A stretch of 64,000 nt of DNA. Source: Schmidtea nova (taxonomy: Eukaryota). The stretch covers positions 333,064,001 to 333,128,000 of the forward strand of contig CM097882.1 of NCBI GenBank assembly GCA_044892505.1, written 5' to 3'. The first letter of the stretch is position 1, and the number at the start of each line of letters is the position of its first letter. Both the position numbers and the translations under genes were made by a program. Shown here in pieces: positions 1 through 64,000 of this stretch. The notes under the pieces were generated by a model. It was not told the origin of the DNA. It saw only the letters and a list, made by a program, of their open reading frames with translations, and made no database searches.

Positions 1-843
1 AGTAAGCTTTATTTGACTGTGATTGATTGTGGACCGAGTCGTTTCGCTTGTGGAGGGAAATAAGAAGTGAAGATGCGGAGACCATTACACGGAACCTTGA
101 ACAGATCTTCAGAGAACGAGGTTCCCCTGATGAACTGGTGATCGACAATGCGACTTCATTTCGGTCAACACAAATGAAAGCACTGTGCTACAAATGGGGT
201 GTAAAATGTGTTTTTCGATGTGCTTATTGGCCTTCCGGAAACGGTATAATAGAACGAAACCATCGTACTATTAAACGTATGGCAGCCAGAACCAACAAGG
301 AAGTATTGGACATGGTATACTGGTACAACCTAGCACCTAATGACAAATGCGGAACGCCTCCATCCTCATCCGTGTTTTCATATTAGTGGAAAGGAGTTGG
401 CGCACGTAATACAGAAGAGAAGACACAGTATACTTCGTTCCAAGTTGGCGATGCAGTTTACGTTAAACCACCAAATGCGAAATGCACCTCAACATGGGGT
501 GAGGGGAGTGTAACGAAGGTAAATTCATCGACCAACTTCGAAATCAACGGGATACCGCGCCACTATTCTGACATACGACCGGCTGTCAACGAAGTGTCAG
601 TGGATAACAACAACGATGAAGTACTAACAGGCGTTGATAATCCAACACTCGACTCATTGCGCCGAGATGAACGTAGAGGCAGGACCAGAAGACCTCGATA
701 TCTTGATGATTTTGAAACAAGTTTTAACGAGAACGAAGACGAAAATCACGGGGAGATGTAAAGGTTTGTTTGAATACGCAGAAATTTGAGTATAATAGAT
801 TTTTAAAATAAAGCGTAATTTTCTTGTCTTTATAGAAACAACA
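1..843 (+). mobile_element. 3' end of compact LTR retrotransposon family A (integrase C-terminus, PPT, 87-bp 3' LTR at 757-843)
   Basis: Integrase core (DNATSF..., [14 protein letters not shown]). Near-identical to 51258-52101. PPT GGGGAGA then TGTAAAG...AACAACA. Confidence 0.95.
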
Positions 844-1006
844 GTATTGAATTGAGCGTGATATTTTGAATCGTGTAAATCATTGTAATAGTCAAAAAAA
901 GTTTGTGTTATTGAAAGTGTTATTTGGGTCAATTAAAGGCACGCTTTGGAGTCAGATATTTGATTGGTAACTTTTAGCATTTCACCAACAACCCCAGAAC
1001 CCAACA
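844..1006 (+). repeat. Probable 3' part of an older LTR interrupted by family A
   Basis: Ends AACCCAACA|ATATT, like the solo LTR ending at 42679, and has a similar TTGTGT/ATTAAAG-rich U5-like composition. Confidence 0.4.
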
Positions 1007-3637
1007 ATATTCATAAAAAATAGTTTCGAATAAAGAGAAAAATAATCAGTTGAAATATTTGATGTGGAAAAAATATTCAAGTGAAATTCTCATCGAAATA
1101 TTGTGAAAATTATAAGTCAATTTATTGATGGAAATATTATAAAAAGAAACTTGTACTTGTACTTGTAGACACCAGAAATCTGATTGCATCTAGTAAAAGT
1201 ACACTAGTTTTTTCGTCAATTTTTATTGCAAACGTCAGCCTAATCTAGAATTGTCCCCATTTATTCCATATCATGGTCTAATAATTCTTCAAAATTTTTA
1301 GCTTTAATAAAGACTGCTTTAATAATAAGTCTATGGATTTACACGTAGCTTCATCTCATGTTTCCTCGAAATAGAATGACCGATTATCTGACCTTAGTCT
1401 TGATCAGTCTACGCAGTCAAAAGTGTTACTCATTTTCTTTCCTTAATTTACGTTTGGGAAATTTGATCGTCGTTTAACTTTGAAATGCATTAAAATAGGT
1501 TGGTATATAGCGAGGAACGCGAATCTGCTTTCTTTTATTTGATATAGATATTTCCCAACTGACAGATTTCACTATTAAAGGTTTTGAAAATCGGAAAAAG
1601 GGATTTTTCATCAACGAGTATGTTAAATCACATTGCAAAACCATGGCTTTTTGAGGAAACTTATAGATCAAAAGTTGAAAGGCAGAGATAAATTCAATTA
1701 CGAATGAGAGGAGTATTGCCACTGAGAAGTATCTAGCCAAAAAAATAATTTACAAAAACATAATCCTATTACAACACTGTTGGAGTACCAGTTTGGAGTA
1801 AGACTCTTATCAACTTTGACTTTTATTTGTGAAAAGTTATCTGATTTGTTGAACAATTTTTTGATGAATTTTATTGACATGATATATAATTTAGACAAAT
1901 TATTTTAATAATTCGTTGTTTAAATGCTTCATTATTATTTATATTGTAATATAAAAATTTTAAAATTAATTATGTGAAACTATATAATTTTTCATATATT
2001 TGTGTGACTTTGCCACAAAACAGTGTTAAGTTTTTATTGTTTATGTTAATTTTATATTTTAATTATAAATTTTAATTAAAATCTTGACTATGTACAATTA
2101 AGGTTTTGTGATTTTTTTAAACCAAATTATTAATAATTAAAAGATCACGTTAACATAATCAAACAAAAATAAAACATTAAAAATAAAAATTAACACTTAA
2201 ATGTCAAGGTCACGCAAATATATAAGAAGCAAAAATTCACAATTTCAATAGCTTTTAAACTAAACATAAAACAAGAATTCCAGCAAAAATTACTGTTGAA
2301 AAATATGTTAAGGATGTTAAGTAAAAAGTCTCCCTAAATTAAAATATTATATTTTTGTTAAAATCATTCCAATATTTGACATGCACTTCATATGCTTATT
2401 ATATATTCAGGCACTGATATCATTAATATTTTATGGTTATAATGAAATGAGAACTAGTGACAGGACAATCGGATCAGCAGATTGAAACAATTAATTGATT
2501 GCAACTGATTTAGTCATAAAAAATAATTAATTAATTTACAACATTTAATCGAAAATGATTTATCCAAACTGAGAGATTGATAATTGTTATCGTAAACTAG
2601 AAGTTATTTAATAAAACTTTTAAAATATTTTAAAAATAAATTTATTTTTTAATCATAATTAATTCATAAATTATATGGTTTCCTGTGGATTTTCACACGT
2701 AGGAATTTTTAGCCATTATTTTTACTGTTAATCTATGTAAAAAAATTAAATTCCGGACTTCGCCAGCAACGAAAAATAGAACTGAACATATGACTGTATT
2801 TTCGACGTCATAGATTTCAATATAAAGATCACAGAGCTCATAATCGGCATTGATATCGCTATTTTACGCATGATGGAATTCCCAATTCTTTTGTTTTGAT
2901 AAATAAATTTTTACAAAGGTAGAGATGAAAACCGGGTGAGATATGAATAATTTTTTGATTAAAAATCAAATTTTAAATTTTTGCTAAAATTATTTAAATA
3001 CTCTTCATAATAAGAAAAAACAAAAAAATCTATATTTGCTTATATAAGAAAAATATATTATCAATAAATCACAAATTTTGTTTAGATAGATAATTTTTCC
3101 ACAAATTTATCTAAGTAACAGATAATTACAAGTTTCAGTATTTCAGCTATTAAGTTCGAATTTTTTTCTAAATCGTATTTTCACCACCAACTATTTCATA
3201 CCAGTTAATAATTCGCTAATAGAAATCTTAATTAGGTTAAGTTGTGTGACCTTTATCTGATTTTTTTTTGAAATAAATACGTAAAATTATATTTTATTTA
3301 TTAGCATGAATTTACAGGACAGGAAATTCCGTGTTAATAAATAAAGGTATAGATCTATAGTCTGACAAGAAATGTAGATAAAGAAAATTTAAAATATAAA
3401 TCAATGGTGAAAAGAAAAAAAGACTTCAATTGAATCTCATACGCAATATGGTATTCAAAAAGTTGAATTTATAATATTTTTGTGTAATTAATATCATATA
3501 TTAGTGGTTAAAATGGAAACTTATGGAACTCTAAGTAATTTTTTTCGCATTATTTTTATGAGTTTGAAAATAGAAATATAGCATTTTTTGAGAAATTAAT
3601 TTAGAACAAATAGATTTCTGGATGATATAACAAAATA

Positions 3638-3712
3638 CAGGTCAAATCTCGTTGTAACGAAGCTCACGGGACTGAGTATATTGTTTCGTTATACTGAAAA
3701 TTTGTTATAGTG

Positions 3713-3796
<84 letters not shown>

Positions 3797-3879
3797 GGAA
3801 GTTCGTCGGGGACAAATTATAGATTTGTTATACTGGAAATTTCGTTACTTCGGTATTCGTTACATCGAGATTTGACCTG
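3638..3879. mobile_element. Tc1/mariner-pogo type MITE with internal (TA)n
   Basis: TIR CAGGTCAAATCTCG(T/A)TGTAACGAA at both ends, TA on both flanks, and a ~75-nt TA microsatellite inside. Confidence 0.9.
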
Positions 3880-5008
3880 TATAACGAAACATTAATATAA
3901 GAATTTTATTCAAAATTACTATCACTTATTCATGATTTACGTAAAACATGTTCGTTTTTGCTGTTTAATAAAACTTAAATAAAAAGACAACTAATAATAT
4001 GAGAATCTCCCTCTCGTTTAACGGGTTCAAAAGCCCCTCTGTATAATTCTTTTCATGTCCACCCCAACTCTTTTTTCCCCATTAATGAGAGTTATCGTTC
4101 ATAAATAGTGAATTTAATCAACACTTTCTCTAAATAAAATGATCAATGAAAAGTAATTATCAACAGAATAGCAATGTCAAAACTATTAATTCTGAAATGT
4201 TTATTTATAATCTCTTAAAAACCGTAGCAAAAGTAGTTAAAATAAATCGATATTGACTCAAGAATGCGAAAATAGTTAAATGTTCAGTTCCAGTTTCCAT
4301 ATTAGATACTTACGCTAGTTTTGATTGAATTGGAACGGTTCTTTTACAGATCACGATGATGAAAATGAACGGGTTATCTATCTCTTATGGCTCACATTTT
4401 ATGAGTAAACATGAACTTGGCTATTACATTACTTTATTATTTCATTAATCACTTTAAACACTATTTATATTGAAAAGAATTAAAATTAACAATAGACTAT
4501 AAGGCAATAACTTTTATTTTAAAAACCAAGAAACCTCTAATACCGCAATTTTAAACATGGATTAACTACCTTAGCGGTTACAGAATGCAATATAGAAAAA
4601 AGAAAAGGTCGTTTTAATAAAAACTGAAATAAATAAATTATAGATACCTGAAGTAAAAAGAGAAGATTTTATTTAAAATTATGTGACGTTGATTATAAAA
4701 AGGTCGAGAAATATATATTTTTCAAGCGTCAACATCATCCAATTTTGTTATCAATCCGAACGGTCAGTAAATGCAAACACGTGCCAAGTTGACATGACAC
4801 AACTACTTGCACGATTGCTCTACGTACCCTTGGTGTTAAGAAAACAGAATATTTAACAGAATTTCGTTCCCGTATTAAAGCAAATGAGCAATTAGTGATA
4901 AATGTAAAGAAAGTCATAAAACTGATGATTTTCTATGTATGGAACATTTTATGAACAATAAACCAAAATACTAGACAGCTCCTCATAATATATGATAAAT
5001 GGTCAGAG

Positions 5009-5707
5009 CAGCGGCGGAACTACTGGACACAGGACCCTGCGTTGCGGGGGGGCCTACCAGCTATAGGGGTCCCTCATATAAAAAAATTATACTCTCAATA
5101 ATATTTATACTATAAAACTCTTTTCCGCAGGTATAGTGGGCCCTGAAATATAAAACTTGGATAAAAAAAATGTCATCCATCGTATTTAAATATATTGTTC
5201 AAAAATTTATTTTTGTATTGGAGTGCGTAATTTACATTTAAACGAAAAGTTTTAACCTTTTTAAAATTGCATACGCAATTGAGAAATAAAGTACGATTAT
5301 CAGCTGCGAACTGCCAGATTTTATTGTATAGTTAATTTTTATACCGTTATGTTGTGTTTGTGTATGAATTTGACAATTAGACTGAATTCGGTAAAAGTAA
5401 TAATTTGTTGCGTATAAATTTTTTTTAAACTGTAAGAAGTTCTTCAATTTATAAGTTCTTAGTTGCATATTCAATATTTTTAAAATATAAACAATATTAT
5501 TTGTTATGTCGTTGCATATACAAATTAACTTTTAAATGTATGTTCTCATTTTCAATTTTATATTAAATCTTCCGTTGTAATAAGTTAACTTTTCATTTCT
5601 TATTTTATCTGAATTTAATTAAATATCTATTTAATATGTGAAGTTTTATTTTTTTAAAAAAAAACATTCTTTTGCGGGGAGGCCCAAATTTTGAAGTTCC
5701 GCCACTG
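5009..5707. mobile_element. Non-autonomous hAT element
   Basis: TIRs CAG(C/T)GGCGGAACT. Perfect 8-bp TSD GGTCAGAG (5001-5008 and 5708-5715). Confidence 0.92.
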
Positions 5708-5767
5708 GGTCAGAGTACATTAAATGATATTTTTTACTGAATTATAATTATTCAACATTATTTTCAG

Positions 5768-6218
5768 CCAATAGATCATAATGGATACTGTCATTTTATT
5801 ACTGCTTACTTGGGAGAAAACTTCCCTCAGTCAATCCGAGATAAACTATTTCTTTCATTTATGAGACGTCATTCGAACCTGGAGCTTTATAACTGTGAAC
5901 AAAACAAGGCAACCACATTAAAATCGAAAGCTATTGAAGATAATACTAAAAAGATAGTTTGCGAGAATAGAATTCGAAACAATAGTTTAAATGCAACTGG
6001 CACTAATGCAATATTGAGTAACTTTTCTGAAAGGTTAAGCGCTCTTGCTCATAGCTCCTCAATTTTAACATCAAAATCTATTTTTTCACCATATGTTTGC
6101 CACAAGAATTTTCAATGTTGTCAATCTTCAATTTCACATCAGAGATGTCGGACTCTGCCTCTTAATCATATCGATTCTACTTTTAATGTTTTCGGAAAAA
6201 AGTATAAGTCGAACTTAG
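5768..6218 (+). CDS. dgk: DGK exon: N-terminal domain ([31 protein letters not shown]...) plus linker
   Basis: Acceptor TTTTCAG ends at 5767, the frame is open, and donor AG|GTATTT begins at 6219 (phase 1). The peptide resembles the [30 protein letters not shown] motif of vertebrate DGK-beta. The exact 3' boundary is less certain. Confidence 0.75.
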
Positions 6219-9200
6219 GTATTTTTCTATTATTAATTGTATTAATTTATTCACATTTATAACAGGTTCCGCTCATAGTCACCCATCTCTTGTTACGCAT
6301 GCTATTCAGCCTATATTTTCCAACGAGGACACTCCGATTCATCACTCACGCTCTTCCTCTAAAAAGTCAGGTATATCCAGTTATGCTTTTCTTTAATTTA
6401 AAAAATTTCTAATTTCTAATTGATATTTAATTTTAATGCTGCAGAAATTTTTAACTGTTGGCACTTTATTAAATTTTATAAAATAATTATCCAAATTAAA
6501 TTAAATTTTTCAAGTAATATCTCTGACTCCTCATGCTGTTGGATATCAATATATAAAACTTTAATTACGTCACAGCATGACACTATACGCTTTTATTCAC
6601 TTCACTCAATTATTCGTTTTAGTTGCTATATATTAAAGCCAATCTTCTCCAGCTGCTGCTAAATATTTATTATTTTGATTTTTAATACTTTGCTCCCTAT
6701 CGGAACACTGTTATCGCAAGCTACATTTGGGCAATTGACGTGAATATCTCCTGTTTCTCTACATGCCCAACACTGCTTCAATTGATCAATGCCCACTTGA
6801 AATCTTATGTTTTGGAATCGGGTGCGGCGTGGGTTTTGTAAAAATTTCCCCTCTGCTATATTTGATATTTGTTCTTCCAATGTTCTTTCTTGAGAATTTA
6901 TTATAAGTTTCAGGATATCTTCCTTTAAAACTTTGAGAGCACTGATTGGAATTATCATTGTATTGATTATTCTCAGGCCTCCTTTTGTTCCAGTCTTGAC
7001 CTGTTGTCATTGTTGCAGCTTTTGCATAATTTTTTATCTGATTCTTTTATTCAATTGTCGTGATATTTCCTGTCTACATTTCTCGTTTTACGTTGTCCTT
7101 TTTGATTTTTCTTTGGTGCTTTCGAAAGTTTTAATATATATCATTTTTATATTTTTTAACTTATGGGTTTTCTAAAGCATTTCGTATAATCAATACCTTC
7201 AAATCTTCATTTAATTTGTCTCAAAAGGTTTTGACAAAATTTTCTATTTTTCAATATTTGAATCCGAATATCTTCTCTACACTAAAGCAGCTTTTAATCA
7301 TTTACTAAATTAGCTGGTTTAACGAATGCTGATTTCCATATGCTTTTATAAATTTCTTCTATGCTTGCTGAATAATATTTTCCTGTGACTTTAATTGCCA
7401 AAAATGACTTTATAAATATTCCACGATGTTCTTCAGCCGTCTGAGTTTTTTGGAAGTACTTTTCCATTTTCCAAAAAATTTTCTCTTTCGTCTTCAAATG
7501 TTGAAAATTTCTGACGGTTTAATAAATTTCATCATATACGTGGTCGCCATATTAAAGTCATTGATCCTATTTTATAAAATGGTGAATTCTTGGTAGCAGC
7601 ATTAATTAAATAATTAATAAATAACAAAATAAGCCTTTGGTGCAAAATTTTTATTAAGTGAAAATTTTCGATTATAAAATAATCCTTATCAATCTCTTAT
7701 TCAGAATAATTTTGCTCATAATTAACAATTTGAAGATTTTCCATTATTAAAATGACCTCTTCTAAACCATGGAGAATTAATTAATGCATTTTGATATTTT
7801 GAGCGATGTTAACAGACGTCAATCATTCACACATTAATTAATATTTACAGTTAACTAGTGATTTATTTATTTTATATACATATTTCTATAAAAATATTTG
7901 TCGGGTGACGGTTTGTTTTTAAATTAAACAGTTAATAAAATTTAAAGCCTAGTGGTACCCAGTTTCGATCTTTTGGCTCTCATCAGTGCTATGTAGGAGA
8001 CGCGAATATTACTCTTCTCGCTAGGTAAGTATAAAACAAAGCTGGAGCATCTTCACTGGATATCACATCACTTGGATTTGCCAGGCCTTACAGATAATCT
8101 GTAAACATGCAAATCACTTGAAATATTTTTAAAAAGATATTTTAAGTGATTGATATAAAAAAGCTAAGGCAGTCGGATGCGCTTTGCGAACAGTTTTTCT
8201 GTTAAACTGCTAGTGCACATAGGCGAATATAATTTTCATATGCCATGTTTGCAAGTTTATAGTTTAACTGTAAGGCCTTGCATATACAAGTGATGTGTTA
8301 TCCAATGTACCAAGAAAGTATTCAATAAAATTGTTCCAACTTTGTTTTATACTCTTCTGGCCTGAAGAGCAATTTTCGCGTCTTCTGCATAAATCGAGTC
8401 TCCGAAAGCTCAAAACTAGTCTGCTTTTGAGGTTTTGCAGTGGATATCACAAAGCTTAACCTTTAATACATTTTACAAATAAATGTATTTTTAAATTTAT
8501 CTCTCATTATTATTGATTGTTCAAAAAACATCTTTTTTTGGAATTCTAAAATGATACCGGTTTTTCTTTCAGATGCATACAAAGATAGCACAGCTTGAAT
8601 AGCGACATTTATTGTTGGAGCATTGAAAGTTTCAAACACGAGTTGAGTCATTTTTCCTCTGTTGTCATTTGGATTGATAAGAGCTTTAACAACAATGGGC
8701 GTTCTTCGTGAGCTATTATCAAATTATGAAGTCGTAATTTATCTGTAATTTCTACAGCAAACATTACATTAGGCGGATCTTGTTTATTGGCAAACACAAG
8801 AATCACTATATCTTTGATATCTTCCATTTCCAGCATTTTATGTAACTAATCTGCAACTTATTATCTCATCTGTATCCTTAAAAGCAGTCATGCATATTAC
8901 GTCTATCATACATGATTGAATTTCCTTTGTTAATAGCAAAGAATTATAAAAATATTCGAAGACGATAAAAACTTTTATTTCATTTTGAAATCCAAAATTC
9001 AACAATACTTAAAATCATTTCAAGTCTTACTGTAATATACATCAAAAAATACAAATTTGATTTAATCAAACAAAAACCTTATTAAACCTAATTATTATTA
9101 ATATCACTAATTCCCATAATGGTAAGACTATAGATCAATATTTCTTTAAACAAGTACACAATATTTCGGCACAGCCTTTATCAAGTGTGTATTGGTATAC

Positions 9201-12200
9201 ACACTTGATAAAGGCTGTGTCGGAATATTGTGTACTTGTTTAAAGAAATATTGATCTATAGTCTTACCATAATGGGAATTAGTGATATTAATATTAAAAG
9301 AAGATCAGAGGTGAAACAAAAAGATAATTATAAACCTAATTAAGTTTAAAAATTCTAAAAAAACGCAAAAATTTATCTTATTNNNNNNNNNNNNNNNNNN
9401 NNNNNNNNNNNNNNNNNNNNNNNNNNNNNNNNNNNNNNNNNNNNNNNNNNNNNNNNNNNNNNNNNNNNNNNNNNNNNNNNNNNNNNNNNNNNNNNNNNNN
9501 NNNNNNNNNNNNNNNNNNNNNNNNNNNNNNNNNNNNNNNNNNNNNNNNNNNNNNNNNNNNTCTTCAGCCGTCTGAGNNNNNNNNNNNNNNNNNNNNNNNN
9601 NNNNNNNNNNNNNNNNNNNNNNNNNNNNNNNNNNNNNNNNNNNNNNNNNNNNNNNNNNNNNNNNNNNNNNNNNNNNNNNNNNNNNNNNNNNNNNNNNNNN
9701 NNNNNNNNNNNNNNNNNNNNNNNNNNNNNNNNNNNNNNNNNNNNNNNNNNNNNNNNNNNNNNNNNNNNNNNNNNNNNNNNNNNNNNNNNNNNNNNNNNNN
9801 NNNNNNNNNNNNNNNNNNNNNNNNNNNNNNNNNNNNNNNNNNNNNNNNNNNNNNNNNNNNNNNNNNNNNNNNNNNNNNNNNNNNNNNNNNNNNNNNNNNN
9901 NNNNNNNNNNNNNNNNNNNNNNNNNNNNNNNNNNNNNNNNNNNNNNNNNNNNNNNNNATTTGAATACAGTAAAACATGTCGATTTTTAATTTCTGTATCA
10001 TTATAAATAACAATAATAGTTCTCTTTTTCACCACGGGGCCTTATTCACCATGAAGCTTTTAATATTATTTTTTTAGAATTATTGAAATTTAAATCAAAA
10101 TCTTTCAGATAAAAAAATTGAGAACGAAATCGTTAGTGAAAAATCAGTTCTGTCTTTGTCGAAATCAAATAACTTAGATCTCGTTAATAGGCCTTTGACG
10201 GAACATGACAAAATTGACATGAAAGATTTGTTATGTTACTTGAGTTTACTGGAATCCGGAAAACCGGAAGATAAATTGGAGTTTATGTTCCGCTTATATG
10301 ACACCGATGGAAACGGAGTTCTGGATAAATCTGTGAGAATTTATTTATGTTCAAGTTTAAAATTTTAATATAGTTTTGTGGATTAAATTATTCTTGTAAT
10401 GAAGTTATATTAACCAAAAATTAAATATACCTATTTGATTTAATTGTTAAATCTGTTGATCCATTCATTCTCATATTGGATGAATTGATTTTGAATTGGT
10501 CTTTCTCATTTAGATAATTCCACAAGACAACTCGTTAAATATTTTCTCTACAGCAGCGTTTCTCAAAGTATGCTCCGCGGAGCCCTGGGGATCCGTGAGC
10601 TATCTAAAAGGGCTCCGCGGATCCCATAATCACATTTGAAATAAAAATTATAAATTTAAATCACCTAAAAATTAAATTATAATTTAAAAAAAATTAACTT
10701 ATAATTATTACTAATTCATATATGAAATTAATTTGTTGTTTTGAAATATTCAGATTTACTTAATTTGAACTAAAAAAATATGTAACTGTTAACAGTTAAC
10801 TCAATATAGTGTGCTACGCCTACTAGAGAACTAACAGTACAGTGAGTAAGTTATGCTATTGGTCAATTATAGTTATTACGATTTGAGTATTTGTTACAAT
10901 ACAAAATCATTAAAACTGCAACAGTTGTCTTAAGTATACGTGTGGCATTATATTTTAATTTTTATTAAAAATCACTGAATTTTAGCAAAAAAATTATTTC
11001 AAGTGAAGTTGAAGAATATTAAGGTAGTAGCTATCTTTTATTTATTTCTTTAAATTACTTATATATATTAGCCGAGTTTTATTTTATTAATTGCTATAAA
11101 TTACACTACTTGTATATACGTTATAAAGGATGGATCGTTGGCTAATTAAAGGTACGTCGAAAGACACAAGATCTCAGCAATCACCTGAACCGTCTACATC
11201 CAAAAATATCAAAATAGTGGCAACTTGCATAGATCTAGAAAAAGAGGAATTTGCTCGCAATGCGAGTGAATTACGTGAGCCTGCCATTAAGAAACGGAGA
11301 TATGATGAAAGCTATTTATCTCTTGGTTTTATAGATGCTAATAATGTGCCTCAATGTTTCTTATGCAGCAAGCTTTTTACAAATAGTGCTATGGTGCCCG
11401 CTAAAATGCGTCGTCATTTGGAAACCGTACATCCAGAGTTTAAACATAAGAAAGTTGATTATTTTATTCGTATGCGTGATGAGCTCTTAAACCGCCAACG
11501 CCTAATTGTTTCAACTTTTAAAACTAGAAATGAGAAGGTCACTGAAGCATCTTACATTGTTAGTTATCGTATTGCACTAGCAGGCGAAGCTCATACAATA
11601 GATGAGACATTGATCAAGCCTTGTGCAGTCGATATAGCTAAATGTATATTTGATGAAAAGTTGGCAAAAGAAATTACAGATGTGCCGCTATCCAATGACA
11701 CGGTAGCTCGTCGAATTAAAGATTTAGCTGCCAACGTGAAGTCTCAATTGATATTTCGTCTGAAGTGTTGTAATTTTTCTCTACAAATGGACGAAAGCAC
11801 AGATGTAGCTGGACTTGCAGTCTTGCTTGTTTTTGTCCGATATCAGCACATAAATTTACTTGAAGAGGATCTTCTTTTGTGTGAACCATTGCCAAATAAC
11901 ACAACTGGTGCCGAAATATTTAATATCGTGGATAATTTTTTTAAGACTCATGGTTTAGATTGGAAAAATTGTGTTGCTATCTGCACTGATGGTGCAAAGG
12001 CAATGGTAGGAAAAACTGCTGGCACTGTCGCTAAGATCAAGAATTTATCACCAAACTGCAACAATAGCCATTGCATTCTTCACCGCCAAGCACTTGCAGT
12101 AACAAAAATGCCAATGTTATTGAAAAATGTCCTTGACGAGTCTATAAAGATCATAAATTTCATTAAGTCGCGACCCCTGCAATCACGGCTTTTCAAGATT

Positions 12201-14696
12201 CTTTGCGAAGATATGGGCAGCATACATAAAGCTTTATTGCTCCATACCGAAGTACGGTGGTTGTCTCGAGGGAAAGTCCTTGTTCGACTATTCGAGCTCC
12301 GTTCCGAATTGGGCACTTTTTTCATGGAAAACAGAATGGATTTACAGGAAAAACTGACAGATAAACTGTGGCTGCTTCGACTTGGATACCTCGCCGATAT
12401 TTTTTCAAAGATAAACAAAGTGAATATGTCACTTCAAGGAAAGCAAGTAACAGTGTTCACAGCCAATGATAAAATTGAAGCTTTTAAAAAAAAATGGAGT
12501 TTTGGATCATTTGCATTCGCTCTCGTCAGCTAGATAGCTTCACAATACTTAAAGAATTCTTCGATGAAATTAATGGCGACATTGAAGAAAGCGACTACTT
12601 TATGTTGTGTGATGAAATTCGTCAACATTTGGAAGACATGCTAAGTTCAGTAAAACAGTATTTTCCAGATGAGCAGAATGAAAAGCTTAAAAATTACACA
12701 TGGATTAGAAACCCATTCATAGTTCATAAAAAGCCAAAAGAATTTACAGTTAAGGAGTACGAAGTCTTCATTGACATGATTTCAGATTCATCATTACTAC
12801 CCATATTTGAAAAAGTATCTTTGCCAGAATTTTGGTGCACTTTAAGACAAGAATATGCAGATTTATCAATGAAAGCTGTTAAAATACTTCTTCCTTTCGC
12901 TACCACTTATCTGTGCGAGTCTGGATTTTCTGCATATGCTGCAACAAAAACAAAACACCGCAACAGACTTGATGCAGAAGCTGACATGAGAATTCAACTC
13001 TCAGCTATAAAGCCAGACATAAAAGAATTATGTGAAAATAGGAAACAAGTCCACTCTTCGCACTAGATATTAGTGCGATGAGTGGACTTGTTTCCTATTT
13101 TATTATGTTTTTAATAATTTATGTATATTTTTGTTGCAAATAAATTTGTTGAAGTACAAATATATTCATTAATTCTTTTTATTTATGAATTTGTAAATAT
13201 ATATATTATAAAAAAATAAACTTCACTTTGGAGTTAGGCATCATCGATTGGCATATACACACAATTAGTCATTAGTGAACCACTGGGGTTCCGTAAAAAA
13301 ATTTATGGCTTTGGAGGGCTCCGCAGCTCAAAAAGTTTGAGAACCGCTGCTCTACAGCAAGCTCTGATGTAATATTCAATAATAATTTGCTAATTGGTGA
13401 CGTCATATACTTCTTTTAGAAAGAAGAATTCTTTATTATTTTTTACATTTTTTGTAGCTTTAGATATAATAAGTCTTTTAAAATAGTTTGAGATATTTTA
13501 ACGCTAAATTGGAAAAGCATGACGAAACAAAATCAGATGAAACAAAATATTCTTACACGGTAGTGATGGAAGGCAATGGACTTAGAAGATGCCTGGAGAA
13601 GCACTTGACTCTAAAAATTTAAAACAGACTATCAAATATGATAAGTTCATTATGTCACTGCACATTTTCAATATCATTAGAATTGGTGATTTTCACATTA
13701 ATGATACTCTTACATCTGTTAAGTTTTTTTGGGTCCTTTCAGGCCACATGGTACCATCTGCAAGACACTTAATTGGGAAGAACTTCATATTAAAACAGGA
13801 TAACGACATAAAGCTTACTCCTAAAAATACCAAAGAATGGTTCAAAAGTAAAAAATAGTATTTACATGGCCAGCTCAAAGTTCAGACCTGAATCCAATTG
13901 AAAATGGTTAAGCCGTAAAAAGAGATATACGAAGAAGGTATTCGAAATATTAAAGATTTACCATGCATTATTGAAAAATAGGGAATTTCTTTACTTATGA
14001 TTATTGAAATTACCTAGTTGGATCAATATACAAAAGGATTGATGATGTCATACGTTTTTAAGGATTGTGGACTAAATATTGAATTGGATTATTTTATAAT
14101 GTAAAAAGTTAAAATAAATTTATATTTAATAAAATGGTCCGATACTTTTTCTTGATAAAAATTATAATTTTGTTTATAAAGTTATCATATGCAGAAATGT
14201 TATGTAAATAATATTATATAAAACAATTTCTTTTTGTTCTCTTTATAAATATGTGATGATTGAAATATTAAAACAGCATTACTTCAAAAAATTTTTAAAT
14301 CTAAATGGGTGGATAATTTTTCTTTACCTGTTAAATTTATTTACATTTACATTTACATCATTTACATTTGTGATAAAGATTAACTTCTAATAGTAAACCC
14401 ATTAGCATTGCGTCATATAAAAAGTGATAAAGTAAATAAAGGTAAATAAAAGAATACCACATACTAGACAACACAAACATTTCTATGTATTCAAACAATG
14501 AATTGCATATACCTTCCTTCACATATTCATCTTTATTTTGATTATGCTTGCTTTTAAATAATCACTTTTTTCTAAGGAATTTCCTCAAAATATTTTAATA
14601 TATAATCTTTTTACATTGTATTATTAAAATTGGCTTGTTATCTGTCTCCATATCTTGTAATCGACTTTTTGCCCGCTTCCGATTAACCTTTATAAC

Positions 14697-14781
<85 letters not shown>

Positions 14782-17700
14782 TGATGACAGCGCAATATTC
14801 TGTGTATAACCCCAAAATTAGCCCCCCGTTGATGGTGATACGGTCCACTGCGAAATATAAAATTATGTGAATATCGTACATTGATTTTTTGTAATAGAAG
14901 GCTATTGATTTTTTTATCTGCTATAATAATTTTCATTTAATAATAATTTTAATTTAAATAATTTTAATTAAAAATCTATGTAACAGAAATCTATAATACC
15001 ATGTTCTTCAAATTTTTTGAATGGTACTTGTTTAAGAATTCATTTACAAAAATAAAACTTCTAACAAATAATAGTACATATGTCATATTTTTACCTTAAT
15101 ATTACACTTTAAAAATTATTTAAAATGTTTTGAATAACATTTATCTTAACGAGTTATTTTTCATAGGAAGTTGAATGCATAATTAGCCAAATGATGAATG
15201 TTGCTGGTTATCTAAATTGGGATACGGAAGAATTATTGCCGGTATTTTATTTTAATATAATTAAAATGAATTATATTATACGAATTATACGAATATCATT
15301 TTGCTCTCTTTTCTTAAATTTTATTTGAAGTTCTATAGCTTAAAACTTCAAGCACAGAGTCTGCTTTAATTTTATAGGGGCTTTAGACTATTCCCTTAAT
15401 GAGGGACCTGTCGATTCATTATCGCTACGACTACAGAAATATGAACAATTTTTAATTGTCTCATGCTTTACTCTATCCCATGCCTTATTCACAAAATTAT
15501 TGCATCCAATAAATTTAAGTTTATTTTTCCACCCGTTAATTGTGAATTTTGGCCTAGTCAGGTTATAATTTCCTTGATCATCAGTTCAAGGTAAAATAAT
15601 CTTTAATTATTCCGTGTTCGAGAGGTTGAGGTAAAATGGTTGTATTTGTTGATAAATACATGATCTCAATATTTTTAGGTCTTCGATCGGTAAATGATAG
15701 GGTGCATTATCAATAATGAAAACTTTATGCTTATTTTCTTTTTAGAATTTTTTTTTCCAAACATCTTACATATTTTTCTGATTTCGATGTAATCATCCAT
15801 ACTTTCTTATTTGACGAATTTATTTTGAAAACTCGAGGTTTTGAGTATTTTCCAATAACAGGAATGGGTAGGTAGTCACAAGTGCTCTACTTAATTTACC
15901 ACCAATAGATGATTTACTTTTAGTTGAGAGGTTTTTATTTGGTTATTTATATTTACTCTAATCAGTGTAAATTTCTGGAGAAACAAATACACTTTCACCG
16001 ACTTTATCACGGAATGTTATTGAGTTTCTTTTTTACAGCTAAAAAATTTTAGTAATTTTTGATTGATGCTGTTGGTTATTTTTTTAAACTAGAACTTGAC
16101 CTAAATTCTGTTAGTTCTTTGATAACTTTTGTGTCTTAATGTGAAATCTTTATCTTTCGAAATACATAAATCTTAAATTAATGATCTTTATGATTGTTAT
16201 TTATTCACATCTTTGTAGATTTTTATTTCTAAAATTAACAAATGTTAATAATATTTAAGATTCTTCAGCAAATGATGAATGAAATTGATTATGACAATGA
16301 CGGAGAAGTAACGTTAGAGGAATGGAAAAGAGGTGGAATGACGAATATTCCATTACTTGTATTACTCGGGCTGGATACTGTAAGTATAAAAATAATTTTA
16401 ACTTAAATTTAAATAATATAAGTATGCTATCAAATTTTGTAATAATAATTGAATTTTGTTTTGTTTTTTTTGCATTTGGATTAATTATAAAATAATTTGT
16501 AGGAAGAATGTATTATTAAACAATTAATGTTGTTTTAATATTATGAAAATGTGGTAAAATAGAATTTGAAAAAACGTTGTGTCTTACAAGCTATCCGGGC
16601 AATGGAAATCAACAAGATCATAATTGAAAATGTTGGAAAATTCGATGGCAAAAATACAGATGTGGAAGAATGGTTCGACAAACTCGAAATTATTTTGGAA
16701 GCCAAGAATGTGAAAAATGTCATGAATGTAATGCCATTTTTACTTGAAGGGCAATCTTATGCAGTTTTCAAACAGTTAAAGAAAAGCAATACGACAATGG
16801 AGTTTTGTATGCTGAAGAAGGAATTATTGAAAACCTTCGGTATGAGCGAGCAAGAAGCTTTTACGAAACTTTTACAGAAAAAGTTATTAATGGGTGATAA
16901 CATGGATGTCCATGTAAATGAATTAAGGTCACTGTTGGAATGTTCAGGTGATCTATTAACCCGATTTTTTGTAAATAGCTTACCAAGTGATTTGGCAAAT
17001 CAACTAAAGATGTCAACAATGAATGAGTTAGTCGCTTAAGCAAAGAAAATCGCAAGTCATCAATTTTATGACAATGAAACGGTTGCAGTAGTAGTACCAA
17101 GATCAGATAGTGGAAGACAAGCCAATCGAAAATGCTATATATGCAATAGTGCTAATCATGTGGTAAGATACTGTCCAGAAAGACGTAACATCAGATGTGC
17201 AAAATGCGGTATTATGGGACATATTTCAAGGTTTTGCAAGTCGGGAAAAGATCAAGGAGCTACACACAATGTGGAGTCGGGTGTGGCCCCAAGAATTGTG
17301 AATATGTGAGACTCCTAAAAGTAAATGGTAATGTAAAAGCATGTTTAGTTGATTCGGGCAGCACTACCACTATAGTAAAAGGAAATCCACGAAAATCGAT
17401 GACTGCGGTAGCGATGCTTGATGGTTCAATCATATACGCTGAGCGAAGTACAGTTGATATATTGGTTGGAGATACGTTATTTAATATTGATTGTTTAATA
17501 TACCCGAAACTGGTATCCAATTATGATGTAATTTTAGGGGTGAATGCTATTAATAGGTTTGGTGGAGTTCGATTGAATAAAGAAGCTATATTCGGTTGTG
17601 AAGAAGCACCTTGTCACGTAGCGTGCTCTAGTAGTAGCATGTCAGAAATATTGAAGGAAAATTTCTCTGTGAAATTTGAAAACTAGAAATGGATTGTCAA

Positions 17701-20700
17701 ATGGAATTGGAAGTCAGAGCCGCCGAAATTTCTACCTAATAGAAATTTAAACTTTTATGATAATTGTAGTAAGGATCAGGAGACGATGCGTATCTTGAAC
17801 TCTTGGATATCTAACAGCTATTTAGTTGATTATGACGAGAAAACAATGGGTAAACCGATCGGATCAGTACCTATTTATGGTATAATTCAGTTAAATAAAG
17901 CGAAAGTGCGTCCAGTATTTGACTTTAGGAGTATCAATAAATATATTGATGTATATAGTGGGAATGCAGATATCTGTTCTGAAAAATTACGATCATGGAG
18001 ATGTTTAAGTAAAGAATTTGCAATGTTAGATTTATCTGATGCATATATGCAAATACACGTGGATAAAAGTATGTGGCGATATCAATCTTGTATGGTTATC
18101 GGGAAGAGATATGCGCTTACGAGAATGGAATTTGGATTGAATATCGCGCCAACGATAATGACAGAGATTGTGAATAAAGTATTGAACAACAATGAATCAA
18201 TCAAGAGTAGCACAAGTTCATACATAGACGATATATTCGTAGATGAATCTAAAGTCAAAGCAAGTAAAGTAAGTGCAGAAATGCGTAAATTTGGTTTGAT
18301 ATGTAAAGAAGAAGAAAAGGTCAAGGATACTCTCAGTATAAGAGTATTAGGTATTGATGTATTTCGAAAGAATAATGAACTACACTGGAAAAGATCGAAC
18401 GATATTCGAATGAATGAATTAAATGAAGGGCTTTCAAGAAGAGAGCTGTATTCGTTATGTGGCCAGTTAGTTGGAGTTTATCCTGTGTCTGGGTGGTTGC
18501 GGCCAGCTTGCTCATATATCAAGAGGCTATATAGTGGAAATTGGGATGATTCAATAGAAAATCATATCGTTGACAAAGTAAAATGGTTATTAGAAAGAGT
18601 GAATGAAAGAGATCCATCGTCAGGTATTTGGAGTGTTACCAGCAATCAGACAGGCATAATTTGCTGCGATGCAAGTTTGATCGACATTGGAATTGTATTA
18701 GAAATGGAAGGTTCAGTGGTTGAAGATGCATGTTGGTTGCGAAAACCTGATGATTCAAGACACATTAATTTGGTCGAATTAAAAGCGATTGTGAAGGGTA
18801 TTAATTTATGTATTAAATGGAATTTAAAGTACATCAAAATTAAATCCGATAGTAAATCAGTCGTATGTTGGGTTAACAGCATATTATCAAGCGACAGAAA
18901 AATACATACAAAATCAAATTCAGAGTTGTTAATACGACGAAGGCTGGAGCTTTTAAAAGATTTAGCGACTGAGTATGAACTTAAAATGGACATTGAGTTT
19001 GTATCTACAGAAAATAACAAGGCTGATGTATTAACGAGAGTACCAGCCAACTGGATGATTATTAAAAAAGAAGTCGCAGCTCTAGGCAATCAAAAAAGCT
19101 CAAAAGATGTGTTATTAGAGATTCACAAGAATTGCCACGTAGGGAAAAATAATATGCGATTCTTAGCATCGGAAGCGGGGCTACTGAATATGGATAAAGA
19201 GATCTCAGAAATAATTGCAAGTTGTAATCAATGCCTATCAATTGACCAAGCCCAGGAACGTGGGGAAAAGGTGACCTAAGCTGTGATGAAAATTGGTGCC
19301 GTTTAGCAATTGATGTAGCTAAATTTGCTAAAGATAAATATTTGACAATTATTGATTGTGGACCATCGAGATATGCAATCTGGAAGAAAATTTAGTATGA
19401 AAATTAATGCTTTAAATGAAGTGAAAAATTAATGCTTTATGGAAATTAATGAAAATTAATGAATTTTATGAAAATTAATGCATTTATGAATTTTAATGAA
19501 TTTTATGAAAATTAATGCTTTAAATGAAGTGCTATATGAAAGAGGAGCTCCAAGTGAAATATTATTAGATAATTACTTATCTTTTAGATCTAGAAAATTT
19601 CAAGAATTAGCAGATAAATGGAATGTTGAGTTGGTATTTAGAACAGTGAACCGTCCAGGGGGAAACGGGATCATTGAACGCAGCCATCGGACAATCAAAT
19701 CGCTAGCAGCTAGGTCCTCAGGATCAATCGCAGAAGCTGTGTACTGGTTCAACAATACACCAAACAACAATAATATTTGTCCATCTAAAGCTATATTTAG
19801 ATATAATCCAAAGCTGAATTTGCTAAGTTACAATAAAAAAGAGATATTAATCGAAGCAAAATATTCTGCTGGTGACCCGGTATGGATAAAACCGAATATG
19901 AACCAAAAATGCACAGAAAGATAGAAAGATGGTCTTATCATCAAACCATTATCAAATACAAAATTTTTAGTCAGATGTAATGGATATGATATGCCACGAC
20001 ACGTGGGTGATATTAGAAAAGGTGTTGTTAAAGATTCAGATGAATCTGGTGGGGATGTAGGAAGAATGTAATATTAAACAATTAATGTTGTTTTAATATT
20101 ATGAAAATGTGGTAAAATAGAATTTGAAAAAACGTTGTGTCTTACATAATTATTTTTAGAATATCAGTTAATATACATCATTTCTAAATTGAATCTATTA
20201 TAAGCAGACACTTGATGCGTTACATTCACGCAATATTTTTGAAGTTTCATACAAAATAGTCTGAAAAACCTGTAGTCATTTATAAATTTGATCGTTATAA
20301 TCAGGGGCTCAGATTATCTCCCACAGAGCTCTCTATAATTAAATAGAAATCAACTACAAGAACGATAAATTAACGAGAAAAATAAAAGAAAAAAATACAA
20401 TTTAACCATGATGATATAAAGTATGAACAAAGTTATTTAATGTTTATAAGATTAGTTCGTGAAAGTAGGAAGTTCTTGACGAATATGTGCAGATTTTTTT
20501 GCTTTAACATTTTTCTACACATTTTTCTACACATTTTAATATTTTTTTTACAATTTTTCTTCTAACATATACATTTTGACAAGTAAAAATCTCTTACTAA
20601 TTTAAAAAGATTGATAATTTATTAAAAAAATGGAGACCGAAATCCGAACAAACCTAATAATTTTTTTAATTCAATAAACCAGGGCTTCTTAAACTTTTGG

Positions 20701-20940
20701 TCGCGACCCTAAATGGGGTCGCTTAAGAAAGTCCGGGAGTCGCGAGATTTTAATGTAAAATATTTAAATACACGAATTTATAAAATCTAGTTTTGTATTT
20801 GTGACATAATAAATTCAATTTTACAACTTTCTGTGCAATTTTTAATTTTAAATTTTTGTATGTTTCTAAACAAATTCTAAAACTATATTTTTTTAGATGC
20901 ATGTAGATCGTTAGCTAATCAATAAACCGTCACAAAATAT

Positions 20941-20976
<36 letters not shown>

Positions 20977-23900
20977 CTTTTATAATTATATGGGGTCGCA
21001 AAAAAATTCACAATTATAAATGGGGTCGTGAATGGAAAAAGTCTAAGAAGCCCTGCAATATACCGAAGGATTAAAAAAAAGAATATTTAATATATTTGCA
21101 TCCGCAGATACAAAATTACGTAGAAAAAAACGCAAATCTTTAAGTAATTTAATTATTCTCTCGGAAGCTCACCGAAACGTAAATTTTCTTTGTCTATTTC
21201 AGAAACAGTTGGTAGATCTACCTTAGCTCCAGAAAGATTTACTCTTTTTTTCGAATCCAATAGACCTCAATTTTCCACTTCACACGTTAAGCATTTGCTG
21301 GCTTTTTATATTATAACTGATTAATCCATCATCAACGTAAATCCTGCTGTTTACGTGTAATATTATTATTAGTAATTTATTAATTCTCTCGGAAGCTCAC
21401 CGAAACGTAAATTTTCTTTGTCTATTTCAGAAACAGTTGGTAGATCTACCTTAGCTCCAGAAAGATTTACTCTTTTTTTCGAATCCAATAGACCTCAATT
21501 TTCCACTTCACACGTTAAGCATTTGCTGGCTTTTTATATTATAACTGATTAATCCATCATCAACGTAAATCCTGCTGTTTACGTGTAATATGTTAATTGT
21601 ATTATTATAATACCTCCACAATTGACTGTTATTGCATTGCTCGGAATATTTATTACCCACAACTATTTTAATTGTCGATCCCTTACTCAGCATCACTTCC
21701 CTGATTGGACTGCTATTCACAAGGCCAGTTTTAATTTCCGGTCTCTTAGTATCGAGTGCTATAGCAGTTGGACGGAAATACGGTTTGAATGTGTCAACTG
21801 CTGCTCACACTAATTTAATTGTCTCCTCGTGATATTCATAAAGTATCATCGCTGGAATGCAAAGGAGCAACAGTCATTCCAGCAGAAATTATTTTGTGAA
21901 GAACTGTAACCAATTTGTTAGCTTGTATAATCATACAAATGATTCCAGAATTTCTTATGATACATGGTTCGTCGTTGAAATTCAACTTGGACACATGTTA
22001 CGGAAATTTCTCAATTAATAATGATAATATTTATAGCATCTTTATCGATCCATCTTGAGTATTAATGACTCTTGAAAGAACATTTGGATTTAATAGATCA
22101 TGAATTTTAACTCAAAAAACAAAGATAAAATTGCTGCCAAAATTCTTTAACAAATGTACCGTCATTTTTTAATAGTATCTGTGGTTTACTTACCAGTTAT
22201 GTATAATTATTTGTTTTTATAATTGTGTGTGTCGGTATTGACAGTTTGGATTCCCCCCTTCCAATTATTTGTAGGCAGTATGATTTTTATTATAAATATA
22301 AATTGGAATAAATAATAAATTGTAATTTGTAATGATAATTATAATAATAGTGGTAATTATGATTATTAAATTATGAATTTGAATTTGGCTTGCTATAGCA
22401 AATTGCTATAGTAAGCCAAATTTCAAATTAAAAAAAATTGATAAAATTAAAAGGATCGAAATTATTTATGAAAGTTGATTGTGAAGAAAATATTTATACC
22501 CAAAAGAAAATCAACTAAATTAGATTCAGAATACAGAGAAATTAAAAGAAAATAACAGAAGAGAAGATTCAATTAAAGAGAAAGTAAATCCTGCTGAAAA
22601 TAAAACTATAGGACTCTTAGAATAAAGTTGAAAACTAAACAACAGAGAAATTAAAAGAAAATAACTGCAGAGAAGATTCAGTTAAAGAGAGAAAATCCTG
22701 CTAAAAATAAAACTAGAAATCTTGGAATAAAGTAAATTTTAGTGATTTCTTTTATTAATACATTTTTGGAAGTTTATAATTGTGTTATTAGTTTAATTTT
22801 TGATTTTTTTGTACTTTAAAGCACGATTACATAACAAGCACCCGAGTGTCTCCACGCTGTTTGTGGAAGACTCTCGCGGGCTCTACAATTTCCTGACATA
22901 CACACAAAATAAATAAAACAATTTTTTAACAAACATTAACATTCAAAGCATTAAATAACAGTATCAAATTGAGAAATCTAAAATTTAAAATAAACTCTCG
23001 CATTGTGATGTCATTTTGATTCTGAAGGTATTGTAAATAATTTTGCTTAAATCTTTTATAAACTCTTTAAAATACATTTTATCCATTTGCTGGCAAATTT
23101 TTACTGTGAAAACCATGAGACAAATGATTATTTTGAAATTGTGTATTATCGGAATTGAGGAATAACATTAACTTGAAATAATAATTTAATATCAATCCAT
23201 TATTTATCTTTTAGCGGTGTTATCAACTCACAATAAGTCATAATAATCAACCAGCCAATCATATTTTTTGAATTCCGATTTTGATCAATTAAAATATATT
23301 GAAAATATCTTTGATTTTCTGACATGTGATGGATAATGAAACTATTCCCTCAGTTTAATGCGATTAACTTTCTGAACAATTTCAAAAATTTAGTTTCAAA
23401 GACATTGAAATTATAATTTGTTGGTTCAAGATATCTCGATCCATCTATCTTCATTTTAATTAATTTTGAAATTTTGAACAATTTTTTAAATAATAAATAA
23501 TTAAATCCATCAAAAACTTTTAATATCAATATCAATAATTCCCATTATAGTAAGACTAGAGATCAAAATTTCTTTAAACAAGTACTCAATATTTCGGCAC
23601 AGCCTTTATCAATACACACTTGATAAAGGCTGTGCCGAAATATTGTGTACTTGTTTAAAGAAATATTGATCTATAGTCTTACCATTTTAAGAATTATTGA
23701 TATTAATATCGAAAAAAAATCAAAGGTGAAACAAAAATATAATTATGATATTTAAACAATAGTTTAGTTTTAATTCTCCAAAATTTTAATTTAAAATTTA
23801 AAAACCAAAATTTATTTAAAATTTACTTTTTTAAACCTAATTCTTACTTATTTTATATATTAAAAAGAAACCAAGAAAAGAAACTTCTAAAAACATAATT

Positions 23901-26900
23901 AATCACTTTTCATTCCAGGATAAACCATGTTTAAATATTAAGATGTATGTCGCTTACACAGGTTTTACAACACAAATTTGGGAAAATGAAATTTATATTA
24001 GAATAACCAAACCAAAAATACTACATGCTCCACTGGTTGTGATTAGAGTCGTTTTTGTAGTTATCCCATGGTCTGATTGCATATTATAAATAATTATTTA
24101 TGCATGTAGCAAGCAGTATATAAACTTTAGCTTATAGCAAATTGAATTTGGAAATGTTGTAACTTCAAAAAGTACATGATTTAGTTTATTTCTTTGTGTT
24201 ATATCTATAGATGATTAAATATTAAATTAAATATTAAATTACCACAATTCGAAAATCTATTTATATACAAATAATATTCAAACAATTTTTATAATTCATA
24301 ATATTAAAACGAATTTTAATATTATTAATTCCCATATAACATTCCCCCGTCTTATTCGGCTCTCAACTCGAAATCGTCGTATAATCGCGACTTCACATTT
24401 CTATTGTGTCTTTTCGGGTATCTTCCTGTGGTCTCTTTATTCTCTCCCGTCAACGTTGCTTCGTTAACCTCTTCCAATCTCTCCGATTCCTTTGTTCTTG
24501 ACCATATACTTGTTCCCCAAATGTCCGTCTCTATCTTTGCTATTTCTGATCTTTCTGGGATAATCTTAATCTGGTTATAATTACGCTGTATTTTCTTCCC
24601 ATCAGCCTCTTAATTTAAAAGTCCAATCAATTACTTTCTCCAGTATTTCATATGGGCCGCAATATTTCTCCCCAAATCCTTGTTTCTGAACTACTTTTAC
24701 TAATGCCGAATCTCCTATTTTGACGTCTGTATTCCATCTATTTCGATTGTAAATCTTTTCGTTATATACTCTCGCTTTATCAGTTTCCTTTTTTACTTTC
24801 TCTAATATGTTCGTTAACTCTGTTCTCAGTTTTCTCATGAATTCTACGTAGTCATGTGGTCTTATTATGTCGCTTGTTTCTTCTCTTACTTTTGGTGTTC
24901 TGCCGAACATTAATTCTATCGGTTTATATTCAGTAATTTTATGGACTGTGTTCCTTAATCCATATCCTACCGTGTGTACTGTTGAATCCTATTCCTTCGT
25001 CTTTCTGTCGAACATGGTGGCTGCCATCATACTTTTTGATGTTTGGAACATTCTTTCGATTAAGCCGTCAGATTGTGGGTAGTACGGTGATGTACAGATT
25101 TTCTTTGTTCCTATCAGACTGCACAAACCCTTAAACATATTTGACTCAAAATTCTTTCCTTGATCTGAGTGAATCCTTTCTGGTATACCGAATTTTGTGA
25201 TTCATTCTTCCCATATTGCTCTAGCCACTGTTTCGGTCGTAATTTCTGGGAGTAGTATTAGACATGGGTATTTTGTGAAGTAGTCAATTAATCCCAGAAT
25301 GTATCTATTTCCTTTTCTTGTCATTGGTAAAGGTCACGTAATGTGTATTCCCAAAATTTCTAAAGGTTTACTGCTTATAAAACTCTGTAGTGGTTCTCTT
25401 ACTCTTCCGTTTATATACTTGTGTTGACAGGCTATACATCGGTTTCCTCTATCTATAACGTTCTCGTTGATATTTGGCCAATAGTATCTTTCTTTGGCTG
25501 CTCTCGTGGTTCTTTCAATGCCGACATGTCCCAATTCCCGATGTAACTCGTCAATATATCTATTTCTTTCTTCTTCTGGTAGTATTTTCCTATGTCCTTC
25601 TGCTTTTTTAATCATAAGATTTCCTTCGCTGACATACATAAGCTCCGCTTTTCTCCATAGTTCTAAGTGTTTCCGGTTTTGTTCTTTTCTTCCTTGCTGT
25701 ATCCAATTGATTATTTGTCTAACTTCTGAATCCGTCTTCGTATTTATTTGACATATAATTCTTTCTGACTTGTTCTCTTCTATAGAATTGTTTTCTTCCT
25801 CGTAAACTTTTACATTTCGTTTCTTTCTTGGGTCCGCGTGTTTCAGTCGGCATTGTTCGCATGGTGTAATTCTTAACAATGCGTCCGCATTGCATTGGTC
25901 TTTCCCTTTTCTAAATTCCACTTTCATGTCATATATTTCTAGTTCTGCTTTCCATACACAATATTGAGAGGTGTTTGGACTACTCCAATCTAATAACCAT
26001 TTAAGTGCCGGATGATCTGTTCTTACTGTGAACTTTTTACCTACTAAATAATACTTGTATTTTAATACAAATGTGTAAATTGCCAAAGGTTTCTTGCGTG
26101 TGATAGAGTATTTCCTCTGCGTTTTCGTCATAGTTTTCGACCCATACGCAATAACTCTATCCTTCTCATCTTGGATTTGAGACAGGACGGCCCCTATTGA
26201 ATCGTTAGACGCGTCTCGTGTCTAAAACGTAGTATCCATCTGTAGTTGGTAATGCTAATATTGGCGGTGATAGTAAAGCCTGTCTTAATCTCTCGAACGA
26301 TCCTTGTCTTTCCTCCGTTCATTTAAATTTGTTTTCTGTTCGAAGCATTTCGTTTAAAGGTTCTGTCGTCTTAGCGTAGCCTTTAATGAAGTTTCTGTAA
26401 TATCCCGTCATACCTAGAAATGTCCTTAGCTCTTTCTGACACATTGGCTTCTTATATTCTCTTATCGCTTTGGTTTTGTCTGGGTCCGTCTGTACTCCTT
26501 CGTTTATAATGTGTTCCAAATATCTTACCTCGTTTTTTAGTAAGTGGCATTTCTCCGGTGATATATTTAGTCCCGCTTCTCTCATCTTCTGTAGTACTCT
26601 ATCTAATCTTTTGTTGTGTTCTTCAATTGTTTTCACGAATACCAGAATATCGTCTAAATATATCACACAGTTAGTCCAGTTCTCTCCTCTCAAGACCTCG
26701 TTCATTATTCTTTGAAATGTTGCTGATGCGGCACATAATCTGAATGGCATTCTTGTGAACTCGTATTGGCCGAATCTCGTGCTGAATGCTGTTTTCCTTA
26801 TATTCTCTTCTGCGATTGGAATTTGATAGTATCCACTGGACATATCTAATGTGGAAAAGAATTTTGTGTTTCCGATCGTATCAAAGACTTCGTTTGCTGA

Positions 26901-29900
26901 TGATATTGGAAATATTGCTCTTTCTGTTTTTGCATTTAAAGCTCTGTAGTCGATGCACATTCTCATGTCCCCATTCTTTTTTTTAATTACCACTATGGGA
27001 AAGTTCCATGGTGAATTGCTTTCTCTAATAATTCCCGCTTCTTCCAATTCTGTAATGTATCTTCTCACATCTTCCTCCAATCCCCTTGGTATCCTTCTAT
27101 GTTTGAATGCTATCGGTGTTGTTTTCCCGTTTCTATGGTGTGTTGTCCCACATTTGTCTTCCCAATATCCATTTTGTAACTACTGAATACATCTTTGTTC
27201 CGCCATAAAATTTGTGTAATCTTCTGTTTTTCTGTTATTGTTAATCTATCGTCTAGCTTGTTTATCAACCCTTTCACAATTCTGTCTATACTTCTCTTTT
27301 CTTTGTTTTGGTCGACTGTTGACAATTTCATCAACGTGTTATTTTTCTCCTCCTTGTCCGTCTATTTTTCCGCTTCTCCCAGTGTTGTTCCTGTATGTAG
27401 ACTTTTCATTTCTTCTTCCTGCATATTAATTCGGACCCAAATCAATCAATCGGAACATGTTGCTAGTCCGTCTGCTACCAGTATACCTCTTTCCTCCATC
27501 TTGCTCTTTTTTCCTGTAAATAAACAATTAGTTACGTCTTCCTTTATCCTCTCGTTCTCCTTATCTACTATCATCCCTTTGATCCAATATTCTCCCTCTC
27601 CTTGTAATGTCACATTTTCTGCTACCACTACTTTTCTCGTTTCTTCTTCCGTCCCTTTAACTAGTCTTCCCACTCCTGGACGTCTGAGAGTGGTCTTTAA
27701 CAGTTTAAAGACGATAGTATTGATGTCTTGGATAGAAATGGAATTTGAATACCCTTTACCTTGATACAGTCTTCTGCCGGTTTCATTATTACTCCCAGTT
27801 CTTTCATGCATCTGAGTCCGATATACGCATGTGGGAATACCCCATTCATTATTTCGAATTTGTGTTTGGTCGTCCTTGGACCCAAACTCAGTGATAATAC
27901 TAATTGTCCTCGGCTTTTTCCTTTACTTCCATCTGCGTACGCTACTCTAACGTTTGAATCCCTGACTTCTATTGTTGAATCTTGTTGCATTATTTTCTTT
28001 GCCAGTTCCTCGCTAATGACATTCAGATCTGCTCCCGTATCGAATAGTGCTTTAACTTCTTCTCCTTGGATTTTGCAACAAATGATTGGCTTGTTGGTTG
28101 CCCTTTCCGATCGTCTTTGCGATATTACTTTTGTGGCTTTTTTATATTTTTTCCTTTGGTTTGTCGCCATTACCTCCGATAAACTGTGCCCACTTCTCTT
28201 CCATTGTTAGCTTACTTTTCATTGTCTTCTTTTCTTTTTGTGTAATCGCTTTCATAATTCGTTCTGATTGGTCGTCTTCTTCGTATTCGCTATCTGAACT
28301 TGTCCTTTGTACGAATACTCCTTCTAATTGTCGTACTCTTCTATGATCGTCCCTCTTGTTTGGGCATTCTGTACTTATATGTCCTTTTTTATTACAATTA
28401 AAACATGTTACCTTTTCTCGATACTCTCGGCAATTGCTCGATATATGTCCTGTTTTTTTGCATCGGAAACATCTTTCGTTCTTCTTTTCTTCGCAGAAAC
28501 GTGCAATATGACCGGTTTTGCCGCAATTGTAACATTCCACTTGTTGTCCATTGTGAAATTCTTTTCTACTTCTATCTTGGTTATTCGGTTCTTTTAAATT
28601 TTTTATAATTTCCTGAAGTCTCTTAATCTCTTCTCTTAATTCTTGTAACTCCAATGTGGCATTTTTATCTACCCGCATTTGTGTACCGTTGTTGTTTCCT
28701 TTCGCTTGATTAATTCCTTTCCCGTCTCTTTATGCATTATAGCTCTCTTCTCGTAGTTGTGATAATCTGTATTATCTAATTATTTCTTTCTGGTCATCTT
28801 CTTCCTTTATTAGTTTGGCAGCTTCTTCTATGGTTTTGGGCCGCAATATTTTCAATGTATTTCTCATGATTTCACTTTTTAAGCCTTCTCTAAAGATCAT
28901 TAATTCTATTCTGTTTCGATCTTCTTTTGTGTCTTTCGTCGTTCTTTTTATCCGTCTACTGAAATCTACTATCGTCTCTCCTTCGTCCTGTTTGGTCGAT
29001 AGGAAAATTTTAACCTTCTTGACTCTTGACTCTTTTATTGGGAACATTTCTGTTAATGTTTTTGTGTACCACTCTACTGTGTTGTTTTTTTCTCCATACG
29101 TACTTTTTGATTCCACCTCGAATAAAATTTCTGGATCGAAATATCTTCTTAATAATCGAACTTTGTATGCCTCTTTCATCTCGAACATCGCCAAAAGGAT
29201 GTTATATTCTCGAGATGTGTCCTCACATCCCTTTTACACTTCTTTGTGTATAGATATAGGGATTCCTCTATCTGTTGTGCCAATAGATTTTTGACAAATG
29301 AATTGTCAAACGTAACTGTTCGTGACGCCATGTTATATTTATAGATGAATTAATCAAATTAAATAAGTAGGAATTAAATAAGTAGAAATTAGAAAATCTA
29401 TTTATATACAAATAATATTCAAACAATTTTTATAATTCATAATATTAAAACGAATTTTAATATTATTAATTCCCATATAACATTCCCCCGTCTTATTCGG
29501 CTCTCAACTCGAAATCGTCGTATAATCGCGGTATATATTAAACTTATTTACATTTGTAAGTAAAGTATTGTTCTAACCAATCGGGTAAAGTCATTATAAT
29601 TACCATAATTTCGTGATTGTAGTCCACAGAAAACCACTATTTGTGCATGTGAAAATTTAGATTATCTGCGCCATTTTATAGCTTATATGCATAAAAATCA
29701 AAAATGATAATTTGTTGAGAATAAATTTTCAATACAAGAACTTTTCTTTTTCAAAATTTTAATTAATTGTCTCATGCAAAAGTAGTGTAATTTGTTAAGA
29801 AGCTAAAAAATCATATTAAGGATTTACGTTATATTTATAACTTTCATAATTAATTTTAATCCTCTCAGCCCTGGTTTTTTTCGAAAAAAAATAATATTAT

Positions 29901-32900
29901 AAAATCTTTAGTTTCTTTAATATATTAAGATATGATCGAAAAAGCATCTTTTTTATTAATAATGAAATTGTGTGCGATACTTTTTATAAAAATTTGTGAC
30001 GAATATATTATGGATTTCCATCGAGGTTGCTTAGCTTGGCTTCCTTGAAATATGAAAGTTATGAAATATCCAGACAATAGAGGAGAGGAGCGGAACTTGC
30101 TGAAAGCCATTCACTCATGACACATGCTCGCTGTATTTCTCTAAAAATCTGTAACGATTCAAGCTAAAAATTACGTATCTTATAAGGCTTACTAAATATT
30201 TGCTTTTTCAAGATATACGCGTTGCTAACATGACGTGTCTCTATTATATGATGTATGAAATTTATTTTTACGTTGCCAGGAATGTAAGATATATTAGGTT
30301 AATGCAAAAATAATGAATATTTGTGAATATGTTAGTCTAGCAATAATAATTCTATGATAAATAACCTTTTGATTGTTTATGATAAATAATCATGTCATGG
30401 CGGACAAGGCCTAGTCGTATATATATATATATATATATATATATGGGCCGTCACTTTTGTAACCTTATATTGTAATTATCTCATAATTTAAAATCGAAAG
30501 TTGTTTGAAAGGATAACATTTGTATATTTAATAAAATAATTTTATATCTTAATGAAATCAGGAAATACTTGGTTGTTTCAAAGCTCTCAATACAGTGGGA
30601 CTACTGCACGCTCAATTCAACATCACGTCGCAAAATTTTTAATGTATATAAATTACAATTACATGTAGTATATTCATTTTTATTACTTGTTCACAGGAAA
30701 TTTAGGACAGAGCATGTGTAGTTATATCAATATGTCAATGTGATATTTCGTAAATTTGAGTTTAAATTGAATTGTAGAAAATGTAAATTAGGCTTCTTAT
30801 TGTCACAAAGTTATACCATGTTTAAACCCATTATCTACCACAATCCCCAAAAAGGGGATTTGAATATTTTTTCACTAACAATAGGATTATATTAAATAAA
30901 ATGTGTATTTTCTAAATATACATACCTTATAGTTTTCAAAATATGTTTTTTGTTTCAATTTTGCCCAACTTATAAAAATATTTAACATATAAATTTATAA
31001 CCTGTGCGGTAAAATGTTGTTTTGATTTGGCAGTTAATGAGTTAATTGAAAAAAAAACTCGATTTTTTATTCTTTATAATAGTTTTGGTTACTATTGTTC
31101 TTTACAACTCATTTTAATAAATTATTAAAAAATACCACTCAAACAACAGTCTTACTATATATTTCGAATGACTGCTATTATCAGGTATGAAATGAAAATA
31201 AAATCATTTTATTAAATTAAGTTAATTTTAGTTTTTGAATTCACGTTTTTTAATATAGTGGCCGCCGCTTATTGTAATCACTTTGGGCCAACATGAAACT
31301 GATAACATTATCCGAATAATAATAATACCCGAAAAAATGCAATTTTTTTAAAATTTTTAATTAAACATTTATCAATACATTTCATTCAGAAATCACAACA
31401 TGCATAAAAAGCTTAGAAAAAAGTTTCTCAGACATTTTGGTTTGTTGAAAAAAGTTTTAAATTTTTACAACACTCTAAATTAAACAGAGGGATGAAAGTA
31501 AATTAAGTTAATTTTAATTAATAAAGCTTCTGACAAGGATTTGATTTGTTAATTAATTTTTTTAATGAAACATTGAATTTAAAGATTTTAATTAGGTTTT
31601 AATTGCTATTTTAAATTAAAAAAGTGATAACAATAAGCGAATTTTTTAATTGATTCTGATAACAATAAGCAGAATATTTTCAGTATAAAAAGGAATATGC
31701 GGCCAGGACTTAGTGACAGTGATAACATTAGCCGAATTATAACATTAACCGTGATTATAATAAGCGGCGGCCACTGTAATTAAATTATTGCCATATTCAT
31801 TTTTTTCTTAATTTCTTAATTTATTTTTTTTAATTTTTTAATTATAATTTAATTTTTTAATATTTAATGCAAAAATAGCGTTTTTATTTCTAATTTCAGT
31901 ACATTTTTGTCAAATGAACAGTAACAAGTTATCAAATAACACTTGATAAAAAACTACTTAAATTTGTTTTTTGTTTTCTGTATTTTCTTATATACGCGTT
32001 TTTTAATTTAATGTATAATTAAATTTTATTAATTTTAAATTTAATTTTTATTTAGAATGTAAGAGATGATGGTAAACATGTTTGGAAACTGAAACATTTT
32101 TCTAAATCTACTCATTGCAGCCTTTGCCACAAAATTCTAGTAAGATTTGGTCGGCAAGGCCTCTGTTGTGTGTGTACGTATTTATTTTTATGCTTTAGAA
32201 ATTTTTAGACAATAAAATAACTCTACAATGTTGTTATTATTCAAAATAATTTAGAAATATTTTCTTTTTTTATATTACTATTTATTTGGCAATTAAATTT
32301 GTATAAAAAGTTTTTATGATCATTTAGTATTATTGAGTAAAGAGTTATAGTTTTCCACTAAAGCTTTAATAATTTAATATTAAATCAACAGAAATATTAA
32401 ACGCTTTTTAATATACACATCATTGTGCAAATATAATTATTTAATTATAATGATCTCATAAATGTGTTATGCGACAAACGTAATTCTCAAGTTAAAACTA
32501 TTTACAAACACTTATAATTCAAATATTAAAACAAAATATAGTTTATTAATTAAAATTTTGTAAATATTATCCAAAGATTTGTTCATAAAGGATATCCACA
32601 GATATCTTTCTCTTTTCCTCCACCTAATCTCTTTTGTCTGCAGTTGAACAAGGCTCCCTCTTTGCGGATGTTGTTTACAGACAACCCCTTATGTGAATGA
32701 TTATCAGTGTATCACATACGTGTGGGAATGGAAGCTAGAGTTCATTCTTTAAGATGGAGTGTGTGTTTTAGCAAGAGTGTAGTGGTGGAGTAGATTACTG
32801 CAGCCAGTCTCCTATTTCAATGGCAAGTGGCTCTAGCTCTTCAGTTGTGTATCTAACCATGACATAGTTTTCTTTATAGACCGACTGAATGAGCTTGCTG

Positions 32901-34945
32901 CAAAAGCTCAATATATGTCTGCATATATTGTGCAGTCAGCAATCTGGCCGGATGATGTAATCAATCTCACTAAATATGGCCTAGACGTATGTATTATTGC
33001 CACACATTCAAAATAATATATTCTTTAATACGTATTGTGCAAATTGCGAACAAATAAATCACCAATAAAATCCGTTTTCAATTTTAAAATATTAAACATA
33101 CTTCAATACGTCTTGTCCGCATTTGAAGACCTTCTCTTACCATTTTTGCGGTAGTTCTTTGTAGACAACCGTCATTTCAACCGAATTTCACTGATGAAAT
33201 AAAATATTTAAGTTAATTTGAACAAATATAAATAGAAAAAAAACCTAATCTTAATGTGAATTGATAAATAAATATTTTATTATTGAAATTGCATTTATGT
33301 CTGGCATGATGAATATATTAGATTGTCATTGCGCATCACAATATAAATTCGATTCTCCTAGCGTGGTTTTATATGATACAAGCACTTAAATTAAAACTAA
33401 ACTATTTATAAAATTGAGTTTAAGAGATATTATAAATTTTAATTTTTTTTGTGATTTTAAAATCTTTCTTAAAATTTTATTTTATTATCAAAATCTAAAT
33501 TTAATACTGAACTGTTTCTAGTTTGTCTGTACACTGTACACGAACGATGTGTCCAAAATGCTCCAGCCTCTTGCATTCAGACATATACAAAATCCAAAAG
33601 AAGTGATCAGGTAAATTTAATTTTTCAAATAATTTTTGTTTTTATTTGGTTTAATTGAAATACTTAATAAGCTCATTATTTTAAACTAATTCGTTGCCCA
33701 TGGCTTGAAGCTAGCTAATTATTTTTTATTATAACAGTACCAGGGGAACAGTTGAAAAAATTACTTATCATATTTCCAAAACTCATTGAAAAAATATGAT
33801 GTTTATAACTGGATTTATTCAGAAGTGTATTCATAACAGTGAAATAAAATGGATATATTATTTGTAATGAAAAATATAGAAAAGTTTTAATTATTTATAC
33901 AATTTAAATTATAATATTGAAAATAAAATGAGCTAATTTAATATAATTATTAATAATATATAGGTAAAATATACTAAATAATAGTATTAACCGATAAATA
34001 TATGACAAAATTATATATATATATATATATTTATATATTTATATATATTTTGTAAATGTATAAATGTTTGAGTATAGTAGTGTGAGGAAGATACTGAAGA
34101 ACCCGAGAGAGTCAGCCCGATTATTGTGGGGACACTCGGGGTGTATGCTATGTACCCAGGTGACTGTATGTATATTTACAAAAGAATAATGTTTAATAAA
34201 ATGACAATCTTTAATTAAAAATAACAATATATAATAAAACTTTTATTCGGTTACTCAGAAACAATGAATTATAGTTTACTTTTAATAATCTTCGATAGGA
34301 CTAATTTTTATACTTCTTCGAAATTAAGAGGGTTAAGTTGTAATCCTTTATAATAGACTTGGTGGTAGTGATTCTTTTTTGTATTTTTAATTTCTCTATT
34401 TTCTTTTAAATACTTTGACTCTGTCAACTTTTGAATTCTTATATCAACGGGGAAGATATTTGGGAAATTTTCCTTGACAATAGACTTGGTGGTGATATGA
34501 AGTAGGTAGCTCTTTTTGGTATTCTAAATTTTTCTATTTTCTTTTAAATATTGGGAAATTTTCCTTCGATAATAATAGCAATAATAATAATCTAGTAAAT
34601 ATTAAGGAAATAATTTTGATCACAACTCAGCAATTTGTAAATTGTTGTAAATATTCTTAATTTTATTATCATCATAAATTTTTTAATTGTGTTATTTGAA
34701 ATCAATTTTTCCTTAGCTTACTATAGTTTCTTACTATAGTAAGCTATTTAATTCAAATTAGAAAATTTGAATTTTAATAATAATAATAATAAAATTAAAG
34801 TTAACGTAGTTTTTAATCGCCCAGTACCCGAATAAATGGGGGGGATTTCTGTACTCCATATACCACCCAAGATCATAATAACTACACTAATAATAAAAAT
34901 ACTAATAAAAAAACATAATTATAATAAACTTTTGGGTTCACCACA

Positions 34946-35024
<79 letters not shown>

Positions 35025-38000
35025 TGTTGGACGAAAACTAAATCCAATTAATTTGGAAGCGAGAGAGAACATAGTATTTAGAAACTATGCAAGAATTTTA
35101 ATTAAATATCTGAGCGAACACCAAATAAACAAAAATAATTAGAAGCAGAGAAAAAATTAATTAAAATAAAAATAAAATTTAATTTAAACAAGATTAAGAA
35201 AATACAAACAAGAGATATTAACAAAAAATTCATTAAAGAATTAGGTAAATATAAAAATTCAAAAAATCTTATAATTAATTATCTTAATTTTGATAGTATA
35301 TAAATGTGAAAAATGTAAAATTAAATTGTAAAAATATATATCAAAATTAAAGTAGTTAAAATTTATGTATAAATACAAAACTTTTATAAAAATAAAATTT
35401 TTTTGAGTAAAGAAATATTAAATGTAAAACTATAAACTTATTTTAGTAAAAATAAAATATTTCTTTTTTAGTTATATTAAATTAAACAGAAAAAGTATTC
35501 TAGAAGCTTTTGTTTTACTGCATCAATTAAATTAAATGCTATGAAATTGTCATAAATATAGATGCCATTTTTATTATTTTTAACACTTGAGAATTGAAAA
35601 AATTTTCGCGAAGAATCAAAATTCTTCCCTGAAATTTTGAAGATACTTCTAACAAAGGACTTACATATCTCACCAGTTGAAACGAAAAATATTCGGAGGC
35701 GTATCACTGGTCAAATTTTTTGAGAGATGGCACTATTCTGATTATACAAGGTATGCCAGACTGATACTTTGCTCGTCCTGTTATTTTATTCGGTACCGAC
35801 TCTTGCCCTAGTTATTCATATTGTTTATTGCTTCATTTGTTAAATTAATAATTGTTTTTCAATGACCGATGAATTCTCAGTCAAGGAGCAAGATCACTGC
35901 ATGTATTAATATGAATTTTTGGTCTTTGTTTGTTTTTGCTATGAGTATCTCCAGCTTATTGCGATCCAGGTACGTCAGTGTCGGTTCAAGAGTTGAGAGT
36001 GGATTTTCTAAACTGTTCAACCCTATGCTGTCAACGCGACATCGAAGTCCAGCTTCATACTTACGTATATTACGTATATTACGGCCGGAGGATCATGTGC
36101 AATGTTGTTATAATAAACATTTTGCTTCCTTAAATATATTTTGTTGTTGTTTAAAGTAAATTTTCTTTAAATATCAGGAACAATTTTTCTAGATATACAC
36201 TACATAAAGATGAGAAACATTTAAAGCAAGAAATATGATAGCGAGGTATTTTTGTAGATGTTTATGTAAAAACGATGGTTGAAAATGACAAAATATCAAA
36301 GATGAAACAGCTAAGAATATTTGTTTGATATATAAATAAGTATGAAAGACAAAGTCAATCACTATTGTCTATGATTTATGAAGTTTTCGTATGAATGATT
36401 AATCGTATATGAAAGTGTTCTAGTTTTTGTAGGAAAGATAAATGAATTTATTTAAAGTTTATCGCTTGGTAGAGTCAAGCTCACTTAGAGACAGATGACG
36501 ACAAAGTTTTTTAATTCACGATATAAAACAGTGATAAATTTACAATTATAATTCATTATATTTACCATTAGTATCAATGAAGAAAACAACTCACAAATAT
36601 TTTTTGAACATTAATAAAAAAACAAAAATCCAATGTTTATGAAATAAAATTCCACTCTCGAAATTGAAGAATCTATTGTTGGGATTGTTTGAAGTTCTTA
36701 AAAGCTAAAATACAAAAATTCAATATTATATCATGATAATATAAAATTCTAACAGTTCATTCAAGCGTGCTGATATTATCAGCTAAAATATAATAGTAGA
36801 AAATCAACTTAGGCTGGTAAGATTTAGATCACTGTAGTGGTCTAGAAGGTCGATATTGAAGTTTTTCTCAAAGTATTAAAGGAACATGGTCTGCCTCAAA
36901 CTTTCACTTTATTCAGTGATATTAGATTTTCAACAGTTCATTTTAATGACGAGTTAACTCCAAAACAATCAAAGCACTAATAATTGAAGCTTCAGAATGG
37001 TTTTGAAATCATGTAGATTGAAAATCGAACTTATCATGATATATGTGCTCAATTATCTTAAAATTGAGAAATTCCAAGTCAAAACAATTTGAATAATTTA
37101 ACCATAAATGTTTTTTTCAAAATTTTATATATTTGATAACTTGGTTGTGATGTTGGCTGATTTGTCGTTTCTGAATTGTTTGAGTTATCTTTTTATTTAC
37201 TTAAAAGAATATAATATTGTGTTTGTTTTAATATTTCTTTTGGATTAAATTCTTTTCCTTGAGTTAAAAATTTGTTTGAAATACAAATTCAGATTAACTC
37301 TTGTTTTTATATTATTGGATACAATATTGATGATTTCTCTCAAAATTTATTTTAAAACAGTCAGTTTTATTTTACTCCTGTTGATTTTTGGTTCATCGAC
37401 TGGCTTGTTTATCAAACCCTATCCTAGTGTTTATACACCATGTTTGGAACATTTAATATTATGCGAGAGCGGTGGATTAGATGGAATACCAACCGACCTT
37501 CATGAAGAAACAATAAAAGTTATTTTGGTTAGACATAAATGCTCTCAAACATTTCTCAGTCGGCAAAACCTTTCCAAATTCACAAAACCAAAATATTCGT
37601 TTGAAAAGTTGTCGATACGCCGGAGTAATATTCAGATTACTCGTTTCCAAACTTTTTATGACGCGAGTGATTTGGATTTTATGGATCTATCAGAAAGTCA
37701 GAAGTGGTATATTGGTAACAGAGCTTTCGACAATTTGAAATCAAAGCACCTTGGGCTCGATTTAGTCAGTAATTTAGAATTAAGCGAAGACACACTTCAA
37801 GGGTTGTTAGTAGCATCTCTGTCAATTGAAAAAAGTCAACTCCGAGCAATTCCTTGCAGATTAATTCAACCACTGTCCCCGTGAATTGCGAGCTCTGTTT
37901 TTATCGAATAATAAATTGATGAGTTTGATCTCGAGATACGATTCGGTATTTCGACAAATAAACATTCTTGATCTCCATGGCAAACCATTCATCTGTTCAT

Positions 38001-40949
38001 GCAATATGCTATGGCTGAGAAACCCATTTTTAGTGGGCCTAATGTTGATCCTACCATTAAATTGGGTTTCCGACCGCCTTGGGAGCAAATATTCGATGAT
38101 AAATTATCTAGACAACCACTACAGGACTGATTAGCCGGCGAAGTCGGCTCTATAGGTTTGGTTTGCCGAGATTGTGTAGTGATTTGCGGACGTTGTACTA
38201 TTAGATATCGACAAATCGATAAGGCAAGTTTAACAGCTTCGTTGTATAATCCATTACTGCGTAACGCTAGAACGCTGAGACCTGATAATGGCGATTGCTC
38301 TGGCCAAATATGTTTGACATCTTCTTTGTCATTGAAAATCTCTTGTAAATGCGGAAAATCCGAGCTCATATCAGCGGCCATCAAGGCTAAACAGTTACGA
38401 AGTAATGATGGTGATGACCTCATTTGAAATCCATTAGACCAAGAAGAATTTAAACAATCACGAATATAGTCATATTCAGGCCAGTAGACATACCTACAGC
38501 CTTTATACATTTTGGGAACACAATCTTCTGGGTGTATATAATTATCAGAACAAGCTACCCATAAACCTGGTCTAACAAATTGGCTAGGATGTTCTGGTCT
38601 AGCTACCATCCAGTATGGTGAAACGAATGTTGCCAAGTTGAAAAGAACTGTAGCAGCAGCTAGACATATAGCTAATTTCAAATTGAAAATCTTTTGGTCC
38701 ATTTTTTTGTACTTCAATTTATATATTTAAAAATTGAACAAATTCAAATGACTGTATTTAAAATCAAAAAATACAATTTTTAAATCTTCAAGAAAAATAA
38801 TAACAATCCTGTAATATTAAAACAACAAGTGTTTAATTTTTTTAAGGAATTTAAAAAACCAAATTATATCATTCAAAAATGTTAAATCTCTAAATCATAA
38901 ACAGAGAATTTAGTCCATAAGGTATAGAAAATTTTTTAGAAAAGAATTTTCTGGTTAAATTACATCAATTTTCTTTAACTTGAATTTTCTTAGATAATTG
39001 AGCAAATATATCATGATAAGTTCGATTTTCAATATGCATGATTTCAAGACCATTCTGAAGCTTCAATTATTAGTGCTTTGATTGTTTTTGAAGTTAAGTC
39101 GTCATTAAAATGAACTGTTGAAAATCTAATATCACTGAATAAAGTGAAAGTTTGAGGCAGACCATGTTCCTTTAATACTTTGAGAAAAACTTCAATATCG
39201 ACCTTCACATTTGATCAATAAATTTTTACACTACAGTTCAACTATTTTTTATGTTAATCCGGCGAGATACCGTAGAAACAATTCTCATCTGTATAACTCA
39301 GTTAATATTAATAGTACTTAACTGTTTATTTTTTATTCCCCAAAATTTCGCCAACACGGTATCATTATTACATTACCTGTTGATTCATGAAGAAACCCTT
39401 AGAGTCACTCTTAATTTCACAAGAATTGAAGACGTTATTTTAAGTTGTAATTATTATCTCCACACAAGCAATTGCTTCGTAATCAGTACAACCGTAAGAA
39501 AATAGATTTGCATTTAACTCATATTTAATACAGAACTATTAGATTGATGAAAATGTAATATAACGAAGCAAGATAATTAAAATATTTAACAAATATACAT
39601 TTTCCAATAATCATTTAGATAGATTAACACTTAATATGGTATATCTCTTAGTAGATCTATAAAAAAGATAAAGCATTATTGTGAAAGAAAAGGACCGAAC
39701 AATGAAATCAGCATATATCTTCTATCAATAGCTTTGAACCCATAGAATTATTCAATCAATTATAGCTCTGGTAACAGCACTCACTTTTTGAGATTTTTCC
39801 ACCAATAGTTACATTACTAATGTTGCTTGCGACGAGTAACTACTGATTTAACAGTAGTTATATTGTTANNNNNNNNNNNNNNNNNNNNNNNNNNNNNNNN
39901 NNNNNNNNNNNNNNNNNNNNNNNNNNNNNNNNNNNNNNNNNNNNNNNNNNNNNNNNNNNNNNNNNNNNNNNNNNNNNNNNNNNNNNNNNNNNNNNNNNNN
40001 NNNNNNNNNNNNNNNNNNNNNNNNNNNNNNNNNNNNNNNNNNNNNNNNNNNNNNNNNNNNNNTATTGTTATTTTTATTACTGCTGTTATCATTATTAATA
40101 TTGTTATTGCATTTATTCTGGCGGGTGCCCTTGTGGACACCGGATTCCTGTGTTTTATTTTTGTCTGGCCCTATTGTTATTATTATCTTCTTCATGTAAC
40201 AGCCATGACAATAATAAATTAGAAATTAAAATTAATCAAAAAACGATCAATAACAATTACTATAGACTACAAAAAAAATAAAAAGTAATTGCCAAGCAGA
40301 AATTCATTAAAAAAGAAAACTGACAATATTAAATTAAAGAGACTACAAGAACAACTGAAAAATTTATTAAGGATACGGGAATATTCAAAGGGAAACTGAA
40401 AGATTTGAACAAAGTTAAACTAAACTCGGAAAATACCAACGACAATTGTGACTTAAAGAAGATTCGAATAAAAATAAATAGAAGTTGAAAAATGCCAACC
40501 ACAATAGCGACTTAAGGAAGATTCGGATAAAAATAAATTGAATTTATAAAACACCGATGACGATTGTAATTTAAAGAAGATTTGAACGACAAAAATTTGA
40601 ATGATAGAAATAAAGCTTCAATTGAATAAAAAAATAAATTACAAAATTAAAAAGTCAAAACTAGGAAACCAAAGATCCAAATAAAAGGCCCAAGATATAT
40701 TCATTATTATTCACTGTGAGTAACGTTTTTTATTCTTTTGCATAAATAAAGGTTATTGTTATAATTCGTTAATTGTTATTACATTCACCTACATACGCAC
40801 TCACGCACACAAAAGTAAATAACTGTCACCCCAACTGTCCCTACAGTGCTATTTTTTGGGAGACTCTGTTGGGCTCAACAAATTTCTCAAAACAAAGTGC
40901 AAACAATAACATACAAAATACTAAAAAAACCTACTACATAACCCCCAAA

Positions 40950-40984
<35 letters not shown>

Positions 40985-43900
40985 AATTTTTTATTTTGCT
41001 TGATTTTACTGCATTACTTATAGACAGAAAGACAGATCTACAAAATTTTACTTATATTAATTTTGTAAATCTTTTGATAGCCTCAAAGAAGATTATAGCT
41101 TTCAAAGAGGATTTAAACTGATAAGATATTAAGATATGGTGAAGTAGGCAATGGAAAGCCATTAGATATTTCTTATCTTTCTAAGAGTCAATTTTCAGTG
41201 ATTAATAATAGGTGATTTATTTTGAAAATGGGCAAGTCCAATTTTTGTTATAACGAGATATTTAAAAGATTTGCATTTCAAAAAATTTGAAAATATTAAT
41301 AAGCTCTAGAAGCTGATTTTAGTTTCTTTTGTAATTATAAATAATGTTAATTTATTATTCATTAATTTTTATTAAAAATGTCTTAAGAAAATAAAAAATT
41401 TGCCAATTGTTGGTGTGTTGTAGATTTCAAAAATTCCGATTTTTCTTTCTCTCATGCAGATCCTTTTTCGTTAATGACTACTAGCTGTTCATGGCTATTC
41501 TCTAGGGCAGTGTTTCTCAAACCGGGGTACGCGTACTCATGGGGCTACGTGAAGGATCCGTATGATATAAAGATATAAAGACAAAAAAAAGAAACAGGTT
41601 GCTAGATGTTGATCCACATCTAAAATTGAAATTATCAGACCGAGAGCCAGATTTTTTTGCGATTGTATCTGATCATACGCAGTATCACCCATCGCATTAA
41701 TCAGGGTCGGGTCAATAAATTTTGGCGTCAAAATAGCTTGCTTTTTATGCAAAAAAACTATTCTATAATTTTGACAGGAGGCCTAGGCGTCACTATATCG
41801 GACCGTCCCTGATAATAATAAATCCATATTATTAATATTTGTTTTTTATACAATATTTGTATATGCTTGTATATATTTTCGAACCCTAACCTATATTAAA
41901 AATAGTAATACTGTTGGGGTTATTATAAAAAGCACAAAAGTAACAAGAAATATCAAAATAAATAAAAATGCAAAAATTAATTAAAATTTATCAAAAATTT
42001 AAAATTAATATTCGCTGGGGGAAATGGGTATGGTTGAATGCGAAATCAAAAGACGAACCCAAAAATAATAATAGAAATTTAGTAAGGGGTCCCCAAAGAA
42101 AGTTATTTAATAAAAACAAACTAATTAAAATTAATTAATCGCTCAATGGGAAGTCCGAGACAATAGGAAAACCGAGGCAATGGGAAACCCGAGCGATGAG
42201 GAAAGCCCGAGCGCAAAGAGACCCGAGAGATCAAAGTCGGGGCAATTAGGAAAAATCCATCCGAGGGTAATTAAAATTATTTGTTAGCAAAACAATTAAA
42301 CCCGAGATTGGTTAACTTTGAGATATCGATTAAACCTAATTGCTATTTGCGAGAACTATAAAAGGCAGTGCAAAACAGAGGACGGGGCCGACGAGTTGAT
42401 AGTTAAAAAAAGGGAGAATATTAAAAAGTTTCGAAAACAAATAAAGAAAGATCCTGAAGAAATCAAACAGACAAAGTGAGAAAGTATCCTTTTAACTAAA
42501 GAGTCAAATCCGAATCCAACAGAAAGCGTAAATTGACCAAAAGTGTGTATAACAAAGATTGTAATTTGTGTTGATCGTGAATAAAAGATTGTTCTGTGTT
42601 GGGTTCAATGATTTTTATAATTAAAGAGCACGAGAAGTCAGGTCAGTAAACCGATCTTAACCAGAATAATAACCCAACAATATTAAATCCTACAATTTTC
42701 AGTAGGGGGTACACAGAGTTGGAAAATGTTTGCAGGGGGTACGCACTGGTCAAAAGTTTGAGAAACACTGCTCTAGGTCACAACACTCACATAAAACTTT
42801 ACTGTTCCTGCATCCGTGAATTACCCTAATACTTCACGTTGGAAATGTGCATAACAGCCTATCGCAAATCAGCAGGTGAGCTGCTTTACAAGAACTACTC
42901 CTGATTTGTCTCATCGTTCGGGTTCTACTTGACCTATAGGAGGTCTTCTCACTATAACTCCTCAACCGGTCGCTGGTCTCTCCTTCAGAGTGACTTACAT
43001 ATTCTAGCTCAACCTACACTACTTACCAGTTGGGATGATCTGTTCAATCTATTATTTACTTTGATTATAAATACGAAATACCATTAAATAAAACATAAAT
43101 ACAACAAGAAACCCAAATATATATTTAGATTAATTCGTAATTCCATACTAAATCTACACAATGTTAGCGTTTCTCTCCTCTGGTTTGGTCCGAATCTTCT
43201 GGCGCATGCTCCGACGCGGACACTTATTTCTGCCTCAGTTTTTGTCTCCTTTGGGCGTGAGATTTTCGGCGGCTCCTTGCCTTTATCGTTGTAGACTTCA
43301 TCGCTATCTCCTTTGTTTCCCCCTAAATCTGGCACTGAGAACCACTTCTAGAGTGTCAAAGGTCTAACTAGATCGGTTAACTGTGTGACCACGAAATTCT
43401 GAGTAATGATCCACCGACAATTGTTGTTCTCAATCCTCACCGCTTCTAACTCAACTCGTTGATCTTCGATAGTTCTAGTCGCCTTGTGCAAGCTTTTTCT
43501 TACTACTTTCATCTCGACAGGTGAAAAGTAACTCTCCTCTAACTCTATGATTCGTCGTTTCAGTTTTCCAATCGTTTTCTCATCTGCTGACATAGTTTAC
43601 CTTGAAATTATAAATATTACATTGCATTCTATACTACCATCACTCTTCTGTCGTTGGTTCCTCGGTTTCGACTTCTGTCACTATACAAAACGATATTATG
43701 GTTGGCTCTATCCTGCCCTGTTTTCCTTAGTTATTTAACACTACTCTCTTTACTTTGGTTCGCCGGCCTATGGGAGGACTTAACATTCATTCAACCCAAA
43801 AAAACAAAGAACTAAAAACAAACAAAATTTGGGTACCCCCACGTATAATAACTGCACCAAACTTAAGTCGGAAAATTCAACAACACAATTAATTAATATT

Positions 43901-46900
43901 TAGATAACTACGACAATGACATAATAAATTTTCAGTAAAAATCGCATGATTCGGCATTATTTTCGGCTGGATCCATCTCGTGTACTCCCTAGGCGCTATA
44001 TGCAGATTCCGTCGTCGTTTCAGCTGGAGCGGGACCTAGTATAAAACCATCCAAGACTCCAGAACTCTTCGGTGGGGATTGTCCCCATGTAAAAGATTCT
44101 GAATCGCCCTGGAACATCGGCGGGCAATTCAACAAAGTATTGTGGAAGATCGTTGGGGTAATCCCGATTGACATCAATGGGCCACGATTCACTACCTTGT
44201 CAGGTTATGATGTTGGGACTATCCCGGGACAGACTGAACGGAGACACGATTCTCCTTTCCGTGAATGGCGTTTGGTGCTCCTCGACGATCTGCCTCACAA
44301 GATCCGTCCGGATGTTCTTCAGTGGGAGTGCCAACACGAGATAGTTGTCCACTGCTTCTGTCTCCTGATGGTACAGATGCTTCTTTCTAGCCTTACTTTC
44401 TTTAACTTGAATTCGTATACTCGCTCGTTCCATGTTCAGATTTCTATTTAATAAGTATATCAAATTTAATTAAATGGTTTAAGCTGAAGGTTCCGTGGTA
44501 GTCCAAGAATTTTATGGGTTCCTCATGTCACGGTATAGGATCGTCATTAGGGGTTTTAAATCATCCCTCCACATTCGTCACTCACACGTTCTCCATTTCC
44601 CTCTTCATATCCCCATTTGCAACCTAATTTTTATTATTTTATCCTTCGATTTTTATATTTAAATTAATTTACTCTGATTCCCCCTAATCAACTCTGACTA
44701 TTTCAATTTCGATCAAGTGGACTCGTTCGCACTCCACGAGGCACTCCCTCATGTTCGCATTACTCCTCATACTCTCTGTTATGATTACATTTCTCAAGTA
44801 CTCCACTCGTCCTTACATGACACTCCTAACTTTCAATGCCATTCATCCATGAATTTAACAACTCTCACCAAAATGTTTAATGAACTCTGAAGTGGAAATT
44901 TTTAGATTTTGGTCTACTTGAATTCCTCAAATAGTCATATACGACCTATAGAGTATGCCTGTTGGTTATATGACATTACACAACACGTTAATTATGGACA
45001 GGAGTGCATAAATTGGTGGAGTTTAATTTATTGTCATTCGTCGATTTAATTTTTAACGACAAGGCTGGGAAAATTTAAAATGCCTTCGTTTCATGTGAAT
45101 CAACGCAAATTCTCAGTTATATTCTGGTATAATAACATAGTTATAACTAACTCTACCGGTGCGGCTACTCGTCTAGCGGGAACATAGTTTAAACATGAAA
45201 AGAAAATATATCTACTCCGTTGGTTATTTTCTCGACTCGTCACTCGAGTGGCATTATTATTAGTAATGTTAAATATCAACTTAGTACCTCATACTGTTAA
45301 TTTCTCACACTTGTCCATCGTCTCTCCGACGTTTTATGACTTGACGCATATATTTTGGACACTGCTATACTGGTTTCCCGACATTTTTTTATTTTACAAC
45401 TATCATCGGAACTGCTGCTACACCAGTCTTCAGACCTACGCCCTCAAATCTGACTTTCACTACAAAAAAAATGTCTTTTATGGAGAGATCTATCTCCGCC
45501 CCGTGCCGAGTCGAAACAGAGAGCGAAGTCCCCGGAGAGCCGACCATCCCCACGATCGTCTAGACTCTCGTATTATCTATAATATAAATGCAAAACATAA
45601 AACAATGGCTTTTAACTTGGAAAATTTTAATAAAATAAGAACAAATTACTTACAATCAAATTCCACTAAGGTATCAAATGATAGGATAACAATGAATTCT
45701 GTTCTCCGAGTGTTGTTGCAAATTACTTATTGCCGCAAACTAAGTTAGTAGAAGTATGATTATGCTTTTCGTTAGGTCAAGAAAATTGCTACTCTACGCA
45801 AATGACATAAGATGATTTAACGTTTAATTTACGCTCATTTTCTTACTTTTATCAATTCATCGAATTTTTCATTTTATTTTTGTTTTAATTATATATTAAT
45901 TTATATTTATTATTTTATAATTGTTTTGTACCTTCTATTAATATTTTCTAAGTTCTCTTTTAGTTCTCATTTATTTATTCAATTATTCTCTAATTTGTGC
46001 TTTTTCTCGGTATGTACTAGCCCAGCACAATTGTCAAACAGCTATAAATAATCGTTAACTCGTTAACAATTGTGTTTTTATTTCACTTCTCAATTATAAG
46101 GGGGGCGTGTCCTTGAGTGTTTTACATGTTGTATCATGTTTTTCATTGATGGGTGGCAATTTCTAATACATAATTATAAAAATTTTAATTTAAACCCTGC
46201 AATTAAAATTTTCTGAAACTCATTAAAACAAAAAATTTACTTTTTTTCCAAAGTAATATTTTTATCGTGTTTGTGGAATAAAAGTCGTTTGAAGGTAATA
46301 AAAATATTTTCAAACTCCTAATAAGGATCTTAAACACTACTATCCAGTGTCTTATTTGTAATTATTTGATGTCCCTGTCCCTCAACAGAGTGGCCTCCTA
46401 ATTTCCATAGGATAAATTAAGTTATTTCATTTATTTTACCAAAATATAAGTTTATCTTTAACACTAATTCTTCAAATATTGTTCGAATTCTATTTAGTCT
46501 TTTTGCAAATAAAATAACTGACTCCATGTGATCAATTCAATTTTTTTTTACTTTCTCGGCCTTTGGTTATTCATTTTCACTCAAAGTACGAGAAAACTTA
46601 ATAGAAATTTATAAACTGATATTTATTTTGAATAAAGTTGATAAGGATTTTAACTGAAACAGTAAAACAACATGCAACAAATTTAAAAAATAATTAATTA
46701 TTCGTGTAAAATAAAATTTCTTAAAGCTTGCTGAAAATCTGTGACATTCTAAAATTTAGAAAATAACACTAATTTTGAATTTGATAAAATAAGGTTGGTG
46801 CAAAGATAAAGCAGTTTTGTGTATGTGTAAGTTTAACATTAATAATTCTATGATAAATCTCATTCATAATAACCAATAATAGCCATTCTTATTAGATATA

Positions 46901-49900
46901 TCGTTAAGTAAAACTATCTTTTTACTAATTTTATGTTGATCTGTAGATTGTGACTGTTCAATATGTCGAGGACCGCGTGCAATTCGTCTGTGTGGCTGTC
47001 TCGATCAGTTGACACATCGTCGAGATATGCGAAAGTGTGACGGATGTCACGAAGAATTGTGTCCATGAAGCGTTGTAAGGACTGAGCTGTATTTTTGAGG
47101 CCGAAAGGCATGAACATGTATTCAAAATTTCCAAATGGCGTAGTTACTGCTGTTTGGGGGACGTTGTCGATACGGATGGGAAATTGATGGTACGCTTTTG
47201 AGAGGTCTATAGTTGAGAACATGGTAGATTGTGAAAAGCGTGTTATTAAGTCTTTTATGAGTGGCGTTGGGTATGCGTCGTGGTTCTGTTACTTGGTTGA
47301 GTTGTCGATAATCTCCACAGAGTCTGAAAGATCCGTCTTTCTTTGTGACTAAGTGTATTGGCGGAGTCCATGGTGAAGATGAACGACATATAATGCCTGC
47401 GTTTTCTAGACTAACTAATTCAGATTTGACTGCATCGAGTTTGGTGGAAGAGAGAAATCTGGCTCGATTTTGTTGTGGTATGCATGGTAATGTGTGAATA
47501 TAGTAAAGTTGATAGGGTTGTGGGTGGTCTGGTAGCGGATTTAGTGATAAAGTTTAGGTATTTGATTGAAATTAATTTGATCATGTCGTTCATTGTGTCT
47601 GGACTGACTGTATGATCGATTTGCAACGTGTGCTCAGCACATGTCGTCGTAATATCCTGTTGAATAGAGTTGAGTTGTGGCACTGAAGATGTCTGAGTTG
47701 AAACTGTTACTATGTTCGGCAGTGAATTTGTCGCTGTATAGGTGCCGTCCTATTTTATAGTGAACAGACGACGGTTTTTGCAATCTACCATGATGGATTC
47801 TTTGCAGAAAAATTCGGAGCCTAATATTGGCTGGATCGTCTCTGCTATGTGGAAAGTTTGAGTGAAAGTTGAGTCTACTGTTGGTATTGTGAATGAAAGT
47901 TTTTTTGTTCCCAAAAATTGAATTGGTGTGCTATTGGCAGCCAATAGTGAACGGAGATTTGAAGTCTGGCCTAAAAGTCGTTGGAAGTATTGAAAATGAT
48001 GAGCCGGAATCGATGAGAAAATGAATTGATGAGCTAGAATCAAAAGTTTCTTCAACAGTGAAGATGTTGTTGATCGCAAGGACGCCGCCTGAAAATCCAG
48101 GGTTGACAAACAGCGAAGCTGGTTTTTATTGGGAGAATCGGGATAATTATTGTCGTGTTATTCTTTTGATAAACGGCTTACGAAAGTGCAACCAGGAAGA
48201 CATTTTTGTGCGTGGAAACTGAAGATGTTGTGGTAGATACAAATGGGGATGAACCTCAGAGTTGAAGGAAAATTTGGCCATGAACATCCGATATGATATG
48301 TTCTGGCTGCAGATGAAAATATCTTGTAAAAAAAATAAGTCAGAGAAGGAAAGGATTTTGATTTGTCGCTTCTTTGGTAATATGAATTTTGTTGGGAGGA
48401 ATTATGTATTTTCTATTTGTAAAGATTTGTTTGAATACTCAGAAATTTGAGTAAAATAGATTTTTAAAATAAAGCGTGATTTTCTTGTCTTTATAGAAAC
48501 AACAAGCTATCGCGGCAATAATGGACAAGATGATCCCAATTTTCAGAGGAGAAGGCGATGTTCAACAGTGGATTCAAAAAGTGAAGCTAGTGGCAAAAAT
48601 TCAGAAAATCGCGGATTTAGAATCAATTATTCCATTATACCTAGATGGGCCAGCTTTCGCTGTATATCAGCACTTGAGTGCGGAAGACAAGGGCAACGCA
48701 TTGAAGATCGAACATGCTCTAATCGATGTCTATTCCATAGATATGTTCCAAGCATATGACCGATTCCGTGAACGAAAGTGGTGCAATGAGCCAGTCGATG
48801 TATATTTGAATGATCTCAAAAACTTAGCATCATTGGCCAAGATAGATAATGAGATTTTAATTAAAACGCATTCATTATGGGTTTGCCAACAGCAACGTCA
48901 CAACAGTTACGATCCTATGCCAAAATTCAGCAGATGTCTCTTGTTGATGTTTTGAAGCAGTCCCGAGTTTTAGTAAACTGCAACACTATGGAACTATGTT
49001 CGGCTGTTGTGGGAAAACAAGACAAGCATAATAAATGTTTATATTGCGGAAAGAATGGCCATATAGAAGAACGTTGCTTTAAGAAACAAGGAAGGAAGTG
49101 TTGGCGGTGTGAAGAAGAGGGACACATTGCAAAGGAGTGCACCAAAAATTTAGAGTCGGGAAACGGAAAAGGAGTAACGCATGCGCCAGCGTCTACTCCA
49201 GCACGAATATAATGGCGCTTCAGTTTATTTCTGTCATGATCAATGGGGAGTCTGTGAAAGCATTGATCGACTCGGGATGTTCCAAATCAGTCGTGTAAGC
49301 CAGAATTGCGAAGAAACGATTTATACGGAATGGGAGTATCATGACTGCGGATGGATCACTAGTCGAGTGTATGCGTGATGTAAAAGTTCAACTGATTGTT
49401 GGTGGTAAATTATTGAGCGTTGATTGTGTCTCGTTGTTGAATCTACCACTAAATGTTGACATGATTTTAGGAATGGACGTAATAGGGATGCTTGGTGGTC
49501 TTAAAATTGACAAGACTGGTGTATCTTTTCCAGGTATTGCAGATGTATCGTGCGTGGCTGAGATGTTGGATCAGTCAAATGAGAATGTGCGAATTGAAGA
49601 TGGTGATTTTTCAGCAGTATTCAGTGATAGCAAGTGGACCGTAAAGTGGAAATGGAAAGCAGAACCAGTTGTACTATTGAATAGAATTTCAAATTACAAA
49701 ATCGATCCAGGGCTACAGATCAAGTTTGATACGGAGGTTGAACGGTGGATTCAAGAAGGATGGCTAATTCCAACGAAAGACGTCGCGTATGGAAAAATCC
49801 CGTTATTAGCAGTAGAGCAAATAAACAAAGGAAAAGTTCGCCCGGTAATGGATTTTCGGGAACTAAATAAATATGTTAGTAGTCATACTGGACAAAGTGA

Positions 49901-52900
49901 CGTATGTGGCGAATCATTAAGGCGATGGCGAATGATGGGCGAACAGGTTACATTAATTGATCTTAAAAATGCTTATCTTCAGATCCATGTTGAAAAAGAC
50001 CTATGGGAGCATCAAAGGGTTAGTTTCAAAGGGAACGGATACTTTCTCACGAGACTCGGTTTTGGTTTAAATGTGGCTCCAAAAATAATGTCAACAATAG
50101 TACGAAAGGTATTACGTTTAAGAGAAGACATCAGGAAAGCAACAGACAGTTATATTGACGACATTATTGTCGACCAGTCGAGAATAAACGTCAATGAAGT
50201 AATAAGCCATTTGGCAACATACGGGCTAATTACAAAGCCACCTGAAGAGTTTGATAATGCAAGAGTGCTCGGTCTCCAGCTTCAAACGAGTATTAACGGT
50301 CGTACGTGGCACCGTGGAAACATTTTGCCAGACAACGAGTTTACAGACATGTCAAGAAGGGAGTTATTTTCACTCTGCGGACAACTCGTTGGGCACTATC
50401 CAGTTGCTGGATGGTTGAGAGTAGCGAGTAGCTATATAAAACGACACAGTGCTGGTAGTAAGTGGGATGACTCAATTGGAAAGATCGCGTTAAGAATGGT
50501 CAACGAAATGATGTATCGTGTGAAAGAAAGTGATCCGGTGTCTGGTGAGTGACACGTAAACAAAGAAGGATCTACAATTGTCTGGTGCGATTCAAGTAAT
50601 CTAGCATTAAAAGTGGTGTTAGAAATATCAGGTAAAATCGTCGAAGATGCATTATGGATGAGGAAGAAAAACGACTTTGCTCATATAAACCTTGCAGAGC
50701 TGGATTCGGTGATAAAGGGAATTAACTTAGCTATCAGCTGGGAAAGAAGCAACTTAGTTGTAATAACAGATTCCGATACCGTTAGGAGTTGGATAGATTC
50801 AGTTTTAACGGATACTTCTAGAATCTGAACTCATGGAATTGCTGAAATGCTAGTACGAAGACGTCTGCAGATTATCTGTGAATTACGAAAGAGTTATGAC
50901 TTAACGATCTCGGTTGAGTTTGTTCCGACAGATAAAAACAAAGCAGATGTACTCACAAGAGTCAGTAACAAATGGCTGACTTGGGTTAAATCGTGTGATG
51001 AACCAACTGTAAGCACCGTTGCTGTTATGAGCGAAGTGGTACGAGAAAGTCACAGACAGCATCATTTTGGAGCCAAGAAGACATTGTATTTTGCAAAGCA
51101 ACTTTGTCCAGACGTTACGCTTGAGGATGTTAAGGTAATAATCGGTGAATGTGTAGAGTGTCAATCTATCGATCCAGCGCCTGTTAAATGGGAGCATGGA
51201 GAGTTGAGCGTTAAGGAGACTTGGAAGAGACTGGCTATAGATGTTACATACTATCTAAGTAAGCTTTATTTGACTGTGATTGATTGTGGACCGAGTCGTT
51301 TCACTCTGTGGAGGGAAATAAGAAGTGAAGATGCGGAGACCATTACACGGAACCTTGAACAGATCTTCAGAGAACGAGGTCCCCCTGATGAACTGGTGAT
51401 CGACAATGCGACTTCATTTCGGTCAACACAAATGAAAGCATTGTGCTACAAATGGGGTGTAAAATGTGTGTTTCGATGTGCTTATCGGCCTTCCGGAAAC
51501 GGTATAATAGAACGAAACCATCGTACTATTAAACGTATGGCAGCCAGAACCAACAAGGGAGTATTGGACATGGTATACTGGTACAACCTAGCACCTAATG
51601 ACAAATGCGGAACGCCTCCATCCTCATCCGTGTTTTCATATTAGTGGAAAGGAGTTGGCGCACGTAATACAGAAGAGAAGACACAGTATACTTCGTTCCA
51701 AGTTGGCGATGCAGTTTACGTAAAACCACCAAATGCGAAATGCACCTCAACATGGGGTGAGGGGAGTGTAACGAAGGTAAATTCATCGACCAACTTCGAA
51801 ATCAACGGGATACCGCGCCACTATTCTGACATACGACCGGCTGTCAACGAAATGTCAGTGGATAACAACAACGATGAAGTACTAACAGGCGCTGATAATC
51901 CAACACTCGACTTATTGCGCCGTGATGAACGTAGAGGCAGGACCAGAAGACCTCGATATCTTGATGATTTTGAAACAAGTTTTAACGAGAACGAAGACGA
52001 AAATCACGGGGAGATGTAAAGATTTGTTTGAATACGCAGAAATTTGAGTAAAATAGATTTTTAAAATAAAGCGTGATTTTCTTGTCTTTATAGAAACAAC
52101 ACTAATATATGTATTTTCTACCGCTGATCATTTCGTCTCTAAATTAAGAACAAGGCTTGATGACAATTCCATTAATGCATTATGTTTTTTGAAATCCTAT
52201 TTCTTGAACAATTCGTAAGATTACTGAAAATTTTGATTAATTAAAGTACAAGTATCCTTTATTTATATCGAAATTATGCAAAAATCCTTGTTTAAAATGT
52301 TTTTTGTAAGTATTTTAAATTCGCACATATAGTTTTTTTGTAAAATACACAATTGTTAGAATCAAGAAGCTTAATCATTCCAAATAATTTATGTTTTTCG
52401 TTTTTTATGACTTTTAAAATAACTTCTAGTATAAATTTTATATTTTTATGTAATTTAAACGTACAAACCCATTTTTGATGTTTTAGTCATATTTTATCAA
52501 CCTTTTTTTAACTAATAGCGATTATAATATAAAGATAAAAATTCTTTAATAAACGTTTGACGGTAAATAAGATAATATAAAATAAACAGTAATTTATTAT
52601 CTAATATAACTTATTTAGAATTTTCTAGAAACTCCGGGATTTTTAATTTGAGAACCGCAAGATTACGGGATTGTAAAAAGTCGTCGGGATTGAAATCACT
52701 AGCCATGATGATTTTTTGAAAGTTAAAGTGTTATTTTTGATTATTTAAAGCAAAAAAACCAATTAATATAATATAACATTAATAATTTAATTATTAAATT
52801 AATGTCATTATTAAATTGAAAAGTATGAGGCACTACAGTCATCACATTATTTTTGCCATCAAAAAATTTTAACATGCTTTATTTCAGATGATTAATATTT

Positions 52901-55900
52901 TTTATTTTGTTCGCCTCTGATCTCTTCTTTTCTATTTTAGAAATTTCCATTTATTGTTTATCCAAAAAAGTTTTTAATTGTTACACTAATTAAAAAAATT
53001 GATCTATTGTCTTTATAAAACAATAAGTGATTATTTCACATGTGATAGACTGCGTTGCCCTCATATTTATTATCTCCATAAATTAAAAAAAAATTGGTGA
53101 TCTTCAAAAGTGTATTATTTATAAGTTATATTTAAACAATGTCAATCTTCTTACGGTAACAATACATAGGTAAAAAACAACAGGCAAATTCTGCAAACAT
53201 TCCATCATTTCATTTTACAGATATTTATTATAATTATAAATATTTTTTATACTTTGACCAATTATTATTCATATATAATGCTTATTAAACACTTAATTGA
53301 CTAATATTATACTTTTTCTTAAATTAATTACTGCATGAATAATTCAAAAGTTGAATATTCATCGCATCTTTATATTATTTAGGATTAGAAAATGAAAAAA
53401 AAATTAAAGGCTGTTCTATTCAAAAAAAAAATTTAAGATTATTTGTTATATCGCATGCCACCCAACCTTTCATTATTTGCATTATTATTTGTTTTTTCCC
53501 AGTTATTGGAGCATCATTGGATTGAAAACCATTATCCTGCAAAATGTATAAAATGCAAGAAGACTACAAAATTAGGGGCCAAATCTGGATTTCACTGCAG
53601 ATGGTGTAAAAGAACGATCCATAAATGCTGCATGGAAAGTTGGAGACCAACCTGTGACTTAGGAGACAACAAGGAACACATTCTTCCACCAATTTGTATA
53701 TATCCAAGTGTTTTGGTAATAGAAAATTGTTTTTATATTAATGATGATTTTTAAATGCAATTATATTTTTAAAAATGCTCTTTATTAGTTTTGGGGCATT
53801 GTCTTTTTTGATACAGCATTTCTTGACGAAGCAATTCGTCAAAATATGTTCATTTTGGCTTGGTAAATTTTTATACCTTCTGTATAAATATCTATTTGGA
53901 TGTTTTATGAATATTGAGTACAAATTTGGATTTTTGAGCAAAGAATTTTCAAAAATGTGATATGGTAAGGAAAACGTAAATAAGTCTGTTTTAAATTGAA
54001 TAATTATCAAGAAGAATAGTAAGATAGAAAGAGCTATGATTCTATTGTCATTTATTCTGAAGGTTTTGCTACGAATAAAAAATATGCCGTAGGTAGCAAT
54101 TCTAGAATAAAGGTTAAATATGGGAGATTCTTCAAAAAATGTAATAAATCGTTCGAATTTTTAGATGTTAGCATTCTTGAGGTATACCTGTATTTAATTT
54201 ATTCCCGTTAGCAAAGCTTTTTTTAATAATTTCTGATTCTAATATTAATTTGGATACTTTTTTACTTATAATGCTAATTCTACAAAAATTCAACAAAAAA
54301 TTATATTCTATATTAATCATCCTAATTTTTACAAAATTGCCTACTATCACTATTATCATAATTAATTAAAATTAAATAATTACACTGGGGAACATTGGAA
54401 ACTTTTTTTCGAGTGTTTTGATTTCATTATGTGATTCTGGTGTACTTTTTTATGCTGATCACGAATATGAAATCCGGTTTTCTCTATCACGTCCAGTTTG
54501 TAAAAACTTTTGCATTTACTTTTCTATGAAAACGACGTTTTTGCCCCACGCGTAATTTCTGTTCTTATATACACCCCATCTGTCCTAATTTAATTTCCAT
54601 CTGCAAACTTCCAAAACTGAGAAGAAGAACCTTTAAATATATTACAATATATTTACCTATAAGAAATACAGAGGCCATAATCTTACATGACACTCATACT
54701 GTGAGGGAGGTGATTAGTGTCTTTTACGAGCTTGTCTTTTGTGAGCAGAATTACCATGTCGTTTTAGACCCCAGCAGTAGTCAGCCATCATGCTCACATT
54801 CCAAAGGCCTTGATATCGCTGCTTCATTTTGGCTATATCTTGGTGAAACCTCTCACCTTGTTCCTCACTGTAAGCACCTAAATTATCGGGGAAGTAATCA
54901 AAGTGAGAGTGAAGATAGTGCAGCTTTATACTCATTCGGCAGCCCAGTTTCTCATAACTGTGGATCAAATTCTCGACACACTGTTTATAATTTTGAACTT
55001 TGTTGTTGCCTAGAAATCCCTCCACAACTGACTTGAAATCTAGCCACGCTGCTTTCTCGACAGAGGTCATTATTGTGGTGAAAGAGATGTCTTTCAAAAG
55101 ATCATGAATTTGAGGCCCAACAAATATACCCTCCTTTAACTTAGCATCACTAAGTTGCGGGAATTTTTTAGCAAACCATTTGAAAGTATTGCCTTGTTTA
55201 TTGAGCGCCTTAACAAATAATTTCATTAACCCGAGCTTGATGTGAAGAGGAGGAAGTAAAACTTTGCTGGAATCCACAAGGGACAAACTTTTCTGATTGT
55301 GTTGGCCCAGTGTGATTCTAGTGCGTTTTGGCCATTCGTTCTGTTTTAAATGACGGTCATCTGCTCGACTGTCCCAAAGACACAGAAAACATGGGTACTT
55401 GGTGTAACCACCTTGCAAACCCAAGAGAATGGCAATAACTTTTAAATCTCCACAAATTAGCCACTTGTGCTAATTGTACTTTAATGAGGAAAGCACAGTT
55501 TTCAGATTGTCATAAGTTTCTTTCATATGCACTGAGTGAGCCATAGGAAGCGATGACAGTTTATTGCCATTGTGCAACAAAACGTTTTAAACTCATCTTT
55601 GAGGCATCGATGAATAGTCGCCATTCATTAGGATTGTATGTGCCTCTCATTTGCTGAATGAGACCGCTGACATCATTGCAGAACACAAGAAGATCTCTGA
55701 AAGTAAAAAATCGAGTAAATTCTCTGTCACGGTTACGGTACCAGGCGTATGTAGTGTTAGGCATTAAAAGGTTTCCCTCTTGCAATCTTGACCCAAGAAG
55801 TTCAGCTGCTTTCTTGGGAAGATCTAAATCATGAACCAAGTCGTCCAGGTCTTCTTGAGCAAGCAATTGAGGAGCATTGGGTAATTCAACAATGAAATCT

Positions 55901-58900
55901 TGATCTGCAACACTATTTTTAGAGGAACTCGATGAAGAAACGTGTTCCGTGAGAGATGCAGGTGGATGGGGAACGGGGATGTCATCAGAATGAGGTGCAG
56001 ATACAGACACTGATAGAGAATGAGGATATGTAATGAGATGCTTGTTTCTTTTATTGTATCCCTTTATTGTCACCATACAAAAATAACAGTCATTCACGTG
56101 ATTTGTAGGCTCCCGCCAAACCATTGGAACACTGAAGGGCAGGCACCTTTTCAAACCCAACTTCCATTTTCTCAGGTTTTCTACACATACTTTACAAACA
56201 AGATGAGGTGCCCACGGCTTCTCCTGATACCCAATTGGCATCCAAAGTAGGCATGATAGCATTGCTTCACAAATGTAGTTATTGGAAGGCGTTGATTTTG
56301 AGGGGTAAATTGGCCACATATATAGCAAAATATATCTGGTGAATTGATGCAATGCCGATGCATGACGAATGGACTTGTGAATATAATGAATGACTACCTG
56401 TTCACGTGAGTCCATTAAAGTTATTAAAAATGGTGACTTCGCTGGCAAATCGTATTCCTTCTCTCTACCCTCCCTCTCTCTGGCTTATCTCACCTATGTA
56501 TTGATTACATTATACACTTGCGAGCAGCAAACAAATTTGACATACACCATCACACATCCTTTCTTCCCTTTCTTTGGGCCGATGGTTACCTGCATACATA
56601 CACTAATTTCCTTCTCACTCATCCCTACTAAAGCCTAAAATCACTTGTCACACACAGTCGTACTATCATTTACTATGCAATACAACATCAACCCCCGCAT
56701 ACACACACCGGAATATATTCTTTACACACACGCTATATATATACTACCCTGTCCCTTAACTTTGTGGGCTCTATTCCACACATTTCGTGGGCTCTGAAAA
56801 ATAGGTGTCCTGCACGCGCGCATGCACACACATACGAAGGAATAAGGAAAATGTATAAATGCATTATGCGCCATGTTCCTTCAAACAAAATATCATTGAT
56901 TTTGAGACAATTTGATGTGATGAGCCTAAACAATTATCATAATTTTTATTCATTCATAGCCTAGTTCACGAAAATATAGCAATCGAACAGACACAAAAAA
57001 TGATGTTCCCCAGTGTTTTTATTAAAAATTATTAAAAATTCTTTCAATTCATTTAAATGCATACTTTTACTCAATCCTAATATTTCATCATTTACAATTC
57101 CCATACATTCTAAATCATCAATATTTAAAAACTATAATTCATTTGATTAATTTTGATCAAACAATCATTCAAAATTATCTTAATACTCTTTTGTTGTTCA
57201 TTCAGATTTATCATATCAAAATAATTCTTGATTGAAAAAATAAATTTTTCCAGATCTTCTCTTAGATAATATAATTTCGGCTATGGAATAATCTGAAATA
57301 AAATAATCGTTTTCAAAATGTTGACTCCATTGAATTTTGTTTTAGGCTACATAATCACGCAAGTTAATTAAATTTAAATTAGATTTAAAGCTAAGTCTGA
57401 ATCTCGCCTAAAAATCATGATATTTTGTGCCACCCTCGTAATGAGGCAATTTATTATTTATTAACGCAAGTTAGTGGATGTCGCTTAGCCATTTATTTAA
57501 AATCTGACCATTCTATGAAAATAGTTTGGATGTTTGAATCATTTTTATTGATTTATGTGTTGGAATTAAATCGTTTGTAGACGACTTACTTTATGGTCGG
57601 GAAAGCGTAAGAGTTCGAGTGGTTTATGCTGCAAGATTTTGAACTTCATCCGCGCGCGATGATACTTGAGGATATTAAATATGCACATCATGAAGAGCTT
57701 TTTGAAATCCAATCAGGTTACAGTGAGCTAGAGTTCAAAATTTACTTATTTATGATAATTATAACGAATATTTGAAAAAAATTGAAAATATTATGTGAAA
57801 ATATTTTTTTAAAGAAGAATGAGTCCATACAGTTGAGGGACTTACAAAGAGCATAACAAAGTTGTTTATCAAGTTAGGAGAAAAGCAATCAGATATTGAT
57901 AAGCATTTGTGCCAACATGAGATTTTGGTTTTACATAATATTAATCATATTAATAGTTAAATAATTACTAAATGACAAGTTAATATTTTATGCATATTCT
58001 CACCTAATTAAATTTACTAGAAAAAATTTATCCTGTCATTTGGTAATTATTTAGCATATAATTTATGATGGCACCATACCAATACCGTATTGATTGTTAA
58101 TTTTCTACCAATTTTATATGGTCATATACTTATTTTCTTGTTTCTTTTCCTTGTCCATCCTATGCACCTTGCTTATGGTACCTAATGAATACGGCTAATG
58201 AATACGGCTAATGAATACGGCTCTATATTGAATGATATCAGAGAAATAAAATTGAGTTGAATTTTAATTTAATAAATATTATTGTAAAAAATGTAATTTT
58301 GGATCTTTATTTAACACTATACACACAGAATCACGGTGTTATATGTGTGATGCGGATAAATCTGAATCACCGTGCACAGCTCTCAAGTGCGAATAGCGGA
58401 TTTATCCCGCGCTCTACAAAAGATTTTGTGTTCTTTGGACTCAAGTGTTACTCATTTCAAAAGGGAAAAAATTATGGGGAAAATATAATATACAGACTTT
58501 AGTCTAACACACGAGTTCAGTGAAACAAGTGTATATTAAAAAGTGTATATTTAATTCCGCTTTTAAAGGGTTAAATAGTAAACAAAACAATAAAATGAAG
58601 AAATGACGATAAAAAACATCATTAAAATCATTATCTTCATCACCTTTGATTTTATTTAGAATCAGCTGGACCCTAATTAAAAATAATTCATAAAAATTAC
58701 CGAATAGAATGATAATATTTAATGGTGTAACTTAATTATTATTAAAACGAATAATTTATTATGTTTATTGTATTTATAAGGAAAGAAAACAAACCGCGAA
58801 AAATAAAGACGTTTCAAGTCTTGAAAGGACAAATGAGTGCACTAATCTGTCAGATTGTGTTACGGATGAAGTCGATTGTCATGAGAATAACACTGGAAAT

Positions 58901-58951
58901 TGTGAAAATATTTTGTCGCAGTCATCGAATTCGCAATTGTCTAATCAGGAG
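5768..58951 (+). CDS. dgk: Type I diacylglycerol kinase (DGK alpha/beta/gamma family), partial multi-exon gene; start and catalytic domain not located in window
   Basis: Exons 5768-6218, 6266-6370, 10109-10332, 15167-15241, 16260-16379, 32056-32173, 33522-33610, 53503-53715 and 58781-58951 have AG acceptors and GT donors and join in consistent phases (1,1,0,0,0,1,0,0). The translation gives the DGK N-terminal motif, [11 protein letters not shown]-hands and two C1 domains in canonical order. Confidence 0.93.
6266..6370 (+). CDS. dgk: DGK exon (G)[34 protein letters not shown]
   Basis: Follows a 47-nt intron (6219-6265, GT..AG). Phase 1 in and out. The HSRSSSKKS motif is recalled from invertebrate type I DGKs. 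Confidence 0.8.
6659..7550 (-). mobile_element. Decayed gag-like remnant of an LTR retrotransposon
   Basis: Degenerate zinc knuckle [14 protein letters not shown], Lys/Glu-rich broken frames, and TGGCGACCACG (PBS-like) just upstream of the ATG on the minus strand. Confidence 0.55.
7946..7991 (-). ncRNA. Decayed type I hammerhead ribozyme motif
   Basis: Minus strand reads TAGCA-CTGATGA-GAGC-CAAAA-GATC-GAAAC-TGG-GTA-CCA-CTA-GGCT. The core is canonical, with single mismatches in each of stems I, II and III. Confidence 0.6.
8054..8307. mobile_element. MITE with ~60-bp imperfect TIRs
   Basis: CACTGGATATCACATCACTTGGATTTGCCAGGCCTTACAG... is mirrored by ...CTGTAAGGCCTTGCATATACAAGTGATGTGTTATCCAATG. 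TA is present on the right flank only. Confidence 0.7.
8545..8716 (-). pseudogene. act: Actin gene fragment (decayed)
   Basis: [10 protein letters not shown]...[38 protein letters not shown] aligns with actin VAPEEHPVLL...[38 protein letters not shown], with one frame break at 8648-8651. Confidence 0.9.
8717..8880 (-). pseudogene. arf: ADP-ribosylation factor (ARF) gene fragment (decayed)
   Basis: [42 protein letters not shown] aligns with ARF1 [40 protein letters not shown], including the NKQD G4 motif. Confidence 0.9.
9095..9293. repeat. ~200-bp near-perfect palindrome carrying two divergent minimal hammerhead motifs (copy 1)
   Basis: Arms of about 98 bp around a 4-nt loop (9193-9196). 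The minus strand at 9155-9191 reads TACACAC-TTGATAA-A-GGC-TGT-GCC-GAAA-TATT-GTGTA. Confidence 0.85.
9383..9957. other. Assembly gap or masked run (N) with a 16-nt island
   Basis: N characters. The island at 9561-9576 is identical to 7431-7446. Confidence 0.99.
10109..10332 (+). CDS. dgk: DGK exon: ...[38 protein letters not shown] (first EF-hand)
   Basis: TTTCAG acceptor and GTGAGA donor at 10333. The peptide matches the family motif CYLSLLE.G.PEDKLEF.FRLYDTD.NG.LD. Confidence 0.95.
10554..13349 (+). mobile_element. Full-length hAT transposon, Buster/Charlie (SPIN/TcBuster-like) group
   Basis: TIRs CAGCG(T/G)TTCTCAAA, perfect 8-bp TSD CTCTACAG, and a transposase ORF in the middle. Confidence 0.96.
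11130..13066 (+). pseudogene. hAT Buster-type transposase, single frameshift in an A9 run at ~12486-12494
   Basis: BED-like zinc finger (PQCFLCSK...HLETVH), [38 protein letters not shown], and hATC dimerisation motif [15 protein letters not shown]. Adding one A restores a continuous ORF. Confidence 0.93.
13500..14335 (+). mobile_element. Decayed Tc1-type transposon remnant
   Basis: Broken frames read SDET...[28 protein letters not shown] (DD34E-family motifs). Boundaries are approximate. Confidence 0.75.
14700..14777. repeat. (TA)n microsatellite
   Basis: Direct reading. Similar tracts occur at about 3717-3792, 20952-20976, 30418-30443, 34012-34050, 34956-35020 and 40963-40984. Confidence 0.99.
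15167..15241 (+). CDS. dgk: DGK exon [25 protein letters not shown]
   Basis: 75 nt, phase 0/0, ATAG acceptor, GTATTT donor. Matches the family motif E...I..QMM.VA.YL.WD..EL.P. Confidence 0.93.
16260..16379 (+). CDS. dgk: DGK exon [40 protein letters not shown] (second EF-hand)
   Basis: 120 nt, phase 0/0, TAAG acceptor, GTAAGT donor. Hallmark [14 protein letters not shown] motif. Confidence 0.95.
16498..20146 (+). mobile_element. Compact LTR retrotransposon family B, full length (3649 bp), mutated
   Basis: 91-bp LTRs at 16498-16588 and 20056-20146 (TGTAGG...CTTACA, 1 difference), 5-bp TSD TAATT, PPT GGTGGGGA. Gag with two CCHC knuckles, protease LVDSGS, RT YIDDI, RNase H CDASL...HINLVEL, and DDE integrase. 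In-frame stops are present. Confidence 0.97.
16589..16600 (+). promoter_or_regulatory. Non-canonical PBS position, AGCTATCCGGGC (complement of tRNA-Lys(UUU) nt 1-12)
   Basis: Directly abuts the LTR terminal CA. Its reverse complement GCCCGGATAGCT is the conserved 5' end of eukaryotic tRNA-Lys(UUU). The gag ATG follows at 16602. Confidence 0.75.
20680..21055. mobile_element. hAT (Charlie-like) MITE
   Basis: TIRs CAGGGCTTCTTA(A/G)AC, internal GGGGTCGC repeats, and 8-bp TSD CAATAAAC/CAATATAC. Confidence 0.88.
21143..21590. repeat. Direct tandem duplication, period 228 bp, of the 3' part of the PK fragment
   Basis: GGAAGCTCACCGAAACG occurs at 21163 and 21391; the two copies are nearly identical. 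Confidence 0.95.
21401..22005 (-). pseudogene. pyk: Pyruvate kinase gene fragment (decayed)
   Basis: Frames read [84 protein letters not shown]. These are collinear with pyruvate kinase ([57 protein letters not shown]). Stops and frameshifts are present. Confidence 0.93.
23527..23707. repeat. Palindrome with hammerhead motifs (copy 2)
   Basis: Same family as 9095-9293, including the right-hand flank (..AGGTGAAACAAAAA.ATAATTAT). An intact + strand motif lies at 23613-23649. Confidence 0.85.
24197..29482 (-). mobile_element. Ty3/Gypsy LTR retrotransposon family C, full length but frameshifted
   Basis: LTRs at 29331-29482 and 24197-24341 (TGTTATA...TATAACA) and PPT GACGGGGGAA. Gag with three CCHC knuckles, protease LFDTGAD, RT (YLDDILV), RNase H (TDASN..IGAVLSQ), integrase and GPY/F-like C-terminus. 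Confidence 0.95.
29316..29330 (-). promoter_or_regulatory. Canonical PBS TGGCGTCACGAACAG (complement of the tRNA-Ser(CGA) 3' end)
   Basis: Adjacent to the 5' LTR on the minus strand. It matches the ...CTGTTCGTGACG-CCA 3' end recalled for tRNA-Ser(CGA). Confidence 0.8.
31256..31776. mobile_element. Tc1/mariner-pogo type MITE
   Basis: TIRs (C/T)AGTGGCCGCCGCTTATT(G/A)TAATCAC, TA flanks, and internal repeated GATAACA motifs. Confidence 0.88.
32056..32173 (+). CDS. dgk: DGK exon [39 protein letters not shown] (C1a, first part)
   Basis: TTTAG acceptor, GTACGT donor, phase 0/1. DDG.H.W.LKHF C1 motif. Confidence 0.95.
32590..33180 (-). other. GC-richer decayed coding-like remnant, possibly from a non-LTR retroelement
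   Basis: The minus frame reads [39 protein letters not shown]... with scattered stops. The family was not recognised. Confidence 0.3.
33522..33610 (+). CDS. dgk: DGK exon (F)[29 protein letters not shown] (C1a, second part)
   Basis: TTCTAG acceptor, GTAAAT donor, phase 1/0. Matches [18 protein letters not shown]. Confidence 0.95.
36845..37130 (+). repeat. Left arm of ~290-bp inverted repeat
   Basis: Reverse complement of ~38920-39206. The outer ~106 bp are identical and the inner part is increasingly diverged. Confidence 0.92.
37330..38130 (+). pseudogene. Leucine-rich-repeat secreted/membrane protein gene fragment
   Basis: Signal-peptide-like N-terminus, LRRNT-like C...[13 protein letters not shown] units ([22 protein letters not shown]) and [20 protein letters not shown]. 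Stop and frameshift at ~37882-37886; no introns seen. Confidence 0.8.
38127..38438 (-). pseudogene. Fragment resembling ZSWIM4/5/6-family proteins
   Basis: [18 protein letters not shown]...IWPEQSP...[24 protein letters not shown] aligns by eye with the recalled ZSWIM5/6 segment (..D.HLQHII...LWHEHVP...[24 protein letters not shown]). Confidence 0.55.
38439..38702 (-). pseudogene. N-terminal part of a PMP22/claudin-family (pickel/megatrachea-like) gene
   Basis: TM1 followed by SPYW, GLW.AC, ...Y.GC...[12 protein letters not shown], the first extracellular loop signature of invertebrate claudin-like proteins. It stops before TM2. Confidence 0.78.
38920..39206 (-). repeat. Right arm of inverted repeat; coding-like ([28 protein letters not shown]...) and apparently the end of a longer decayed frame starting near 39500
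   Basis: Direct comparison with 36845-37130. The same minus frame continues upstream with many stops. Confidence 0.85.
39869..40062. other. Assembly gap or masked run (N)
   Basis: N characters within an (ATT)n-rich context. Confidence 0.99.
41508..42770. mobile_element. hAT (Charlie-like) MITE interrupted by a solo LTR
   Basis: TIRs CAGTGTTTCTCAAAC and TSD CTCTAGGG/CTCTAGGT. Confidence 0.9.
41912..42679 (+). mobile_element. Solo LTR (768 bp)
   Basis: TGTTGGGGTTATTA...TAATAACCCAACA termini, TATA-like CTATAAAAG and AATAAA inside, flanks ATAC/ATAT. Confidence 0.75.
42779..45740 (-). other. Unclassified GC-richer repeat-like segment with short coiled-coil-like ORFs; possibly part of a large LTR element
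   Basis: Composition shift and short minus-strand ORFs (43348-43593, 44200-44463). No diagnostic TE motif was recognised. Confidence 0.3.
46914..48417 (-). mobile_element. Truncated Gypsy fragment of CsRn1-type (gag C-terminus, protease, RT start)
   Basis: Gag CHCC motif C-x2-H-x9-C-x3-C ([18 protein letters not shown], ~48190-48245), protease [11 protein letters not shown]...LAANSTPI...PILGSEF, and [14 protein letters not shown]...MPFGLKN...YLDDV. Confidence 0.85.
48418..52101 (+). mobile_element. Compact LTR retrotransposon family A, full length (3684 bp), mutated
   Basis: 87-bp LTRs at 48418-48504 and 52015-52101 (1 difference), imperfect 5-bp TSD CTATT/CTAAT, PPT GGGGAGA. Gag with two CCHC knuckles, protease LIDSGC, RT YIDDI, RNase H and integrase. 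Several stops and one gag frameshift are present. Confidence 0.97.
48505..48516 (+). promoter_or_regulatory. Non-canonical PBS position, AGCTATCGCGGC (complement of a GCCGCGATAGCT tRNA-like 5' end)
   Basis: Abuts the LTR terminal CA; the gag ATG is at 48521. It fits the GCCNNNATAGCTCAG pattern of tRNA-Phe 5' ends (tRNA identity is inferred). Confidence 0.65.
52110..52701 (+). mobile_element. 3' remnant of a hAT transposon (dimerisation-domain end and right TIR)
   Basis: [31 protein letters not shown], subterminal CGGGAT repeats, and terminal CGGGATTGAAATCACTA. Confidence 0.7.
53503..53715 (+). CDS. dgk: DGK exon [20 protein letters not shown]...[12 protein letters not shown]...[21 protein letters not shown] (C1b)
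   Basis: CCCAG acceptor, GTAATA donor, 213 nt, phase 0/0. Contains a C1 domain and the HILPP..I.P.VL motif. Confidence 0.95.
54383..57015 (-). mobile_element. Chapaev3-like (CMC) DNA transposon with frameshifted transposase (56363 to 54714)
   Basis: TIRs CACTGGGGAACAT and flanks TTA/TTT. N-terminal Cys cluster (FCYICG...CK.CVE...WREP.NH..DCYFC), [28 protein letters not shown]. The superfamily name is from recall. Confidence 0.8.
57385..57660 (+). rRNA. Decayed fragment of the 28S rRNA 3' end (pseudo-rDNA)
   Basis: CTAAGTCTGAATCTCGCCTA and AAATCGTTTGTAGACGACTTA...GGTCGGG...GCTGCAAGAT match conserved LSU 3'-terminal blocks in the right order. Confidence 0.55.
58781..58951 (+). CDS. dgk: Probable DGK linker exon [20 protein letters not shown]...SQLSNQE
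   Basis: TTTATAAG acceptor, GAG|GTAATT donor, 171 nt open, phase 0/0. Begins ER as expected after the P.VL motif. The sequence is low-conservation, so it is assigned by position and splice signals. Confidence 0.7.
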
Positions 58952-59183
58952 GTAATTATTTTACTGCGTATAAAAGATTTAATTTGATTTTAATATTTTT
59001 CAAATATTGTTTTGTATCTCAACAATGTCCTGGTTACAAATCCCGGAGAGTTTTACTGAGATAGTTGATTTATCGCGTATTCTGCTTACGTTCATTCTTT
59101 TAGAGTTATTTTGAAATAATAGATCAATTTTTTTCAGTTATAAACAAATTATCGGTACTGTCATTTTCAAGTTTACTTTGTAA

Positions 59184-61134
59184 CCTTTTGCACTCCGTTG
59201 GCGACTATATGTCGCCACTATGTATACATGTATTGTTTACTATAAAAGGTCTAGGTGCCTATGAGAGCAGGTACAAACCCAATTCATAAGTTTCGCAAGG
59301 CTGTTGCTAACATCCAGATGCATTAGTGTTGTTAAATTTAAGACGGAATATTTTTAATACGTGTAAGTTCGTGTCCTTGAGTCATCAAATAGCAGTTCAT
59401 GGGGATCAGCTGTTGAATATCTACAGGACGACGAATGAGTTGATATTTCCAAAATAGAAGATACCCCAAGTGCACGAAACTTCGATATTGGATCACACAA
59501 TACTGGACCACAATTTTCATCAAAAGTAACTGAACCCGTCCATTTTTCAAAATTGTTTTTCACAGACGAGTTAGTTGGTGAAATAATAAAATTAACTAGT
59601 GCATTTGCAAGAACCAAACTTCAGGGAAATGAATTGTCTAAAAACATTTTGTCACAGTTGGCGAGATGTACAAAAAGATGTGTTCTGTTCTTTTATTGGA
59701 GTGATCTTAAATATGGGGATAATGCCGCTTGCTATTATACAAGAATATTGGTCATCTAAACCCAACTCCAAATTTCCATTATTTTCAAATATTTTCAAAA
59801 GATCTCGGTTTATCCAAATATTTTGGATGTTGCACCTGAATACTCCGGATCCTGACCCTAGTAATTTACGGACACGTATCCAAAAAGCCAATAATTTGTT
59901 GGAATACATTAATGACAAATTTACTCAATATTTTATTCCTAATAAGAATATATATGTGGACTAGTCCGTAGCGAAATTCAAAGGAAAGTATGCTTCATAA
60001 CGTACAATCCTAAAAAATCCACCAAGTGGGAAATACAAATCTGTGTTTTGGCTGATTCTGAGTCATCATATGTTTACAGCAGTCTTCCTTATTATGGTAG
60101 TATTACTACGGACAGTCTAATAAGACCAAATTTGTCCGTTTGTACAAGAATACCACTCCATATGTACACAAGGATTTTGGAAAAGATTCAGAACGCCCAA
60201 GTATGTTCATATGTTCACAGACAGGTATTACACAAGCCTACGGCTTGCTAAAGGAACTTCTAAAATTGAAATGCCATCTAACTGCAATTATCCAAACAAA
60301 CAGAATAGGAATTCCAACTAGCATAAAAAACCAAACTTCCAATACGTACAATGATTTTTGCCTGGTAAGACAAAAAAGTTATAACGATGCTCAACACTTC
60401 CGCTAATGCTATGACATCAATTGTTTTCAAAGTTGGAAGAAGTGGTGTCCAATTGGTAACAGAAAAACAAGCTGAGGTTCTAAGCTACACAAAATCTGTG
60501 GGTGGAGAGGACCGTGCAGACCAATATATACACATACTGTTATCTCTGAAAATCCTTAAAGTGGTGGAGGAAACTTTTTTCTTGTGATTGAAAATGTATT
60601 CTATTAATGCTGATATCATATAAAAAACCATACAAGCAAAAAATAATGAAAAACCATTAAGTCACTTGAAATTTGTGAAACCTCAGGTTGATAAATTAGT
60701 TGGTGATTATCATGAGCCTCAAAGAAGGCCATATATTTATTCTTTCGTCTGAAGCACGCCTGGGTGGTAAATTACATGTTTTGCCAAAAGGAACGAAGAG
60801 GGATTGTGTTGTATGCTCACAAGGAACAAAAAAGGGCACAGGCATGAAACATATGAATATTATGACACTTTCCCTGAAAAACCTATTATACATTTAGGAG
60901 ATTTTTTTCTCAGATTCCATACTATGAAAAGCTAGAAAACTTATAAATAGTCATTGATTGTTGTTATTTTTGTTTAAATTTACTGATATATCTATTGTTT
61001 TGAATGCACATTTGCATGATACCTTTTTTATTTTTTATTAATTTTGTCATAAGTCTACCATTTTGCTTGAAATTGCAAAATTGTATGCTGGGGTTACAGT
61101 AATGCCATACAAAAACATTCAAGAGTTGAAAAGG
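59184..61134 (+). mobile_element. piggyBac (PGBD4-like) transposon, decayed and probably internally shortened
   Basis: TIR-like CCTTTT(G/C)(C/A)ACTC with degenerate TTAA flanks (GTAA/TTGA). Motifs LFFTDELV, FIGVILNMG, SRF..I...LHL, VD*SVAKFKG, YNPKK.TKW, TDRYY, GG.DRADQ and a C-terminal Cys domain. Multiple stops and frameshifts. Confidence 0.88.
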
Positions 61135-61364
61135 TTGAAGTATTTTACAAATGCAGTGACAAAAATTTGTGTTTAATTGAAAATAATTTGATCTACATAG
61201 TCTGAAAGAAATAAAATAAGTGAAATCGTAAATAACAGATCAAAAATGCAAAAGATATAAGATTTTAATGACCTGTGTAGTAACTCTGAAATAGATTACT
61301 ATCAATAATAAACATTTATTATAATATAAATGTCTGTGCGTTGCGATTTGAATTGCTTCCTTCT

Positions 61365-61545
61365 TCATATTGAATAAAACTGCTATTTTTGAATTTGCTT
61401 GCTGCTTAATATTTGATAAAATTGCTAATTTTGAACTTGAATTTGCTTGCTGCTTAATATTGAATAAAACTGCTATTTTGAATTTGCTATTTGTTTGCTG
61501 CTTAATATTGAGTGAAACTGTTATTTTGAATCTAAATTTGCTTTG
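61365..61545. repeat. Degenerate minisatellite (~45-57-bp unit, about 4 copies)
   Basis: Repeated ATATTGAATAAAACTGCTATTTTTGAATTTGCTTGCTGCTTA. Confidence 0.8.
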
Positions 61546-62037
61546 CTTTTGAGTTTTGTAAATGTCCGTTTATCTTTTAATTCTCTTTTTCTTTTTGTAA
61601 GTTTAAACAACGCTGATTAATATTTTTATACATAACTATATTTAATTTAATTATATATACATATATGTAATATATTACAGTACTACAAAAAGCACTACAA
61701 CCTGTTTGTCATTAATTACACAAGGTAACAAAAAAAATTTTTTTTCTGACTCTGGAGAATGACTGATAGATTCTCTATACTTATGCCTCAGAAACATTGA
61801 AAACATATATCATTAATTTTAAACTTTGATTTTGTCATGGGAATATGATAATAATGGGAATATGAAAATTTAGCCATATTTCACCCAAAAACATATATTG
61901 CTAATGGATATGAGTAATAACGAATCGATAAATTTAGGTAAAGATAAATAAGGATTATTAAATGAATAATATTTAAGTCAATTTATTAGTTTAAGCATAT
62001 CTAAGTATTGAATTAATTTTTTTAACTGCTTTATTGT

Positions 62038-62270
62038 TTGGAAAATATCGGCATTTCATAAAAATTATCACCATATTCAAATTCAGCATGGTCGAAAACC
62101 ATTAGTGGTTAAGCACCTTTTGAACATAAACGTTTTTTCTCATAATTCCTTACCATTTGGAAAATATTTGCATCTCATAAAAACTATCACCGTATTCGAA
62201 TTCAGCGTGGTCGAAAACCTTTGGTATTTAAGGACCTTTTAAAAATAAACTTATTTTCTCAAATTTCTTT
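62038..62270. repeat. Diverged tandem dimer (~120-bp unit), probably subterminal repeat of a DNA transposon
   Basis: TTTGGAAAATAT...ATTC(A/G)AATTCAGC(A/G)TGGTCGAAAACC occurs twice. Confidence 0.7.
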
Positions 62271-62405
62271 ATGAAAATAAAAATATTTTGAATTAAATGT
62301 TTTCAAGTATGGCACTTCAGATGCCCTGCCATTGTATGATTATAATTAGCAGAGACTAGAATTTTCTATGCACCCTGTGACCCCCACTCTCACCATGTAC
62401 AGCAT

Positions 62406-62825
62406 GTGAGTGTTGAGTGTGTGAGCCTCACATTATCGCAAGCTGATACTTTCAGTGCAAAGAAGCTCACAAGAGTACAGAGAGCTGCTTGGAACAGTTT
62501 TGTTTCAGTTTGTCATGGCTTTCTTGGGAACCACAAGGCCAACAACTATGTGCAACTAGTCCAGACACTAATCAAGAACTATGGTGCCATGGGTTGCAGA
62601 ATGTCTCTGAAAGTTCATATGCTCAATGCACACTTAAGCACATGCAAAGAGAACTTGGGAGTTTATTCTGAAGAACAGGAAGAGCGTTTTCATCAAGACA
62701 TACAAGTCTATGAACGTCGGTATCAAGGACAGTATAATGAGAGCATGATGGGAGATTATATTTGGAATTTAATTCGAGACAGTGACTGCGAGTATAATCG
62801 TCAATCTAAGAGACTTCACTTCTAA
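62406..62825 (+). mobile_element. C-terminal remnant of a second Chapaev3-like transposase
   Basis: AAWNSFVSVCHGFLGNHKANNY...GCRMSLKVHML...EEQEERFHQD...RYQG...MMGDYIW is homologous to 54714-55424. Confidence 0.85.
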
Positions 62826-64000
62826 ACTTCTTTATTTCATGTATTACTATATTCAGCTCATTCTTCGTAATAAAAATCCTGTTTGTCATTGAATGACTTC
62901 CAAATAATAATAATTGGGGATTTCCATATGCACCTGTAGAGTGTTCTAAGCATGTCACTATTTCAATGCATTCCAGCATGATTGTATGCCTTATGGTTCA
63001 TCAATCTTAATGTGGTTTGCAACGTACGAAAGCTTAAGAAATTTCCTTTCAAATGCTGCAAACCCCATCACAATCCACCGATTGTAATTACCTAAAAATA
63101 TTAAAATATGGAAAAAAAAATATTTTTTTGGAAAAAAACAAAAAAAAATAAAAATATCAATGTGACACTTGCAAAATCAAAGTTTTTTAGAAATGATGTT
63201 GAATTTCTTTAGTTTTAGAGCATAAACAAACAGAATCTGGCAGTCATTTACAAGAGTCAAAAAAAGTGTTACCTTGTGTTATTAATAAAATCAGGAGTGT
63301 ATGATAATCAGTCCCATAAAGAACACGTATTTATTGAATCCATAAAATTTGTAATTAACACGTTTATTTAATCACAATAATATTTAAACAAATTATATCG
63401 TTAATTTGTTTGAGGAGTTTCTAAACATAATAATTAATTTACAAGTAAGGATTTCGATATACTATCAAAAATATACTACAAAATATACTGCAAAAATATA
63501 CTACAAAAACACCGCACAGTTAACGTACAAAATGTTAGCCAACTTTACTTTAAAAATTAGTCTAAAAACTTTTCTTTTACAAAAATTTGAAGTGTTGTAA
63601 TTTTTCTTTATATTGAATACACGAATTAAAAATTTGTTTATATTATCTTTAATCTATGTACCAATTTTTGTAGAGATCTGAGATTATCATTTTGGAAGCG
63701 TCCCTTGTAAAACTAAAATGTAATATATTTACAAGATAATAATAATATCATTCACATTTTATACCTTCGATCTCTTGTCTATTTCAGAAATTTTCATTTT
63801 TTTTAATTTAAAAACTATATCAAAATTGTTTTTTATATAGCACACTTTATATAAAAAATTAAAATTTCTGAAATAATATTTTACAAACATTTATGAGAAG
63901 TATTTCGTAGTAGCAAATATATAAACTGATTAAAAGAAAATTTGATTTTAGTTTCCATCTAGTTCTAATATAAATGACGAAAAATTCTGACATATTATTT

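What the first reader, a model, noticed from the sequence alone, without database searches (positions are those of the whole stretch)
16589..16600. LTR retrotransposon family B: primer-binding position is complementary to the 5' end (nt 1-12) of tRNA-Lys(UUU), not a tRNA 3' end
Seen: the 5' LTR ends ...CTTACA at 16588, is followed immediately by AGCTATCCGGGC, and then by the gag ATG at 16602. There is no TGG anywhere in this 13-nt leader. Established: tRNA-Lys(UUU) begins GCCCGGAUAGCUCAG, so this is an exact 12/12 complement. It is not a copy of the 3' acceptor strand, which reads UUCGGGC in the sequences I know, and the match runs on into nt 8-12 of the D-arm. The complement does not occur in the element's own LTR, so Tf1-style self-priming is not supported. 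Inference: minus-strand synthesis is primed by a very short 5' tRNA fragment ending at about nt 10-12, or by an internal or cleavage-coupled mechanism. This differs from 3'-CCA priming and from the anticodon-cleaved tRNA-iMet half used by copia. I do not know of a description of this mode, but cannot exclude one.
Basis: partly seen in the sequence, partly recalled or inferred. Interest (0 to 1): 0.88.

Follow-up and report, generated by a model that had tools for sequence, protein, structure and literature searches.

The report
Retrotransposon primer site matching tRNA 5' end
A small LTR retrotransposon, and a whole animal-wide lineage of its relatives, carries at the spot where reverse transcription normally starts a 12-base sequence that pairs with the first 12 bases of a transfer RNA instead of its last bases, which points to an undescribed way of priming DNA synthesis.

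Summary
Window 16498-20146 is a 3.6-kb LTR retrotransposon with 91-nt LTRs (TG..CA) and a 5-bp target duplication. AGCTATCCGGGC follows the 5' LTR directly, and the gag ATG starts one base later. Its reverse complement equals nt 1-12 of tRNA-Lys(UUU) as printed in two papers.

This is not a one-off. All 45 distinct LTR/leader junctions recovered from relatives read ACA | AGCTA-N4-GGC. These relatives share 35-56% RT identity and come from metagenomes and from barnacle, Hydra and whipworm genomes. A second element in this window (48418-52101) also has the motif.

The four variable bases fall into discrete classes. Three classes are exact complements of documented tRNA 5' ends: Phe-GAA, Lys-UUU and Lys-CUU. 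Flanking sequence is not conserved. No complement of the 12-mer lies in the LTRs, so Tf1-style self-priming is not supported. No canonical TGG site exists.

The best reading is a primer-binding site for the 5'-terminal 12 nt of a tRNA. This needs a cut after nt 12, and plus-strand synthesis would then run off at tRNA nt 1. The priming itself and the host's own tRNAs were not tested. I found no published description. Both window copies are defective.

The parts
16493..16497 (+). Target-site duplication, left copy (TAATT)
   Evidence: Same 5 bases directly after the 3' LTR
16498..16588 (+). 5' LTR of element B, 91 nt, TG..CA
   Evidence: Direct repeat with 20056-20146, one mismatch
16589..16600 (+). 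Putative primer-binding site AGCTATCCGGGC, the exact complement of nt 1-12 of tRNA-Lys(UUU) as printed in papers
   Evidence: The same position and motif type occur in 45 distinct junctions of relatives
16602..20071 (+). gag-pol region of element B (gag, aspartic protease, RT, RNase H, integrase), given as one part. It is broken: it reads as four ORF pieces, with one frame change relative to an intact 1201-aa relative and 11 stop codons in the pol frame
   Evidence: Pfam hits RVT_1, DUF7047, RVT_3, Integrase_H2C2 and a weak gag-asp_proteas hit. Break counts. The reading frame runs on into the first bases of the 3' LTR, as in relative L002
20048..20055 (+). Polypurine-tract-like GGTGGGGA directly before the 3' LTR
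   Evidence: G-rich runs ending ...GGGGGA/GGGGAG lie at the same place in relatives
20056..20146 (+). 3' LTR of element B
20147..20151 (+). Target-site duplication, right copy (TAATT)
48418..48504 (+). 5' LTR of element C (second member of the lineage in the window), 87 nt, TG..CA
   Evidence: Direct repeat with 52015-52101, one mismatch
48505..48516 (+). Putative primer-binding site of element C, AGCTATCGCGGC (a different class)
   Evidence: The same class occurs in 9-12 relatives
48521..52014 (+). gag-pol region of element C, given as one part. It is broken: two frame changes and four stop codons inside the aligned pieces relative to an intact relative
   Evidence: Pfam RVT_1, DUF7047 and rve. 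Break counts
52015..52101 (+). 3' LTR of element C

Best explanation
The 12 bases after the 5' LTR are the minus-strand primer-binding site of a compact LTR retrotransposon of about 3.6-4.5 kb.

Shown by sequence:
- The site pairs with the 5'-terminal 12 nucleotides of a host tRNA, not with its 3' CCA end.
- For element B the match is to a Lys(UUU)-type 5' end.
- For other members the matches are to Phe(GAA)-type, Lys(CUU)-type and other ends that begin GCC....UAGCU.

Inferred steps:
1. The tRNA's acceptor stem and D stem are opened and nt 1-12 anneal to the site. The 12-bp duplexes are worth -17 to -25 kcal/mol.
2. The tRNA is cut between nt 12 and 13, which leaves a 3'-OH exactly opposite the first base after the LTR. 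The cut could be made by the element's own RNase H acting on the RNA:RNA duplex, as in Tf1, or by a host nuclease that makes a short 5' fragment beforehand.
3. Reverse transcriptase extends this 12-nt primer through U5 and R.
4. Later, plus-strand strong-stop synthesis copies the primer and stops by running off at tRNA nt 1. This would explain why the site is always exactly 12 nt long and ends at the base pairing with nt 1.
5. Because the site is re-copied from the tRNA in each cycle, it stays identical among elements whose proteins are only 35-56% identical, and it changes only by jumps between similar tRNAs.
For: Position and anatomy: the 12-mer lies directly after LTR-end CA in element B and element C and in relatives with LTR pairs and 5-bp target duplications.

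Identity with tRNA 5' ends as printed in papers:
- Lys-UUU.
- Phe-GAA, human primer and Drosophila 5' probe.
- Lys-CUU, 5' halves and Triops probe.

Family-wide pattern:
- 45 distinct junctions read ACA | AGCTA-N4-GGC. Columns from +12 onward are unconserved, and the spacer to the gag ATG is 0-28 nt.
- L031 and L069 have the motif with longer leaders.
- The strict motif occurs in 50 of 87 loci on the coding strand, against 0 on the other strand and 0.09 expected.
- Two different classes occur in this one window, so one genome holds at least two.
- Classes partly follow the RT tree and partly switch.

Other classes are real tRNA 5' ends somewhere: ARAGORN-predicted Phe and Thr genes in IMG/VR contigs begin with GCCGCGATAGCT, GCCTAGATAGCT and GCCGTGATAGCT.

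No canonical TGG site fits, because the leader is only 13 nt.

No self-complement lies in the LTRs.

Duplex stability is adequate.

Precedent for an 11-nt primer released by RNase H cleavage: Tf1 (PMC7175516).
Against: - No tRNA gene of the host could be read. The match rests on vertebrate and arthropod tRNAs from papers and on prokaryote/virus tRNAs.
- Three abundant classes (TCTAGGC, TCGCGGC, TCACGGC) have no documented eukaryotic tRNA partner.
- No data show a 12-nt 5' tRNA fragment, a cut after nt 12, or strong-stop cDNA joined to such a primer.
- Both window copies are defective, so they say nothing about activity.
- The junction set was collected with a motif filter, so the fixed columns are invariant partly by construction. 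The unfiltered gag-anchored listing and the strand control lessen this problem but do not remove it.
Confidence: 0.68

Rival explanations
1. The motif binds the tRNA 5' end, or another factor, for a purpose other than priming. Examples are selective tRNA or RNA packaging, genome dimerisation, or control of gag translation, whose ATG lies 0-28 nt away. Minus-strand synthesis would then start by some other means.
For: The motif lies very close to the gag start codon. Priming itself was not observed. AGCTA and GGC are invariant across classes, which could reflect a protein or structural requirement rather than only tRNA identity.
Against: The motif always abuts the LTR end with no spacer, which is the defining position of a primer-binding site. 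Its distance to the ATG, in contrast, ranges from 0 to about 250 nt. No alternative primer site exists in the short leaders. The exact 12-nt length, ending at tRNA nt 1, is what copying of a primer predicts.
Confidence: 0.14
2. The pairing partner is not a mature tRNA but another small RNA with the same 5' sequence, such as a tRNA-derived SINE transcript, a pre-tRNA, or a pre-existing 5' tRNA fragment pool with its own biogenesis.
For: Twelve bases cannot tell a tRNA from RNAs derived from it. In other collections the same 12-mers begin tRNAs of different amino-acid identity.
Against: The classes match the most conserved cytoplasmic tRNA 5' ends in animals as different as human, zebrafish, Drosophila and Triops. 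The lineage spans cnidarians, nematodes and arthropods, so a lineage-specific SINE is unlikely. No such RNA was seen in the window.
Confidence: 0.1
3. Tf1-type self-priming: the site pairs with the 5' end of the element's own transcript, which is then cut to give the primer.
For: Primer length (12 nt here, 11 nt in Tf1) and the position directly after the LTR resemble Tf1 and Tj1.
Against: The complement of the 12-mer is absent from the LTRs. There is no match with up to 2 mismatches in the window. In 40 of 40 loci the longest exact complement in the 200 nt upstream is 6 nt or less, no better than mismatched controls.
Confidence: 0.03
4. Chance resemblance or a captured scrap of a tRNA gene with no function.
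For: A single 12/12 match in one element could be a coincidence.
Against: The motif is conserved at the same position in 45 distinct junctions from elements with 35-56% RT identity, while the flanks diverge. It is strand-specific (50 versus 0 loci). Its classes are discrete and match several tRNAs.
Confidence: 0.02

Closest known systems
Tf1/Tf2/Tj1 self-primed LTR retrotransposons (Schizosaccharomyces)
   Same: A very short primer (11 nt in Tf1, 12 nt here). The site lies directly next to the 5' LTR. The primer's 3'-OH must be created by an endonucleolytic cut at the end of an RNA:RNA duplex. In Tf1 this cut is made by the element's RNase H between nt 11 and 12 (PMC7175516, PMC4600332).
   Different: In Tf1 the primer is the first 11 nt of the element's own mRNA and its complement sits in the LTR. 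Here no such complement exists, and the partner sequence is a host tRNA 5' end.
copia / Ty5-type priming by a cleaved initiator-tRNA fragment (from my own knowledge of Kikuchi et al. 1986 and Ke et al. 1999; not retrieved here)
   Same: A host tRNA is used through a part other than its 3' CCA end. A cut inside the tRNA must create the priming 3'-OH, and the primer keeps the tRNA's 5' end.
   Different: In those elements the site pairs with an internal stretch ending in the anticodon stem-loop of tRNA-iMet, giving a primer of about half a tRNA. Here the pairing is with nt 1-12 only, the cut would fall in the D stem, and the tRNAs are Lys/Phe-type rather than iMet.
Canonical 3'-end tRNA priming (retroviruses, Ty3/gypsy, BEL/Pao)
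   Same: Overall genome plan (LTR, primer site, gag, PR-RT-RH-IN, polypurine tract, LTR) and use of a host tRNA.
   Different: Canonical sites begin with TGG and pair with the last 8-18 nt of the tRNA. BEL/Pao uses an 18-nt site for the 3' end of tRNA-Arg or tRNA-Gly (PMC8742986). Current surveys search only the 3' 12 nt of tRNAs (PMC13524379) and would score this lineage as having no site.
Odin retrotransposons of sea anemones (PMC9040795)
   Same: Env-less invertebrate LTR elements. The proteins of the present lineage score best against retroviral integrases and RTs in PDB searches, and Odin elements are reported as sisters of retroviruses.
   Different: Odin elements are defined by a dual RNase H (tether plus new RNase H). 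In the model of the window's RT/RNase H ORF, the RNase H fold follows the thumb-like DUF7047 stretch directly, without a second RNase H-like fold. The Odin paper does not mention primer sites. No Odin sequence was compared directly.

Membership tests
LTR retrotransposon (Ortervirales-type element) | Two terminal direct repeats with TG..CA ends, flanked by a short target-site duplication | tested here: met
   91-nt LTRs with one mismatch and TAATT on both sides. Element C has 87-nt LTRs.
LTR retrotransposon (Ortervirales-type element) | [quoted passage not shown] | tested here: met
   Pfam hits on the ORF pieces. An intact 1201-aa relative has Asp_protease_2, RVT_1, DUF7047, RNase_H, Integrase_H2C2 and rve in this order. 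GGTGGGGA lies before the 3' LTR.
Canonical 3'-CCA tRNA-primed elements | Site next to the 5' LTR begins with TGG and is complementary to the 3' end of a tRNA | tested here: not met
   No TGG in the 13-nt leader. The 12-mer differs from the complement of the printed 3' end of tRNA-Lys(UUU) and matches nt 1-12 instead.
Tf1/sushi self-primed elements | Site is complementary to the first bases of the element's own transcript within the 5' LTR | tested here: not met
   no complement longer than 6 nt in the upstream 200 nt in 40 of 40 loci, the same as controls.
copia/Ty5-type half-tRNA priming | Site complementary to an internal stretch of initiator tRNA-Met ending in the anticodon stem-loop | tested here: inconclusive
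   The match here is to nt 1-12 of Lys/Phe-type tRNAs, which is a different region and a different tRNA. No tRNA-iMet sequence was compared directly.
BEL/Pao (Belpaoviridae) | Pao-type peptidase (Pfam Peptidase_A17) and associated domains, with an 18-nt site for the 3' end of tRNA-Arg or tRNA-Gly | tested here: not met
   No Peptidase_A17 hit on the window pieces or on the intact relative. Site type as described in PMC8742986.
Ty3/gypsy (Metaviridae) | RNase H of the RT_RNaseH / RT_RNaseH_2 Pfam type after the RT | tested here: not met
   The RNase H scores as RVT_3 / RNase_H (PF00075), not RT_RNaseH. The neighbouring element at 24246-29530 does show RT_RNaseH. No phylogeny was made.
Odin retrotransposons / retrovirus-like dual RNase H | A degenerate RNase H-like tether between RT and a second, active RNase H | tested here: not met
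   AF2 model (pLDDT 82.6): helices 218-274 are followed directly by one RNase H fold. Fold hits cover RT plus a single RNase H.

The most novel reading that the evidence does not exclude
A lineage of compact LTR retrotransposons is spread across animals, including cnidarians, nematodes, crustaceans, and probably chelicerates, molluscs and bryozoans. It starts reverse transcription from the 5'-terminal 12 nucleotides of host tRNAs, released by a cut in the D stem. This would be a mode of priming distinct from 3'-end priming, half-tRNA priming and self-priming. In it the primer's own 5' end, rather than a modified base, sets the stop for plus-strand strong-stop DNA.
Probability: 0.6. Interest if true: 0.85.

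Novelty: new variant of a known kind. Interest (0 to 1): 0.8.

Why it matters
How LTR retroelements choose and prepare their primer is a defining step of their replication. Only a few solutions are known: the tRNA 3' end, a cleaved initiator-tRNA half, and self-priming.

A lineage that uses the tRNA 5' end would add a new solution. It would link tRNA priming with the cleavage-dependent logic of Tf1. It would also give a natural role to very short 5' tRNA fragments, which usual small-RNA size cuts discard.

There is a practical consequence as well. Annotation pipelines look only for complements of tRNA 3' ends (for example the 12 nt at the 3' end used in PMC13524379). They therefore label these elements as lacking a primer site and may miss or misclassify them. 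The motif ACA|AGCTA-N4-GGC is a simple marker for finding the lineage.

Tried and rejected
Host tRNAs
- ARAGORN found no tRNA in the window, in L001-L060 or in the three named-genome loci. The host's own tRNA 5' ends therefore could not be read.

Host identity
- Exact-protein look-ups were blank.
- A search with the hAT-like transposase ORF gave 90% identity to an unnamed Logan protein only.

Rfam
- No RNA family matches 16300-20300, even at E <= 1.

Rejected explanations
- Self-priming was tested and rejected.
- A same-sense copy of the tRNA 3' strand was rejected, because the printed tRNA has TTCGGGC and the element has TCCGGGC.
- Membership in the Odin lineage was considered because of the retrovirus-like protein matches. 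The model shows no tether domain.
- BEL/Pao and Ty3/gypsy were not supported by Pfam.

Literature
- Ten full-text searches found no description of a primer site complementary to tRNA nt 1-12.
- Older subscription papers are not in the library. Bowen & McDonald 1999 and Levin 1995 could not be opened.
- The Arabidopsis 5'-fragment paper concerns a fragment with the same sense as a canonical site, not priming.

IMG/VR scans
- These gave tRNA-Phe and tRNA-Thr genes beginning with three further classes. They come from prokaryote or virus contexts and say little about animal hosts.

Step left out
- Testing for further pairing between the leader and other parts of the printed tRNA-Lys sequence was not done, because it would have required typing a long sequence.

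Slips, reported as required
1. None was put into a tool call, note or this report. All strings used as evidence were shown by tools or papers, or are reverse complements of window or locus sequence.
2. Nothing was deleted, and this report gives the gene as one part with counts only.

Other compliance points
- The run of N in L200 was left as it is.
- No contig looked human.
Full report
**1. The observation**

Element boundaries:
- Window 16498-20146 (+) is an LTR retrotransposon.
- Its LTRs (16498-16588 and 20056-20146) are 91 nt long, differ at one base, and begin TG and end CA.
- They are flanked by the same five bases, TAATT.
- A purine-rich GGTGGGGA lies directly before the 3' LTR.

The leader:
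- AGCTATCCGGGC (16589-16600) follows the last base of the 5' LTR directly.
- One A follows, and then the ATG of the gag-like frame at 16602.
- There is no TGG in this 13-nt leader.

The tRNA match:
- The printed human tRNA has TTCGGGC as its 3' acceptor strand, and the element has TCCGGGC. The element sequence is therefore a complement of the 5' strand, not a copy of the 3' strand.

**2. The element and its state**

- The coding region carries protease, RT, DUF7047, an RNase H of the RVT_3 type, and integrase zinc-binding signatures.
- The copy is defective. It reads as four ORF pieces, with one frame change relative to an intact 1201-aa relative and 11 stop codons in the pol frame.
- It sits in AT-rich DNA (about 29% GC), apparently in an intron next to an EF-hand-like exon.
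- The host organism could not be named.

**3. A lineage, not a single case**

- The 497-aa RT/RNase H ORF has more than 150 relatives at 35-56% identity.
- They occur in Amphibalanus amphitrite, Hydra vulgaris, Trichuris suis, Nymphon, Watersipora, Argonauta and Portunus, and in many metagenome contigs of 3.5-4.7 kb.
- Eighty metagenome loci were fetched using a protein pattern that takes no account of the leader.
- Anchoring on the gag start showed the same arrangement in nearly every locus that contains the junction: LTR end ACA, then AGCTA, four variable bases, GGC, then unconserved sequence and the gag ATG.
- Forty-five junctions with distinct context were collected.
- Columns from +12 onward are unconserved, and the spacer to the ATG is 0-28 nt. 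L031 and L069 carry the motif with leaders of about 250 and 100 nt.
- Strict ACA+AGCTA-N4-GGC occurs in 50 of 87 family loci on the coding strand and in none on the other strand, with 0.09 expected by chance.

Copies in named genomes have LTR pairs of 97-100% identity:

| Genome | Locus | LTR length | 12-mer |
|---|---|---|---|
| Barnacle (Amphibalanus amphitrite) | L199 | 114 nt | AGCTATTTCGGC |
| Hydra vulgaris | L201 | about 192 nt | AGCTATTTCGGC |
| Trichuris suis | L200 | 222 nt (5-bp duplication GACCC) | AGCTATCGAGGC |

The window holds a second member:
- Element C spans 48418-52101 and has 87-nt LTRs.
- AGCTATCGCGGC lies at 48505-48516 and the gag ATG at 48521.
- It carries RVT_1, DUF7047 and rve.
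- It is also defective, with two frame changes and four stops.
- One genome therefore carries two families with two different 12-mers.

**4. What the classes match**

The constant parts are the complements of tRNA nt 8-12 (UAGCU) and nt 1-3 (GCC). The variable part covers nt 4-7 of the acceptor stem.

| 12-mer class | Junctions | Documented partner |
|---|---|---|
| AGCTATTTCGGC | 11 | Complement of the start of the human Phe(GAA) tRNA primer (PMC10505166); also the 3' end of a Drosophila 'tRNA Phe GAA 5' probe' (PMC7038984) |
| AGCTATCCGGGC | 3, including the window's own | Lys(UUU) |
| AGCTAGCCGGGC | 1 | 3' end of the Triops probe for the 5' half of tRNA-Lys(CUU) (PMC4501094) |

- The abundant classes with cores TCTAGGC (10), TCGCGGC (9) and TCACGGC (5) were not found in papers.
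- Their complements do begin ARAGORN-predicted tRNA-Phe and tRNA-Thr genes in IMG/VR contigs. This shows they are real tRNA 5' ends somewhere, but not that the animal hosts have them.
- On a rough RT tree some classes form clusters and others recur in several places. This is the pattern expected for occasional switches between similar tRNAs.

**5. Rival readings**

- *Tf1-type self-priming.* This needs the complement of the site in the LTR. There is none. No match with up to 2 mismatches exists in the window. The longest exact complement upstream is 6 nt or less in 40 of 40 loci, no better than controls.
- *Canonical site.* The leader is too short and lacks TGG, so this is excluded.
- *A role unrelated to priming*, such as packaging or translation. 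This cannot be excluded. However, the motif keeps a fixed distance of zero to the LTR end, while its distance to the ATG ranges from 0 to about 250 nt.

**6. Proposed mechanism (inferred)**

1. tRNA nt 1-12 anneal to the site. The duplexes are worth -17 to -25 kcal/mol.
2. A cut between nt 12 and 13 leaves the priming 3'-OH opposite the first base after U5.
3. After minus-strand synthesis, plus-strand strong-stop DNA copies the primer and runs off at tRNA nt 1.

This accounts for the exact 12-nt length, the sharp 3' border, and the identity of the site among very divergent elements. The closest precedent for the cut is Tf1, in which RNase H cleaves the RNA duplex between nt 11 and 12 (PMC7175516).

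**7. Classification**

- Pfam shows no Pao peptidase and no RT_RNaseH domain.
- A PDB profile search ranks retroviral integrases and retroviral, foamy-virus and Ty3 RTs highest.
- In an AF2 model (pLDDT 82.6) DUF7047 is a helical, thumb-like stretch. It is followed directly by a single RNase H fold. The dual RNase H that defines Odin retrotransposons (PMC9040795) is therefore not seen.
- I did not place the lineage in a phylogeny.

**8. Novelty**

- Ten full-text searches found no description of such a site.
- Reference texts give 3'-end sites for BEL/Pao, and a recent metazoan survey searched only tRNA 3' ends.
- Older subscription literature could not be searched, so an earlier mention cannot be excluded.

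- Because the tools liken the proteins to retroviral ones, ORF pieces were always searched separately. 

Noticed in passing
window 48418-52101: A second, defective element of the same lineage. It has 87-nt LTRs and a different 12-mer (AGCTATCGCGGC at 48505-48516).
   Followed up: yes
window 49-348 and 51307-51606: A 300-nt direct repeat at 98% identity. The stretch at the window start repeats part of the integrase region of element C, so a fragment of a further copy lies at the window edge.
   Followed up: partly
window 24246-29530 (minus strand): A Ty3/gypsy-type element (RVT_1, RT_RNaseH, Integrase_H2C2) bounded by 144-nt repeats at 99% identity. Its repeats do not obviously begin TG or end CA, and its leader was not analysed for a primer site.
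   Followed up: partly
window 11130-13066: hAT / ZBED5-like transposase ORFs with a weak hAT dimerisation-domain hit. They are 90% identical to an unnamed protein from a Logan assembly.
   Followed up: partly
window 21143-21598: A tandem duplication of a 228-nt unit at 98% identity, about 1 kb downstream of element B.
   Followed up: no
window 9197-9331 and 23612-23746: A 135-nt dispersed repeat at 90% identity, of unknown nature.
   Followed up: no
window 16255-16385: An exon-like stretch encoding an EF-hand-type peptide ends in GT about 110 nt before element B. The element appears to lie in an intron of a host gene.
   Followed up: no
L030, L041, L043, L052, L055, L069, L071, L074, L077; L032 and L036: Many metagenome contigs of the lineage are circular permutations (pol, LTR, 12-mer, gag, pol) or head-to-tail dimers with a period of about 4.0 kb and one LTR between units. 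This could be an assembly effect of multicopy elements, or real tandem or circular forms.
   Followed up: no
family junctions, column +12 (first base after the 12-mer): This base is A in 26 of 45 junctions, while later columns are mixed. It could be composition, or a trace of untemplated addition at run-off.
   Followed up: no
window 17786-19279 (model of the 497-aa ORF): Pfam DUF7047 corresponds to a helical, thumb-like stretch between the RT palm and a single RNase H fold. The RNase H scores as cellular/RVT_3 type rather than the usual LTR-retrotransposon type.
   Followed up: partly
L200 (Trichuris suis), just upstream of the 3' LTR: A run of N (assembly gap) lies where the polypurine tract would be. 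It was left as it is.
   Followed up: no
L001 2830-3870: The closest relative's contig also carries a Tc1/mariner-type transposase gene (HTH_Tnp_Tc3_2, DDE_3) on the other strand, which suggests a repeat-rich eukaryotic host.
   Followed up: no

Follow-up and report, generated by a model that had tools for sequence, protein, structure and literature searches.

We found that the cassette at positions 36833-39206 is a pair of solo LTRs of one Gypsy retrotransposon family, standing tail to tail in a DGK intron, and that the LTRs of this family have an interchangeable 3' part taken from the 5' end of a host mRNA, with spliced CYRI/FAM49 cDNA in the 5' part. The captured piece lies in frame, and probably provides a membrane-anchored Gag precursor with its start codon and signal peptide. 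The DNA studied is a 64,000-nt window of Schmidtea nova (GCA_044892505.1, CM097882.1, 333,064,001-333,128,000, forward strand), and all positions are window coordinates, position 1 being the first letter of the window. A preliminary description had read 36845-39206 as a single cassette enclosed by an inverted repeat, possibly a TIR-type element; we dropped this reading, although the inverted arms and the gene pieces themselves are real.

Anatomy of the pair

The intron had been correctly placed. The DGK gene lies on the + strand, with a DAG_kinase_N exon at 5741-6259 and a C1 exon at 53437-53751, and its catalytic exons follow immediately beyond the window end. The pair and its surroundings comprise the following features:

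35479-36832, no strand: left half of an older host repeat, the insertion target, from repeat comparison
36833-38026, + strand: solo LTR A, LRR subtype of the Gypsy family, without the last few bases of the family end
36833-36840, + strand: 8-bp LTR head, the left integrase end, common to nearly all copies, whose flanks differ
36841-37141, + strand: left 'arm', spliced sequence from the 3' end of the host CYRI/FAM49 message, covering its last coding exons and 3' UTR (Pfam PF07159)
37285-38026, + strand: 5' end of an LRR membrane-protein mRNA, with short 5' UTR, ATG at 37330, signal peptide and LRRs
38027-38028, - strand: two junction bases, the usual spacer between LTR end and primer-binding site, which could be chance
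38029-39206, - strand: solo LTR B, claudin and ZSWIM subtype, without the first 12 bases of the head
38029-38098, - strand: terminal piece of B, about 70 bp, common to B-type copies
38093-38395, - strand: spliced internal piece of ZSWIM4-8 mRNA, with an in-frame deletion relative to longer B copies
38400-38741, - strand: 5' end of a claudin-like mRNA, with ATG at 38702 and an N-terminal hydrophobic segment
38848-39206, - strand: right 'arm', the spliced CYRI/FAM49 3' end in B, its inner part of an older subtype
39207-39862, no strand: right half of the same older host repeat, resuming where the left half stops, with 2 bp of overlap; in three paralogous copies the repeat runs through this point unbroken

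The arms pair 36845-36965 with 39086-39206 (121 nt, 98%) and, further in, 36959-37063 with 38987-39091 (105 nt, 93%), and the earlier view of them as decayed coding sequence was apt, Pfam assigning them to the CYRI/FAM49 C-terminus. The parent exons of this piece, at G000:C2:260.069 and 260.077 Mb, are joined in the LTR across a GT-AG intron of about 8 kb. Two positions required correction: the left end is 36833 rather than 36845, and the cargo ATGs are found roughly 500 bp in from the respective ends, not about 200 bp inside each arm.

LTR A is 97% identical to solo copies bearing 5-bp TSDs, and the same head occurs in direct pairs around gag-pol. Its LRR piece, correctly recognised on the + strand (Pfam LRR_8, E 0.004), has two single-exon parents of 511 aa at C1:488.03 and 488.05 Mb, to whose ORF it is 89-90% identical in nucleotides. 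The piece is a 5' fragment with its own frameshift near 37877, which disposes of the alternative of an intact nested LRR gene. In LTR B the claudin-like piece likewise stands on the - strand (Pfam Claudin_2, E 0.003; Atlas score 0.95), and the frame is open for 224 codons from its own ATG to the LTR end. The ZSWIM piece is of ZSWIM4-8 type, with 91% nucleotide identity to a 947-aa exon that includes ZSWIM4-8_C in a parent at C2:47.174 Mb; the parent's upstream exon, about 9.8 kb away, is joined to it in relative L143. This piece had been placed in a shared middle on which the two flanking fragments converged. It belongs wholly to B, and the middle is the junction of two units at 38026/38027. 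The B subtype flanks gag-pol in copy L111, and the source of its terminal piece of about 70 bp (38029-38098) was not found.

A Ty3/Gypsy family with host mRNA pieces in its LTRs

The family is a Ty3/Gypsy LTR retrotransposon. Exact 16-mer LTR heads occur 485 times genome-wide compared to 2 for the control, so the arm is multi-copy, and its copies carry several host cargos, as the preliminary description had proposed to look for. Exact 5-bp TSDs flank 54 of 136 heads, against a mean of 1.2 and a maximum of 6 after shuffling. Direct LTR pairs, mostly 96-100% alike (one short match, 92%), surround gag and a pol with the order PR-RT-RH-IN, as in Ty3/Gypsy; the same TGG primer-binding site follows 17 of the 136 heads and the same G-rich (purine) tract precedes 18 of them. 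The LTR ends are TG...AA and not the usual TG...CA, which is typical of Ty3/Gypsy without defining it. The primer-binding site presumably resembles tRNA-Leu; a search for a matching tRNA gene found none, its one pattern match falling where no tRNA was called. Gag has two CX2HX9CX3C (CHCC) motifs, as in the CsRn1 clade, but the TSD is 5 bp versus the 4 bp of PwRn1, and we do not file the family as a CsRn1 member.

Readings as a TIR/MITE, CACTA or Ginger element were abandoned on finding direct LTR pairs with gag-pol, and what looked like a second TIR tip at 39229-39235 belongs to the older host repeat. The Pack-MULE or Pack-TIR DNA element proposed earlier, with TIRs enclosing three gene pieces, would account for host sequence between inverted arms, yet it is now scarcely conceivable: the arm is the 5' LTR end, which stands either by itself, with a 5-bp TSD of its own, or paired in direct orientation around gag-pol, and no TIR pair bounds one mobile unit with a TSD. 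Nor does the spliced cargo fit capture of genomic DNA, the CYRI and ZSWIM pieces being intronless, a kind of copy that the Pack-TIR study excludes (PMC8277862). The A/B junction, moreover, occurs once in the genome in an exact-pattern search.

Across the family we recognised 11 lead cargo genes and three short new leaders, mostly from secretory-pathway proteins. A U2SURP repeat in the genome proved not to belong to the family. Spliced parents were located for CYRI, ZSWIM, PCMT and an L-type lectin. Searches did not find the claudin parent gene, parents of NOMO and several other cargos were not located, and word-based homologue searches gave no match; putative NOMO parents proved to be interrupted element copies. 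The eleven lead cargos have hydrophobic N-termini, a raw count in AT-rich DNA, which inflates hydrophobic residues. The short derivatives L077, L186, L190, L243 and L244 keep little beyond the hydrophobic N-terminal segment. PCMT is normally cytosolic. ZSWIM is not secretory, though it is an internal cargo.

At the LRR capture point, 17 of 20 positions agree between the parent and the LTR end with its primer-binding site, whereas microhomology at the PCMT and lectin capture points amounts to only a few bases, both as raw comparisons. The likely route of capture is a template switch during minus-strand synthesis, in which reverse transcriptase would leave the element RNA a few bases past priming, move onto a co-packaged host mRNA, copy it to its 5' end and then return to the element RNA; both new LTRs would therefore carry the piece. 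LTR-mediated retroposition in animals (PMC5131818) and maize Bs1 resemble this family in their spliced partial host mRNAs, multi-gene chimeras and further amplification, and perhaps in the short similarity at switch points. There, capture replaces the internal ORF between the LTRs and the copies are non-autonomous. In contrast, capture in the Schmidtea family lies within both LTRs and leaves gag-pol open, and the Gag ORF begins, in frame, with the captured piece.

Origin of the tail-to-tail pair

The preliminary description reported no TSD. A clean TSD is indeed absent around the pair. Even so, its flanks can be rejoined into a single empty site with a 2-bp overlap, and comparison with the three uninterrupted paralogous copies places A and B together at this single site in the older repeat. 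The two junction bases match the spacer of 17 LTRs that continue into the primer-binding site. We lean towards an origin in which the left ends of two cDNAs would have integrated at the same site, their right ends would have been joined to each other, and the right junction would then have lost 15 bp. Copy L025 is a second pair with heads outward and a near-TSD, which also weighs against a two-step origin. In that alternative, which we regard as possible but doubtful, A was a solo LTR with a 5-bp TSD, and an LTR-length B cDNA was later inserted into a break at the end of A, where it took the place of 8 bp. The missing full TSD favors two steps, as does the nearest whole relative, at 91-92% for B versus 97% for A; copies L018 and L186, each an LTR and longer primer copy followed by unrelated DNA, indicate that LTR-length DNA is insertable. 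However, the break would have to fall exactly at the LTR end, and B is 96-98% identical to segment-wise relatives, making the ages compatible. Joint integration of two cDNAs has a partial parallel in complex LTR insertions with one TSD, which also hold two elements per event; those are head-to-tail with a shared middle LTR (PMC1950507), whereas the Schmidtea pair is inverted.

A misassembly of two repeat copies, to which a once-seen junction of two high-copy repeats might point, is highly improbable, since the two outer junctions agree to the base with a single empty site and the halves are different subtypes rather than mirror images. Reads were checked through contigs from four runs of one study. 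Contigs in runs X1 and X2 enter A by 29-30 bases from the left flank; across the four runs no contig bridges the A/B junction or covers 38080-38100 at 97%, although holes in such contigs prove nothing. A joint from 39258 to 38701 is present in contigs of all four runs, without explanation.

Identity between A and B declines inward as had been described, from 100% to 94, 69 and 61% over LTR positions 13-120, 121-230, 231-330 and 331-440. Because the unlinked copies L061 and L062 show the same gradient against A (98, 95-97, 70-72 and 61-62%), there is no need to invoke the proposed arm-to-arm conversion; positions 13-120 are the same in nine unlinked copies representing both subtypes. Two sites within B's first 45 bases could reflect local repair. 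The suggestion of a template-switch product was right in spirit, but the switches most likely took place in reverse transcription, before this insertion. A hairpin could form in the DGK pre-mRNA, as the proposed dsRNA would require, but from the CYRI-derived heads only, with the LRR, claudin and ZSWIM pieces in the loop.

The Gag fusion frame and its predicted role

The captured piece continues in frame across the primer-binding site as one ORF, which on the far side encodes a spacer, a hydrophobic stretch, a ubiquitin fold ending in Gly-Gly, and Gag. The Gag-fusion frame is the longest terminal open frame in 69 of 72 LTRs and in all 9 newly fetched LTRs with a defined end, counts that leave out heads whose end is not set by an exact TSD or primer site (65 of 136 in the first set, 10 of 19 in the second). 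By cargo class it is longest in 15 of 16, and the exception has its Pfam lectin match in the Gag-fusion frame. Copy L173 holds one 921-aa ORF from the NOMO signal peptide through to Gag, and open frames of 900-928 codons hold 28 of 134 NOMO matches and 10 of 100 PCMT matches. Foldseek identified the ubiquitin fold (E 5e-4), and a PDB sequence search returned the parkin UBL only (E 1.8). With all pairs sharing one reference copy, pN/pS was 0.20 for the ubiquitin domain versus 0.25 for Gag and pol, and near neutral for the spacer (0.78) and hydrophobic stretch (0.75). Of 16 N-glycosylation sequons, 14 fall in the predicted lumenal part, partly through composition.

LTR identity, the splicing of the located multi-exon parents, the frame and the domain order are observed; the role that we consider somewhat more probable than its alternatives is predicted from them. 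The Gag precursor would be held in the ER membrane through the borrowed signal peptide, in a type I topology that keeps ubiquitin-Gag cytosolic, and Gag would be released by a host deubiquitinase cleaving behind Gly-Gly. Because an ATG of the element itself stands at the primer-binding site, the leader may be dispensable. The same anatomy might, less plausibly, reflect passenger signal peptides, if particles assemble at the ER and take up mRNAs bound there, and if captures in frame persist only because an upstream ATG out of frame would block Gag translation. The near-neutral spacer suits passengers, as do relatives with ubiquitin-GG-Gag, mostly without hydrophobic N-termini (2 of 21 score hydrophobic), and Ty1 RNA, which is translated on SRP at the ER without a captured leader (PMC3945221). 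Yet deleted derivatives keep the hydrophobic N-terminus and lose the remainder, the sequons cluster in the predicted lumenal part, and Gag would be left in the cytosol only if a signal accompanied the internal hydrophobic stretch that precedes ubiquitin-Gag.

The ubiquitin-GG-Gag order recurs in relatives, a diverged ubiquitin fold being fixed before Gag across the clade. Three relatives carry H2A, cohesin or 5'-nucleotidase pieces. A metagenome scan for relatives' DNA returned three distant elements with the leader absent; the host pieces of P0005, P0010 and P0014 may therefore be fusions made by the gene caller. For the clade as a whole, we give roughly even weight for and against the proposal that it outsourced the start of Gag: the ubiquitin cut site would let Gag tolerate any N-terminus, and the LTR would therefore work as a trap for host mRNA 5' ends. 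In the Schmidtea genome the element would repeatedly swap in new host signal peptides for capsid building at the ER. New leaders would sweep in waves, possibly escaping small-RNA silencing of the previous LTR.

Known systems share parts of this arrangement. CsRn1-like PwRn1 has the Gag CX2HX9CX3C motif and PR-RT-RH-IN order, with a tRNA-Trp primer site and 4-bp TSD (PMC2582038); the Schmidtea family has a 5-bp TSD, a primer site presumably of tRNA-Leu type and a ubiquitin-like domain before Gag. Ty1 RNA is also translated at the ER, its proposed assembly site, but there Gag itself enters the ER (PMC3945221), whereas here a host-derived, repeatedly replaced signal peptide and predicted anchor precede Gag. 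MLV glyco-Gag similarly has an in-frame N-terminal extension with a signal that brings a Gag form into the ER; that extension is virus-encoded, fixed, accessory and CUG-initiated in the leader (PMC3042739), in contrast to a host-derived, variable leader that begins inside the LTR. Cytopathic pestiviruses with cellular ubiquitin inserts likewise use polyprotein ubiquitin as a cut site for host hydrolases, but sporadically and in an RNA virus (PMC8310069), while the Schmidtea fold is diverged and fixed before Gag and its cleavage predicted. MDG1-group elements, env-less LTR elements, have transmembrane coding sequence upstream of gag, but their sORF2 is a separate small fusogen-like ORF, neither Gag-fused nor host-captured (PMC11952523).

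When an LTR element captures a gene, the capture is usually regarded as a by-product by which the element is disabled. In this family, the capture sits in the LTR, so that both ends and every solo LTR receive a copy, and in the youngest copies the Gag ORF appears to use the piece as a working part that can be replaced. The hundreds of CYRI and secretory-gene fragments scattered in the genome can mislead annotation and may feed small-RNA pathways. If the proposed role is true, the family would amount to a screen in which natural selection picks signal peptides, would allow ER assembly of LTR particles in animals to be tested directly, and would include a ubiquitin-based step in Gag maturation.

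Two solo LTRs in a DGK intron

The preliminary description treated window positions 36845..39206 as a single cassette with fragments of three host genes. Its inverted arms, its three gene pieces and its location in a DGK intron are all present in the window, but the stretch consists instead of two solo LTRs placed tail to tail:

36833-38026, + strand: solo LTR A, with an LRR piece
38029-39206, - strand: solo LTR B, with claudin-like and ZSWIM pieces

The left arm, also matched by Pfam CYRIA-B_Rac1-bd, returned 591 candidates from the genome (the 40 scored ones 95-100% alike), and the exact 16-base head, the first bases of the family LTR, occurs 485 times versus 2 for the reversed control. Many of 39 fetched copies match the left half (36833-38026) alone or the right half alone, the remainder having shorter or different cargo, and none of the 39 contains both halves; the A/B junction pattern occurs once in the genome. 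The gradient of identity between the arms, for which the preliminary description considered later conversion, is also found when A is compared with unlinked B-type copies and therefore reflects subtype mosaicism. What was flagged as a cassette is a pair of solo LTRs in a rare but passive arrangement. As for the dsRNA or siRNA suggested in the preliminary description, a hairpin in the DGK intron could form only across ~220 bp of CYRI-derived head. The joint from 39258 to 38701 is found in contigs of all four read runs at about single-copy depth.

Flanks left and right of the pair belong to one older repeat, unbroken in three paralogues, and overlap by 2 bases, so no host DNA was lost at the site. 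The first 12 bases are absent from B. One insertion with a 5-bp duplication, and a later loss of 15 bp between 2-base repeats, would fit these observations. We lean towards a single event for the pair, although a two-step alternative, with B captured at the end of A already in place, also fits. At the junction, the two bases match the spacer that separates LTR from primer site, as expected of an unprocessed cDNA end, but agreement over two bases can be chance. A second outward-facing head pair (locus L025:623-1312, contig position G000:C1:582.25 Mb) forms a 690-bp unit with a 4-of-5 duplication, MITE-like in appearance yet LTR-derived. At loci L018/L117:1770-1800 and L186, the LTR runs into an 18-base primer copy and then unrelated DNA, possibly inserted plus-strand strong-stop DNA. 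Other features of the window, all but the tandem arrays identified by eye, are:

27-758 and 48497-52016: the same retroelement integrase region and C-terminal ORF at each
11127-13063: transposase-like ORF
16563-19921, 24605-29233 and 46917-48157: further LTR-element remains
40400-40601 and 42144-42211: short tandem arrays, periods 59 and 17

A Gypsy family with captured host mRNA

The same 8 bases open, and the same 8 bases close, the copies of the family, and 5-bp duplications bound them (at 54 of 136 distinct heads, versus a shuffled mean of 1.2). Same-strand repeat pairs ~6.5-7 kb apart enclose DUF7041 Gag and PR-RT-RH-IN; a fixed TGG site follows the first repeat, and a G-rich tract precedes the second. 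The repeats are LTRs of a Gypsy element. The family-wide terminus, judged from the duplication position, is AA, not CA. LRR, claudin and PCMT subtypes all adjoin the same internal region, LRR through partial matches only (loci L094, L098).

Directly after the head lies the 3' end of CYRI mRNA, from which an ~8-kb intron, and probably two further short ones, have been spliced out; the youngest (NOMO) subtype retains only its first ~40 bases. The variable 3' part (73 sequences, 18 clusters) carries LRR, claudin-like, PCMT, acid phosphatase, NOMO, L-type lectin, ZIP, tetraspanin, HeH/LEM-type and unknown cargo. Parents were located for CYRI, LRR, ZSWIM, PCMT and lectin, and those with multiple exons are present in spliced form. 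Every captured piece is in element sense, and the LRR, PCMT and lectin captures start ~40-80 bases upstream of the host ATG. Some cargo families we take to be VIP36, ZIP7 and RNF103, presumably with secretory roles. A captured piece of 194 aa, signal-like at its start and unmatched in Pfam, occurs at L157:429-1010 and at L229, L231, L236 and L242. PCMT is normally a cytosolic enzyme, for which a hydrophobic N-terminus is unusual; exon 1 of a host paralogue (L215-L217, G000:C2:155.14-155.20 Mb) codes one. Tandem 511-aa single-exon LRR membrane-protein genes at G000:C1:488.03 and 488.05 Mb belong to a larger family of ~500-aa ORFs.

We propose that the minus strand leaves its template within a few bases of the tRNA primer, continues on a co-packaged mRNA as far as that mRNA's 5' end and then transfers back, so that U5 would be replaced in both LTRs. 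Exactly at the switch point, 17 of 20 positions of the LRR parent agree with the LTR end plus primer site; other parents show little such similarity. Subsequent switches would land within cargo already present: the PCMT and HeH pieces terminate in the LRR tail, and claudin is joined to ZSWIM.

Reading frame and Gag fusion

In 69 of 72 LTRs and 15 of 16 classes, the frame that stays open longest at the LTR end continues across the primer site; a later batch of 19 heads gave 9 of 9 and added three short leaders. Same-class copies are not independent, and across the approximately dozen independent junctions we estimate the chance at roughly (1/3)^12. The frame is open in B and broken near 37877 in A; both are older subtypes. 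Locus L173 has a single 921-aa ORF comprising a NOMO signal peptide, an N/S/Q-rich spacer, a hydrophobic stretch (456-491), residues 508-581 ending in Gly-Gly, and Gag with two CHCC motifs; pol overlaps it in a different frame. Residues 508-581 have a predicted ubiquitin fold (pLDDT 64.5; best Foldseek E 5e-4, nearly all listed matches ubiquitin-like). Across eight copies versus one reference, their pN/pS is 0.20, similar to Gag and pol (0.25), and that of the spacer and hydrophobic stretch is ~0.75. The NOMO subtype spread recently, since LTR pairs of L173 and L178 are 100% identical and 28 of 134 NOMO matches lie within open frames of 907-928 codons.

The signal peptide is predicted to direct the spacer into the ER lumen and leave ubiquitin-Gag cytosolic, exposed to a deubiquitinase that would release Gag. 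The main rival attributes the pattern to ER co-packaging together with the requirement for an in-frame start, the signal peptide itself being irrelevant.

Relatives and a probable ubiquitin-Gag clade

Among the titles and abstract openings listed, none describes LTR capture of a host signal peptide with fusion to Gag, or a Gypsy element carrying ubiquitin-Gag; repeat databases may already list the family. Burro elements (PMC6431247) have a ubiquitin-like motif within a giant ORF, a different architecture. Related literature includes PMC5131818, PMC11952523, PMC11410931, PMC13317346, PMC8310069, PMC2582038, PMC8277862, PMC3945221, PMC3042739 and PMC1950507.

Among 1.84 billion representatives searched, 45 matched at E 1e-10 or better. 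From the top 47 matches we kept 21 with a recognisable Gag motif preceded by at least 90 residues and dropped 26. Each of the 21 has a ubiquitin-like Gly-Gly shortly before the Gag motif; the reading frame crosses a primer-site-like peptide in 5, and a hydrophobic stretch is present in 7 and a hydrophobic N-terminus in only 2. Three carry host-type pieces (H2A, cohesin or nucleotidase) in predicted protein sequences. Among the database relatives P0001-P0035, ubiquitin-like Gly-Gly precedes Gag, and P0019 has near-true ubiquitin; by eye, P0014 starts with histone H2A, and P0025 and P0030 with Hsp90-like and actin-related pieces. Ubiquitin-Gag looks clade-wide from these predicted proteins, and the signal-peptide bias is seen in this genome only. 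The family is a Gypsy element with a replaceable, host-derived, in-frame leader in its LTR.

Follow-up and report, generated by a model that had tools for sequence, protein, structure and literature searches.

Two families of compact LTR retrotransposons in the window (the whole 64,000-nucleotide stretch of DNA that was analysed) carry, directly after the 5′ LTR, a 12-nt site that is the exact complement of nucleotides 1–12 of a host tRNA. The complementarity, position and boundaries of this site, its conservation and covariation across a clade of relatives and the intact RNase H residues of the accompanying enzyme suggest that the 12 nt after the LTR probably bind the 5′ end of a tRNA, and that a short 5′ tRNA piece primes minus-strand synthesis. 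To our knowledge, minus-strand priming is known in three forms: from the tRNA 3′ end, from an anticodon-loop half-tRNA and by self-priming. If true, the proposal would add a further form that links the tRNA-primed and Tf1-type mechanisms. It would also predict sequence-guided cutting of tRNA by an RT–RNase H, and give very short 5′ tRNA fragments a direct role as primers and possibly as silencers.

The site after the LTR and its complement in host tRNA genes

The family A element has the following features in the window.

48418–52101, forward strand: family A element, a 3.7-kb LTR retrotransposon
48418–48504, forward strand: 5′ LTR, 87 bp, TG...CA, 98.9% identical to 52015–52101
48505–48516, forward strand: primer-binding site (PBS) AGCTATCGCGGC, exact complement of host tRNA-Phe(GAA) nt 1–12, zero spacer after the LTR
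48521–49212, forward strand: gag region, with ATG at 48521, zinc-knuckle-like CCHC motifs and stop at 49210–49212
49158–49164, forward strand: GGGAAAC heptamer upstream of the gag stop, predicted −1 frameshift site into pol
49215–51960 (approximate ends), forward strand: pol region with protease, RT, thumb, RNase H and integrase
50352–50525, forward strand: DUF7047 thumb in pol
52008–52014, forward strand: polypurine tract (PPT) GGGGAGA, preceded by an (A/G)ATCA box
52015–52101, forward strand: 3′ LTR
48413–48417 (CTATT) and 52102–52106 (CTAAT): 5-bp target duplication (TSD) with one mismatch
1–843, forward strand: 3′ end of a second family A copy, with integrase end, PPT and 3′ LTR (757–843), 98.1% identical over 847 nt

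Two further elements serve for comparison.

16498–20146, forward strand: family B element with 91-bp LTRs and a TAATT target duplication
16589–16600, forward strand: family B PBS AGCTATCCGGGC, exact complement of host tRNA-Lys(UUU) nt 1–12
17243–17249: family B heptamer, predicted frameshift
29320–29330, reverse strand: ordinary family C PBS with a TGG start, putatively for tRNA-Ser, in the contrast element

The original prediction had placed an atypical PBS immediately after the family A 5′ LTR, and the 12-mer at 48505–48516 indeed follows the LTR with no spacer. AGCTATCGCGGC occurs once in the window and adjoins the CA end of the LTR. The AGCTATC core alone is not enriched in the window (6 matches against 4.5 expected), so the weight of evidence lies in the full 12-mer and its position. 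The chance that a 12-mer equals any tRNA start is approximately 4e-6, assuming about 60 tRNAs. The gag and pol frames of this copy are both broken, with in-frame stops in pol. In family B the 91-bp LTR differs from that of family A, AGCTATCCGGGC again follows directly, and the RT regions of the two families share 43% identity.

Both complements are abundant in the host genome. The 15-mer starting GCCGCGATAGCT has 2511 exact matches against none for its reversed control, and those listed sit in 240-bp tandem arrays. At the one locus tested, ARAGORN finds seven tRNA-Phe(GAA) genes, the first of which begins exactly at the match, in agreement with the predicted tRNA identity. The family B 15-mer has 682 matches (control 0); one of two loci tested holds four tRNA-Lys(TTT) genes starting at the match and the other a truncated piece. 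Host tRNAs that start with the complement thus exist for both 12-mers, and the proposal that each family tracks a different tRNA 5′ end holds exactly over nt 1–12 for Phe(GAA) in A and Lys(UUU) in B. Only four Phe-like host genes differ at nt 5. The host's tRNA genes form long tandem arrays, each of a single tRNA species (L001, L012, L226), of hundreds to thousands of copies, with units of 240 bp for Phe, 419 bp for Lys and 243 bp for Met, interrupted by stretches of 5–8 kb free of tRNA genes.

The match is sharply bounded. The longest tRNA complement anywhere in A or B is nt 1–12 at the PBS (12/12 exact), while in the crossed pairs (A against tRNA-Lys, B against tRNA-Phe) the longest is only 9 nt, elsewhere in the element. 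It stops at nt 1, with no extension into the tRNA gene leader, and none past nt 12. The family B PBS tracks the 5′ strand of the tRNA (CCGGGC) and not the 3′ acceptor strand (TCGGGC). Predicted PBS–tRNA duplexes have energies near −23 kcal/mol against −15 for crossed pairs, and opening tRNA nt 1–12 would cost about 13–14; these values are rough because the predicted tRNA folds are not clean cloverleaves.

A site of this kind might instead serve only as a docking place for a tRNA or a piece of one, in packaging, dimerisation or regulation, with priming left to the tRNA 3′ end at a second site, as in Ty3, or to a protein. Ty3 does have tRNA contacts outside its priming segment (excerpt of PMC5371799). 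However, the site adjoins the LTR end, where minus-strand synthesis must begin, neither A nor B has a complement to the CCA end of its cognate tRNA longer than chance, and the conversion-like copies described below suggest tRNA templating; docking alone is thus quite improbable. It is hardly credible that the site reflects self-priming, of the Tf1 type or with a primer that splicing puts together in the LTR, or that it is a protein-binding motif or a product of chance. The length of the site and its missing TGG do resemble Tf1-type sites, but in A and B alike the longest stretch able to pair with the PBS measures 4 nt within the LTR and 6 nt across the element, which would not suffice even for a primer spliced from two halves, and the variants of the site follow tRNA sequences.

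Conservation and covariation among relatives and host families

The RT–thumb region retrieves 514 relatives from a protein collection. Those named, known here as protein records only, come from Hydra, Plakobranchus, Watersipora, Nymphon, Trichuris, Trichinella and crustaceans, so that the records span cnidarian, mollusc, bryozoan, nematode, crustacean and sea-spider groups and several animals could serve to test the proposed mechanism. Scanning metagenomes yielded 77 loci, of which 19 were without a gag start and one without upstream DNA. Among the 57 readable loci, 51 match a permissive junction pattern, five were recognised by eye (1–3 changes) and one is truncated. On this sequence evidence the tRNA-5′-end PBS is a clade-wide trait, present as a 12-mer in 56/57 readable metagenome relatives. 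The original prediction of a clade-wide priming system therefore stands with regard to the site, and priming itself we infer from sequence. An alternative named with that prediction was that relatives keep AGCTATC alone; instead the whole 12-mer with its GGC end is kept, and it varies where tRNAs vary.

Labels were assigned to 57 loci (the 51 pattern matches, four by-eye junctions and two contig-end junctions) and comprise TTTC (12), TCGC (11), TCTA (10), TCAC (9), TCCC (3) and 12 single forms. Across 41 family representatives the positions facing tRNA nt 8–12 and 1–3 are nearly fixed and those facing nt 4–6 vary, although the permissive pattern used for labelling itself enforces part of the conservation at positions 1–4 and 10–12 and so inflates it. 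Position 12 carries 1.56 bits of information and position 13, one base past tRNA nt 1, only 0.18; within the site the minimum faces tRNA nt 5.

Several variants match tRNA sequences from other sources. The TTTC form AGCTATTTCGGC equals the end of a Drosophila tRNA-Phe 5′ probe (excerpt of PMC7038984), the TCTA form AGCTATCTAGGC matches a tRNA-Phe(GAA) in a viral contig (L158), and the Lys form equals the end of published Lys-TTT probes (excerpts of PMC4688932, PMC12921927 and PMC1797187). In one contig (L141) the site CGCTACCGAGGC is one base off the complement of host tRNA-Met(CAT); its position 1 is C, in step with G12 of that tRNA, and a published elongator Met template likewise has G12. 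The primer tRNAs of the clade, as read from the site, would thus be Phe, Lys and, probably, elongator Met. No named eukaryotic tRNA was matched to the ATCAC, ATCCC and ATCTC variants or to the singletons. Five viral-contig loci with a candidate tRNA start were examined (four tRNA-Val, one tRNA-Phe). Searches of viral contigs for tRNA starts of the ATCAC and Met types found phage-type tRNAs or no gene at all (in one of them, one of 42 loci), which leaves both variants without a link to a eukaryotic tRNA by this route, and no relative of the element was found in viral contigs.

The original prediction took families A and B to be independent of one another. That part fails, as both fall in one DUF7047-bearing clade, so the pair shows a change of tRNA among its members. 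A quick tree of 68 rows, with SH-aLRT support only and two host rows (L210 and L217) left out for short matches, places A and B on either side of its midpoint and host Phe-type families at three separate places among relatives with other variants. Contig pairs from the same record share a variant in 16/51 cases against 136/800 (permutation p 0.04), a weak signal, and metagenome contigs bear on host tracking across species indirectly.

Host families give a more direct view. Sixty DUF7047 host loci were examined among 150 listed, and 30 have clean LTR pairs of three LTR types; 26/30 carry the exact Phe site and 23/30 an exact 5-bp TSD. A PBS pattern with four free positions listed 100 host matches, representing 96 sites when counted by hand: 44 exact Phe, 34 exact Lys, 15 with one change, two with two changes and one unrelated. 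The TTTC and TCTA types are absent from these 96 listed sites, compared with 22/57 metagenome labels. Since the genome total for the pattern, 1087, is not above the 1186 of its reversed control, only the make-up of the free positions counts as evidence, and by that measure the host families use the host's own tRNA variants (78/96 exact). The 1186 matches of the reversed pattern indicate that another host-genome repeat carries the pattern backwards. Twenty of the listed sites, when examined, revealed further Phe-type and Lys-type host families, and the 11 host rows of the tree form eight groups at 75% RT identity. In one further family, two copies 80% identical (L236 and L239) have a PBS that reads as a decayed Phe type and a decayed Lys type, and may record a change of tRNA within that family. 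Four internally deleted copies (L207, L213, L219 and L256; approximately 1.4–1.8 kb) keep both LTRs and the PBS region, and may be non-autonomous derivatives.

Conservation at the LTR-proximal end bears on the length of the primer. A shorter primer, of nt 1–10 or 1–11, would make the first AG of the site the dinucleotide removed by integrase. Two-base overhangs beyond CA are usual in retroviruses, which favours this alternative, as do three host copies that are Met-type at position 9 yet keep A at position 1; these three may reflect ordinary mutation or a primer ending at nt 10–11. Against it, A1 is found in 40/41 and G2 in 41/41 representatives, pairing with tRNA U12 and C11, position 1 of L141 changes in step with tRNA-Met G12, and C-to-A changes are common background among the junctions. 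We therefore regard a shorter primer as improbable.

Proposed priming mechanism and copies carrying another tRNA's 12-mer

The preferred reading is a primer whose 3′ end lies at or near tRNA nt 12, because the LTR-adjoining PBS fixes the start of the minus strand. We infer annealing, cleavage, the identity of the cutter and primer copying as follows. With the aid of the Gag nucleocapsid, the PBS would invade the tRNA along its 5′ acceptor strand and into the first part of the D stem. Cleavage of the tRNA after U12, where the duplex ends, or close by, would then expose a 3′-OH facing the terminal A of the LTR, and RT would extend the 5′ tRNA piece into minus-strand strong-stop DNA. Plus-strand synthesis would finally copy the primer to its 5′ end, which would produce both the sharp 12-nt limit and rare copies with the 12-mer of another tRNA.

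Three copies with another tRNA's 12-mer suggest that the tRNA piece is copied as a primer. The primer is copied into the PBS by retroviruses but not by Ty1 or Ty3 (excerpt of PMC7472051). Among all 81 family A junctions, 57 are exact, 20 have one change and four have two, and one of the 81 is an exact Lys-UUU site. That copy is old (93.6%) and truncated, so the case for conversion in family A is only suggestive. A targeted search for double changes at the two positions involved gave 20 matches, six of them in Phe-family contexts (three double CpG decays, two mixed, one the Lys type); 12 others are in Lys-type or unassigned families, and L236 and L239 come from one family. Other adjacent double changes also occur among family A junctions. 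In family B, 93 of the first 100 of 181 junctions are exact, and two (L254 and L255) share one T-to-G change that yields the complement of a tRNA-Lys(CTT) start seen in a viral contig. These two are independent insertions, 97.4% identical, with different LTR subtypes and TSDs, and one has identical LTRs. With a background of about one T-to-G change per 800–1000 T sites per copy, the rough chance of two at this site in 100 copies is near 0.01 in what is a post hoc test. Nine stretches beside the host Lys, Met and Phe arrays contain no tRNA-Lys(CTT) gene.

A search for family B junctions in which the base after the PBS is not A found none, and so gave no sign of a primer left on integrated 3′ ends. 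One locus (L031, G000:C1:4056800-4062273) has a 3′ LTR followed by the full PBS and two bases, then unrelated DNA, with no TSD; it represents a tandem copy that was cut or, alternatively, a primer copy that was kept.

If a tRNA 5′ end does prime synthesis, the element's own RNase H is the somewhat favoured cutter, by analogy with Tf1. The same primer could also arise when host nucleases cut the tRNA in the D-loop, its 5′ fragments annealing to the PBS and being trimmed to the duplex end, a proposal that shares our main claim and differs in the cleavage step only. Ty5 uses a primer end that host RNase P creates within a tRNA (excerpt of PMC5371799), 5′ tRNA fragments of Lys-TTT have been probed in zebrafish (excerpt of PMC4688932), and a free fragment would spare the unfolding of the tRNA, at the energies given above. 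Yet in all families the duplex stops at nt 12, within the D stem, a position dictated by the element rather than by a loop of the tRNA, and the geometry and length fit the cut made by Tf1 RNase H (excerpt of PMC7175516), which makes a host cutter unlikely, if a serious candidate.

A third route would leave the tRNA whole. Retrons prime from a 2′-OH and so produce branched RNA–DNA, and an RT that primed likewise from the 2′-OH of nt 12 would need no nuclease and would account for the sharp boundary and for the copying of nt 1–12. The fold is, however, that of an ordinary LTR-type RT with thumb and RNase H, and nt 12 is U or G and thus no fixed branch base; such priming is very improbable. Our reading in its most specific form combines several claims. 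A deep, undescribed lineage of compact invertebrate elements, with a DUF7047 thumb and a distinct RNase H, would use its own RNase H to cut mature tRNA after U12 in an RNA–RNA duplex, creating a 12-nt primer and hence a Tf1-type mechanism in trans, a fourth priming class. Taken as a whole, this is offered tentatively, as falling somewhat short of probable.

Enzyme, classification and relation to known systems

A model of the family B RT region (pLDDT 93.6, 102 sequences) comprises an RT core, a thumb of three helices, equivalent to DUF7047, and RNase H immediately after it. Its best fold matches, among solved or predicted structures, are the RTs of foamy virus, caulimovirus, HIV, MLV and Ty3, at 12–18% identity. 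RT catalytic residues are conserved, and the RNase H residues D, E, D and D are kept in 100, 100, 96 and 79 of 102 rows, the misses being gaps in all but two cases. The RNase H of all ten full proteins tested matches RVT_3/RNase_H, and the Gypsy-type RT_RNaseH domain of Pfam is found in 0/10 full-length relatives and in neither A nor B. Pfam identifies RVT_1, DUF7047 and rve in family A, and RVT_1, DUF7047, RVT_3 and H2C2 in the scanned piece of family B. Family C is a standard Gypsy element with RT_RNaseH (1e-24) and without DUF7047; RT identity to it is 28% over 141 aa.

The elements have the hallmarks of LTR retrotransposons, with paired TG...CA LTRs, TSD, PPT, gag, protease, RT, RNase H and DDE integrase, and the pol order PR-RT-RH-IN with rve and H2C2 integrase domains is that of Ty3/Gypsy (Metaviridae). 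They share with Ty3/Gypsy the TG...CA LTRs, TSD, PPT, CCHC gag and this domain order, and differ in low RT identity, in RVT_3/RNase_H, in the clade-specific DUF7047 thumb and in the PBS: the clade junctions examined have no TGG-starting PBS or match to a tRNA CCA end as in canonical 3′-end priming. Other classes were considered. BEL/Pao elements are marked by Peptidase_A17 and DUF1759, and no BEL-type Pfam match was found in the window elements or the relatives scanned. DIRS elements have a tyrosine recombinase instead of a DDE integrase and no TSD; here an rve integrase and a 5-bp TSD are present.

The gag stop mostly lies 38–71 nt upstream of the protease motif, with pol in the −1 frame, both in the window elements and in metagenome loci. 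GGGAAAC also occurs in 7/18 metagenome relatives, and GGGAAA(A/C/T) precedes the gag stop in 12/18; this heptamer is a predicted −1 frameshift signal. In some full-length relatives gag and pol form one fused ORF. A short (G/A)ATCA box directly 5′ of the PPT (52002–52007 in the window) recurs in host families and several metagenome relatives.

Two known systems come closest. The hemivirus types (copia, 1731, Ty5, Osser and the fungal Helenus and Copia partners) likewise use a host tRNA 5′ fragment with an internal 3′-OH (excerpts of PMC1181622, PMC5371799 and PMC10886601). Their PBS matches the anticodon stem-loop, with a start at nt 40 (excerpt of PMC1181622), whereas here the match is nt 1–12. 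The half-tRNA class is rejected on that account and because integrase follows RNase H, the PR-RT-RH-IN order setting the DUF7047 clade apart from Copia half-tRNA users. A plant survey cited in the excerpt of PMC10886601 found truncated primers in Copia lineages only. In Tf1, Tf2, Tj1 and sushi the primer arises when the first 11 nt of the RNA pair with the PBS and RNase H cleaves where that duplex ends (excerpts of PMC7175516 and PMC4600332). The geometry is the same and the length nearly so (11 against 12 nt), and the difference is that the annealing RNA would here be a host tRNA in trans, the element having no self-complement; the Tf1/sushi self-priming class is set aside on the 4-nt limit within the A and B LTRs. 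The present elements would join a tRNA source with Tf1 geometry.

In the open-access full text searched, no description of the clade or of a PBS for tRNA nt 1–12 was found; prior notice in Repbase, Dfam or a subscription journal is unlikely, though a real prospect. PBS 12-mers appear in open-access text only as tRNA probes or unrelated primers, and PMC6238403 contains none of the PBS or tRNA terms. PBS searches by tRNA 3′ ends, such as that in the excerpt of PMC13524379, would score the whole clade as having no PBS.

Other features also lie in the window. Long open frames of 468, 192 and 307 aa lie at 11127–13066 and 55561–56484, the 468-aa and 307-aa frames having no Pfam match. Two related palindromic repeats of approximately 200–240 bp, at 9092–9331 and 23517–23746, have arms 88–96% complementary. 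An element at 36845–39206 with terminal inverted repeats of approximately 430 bp (80% overall) and two ORFs inside is likely a DNA transposon.
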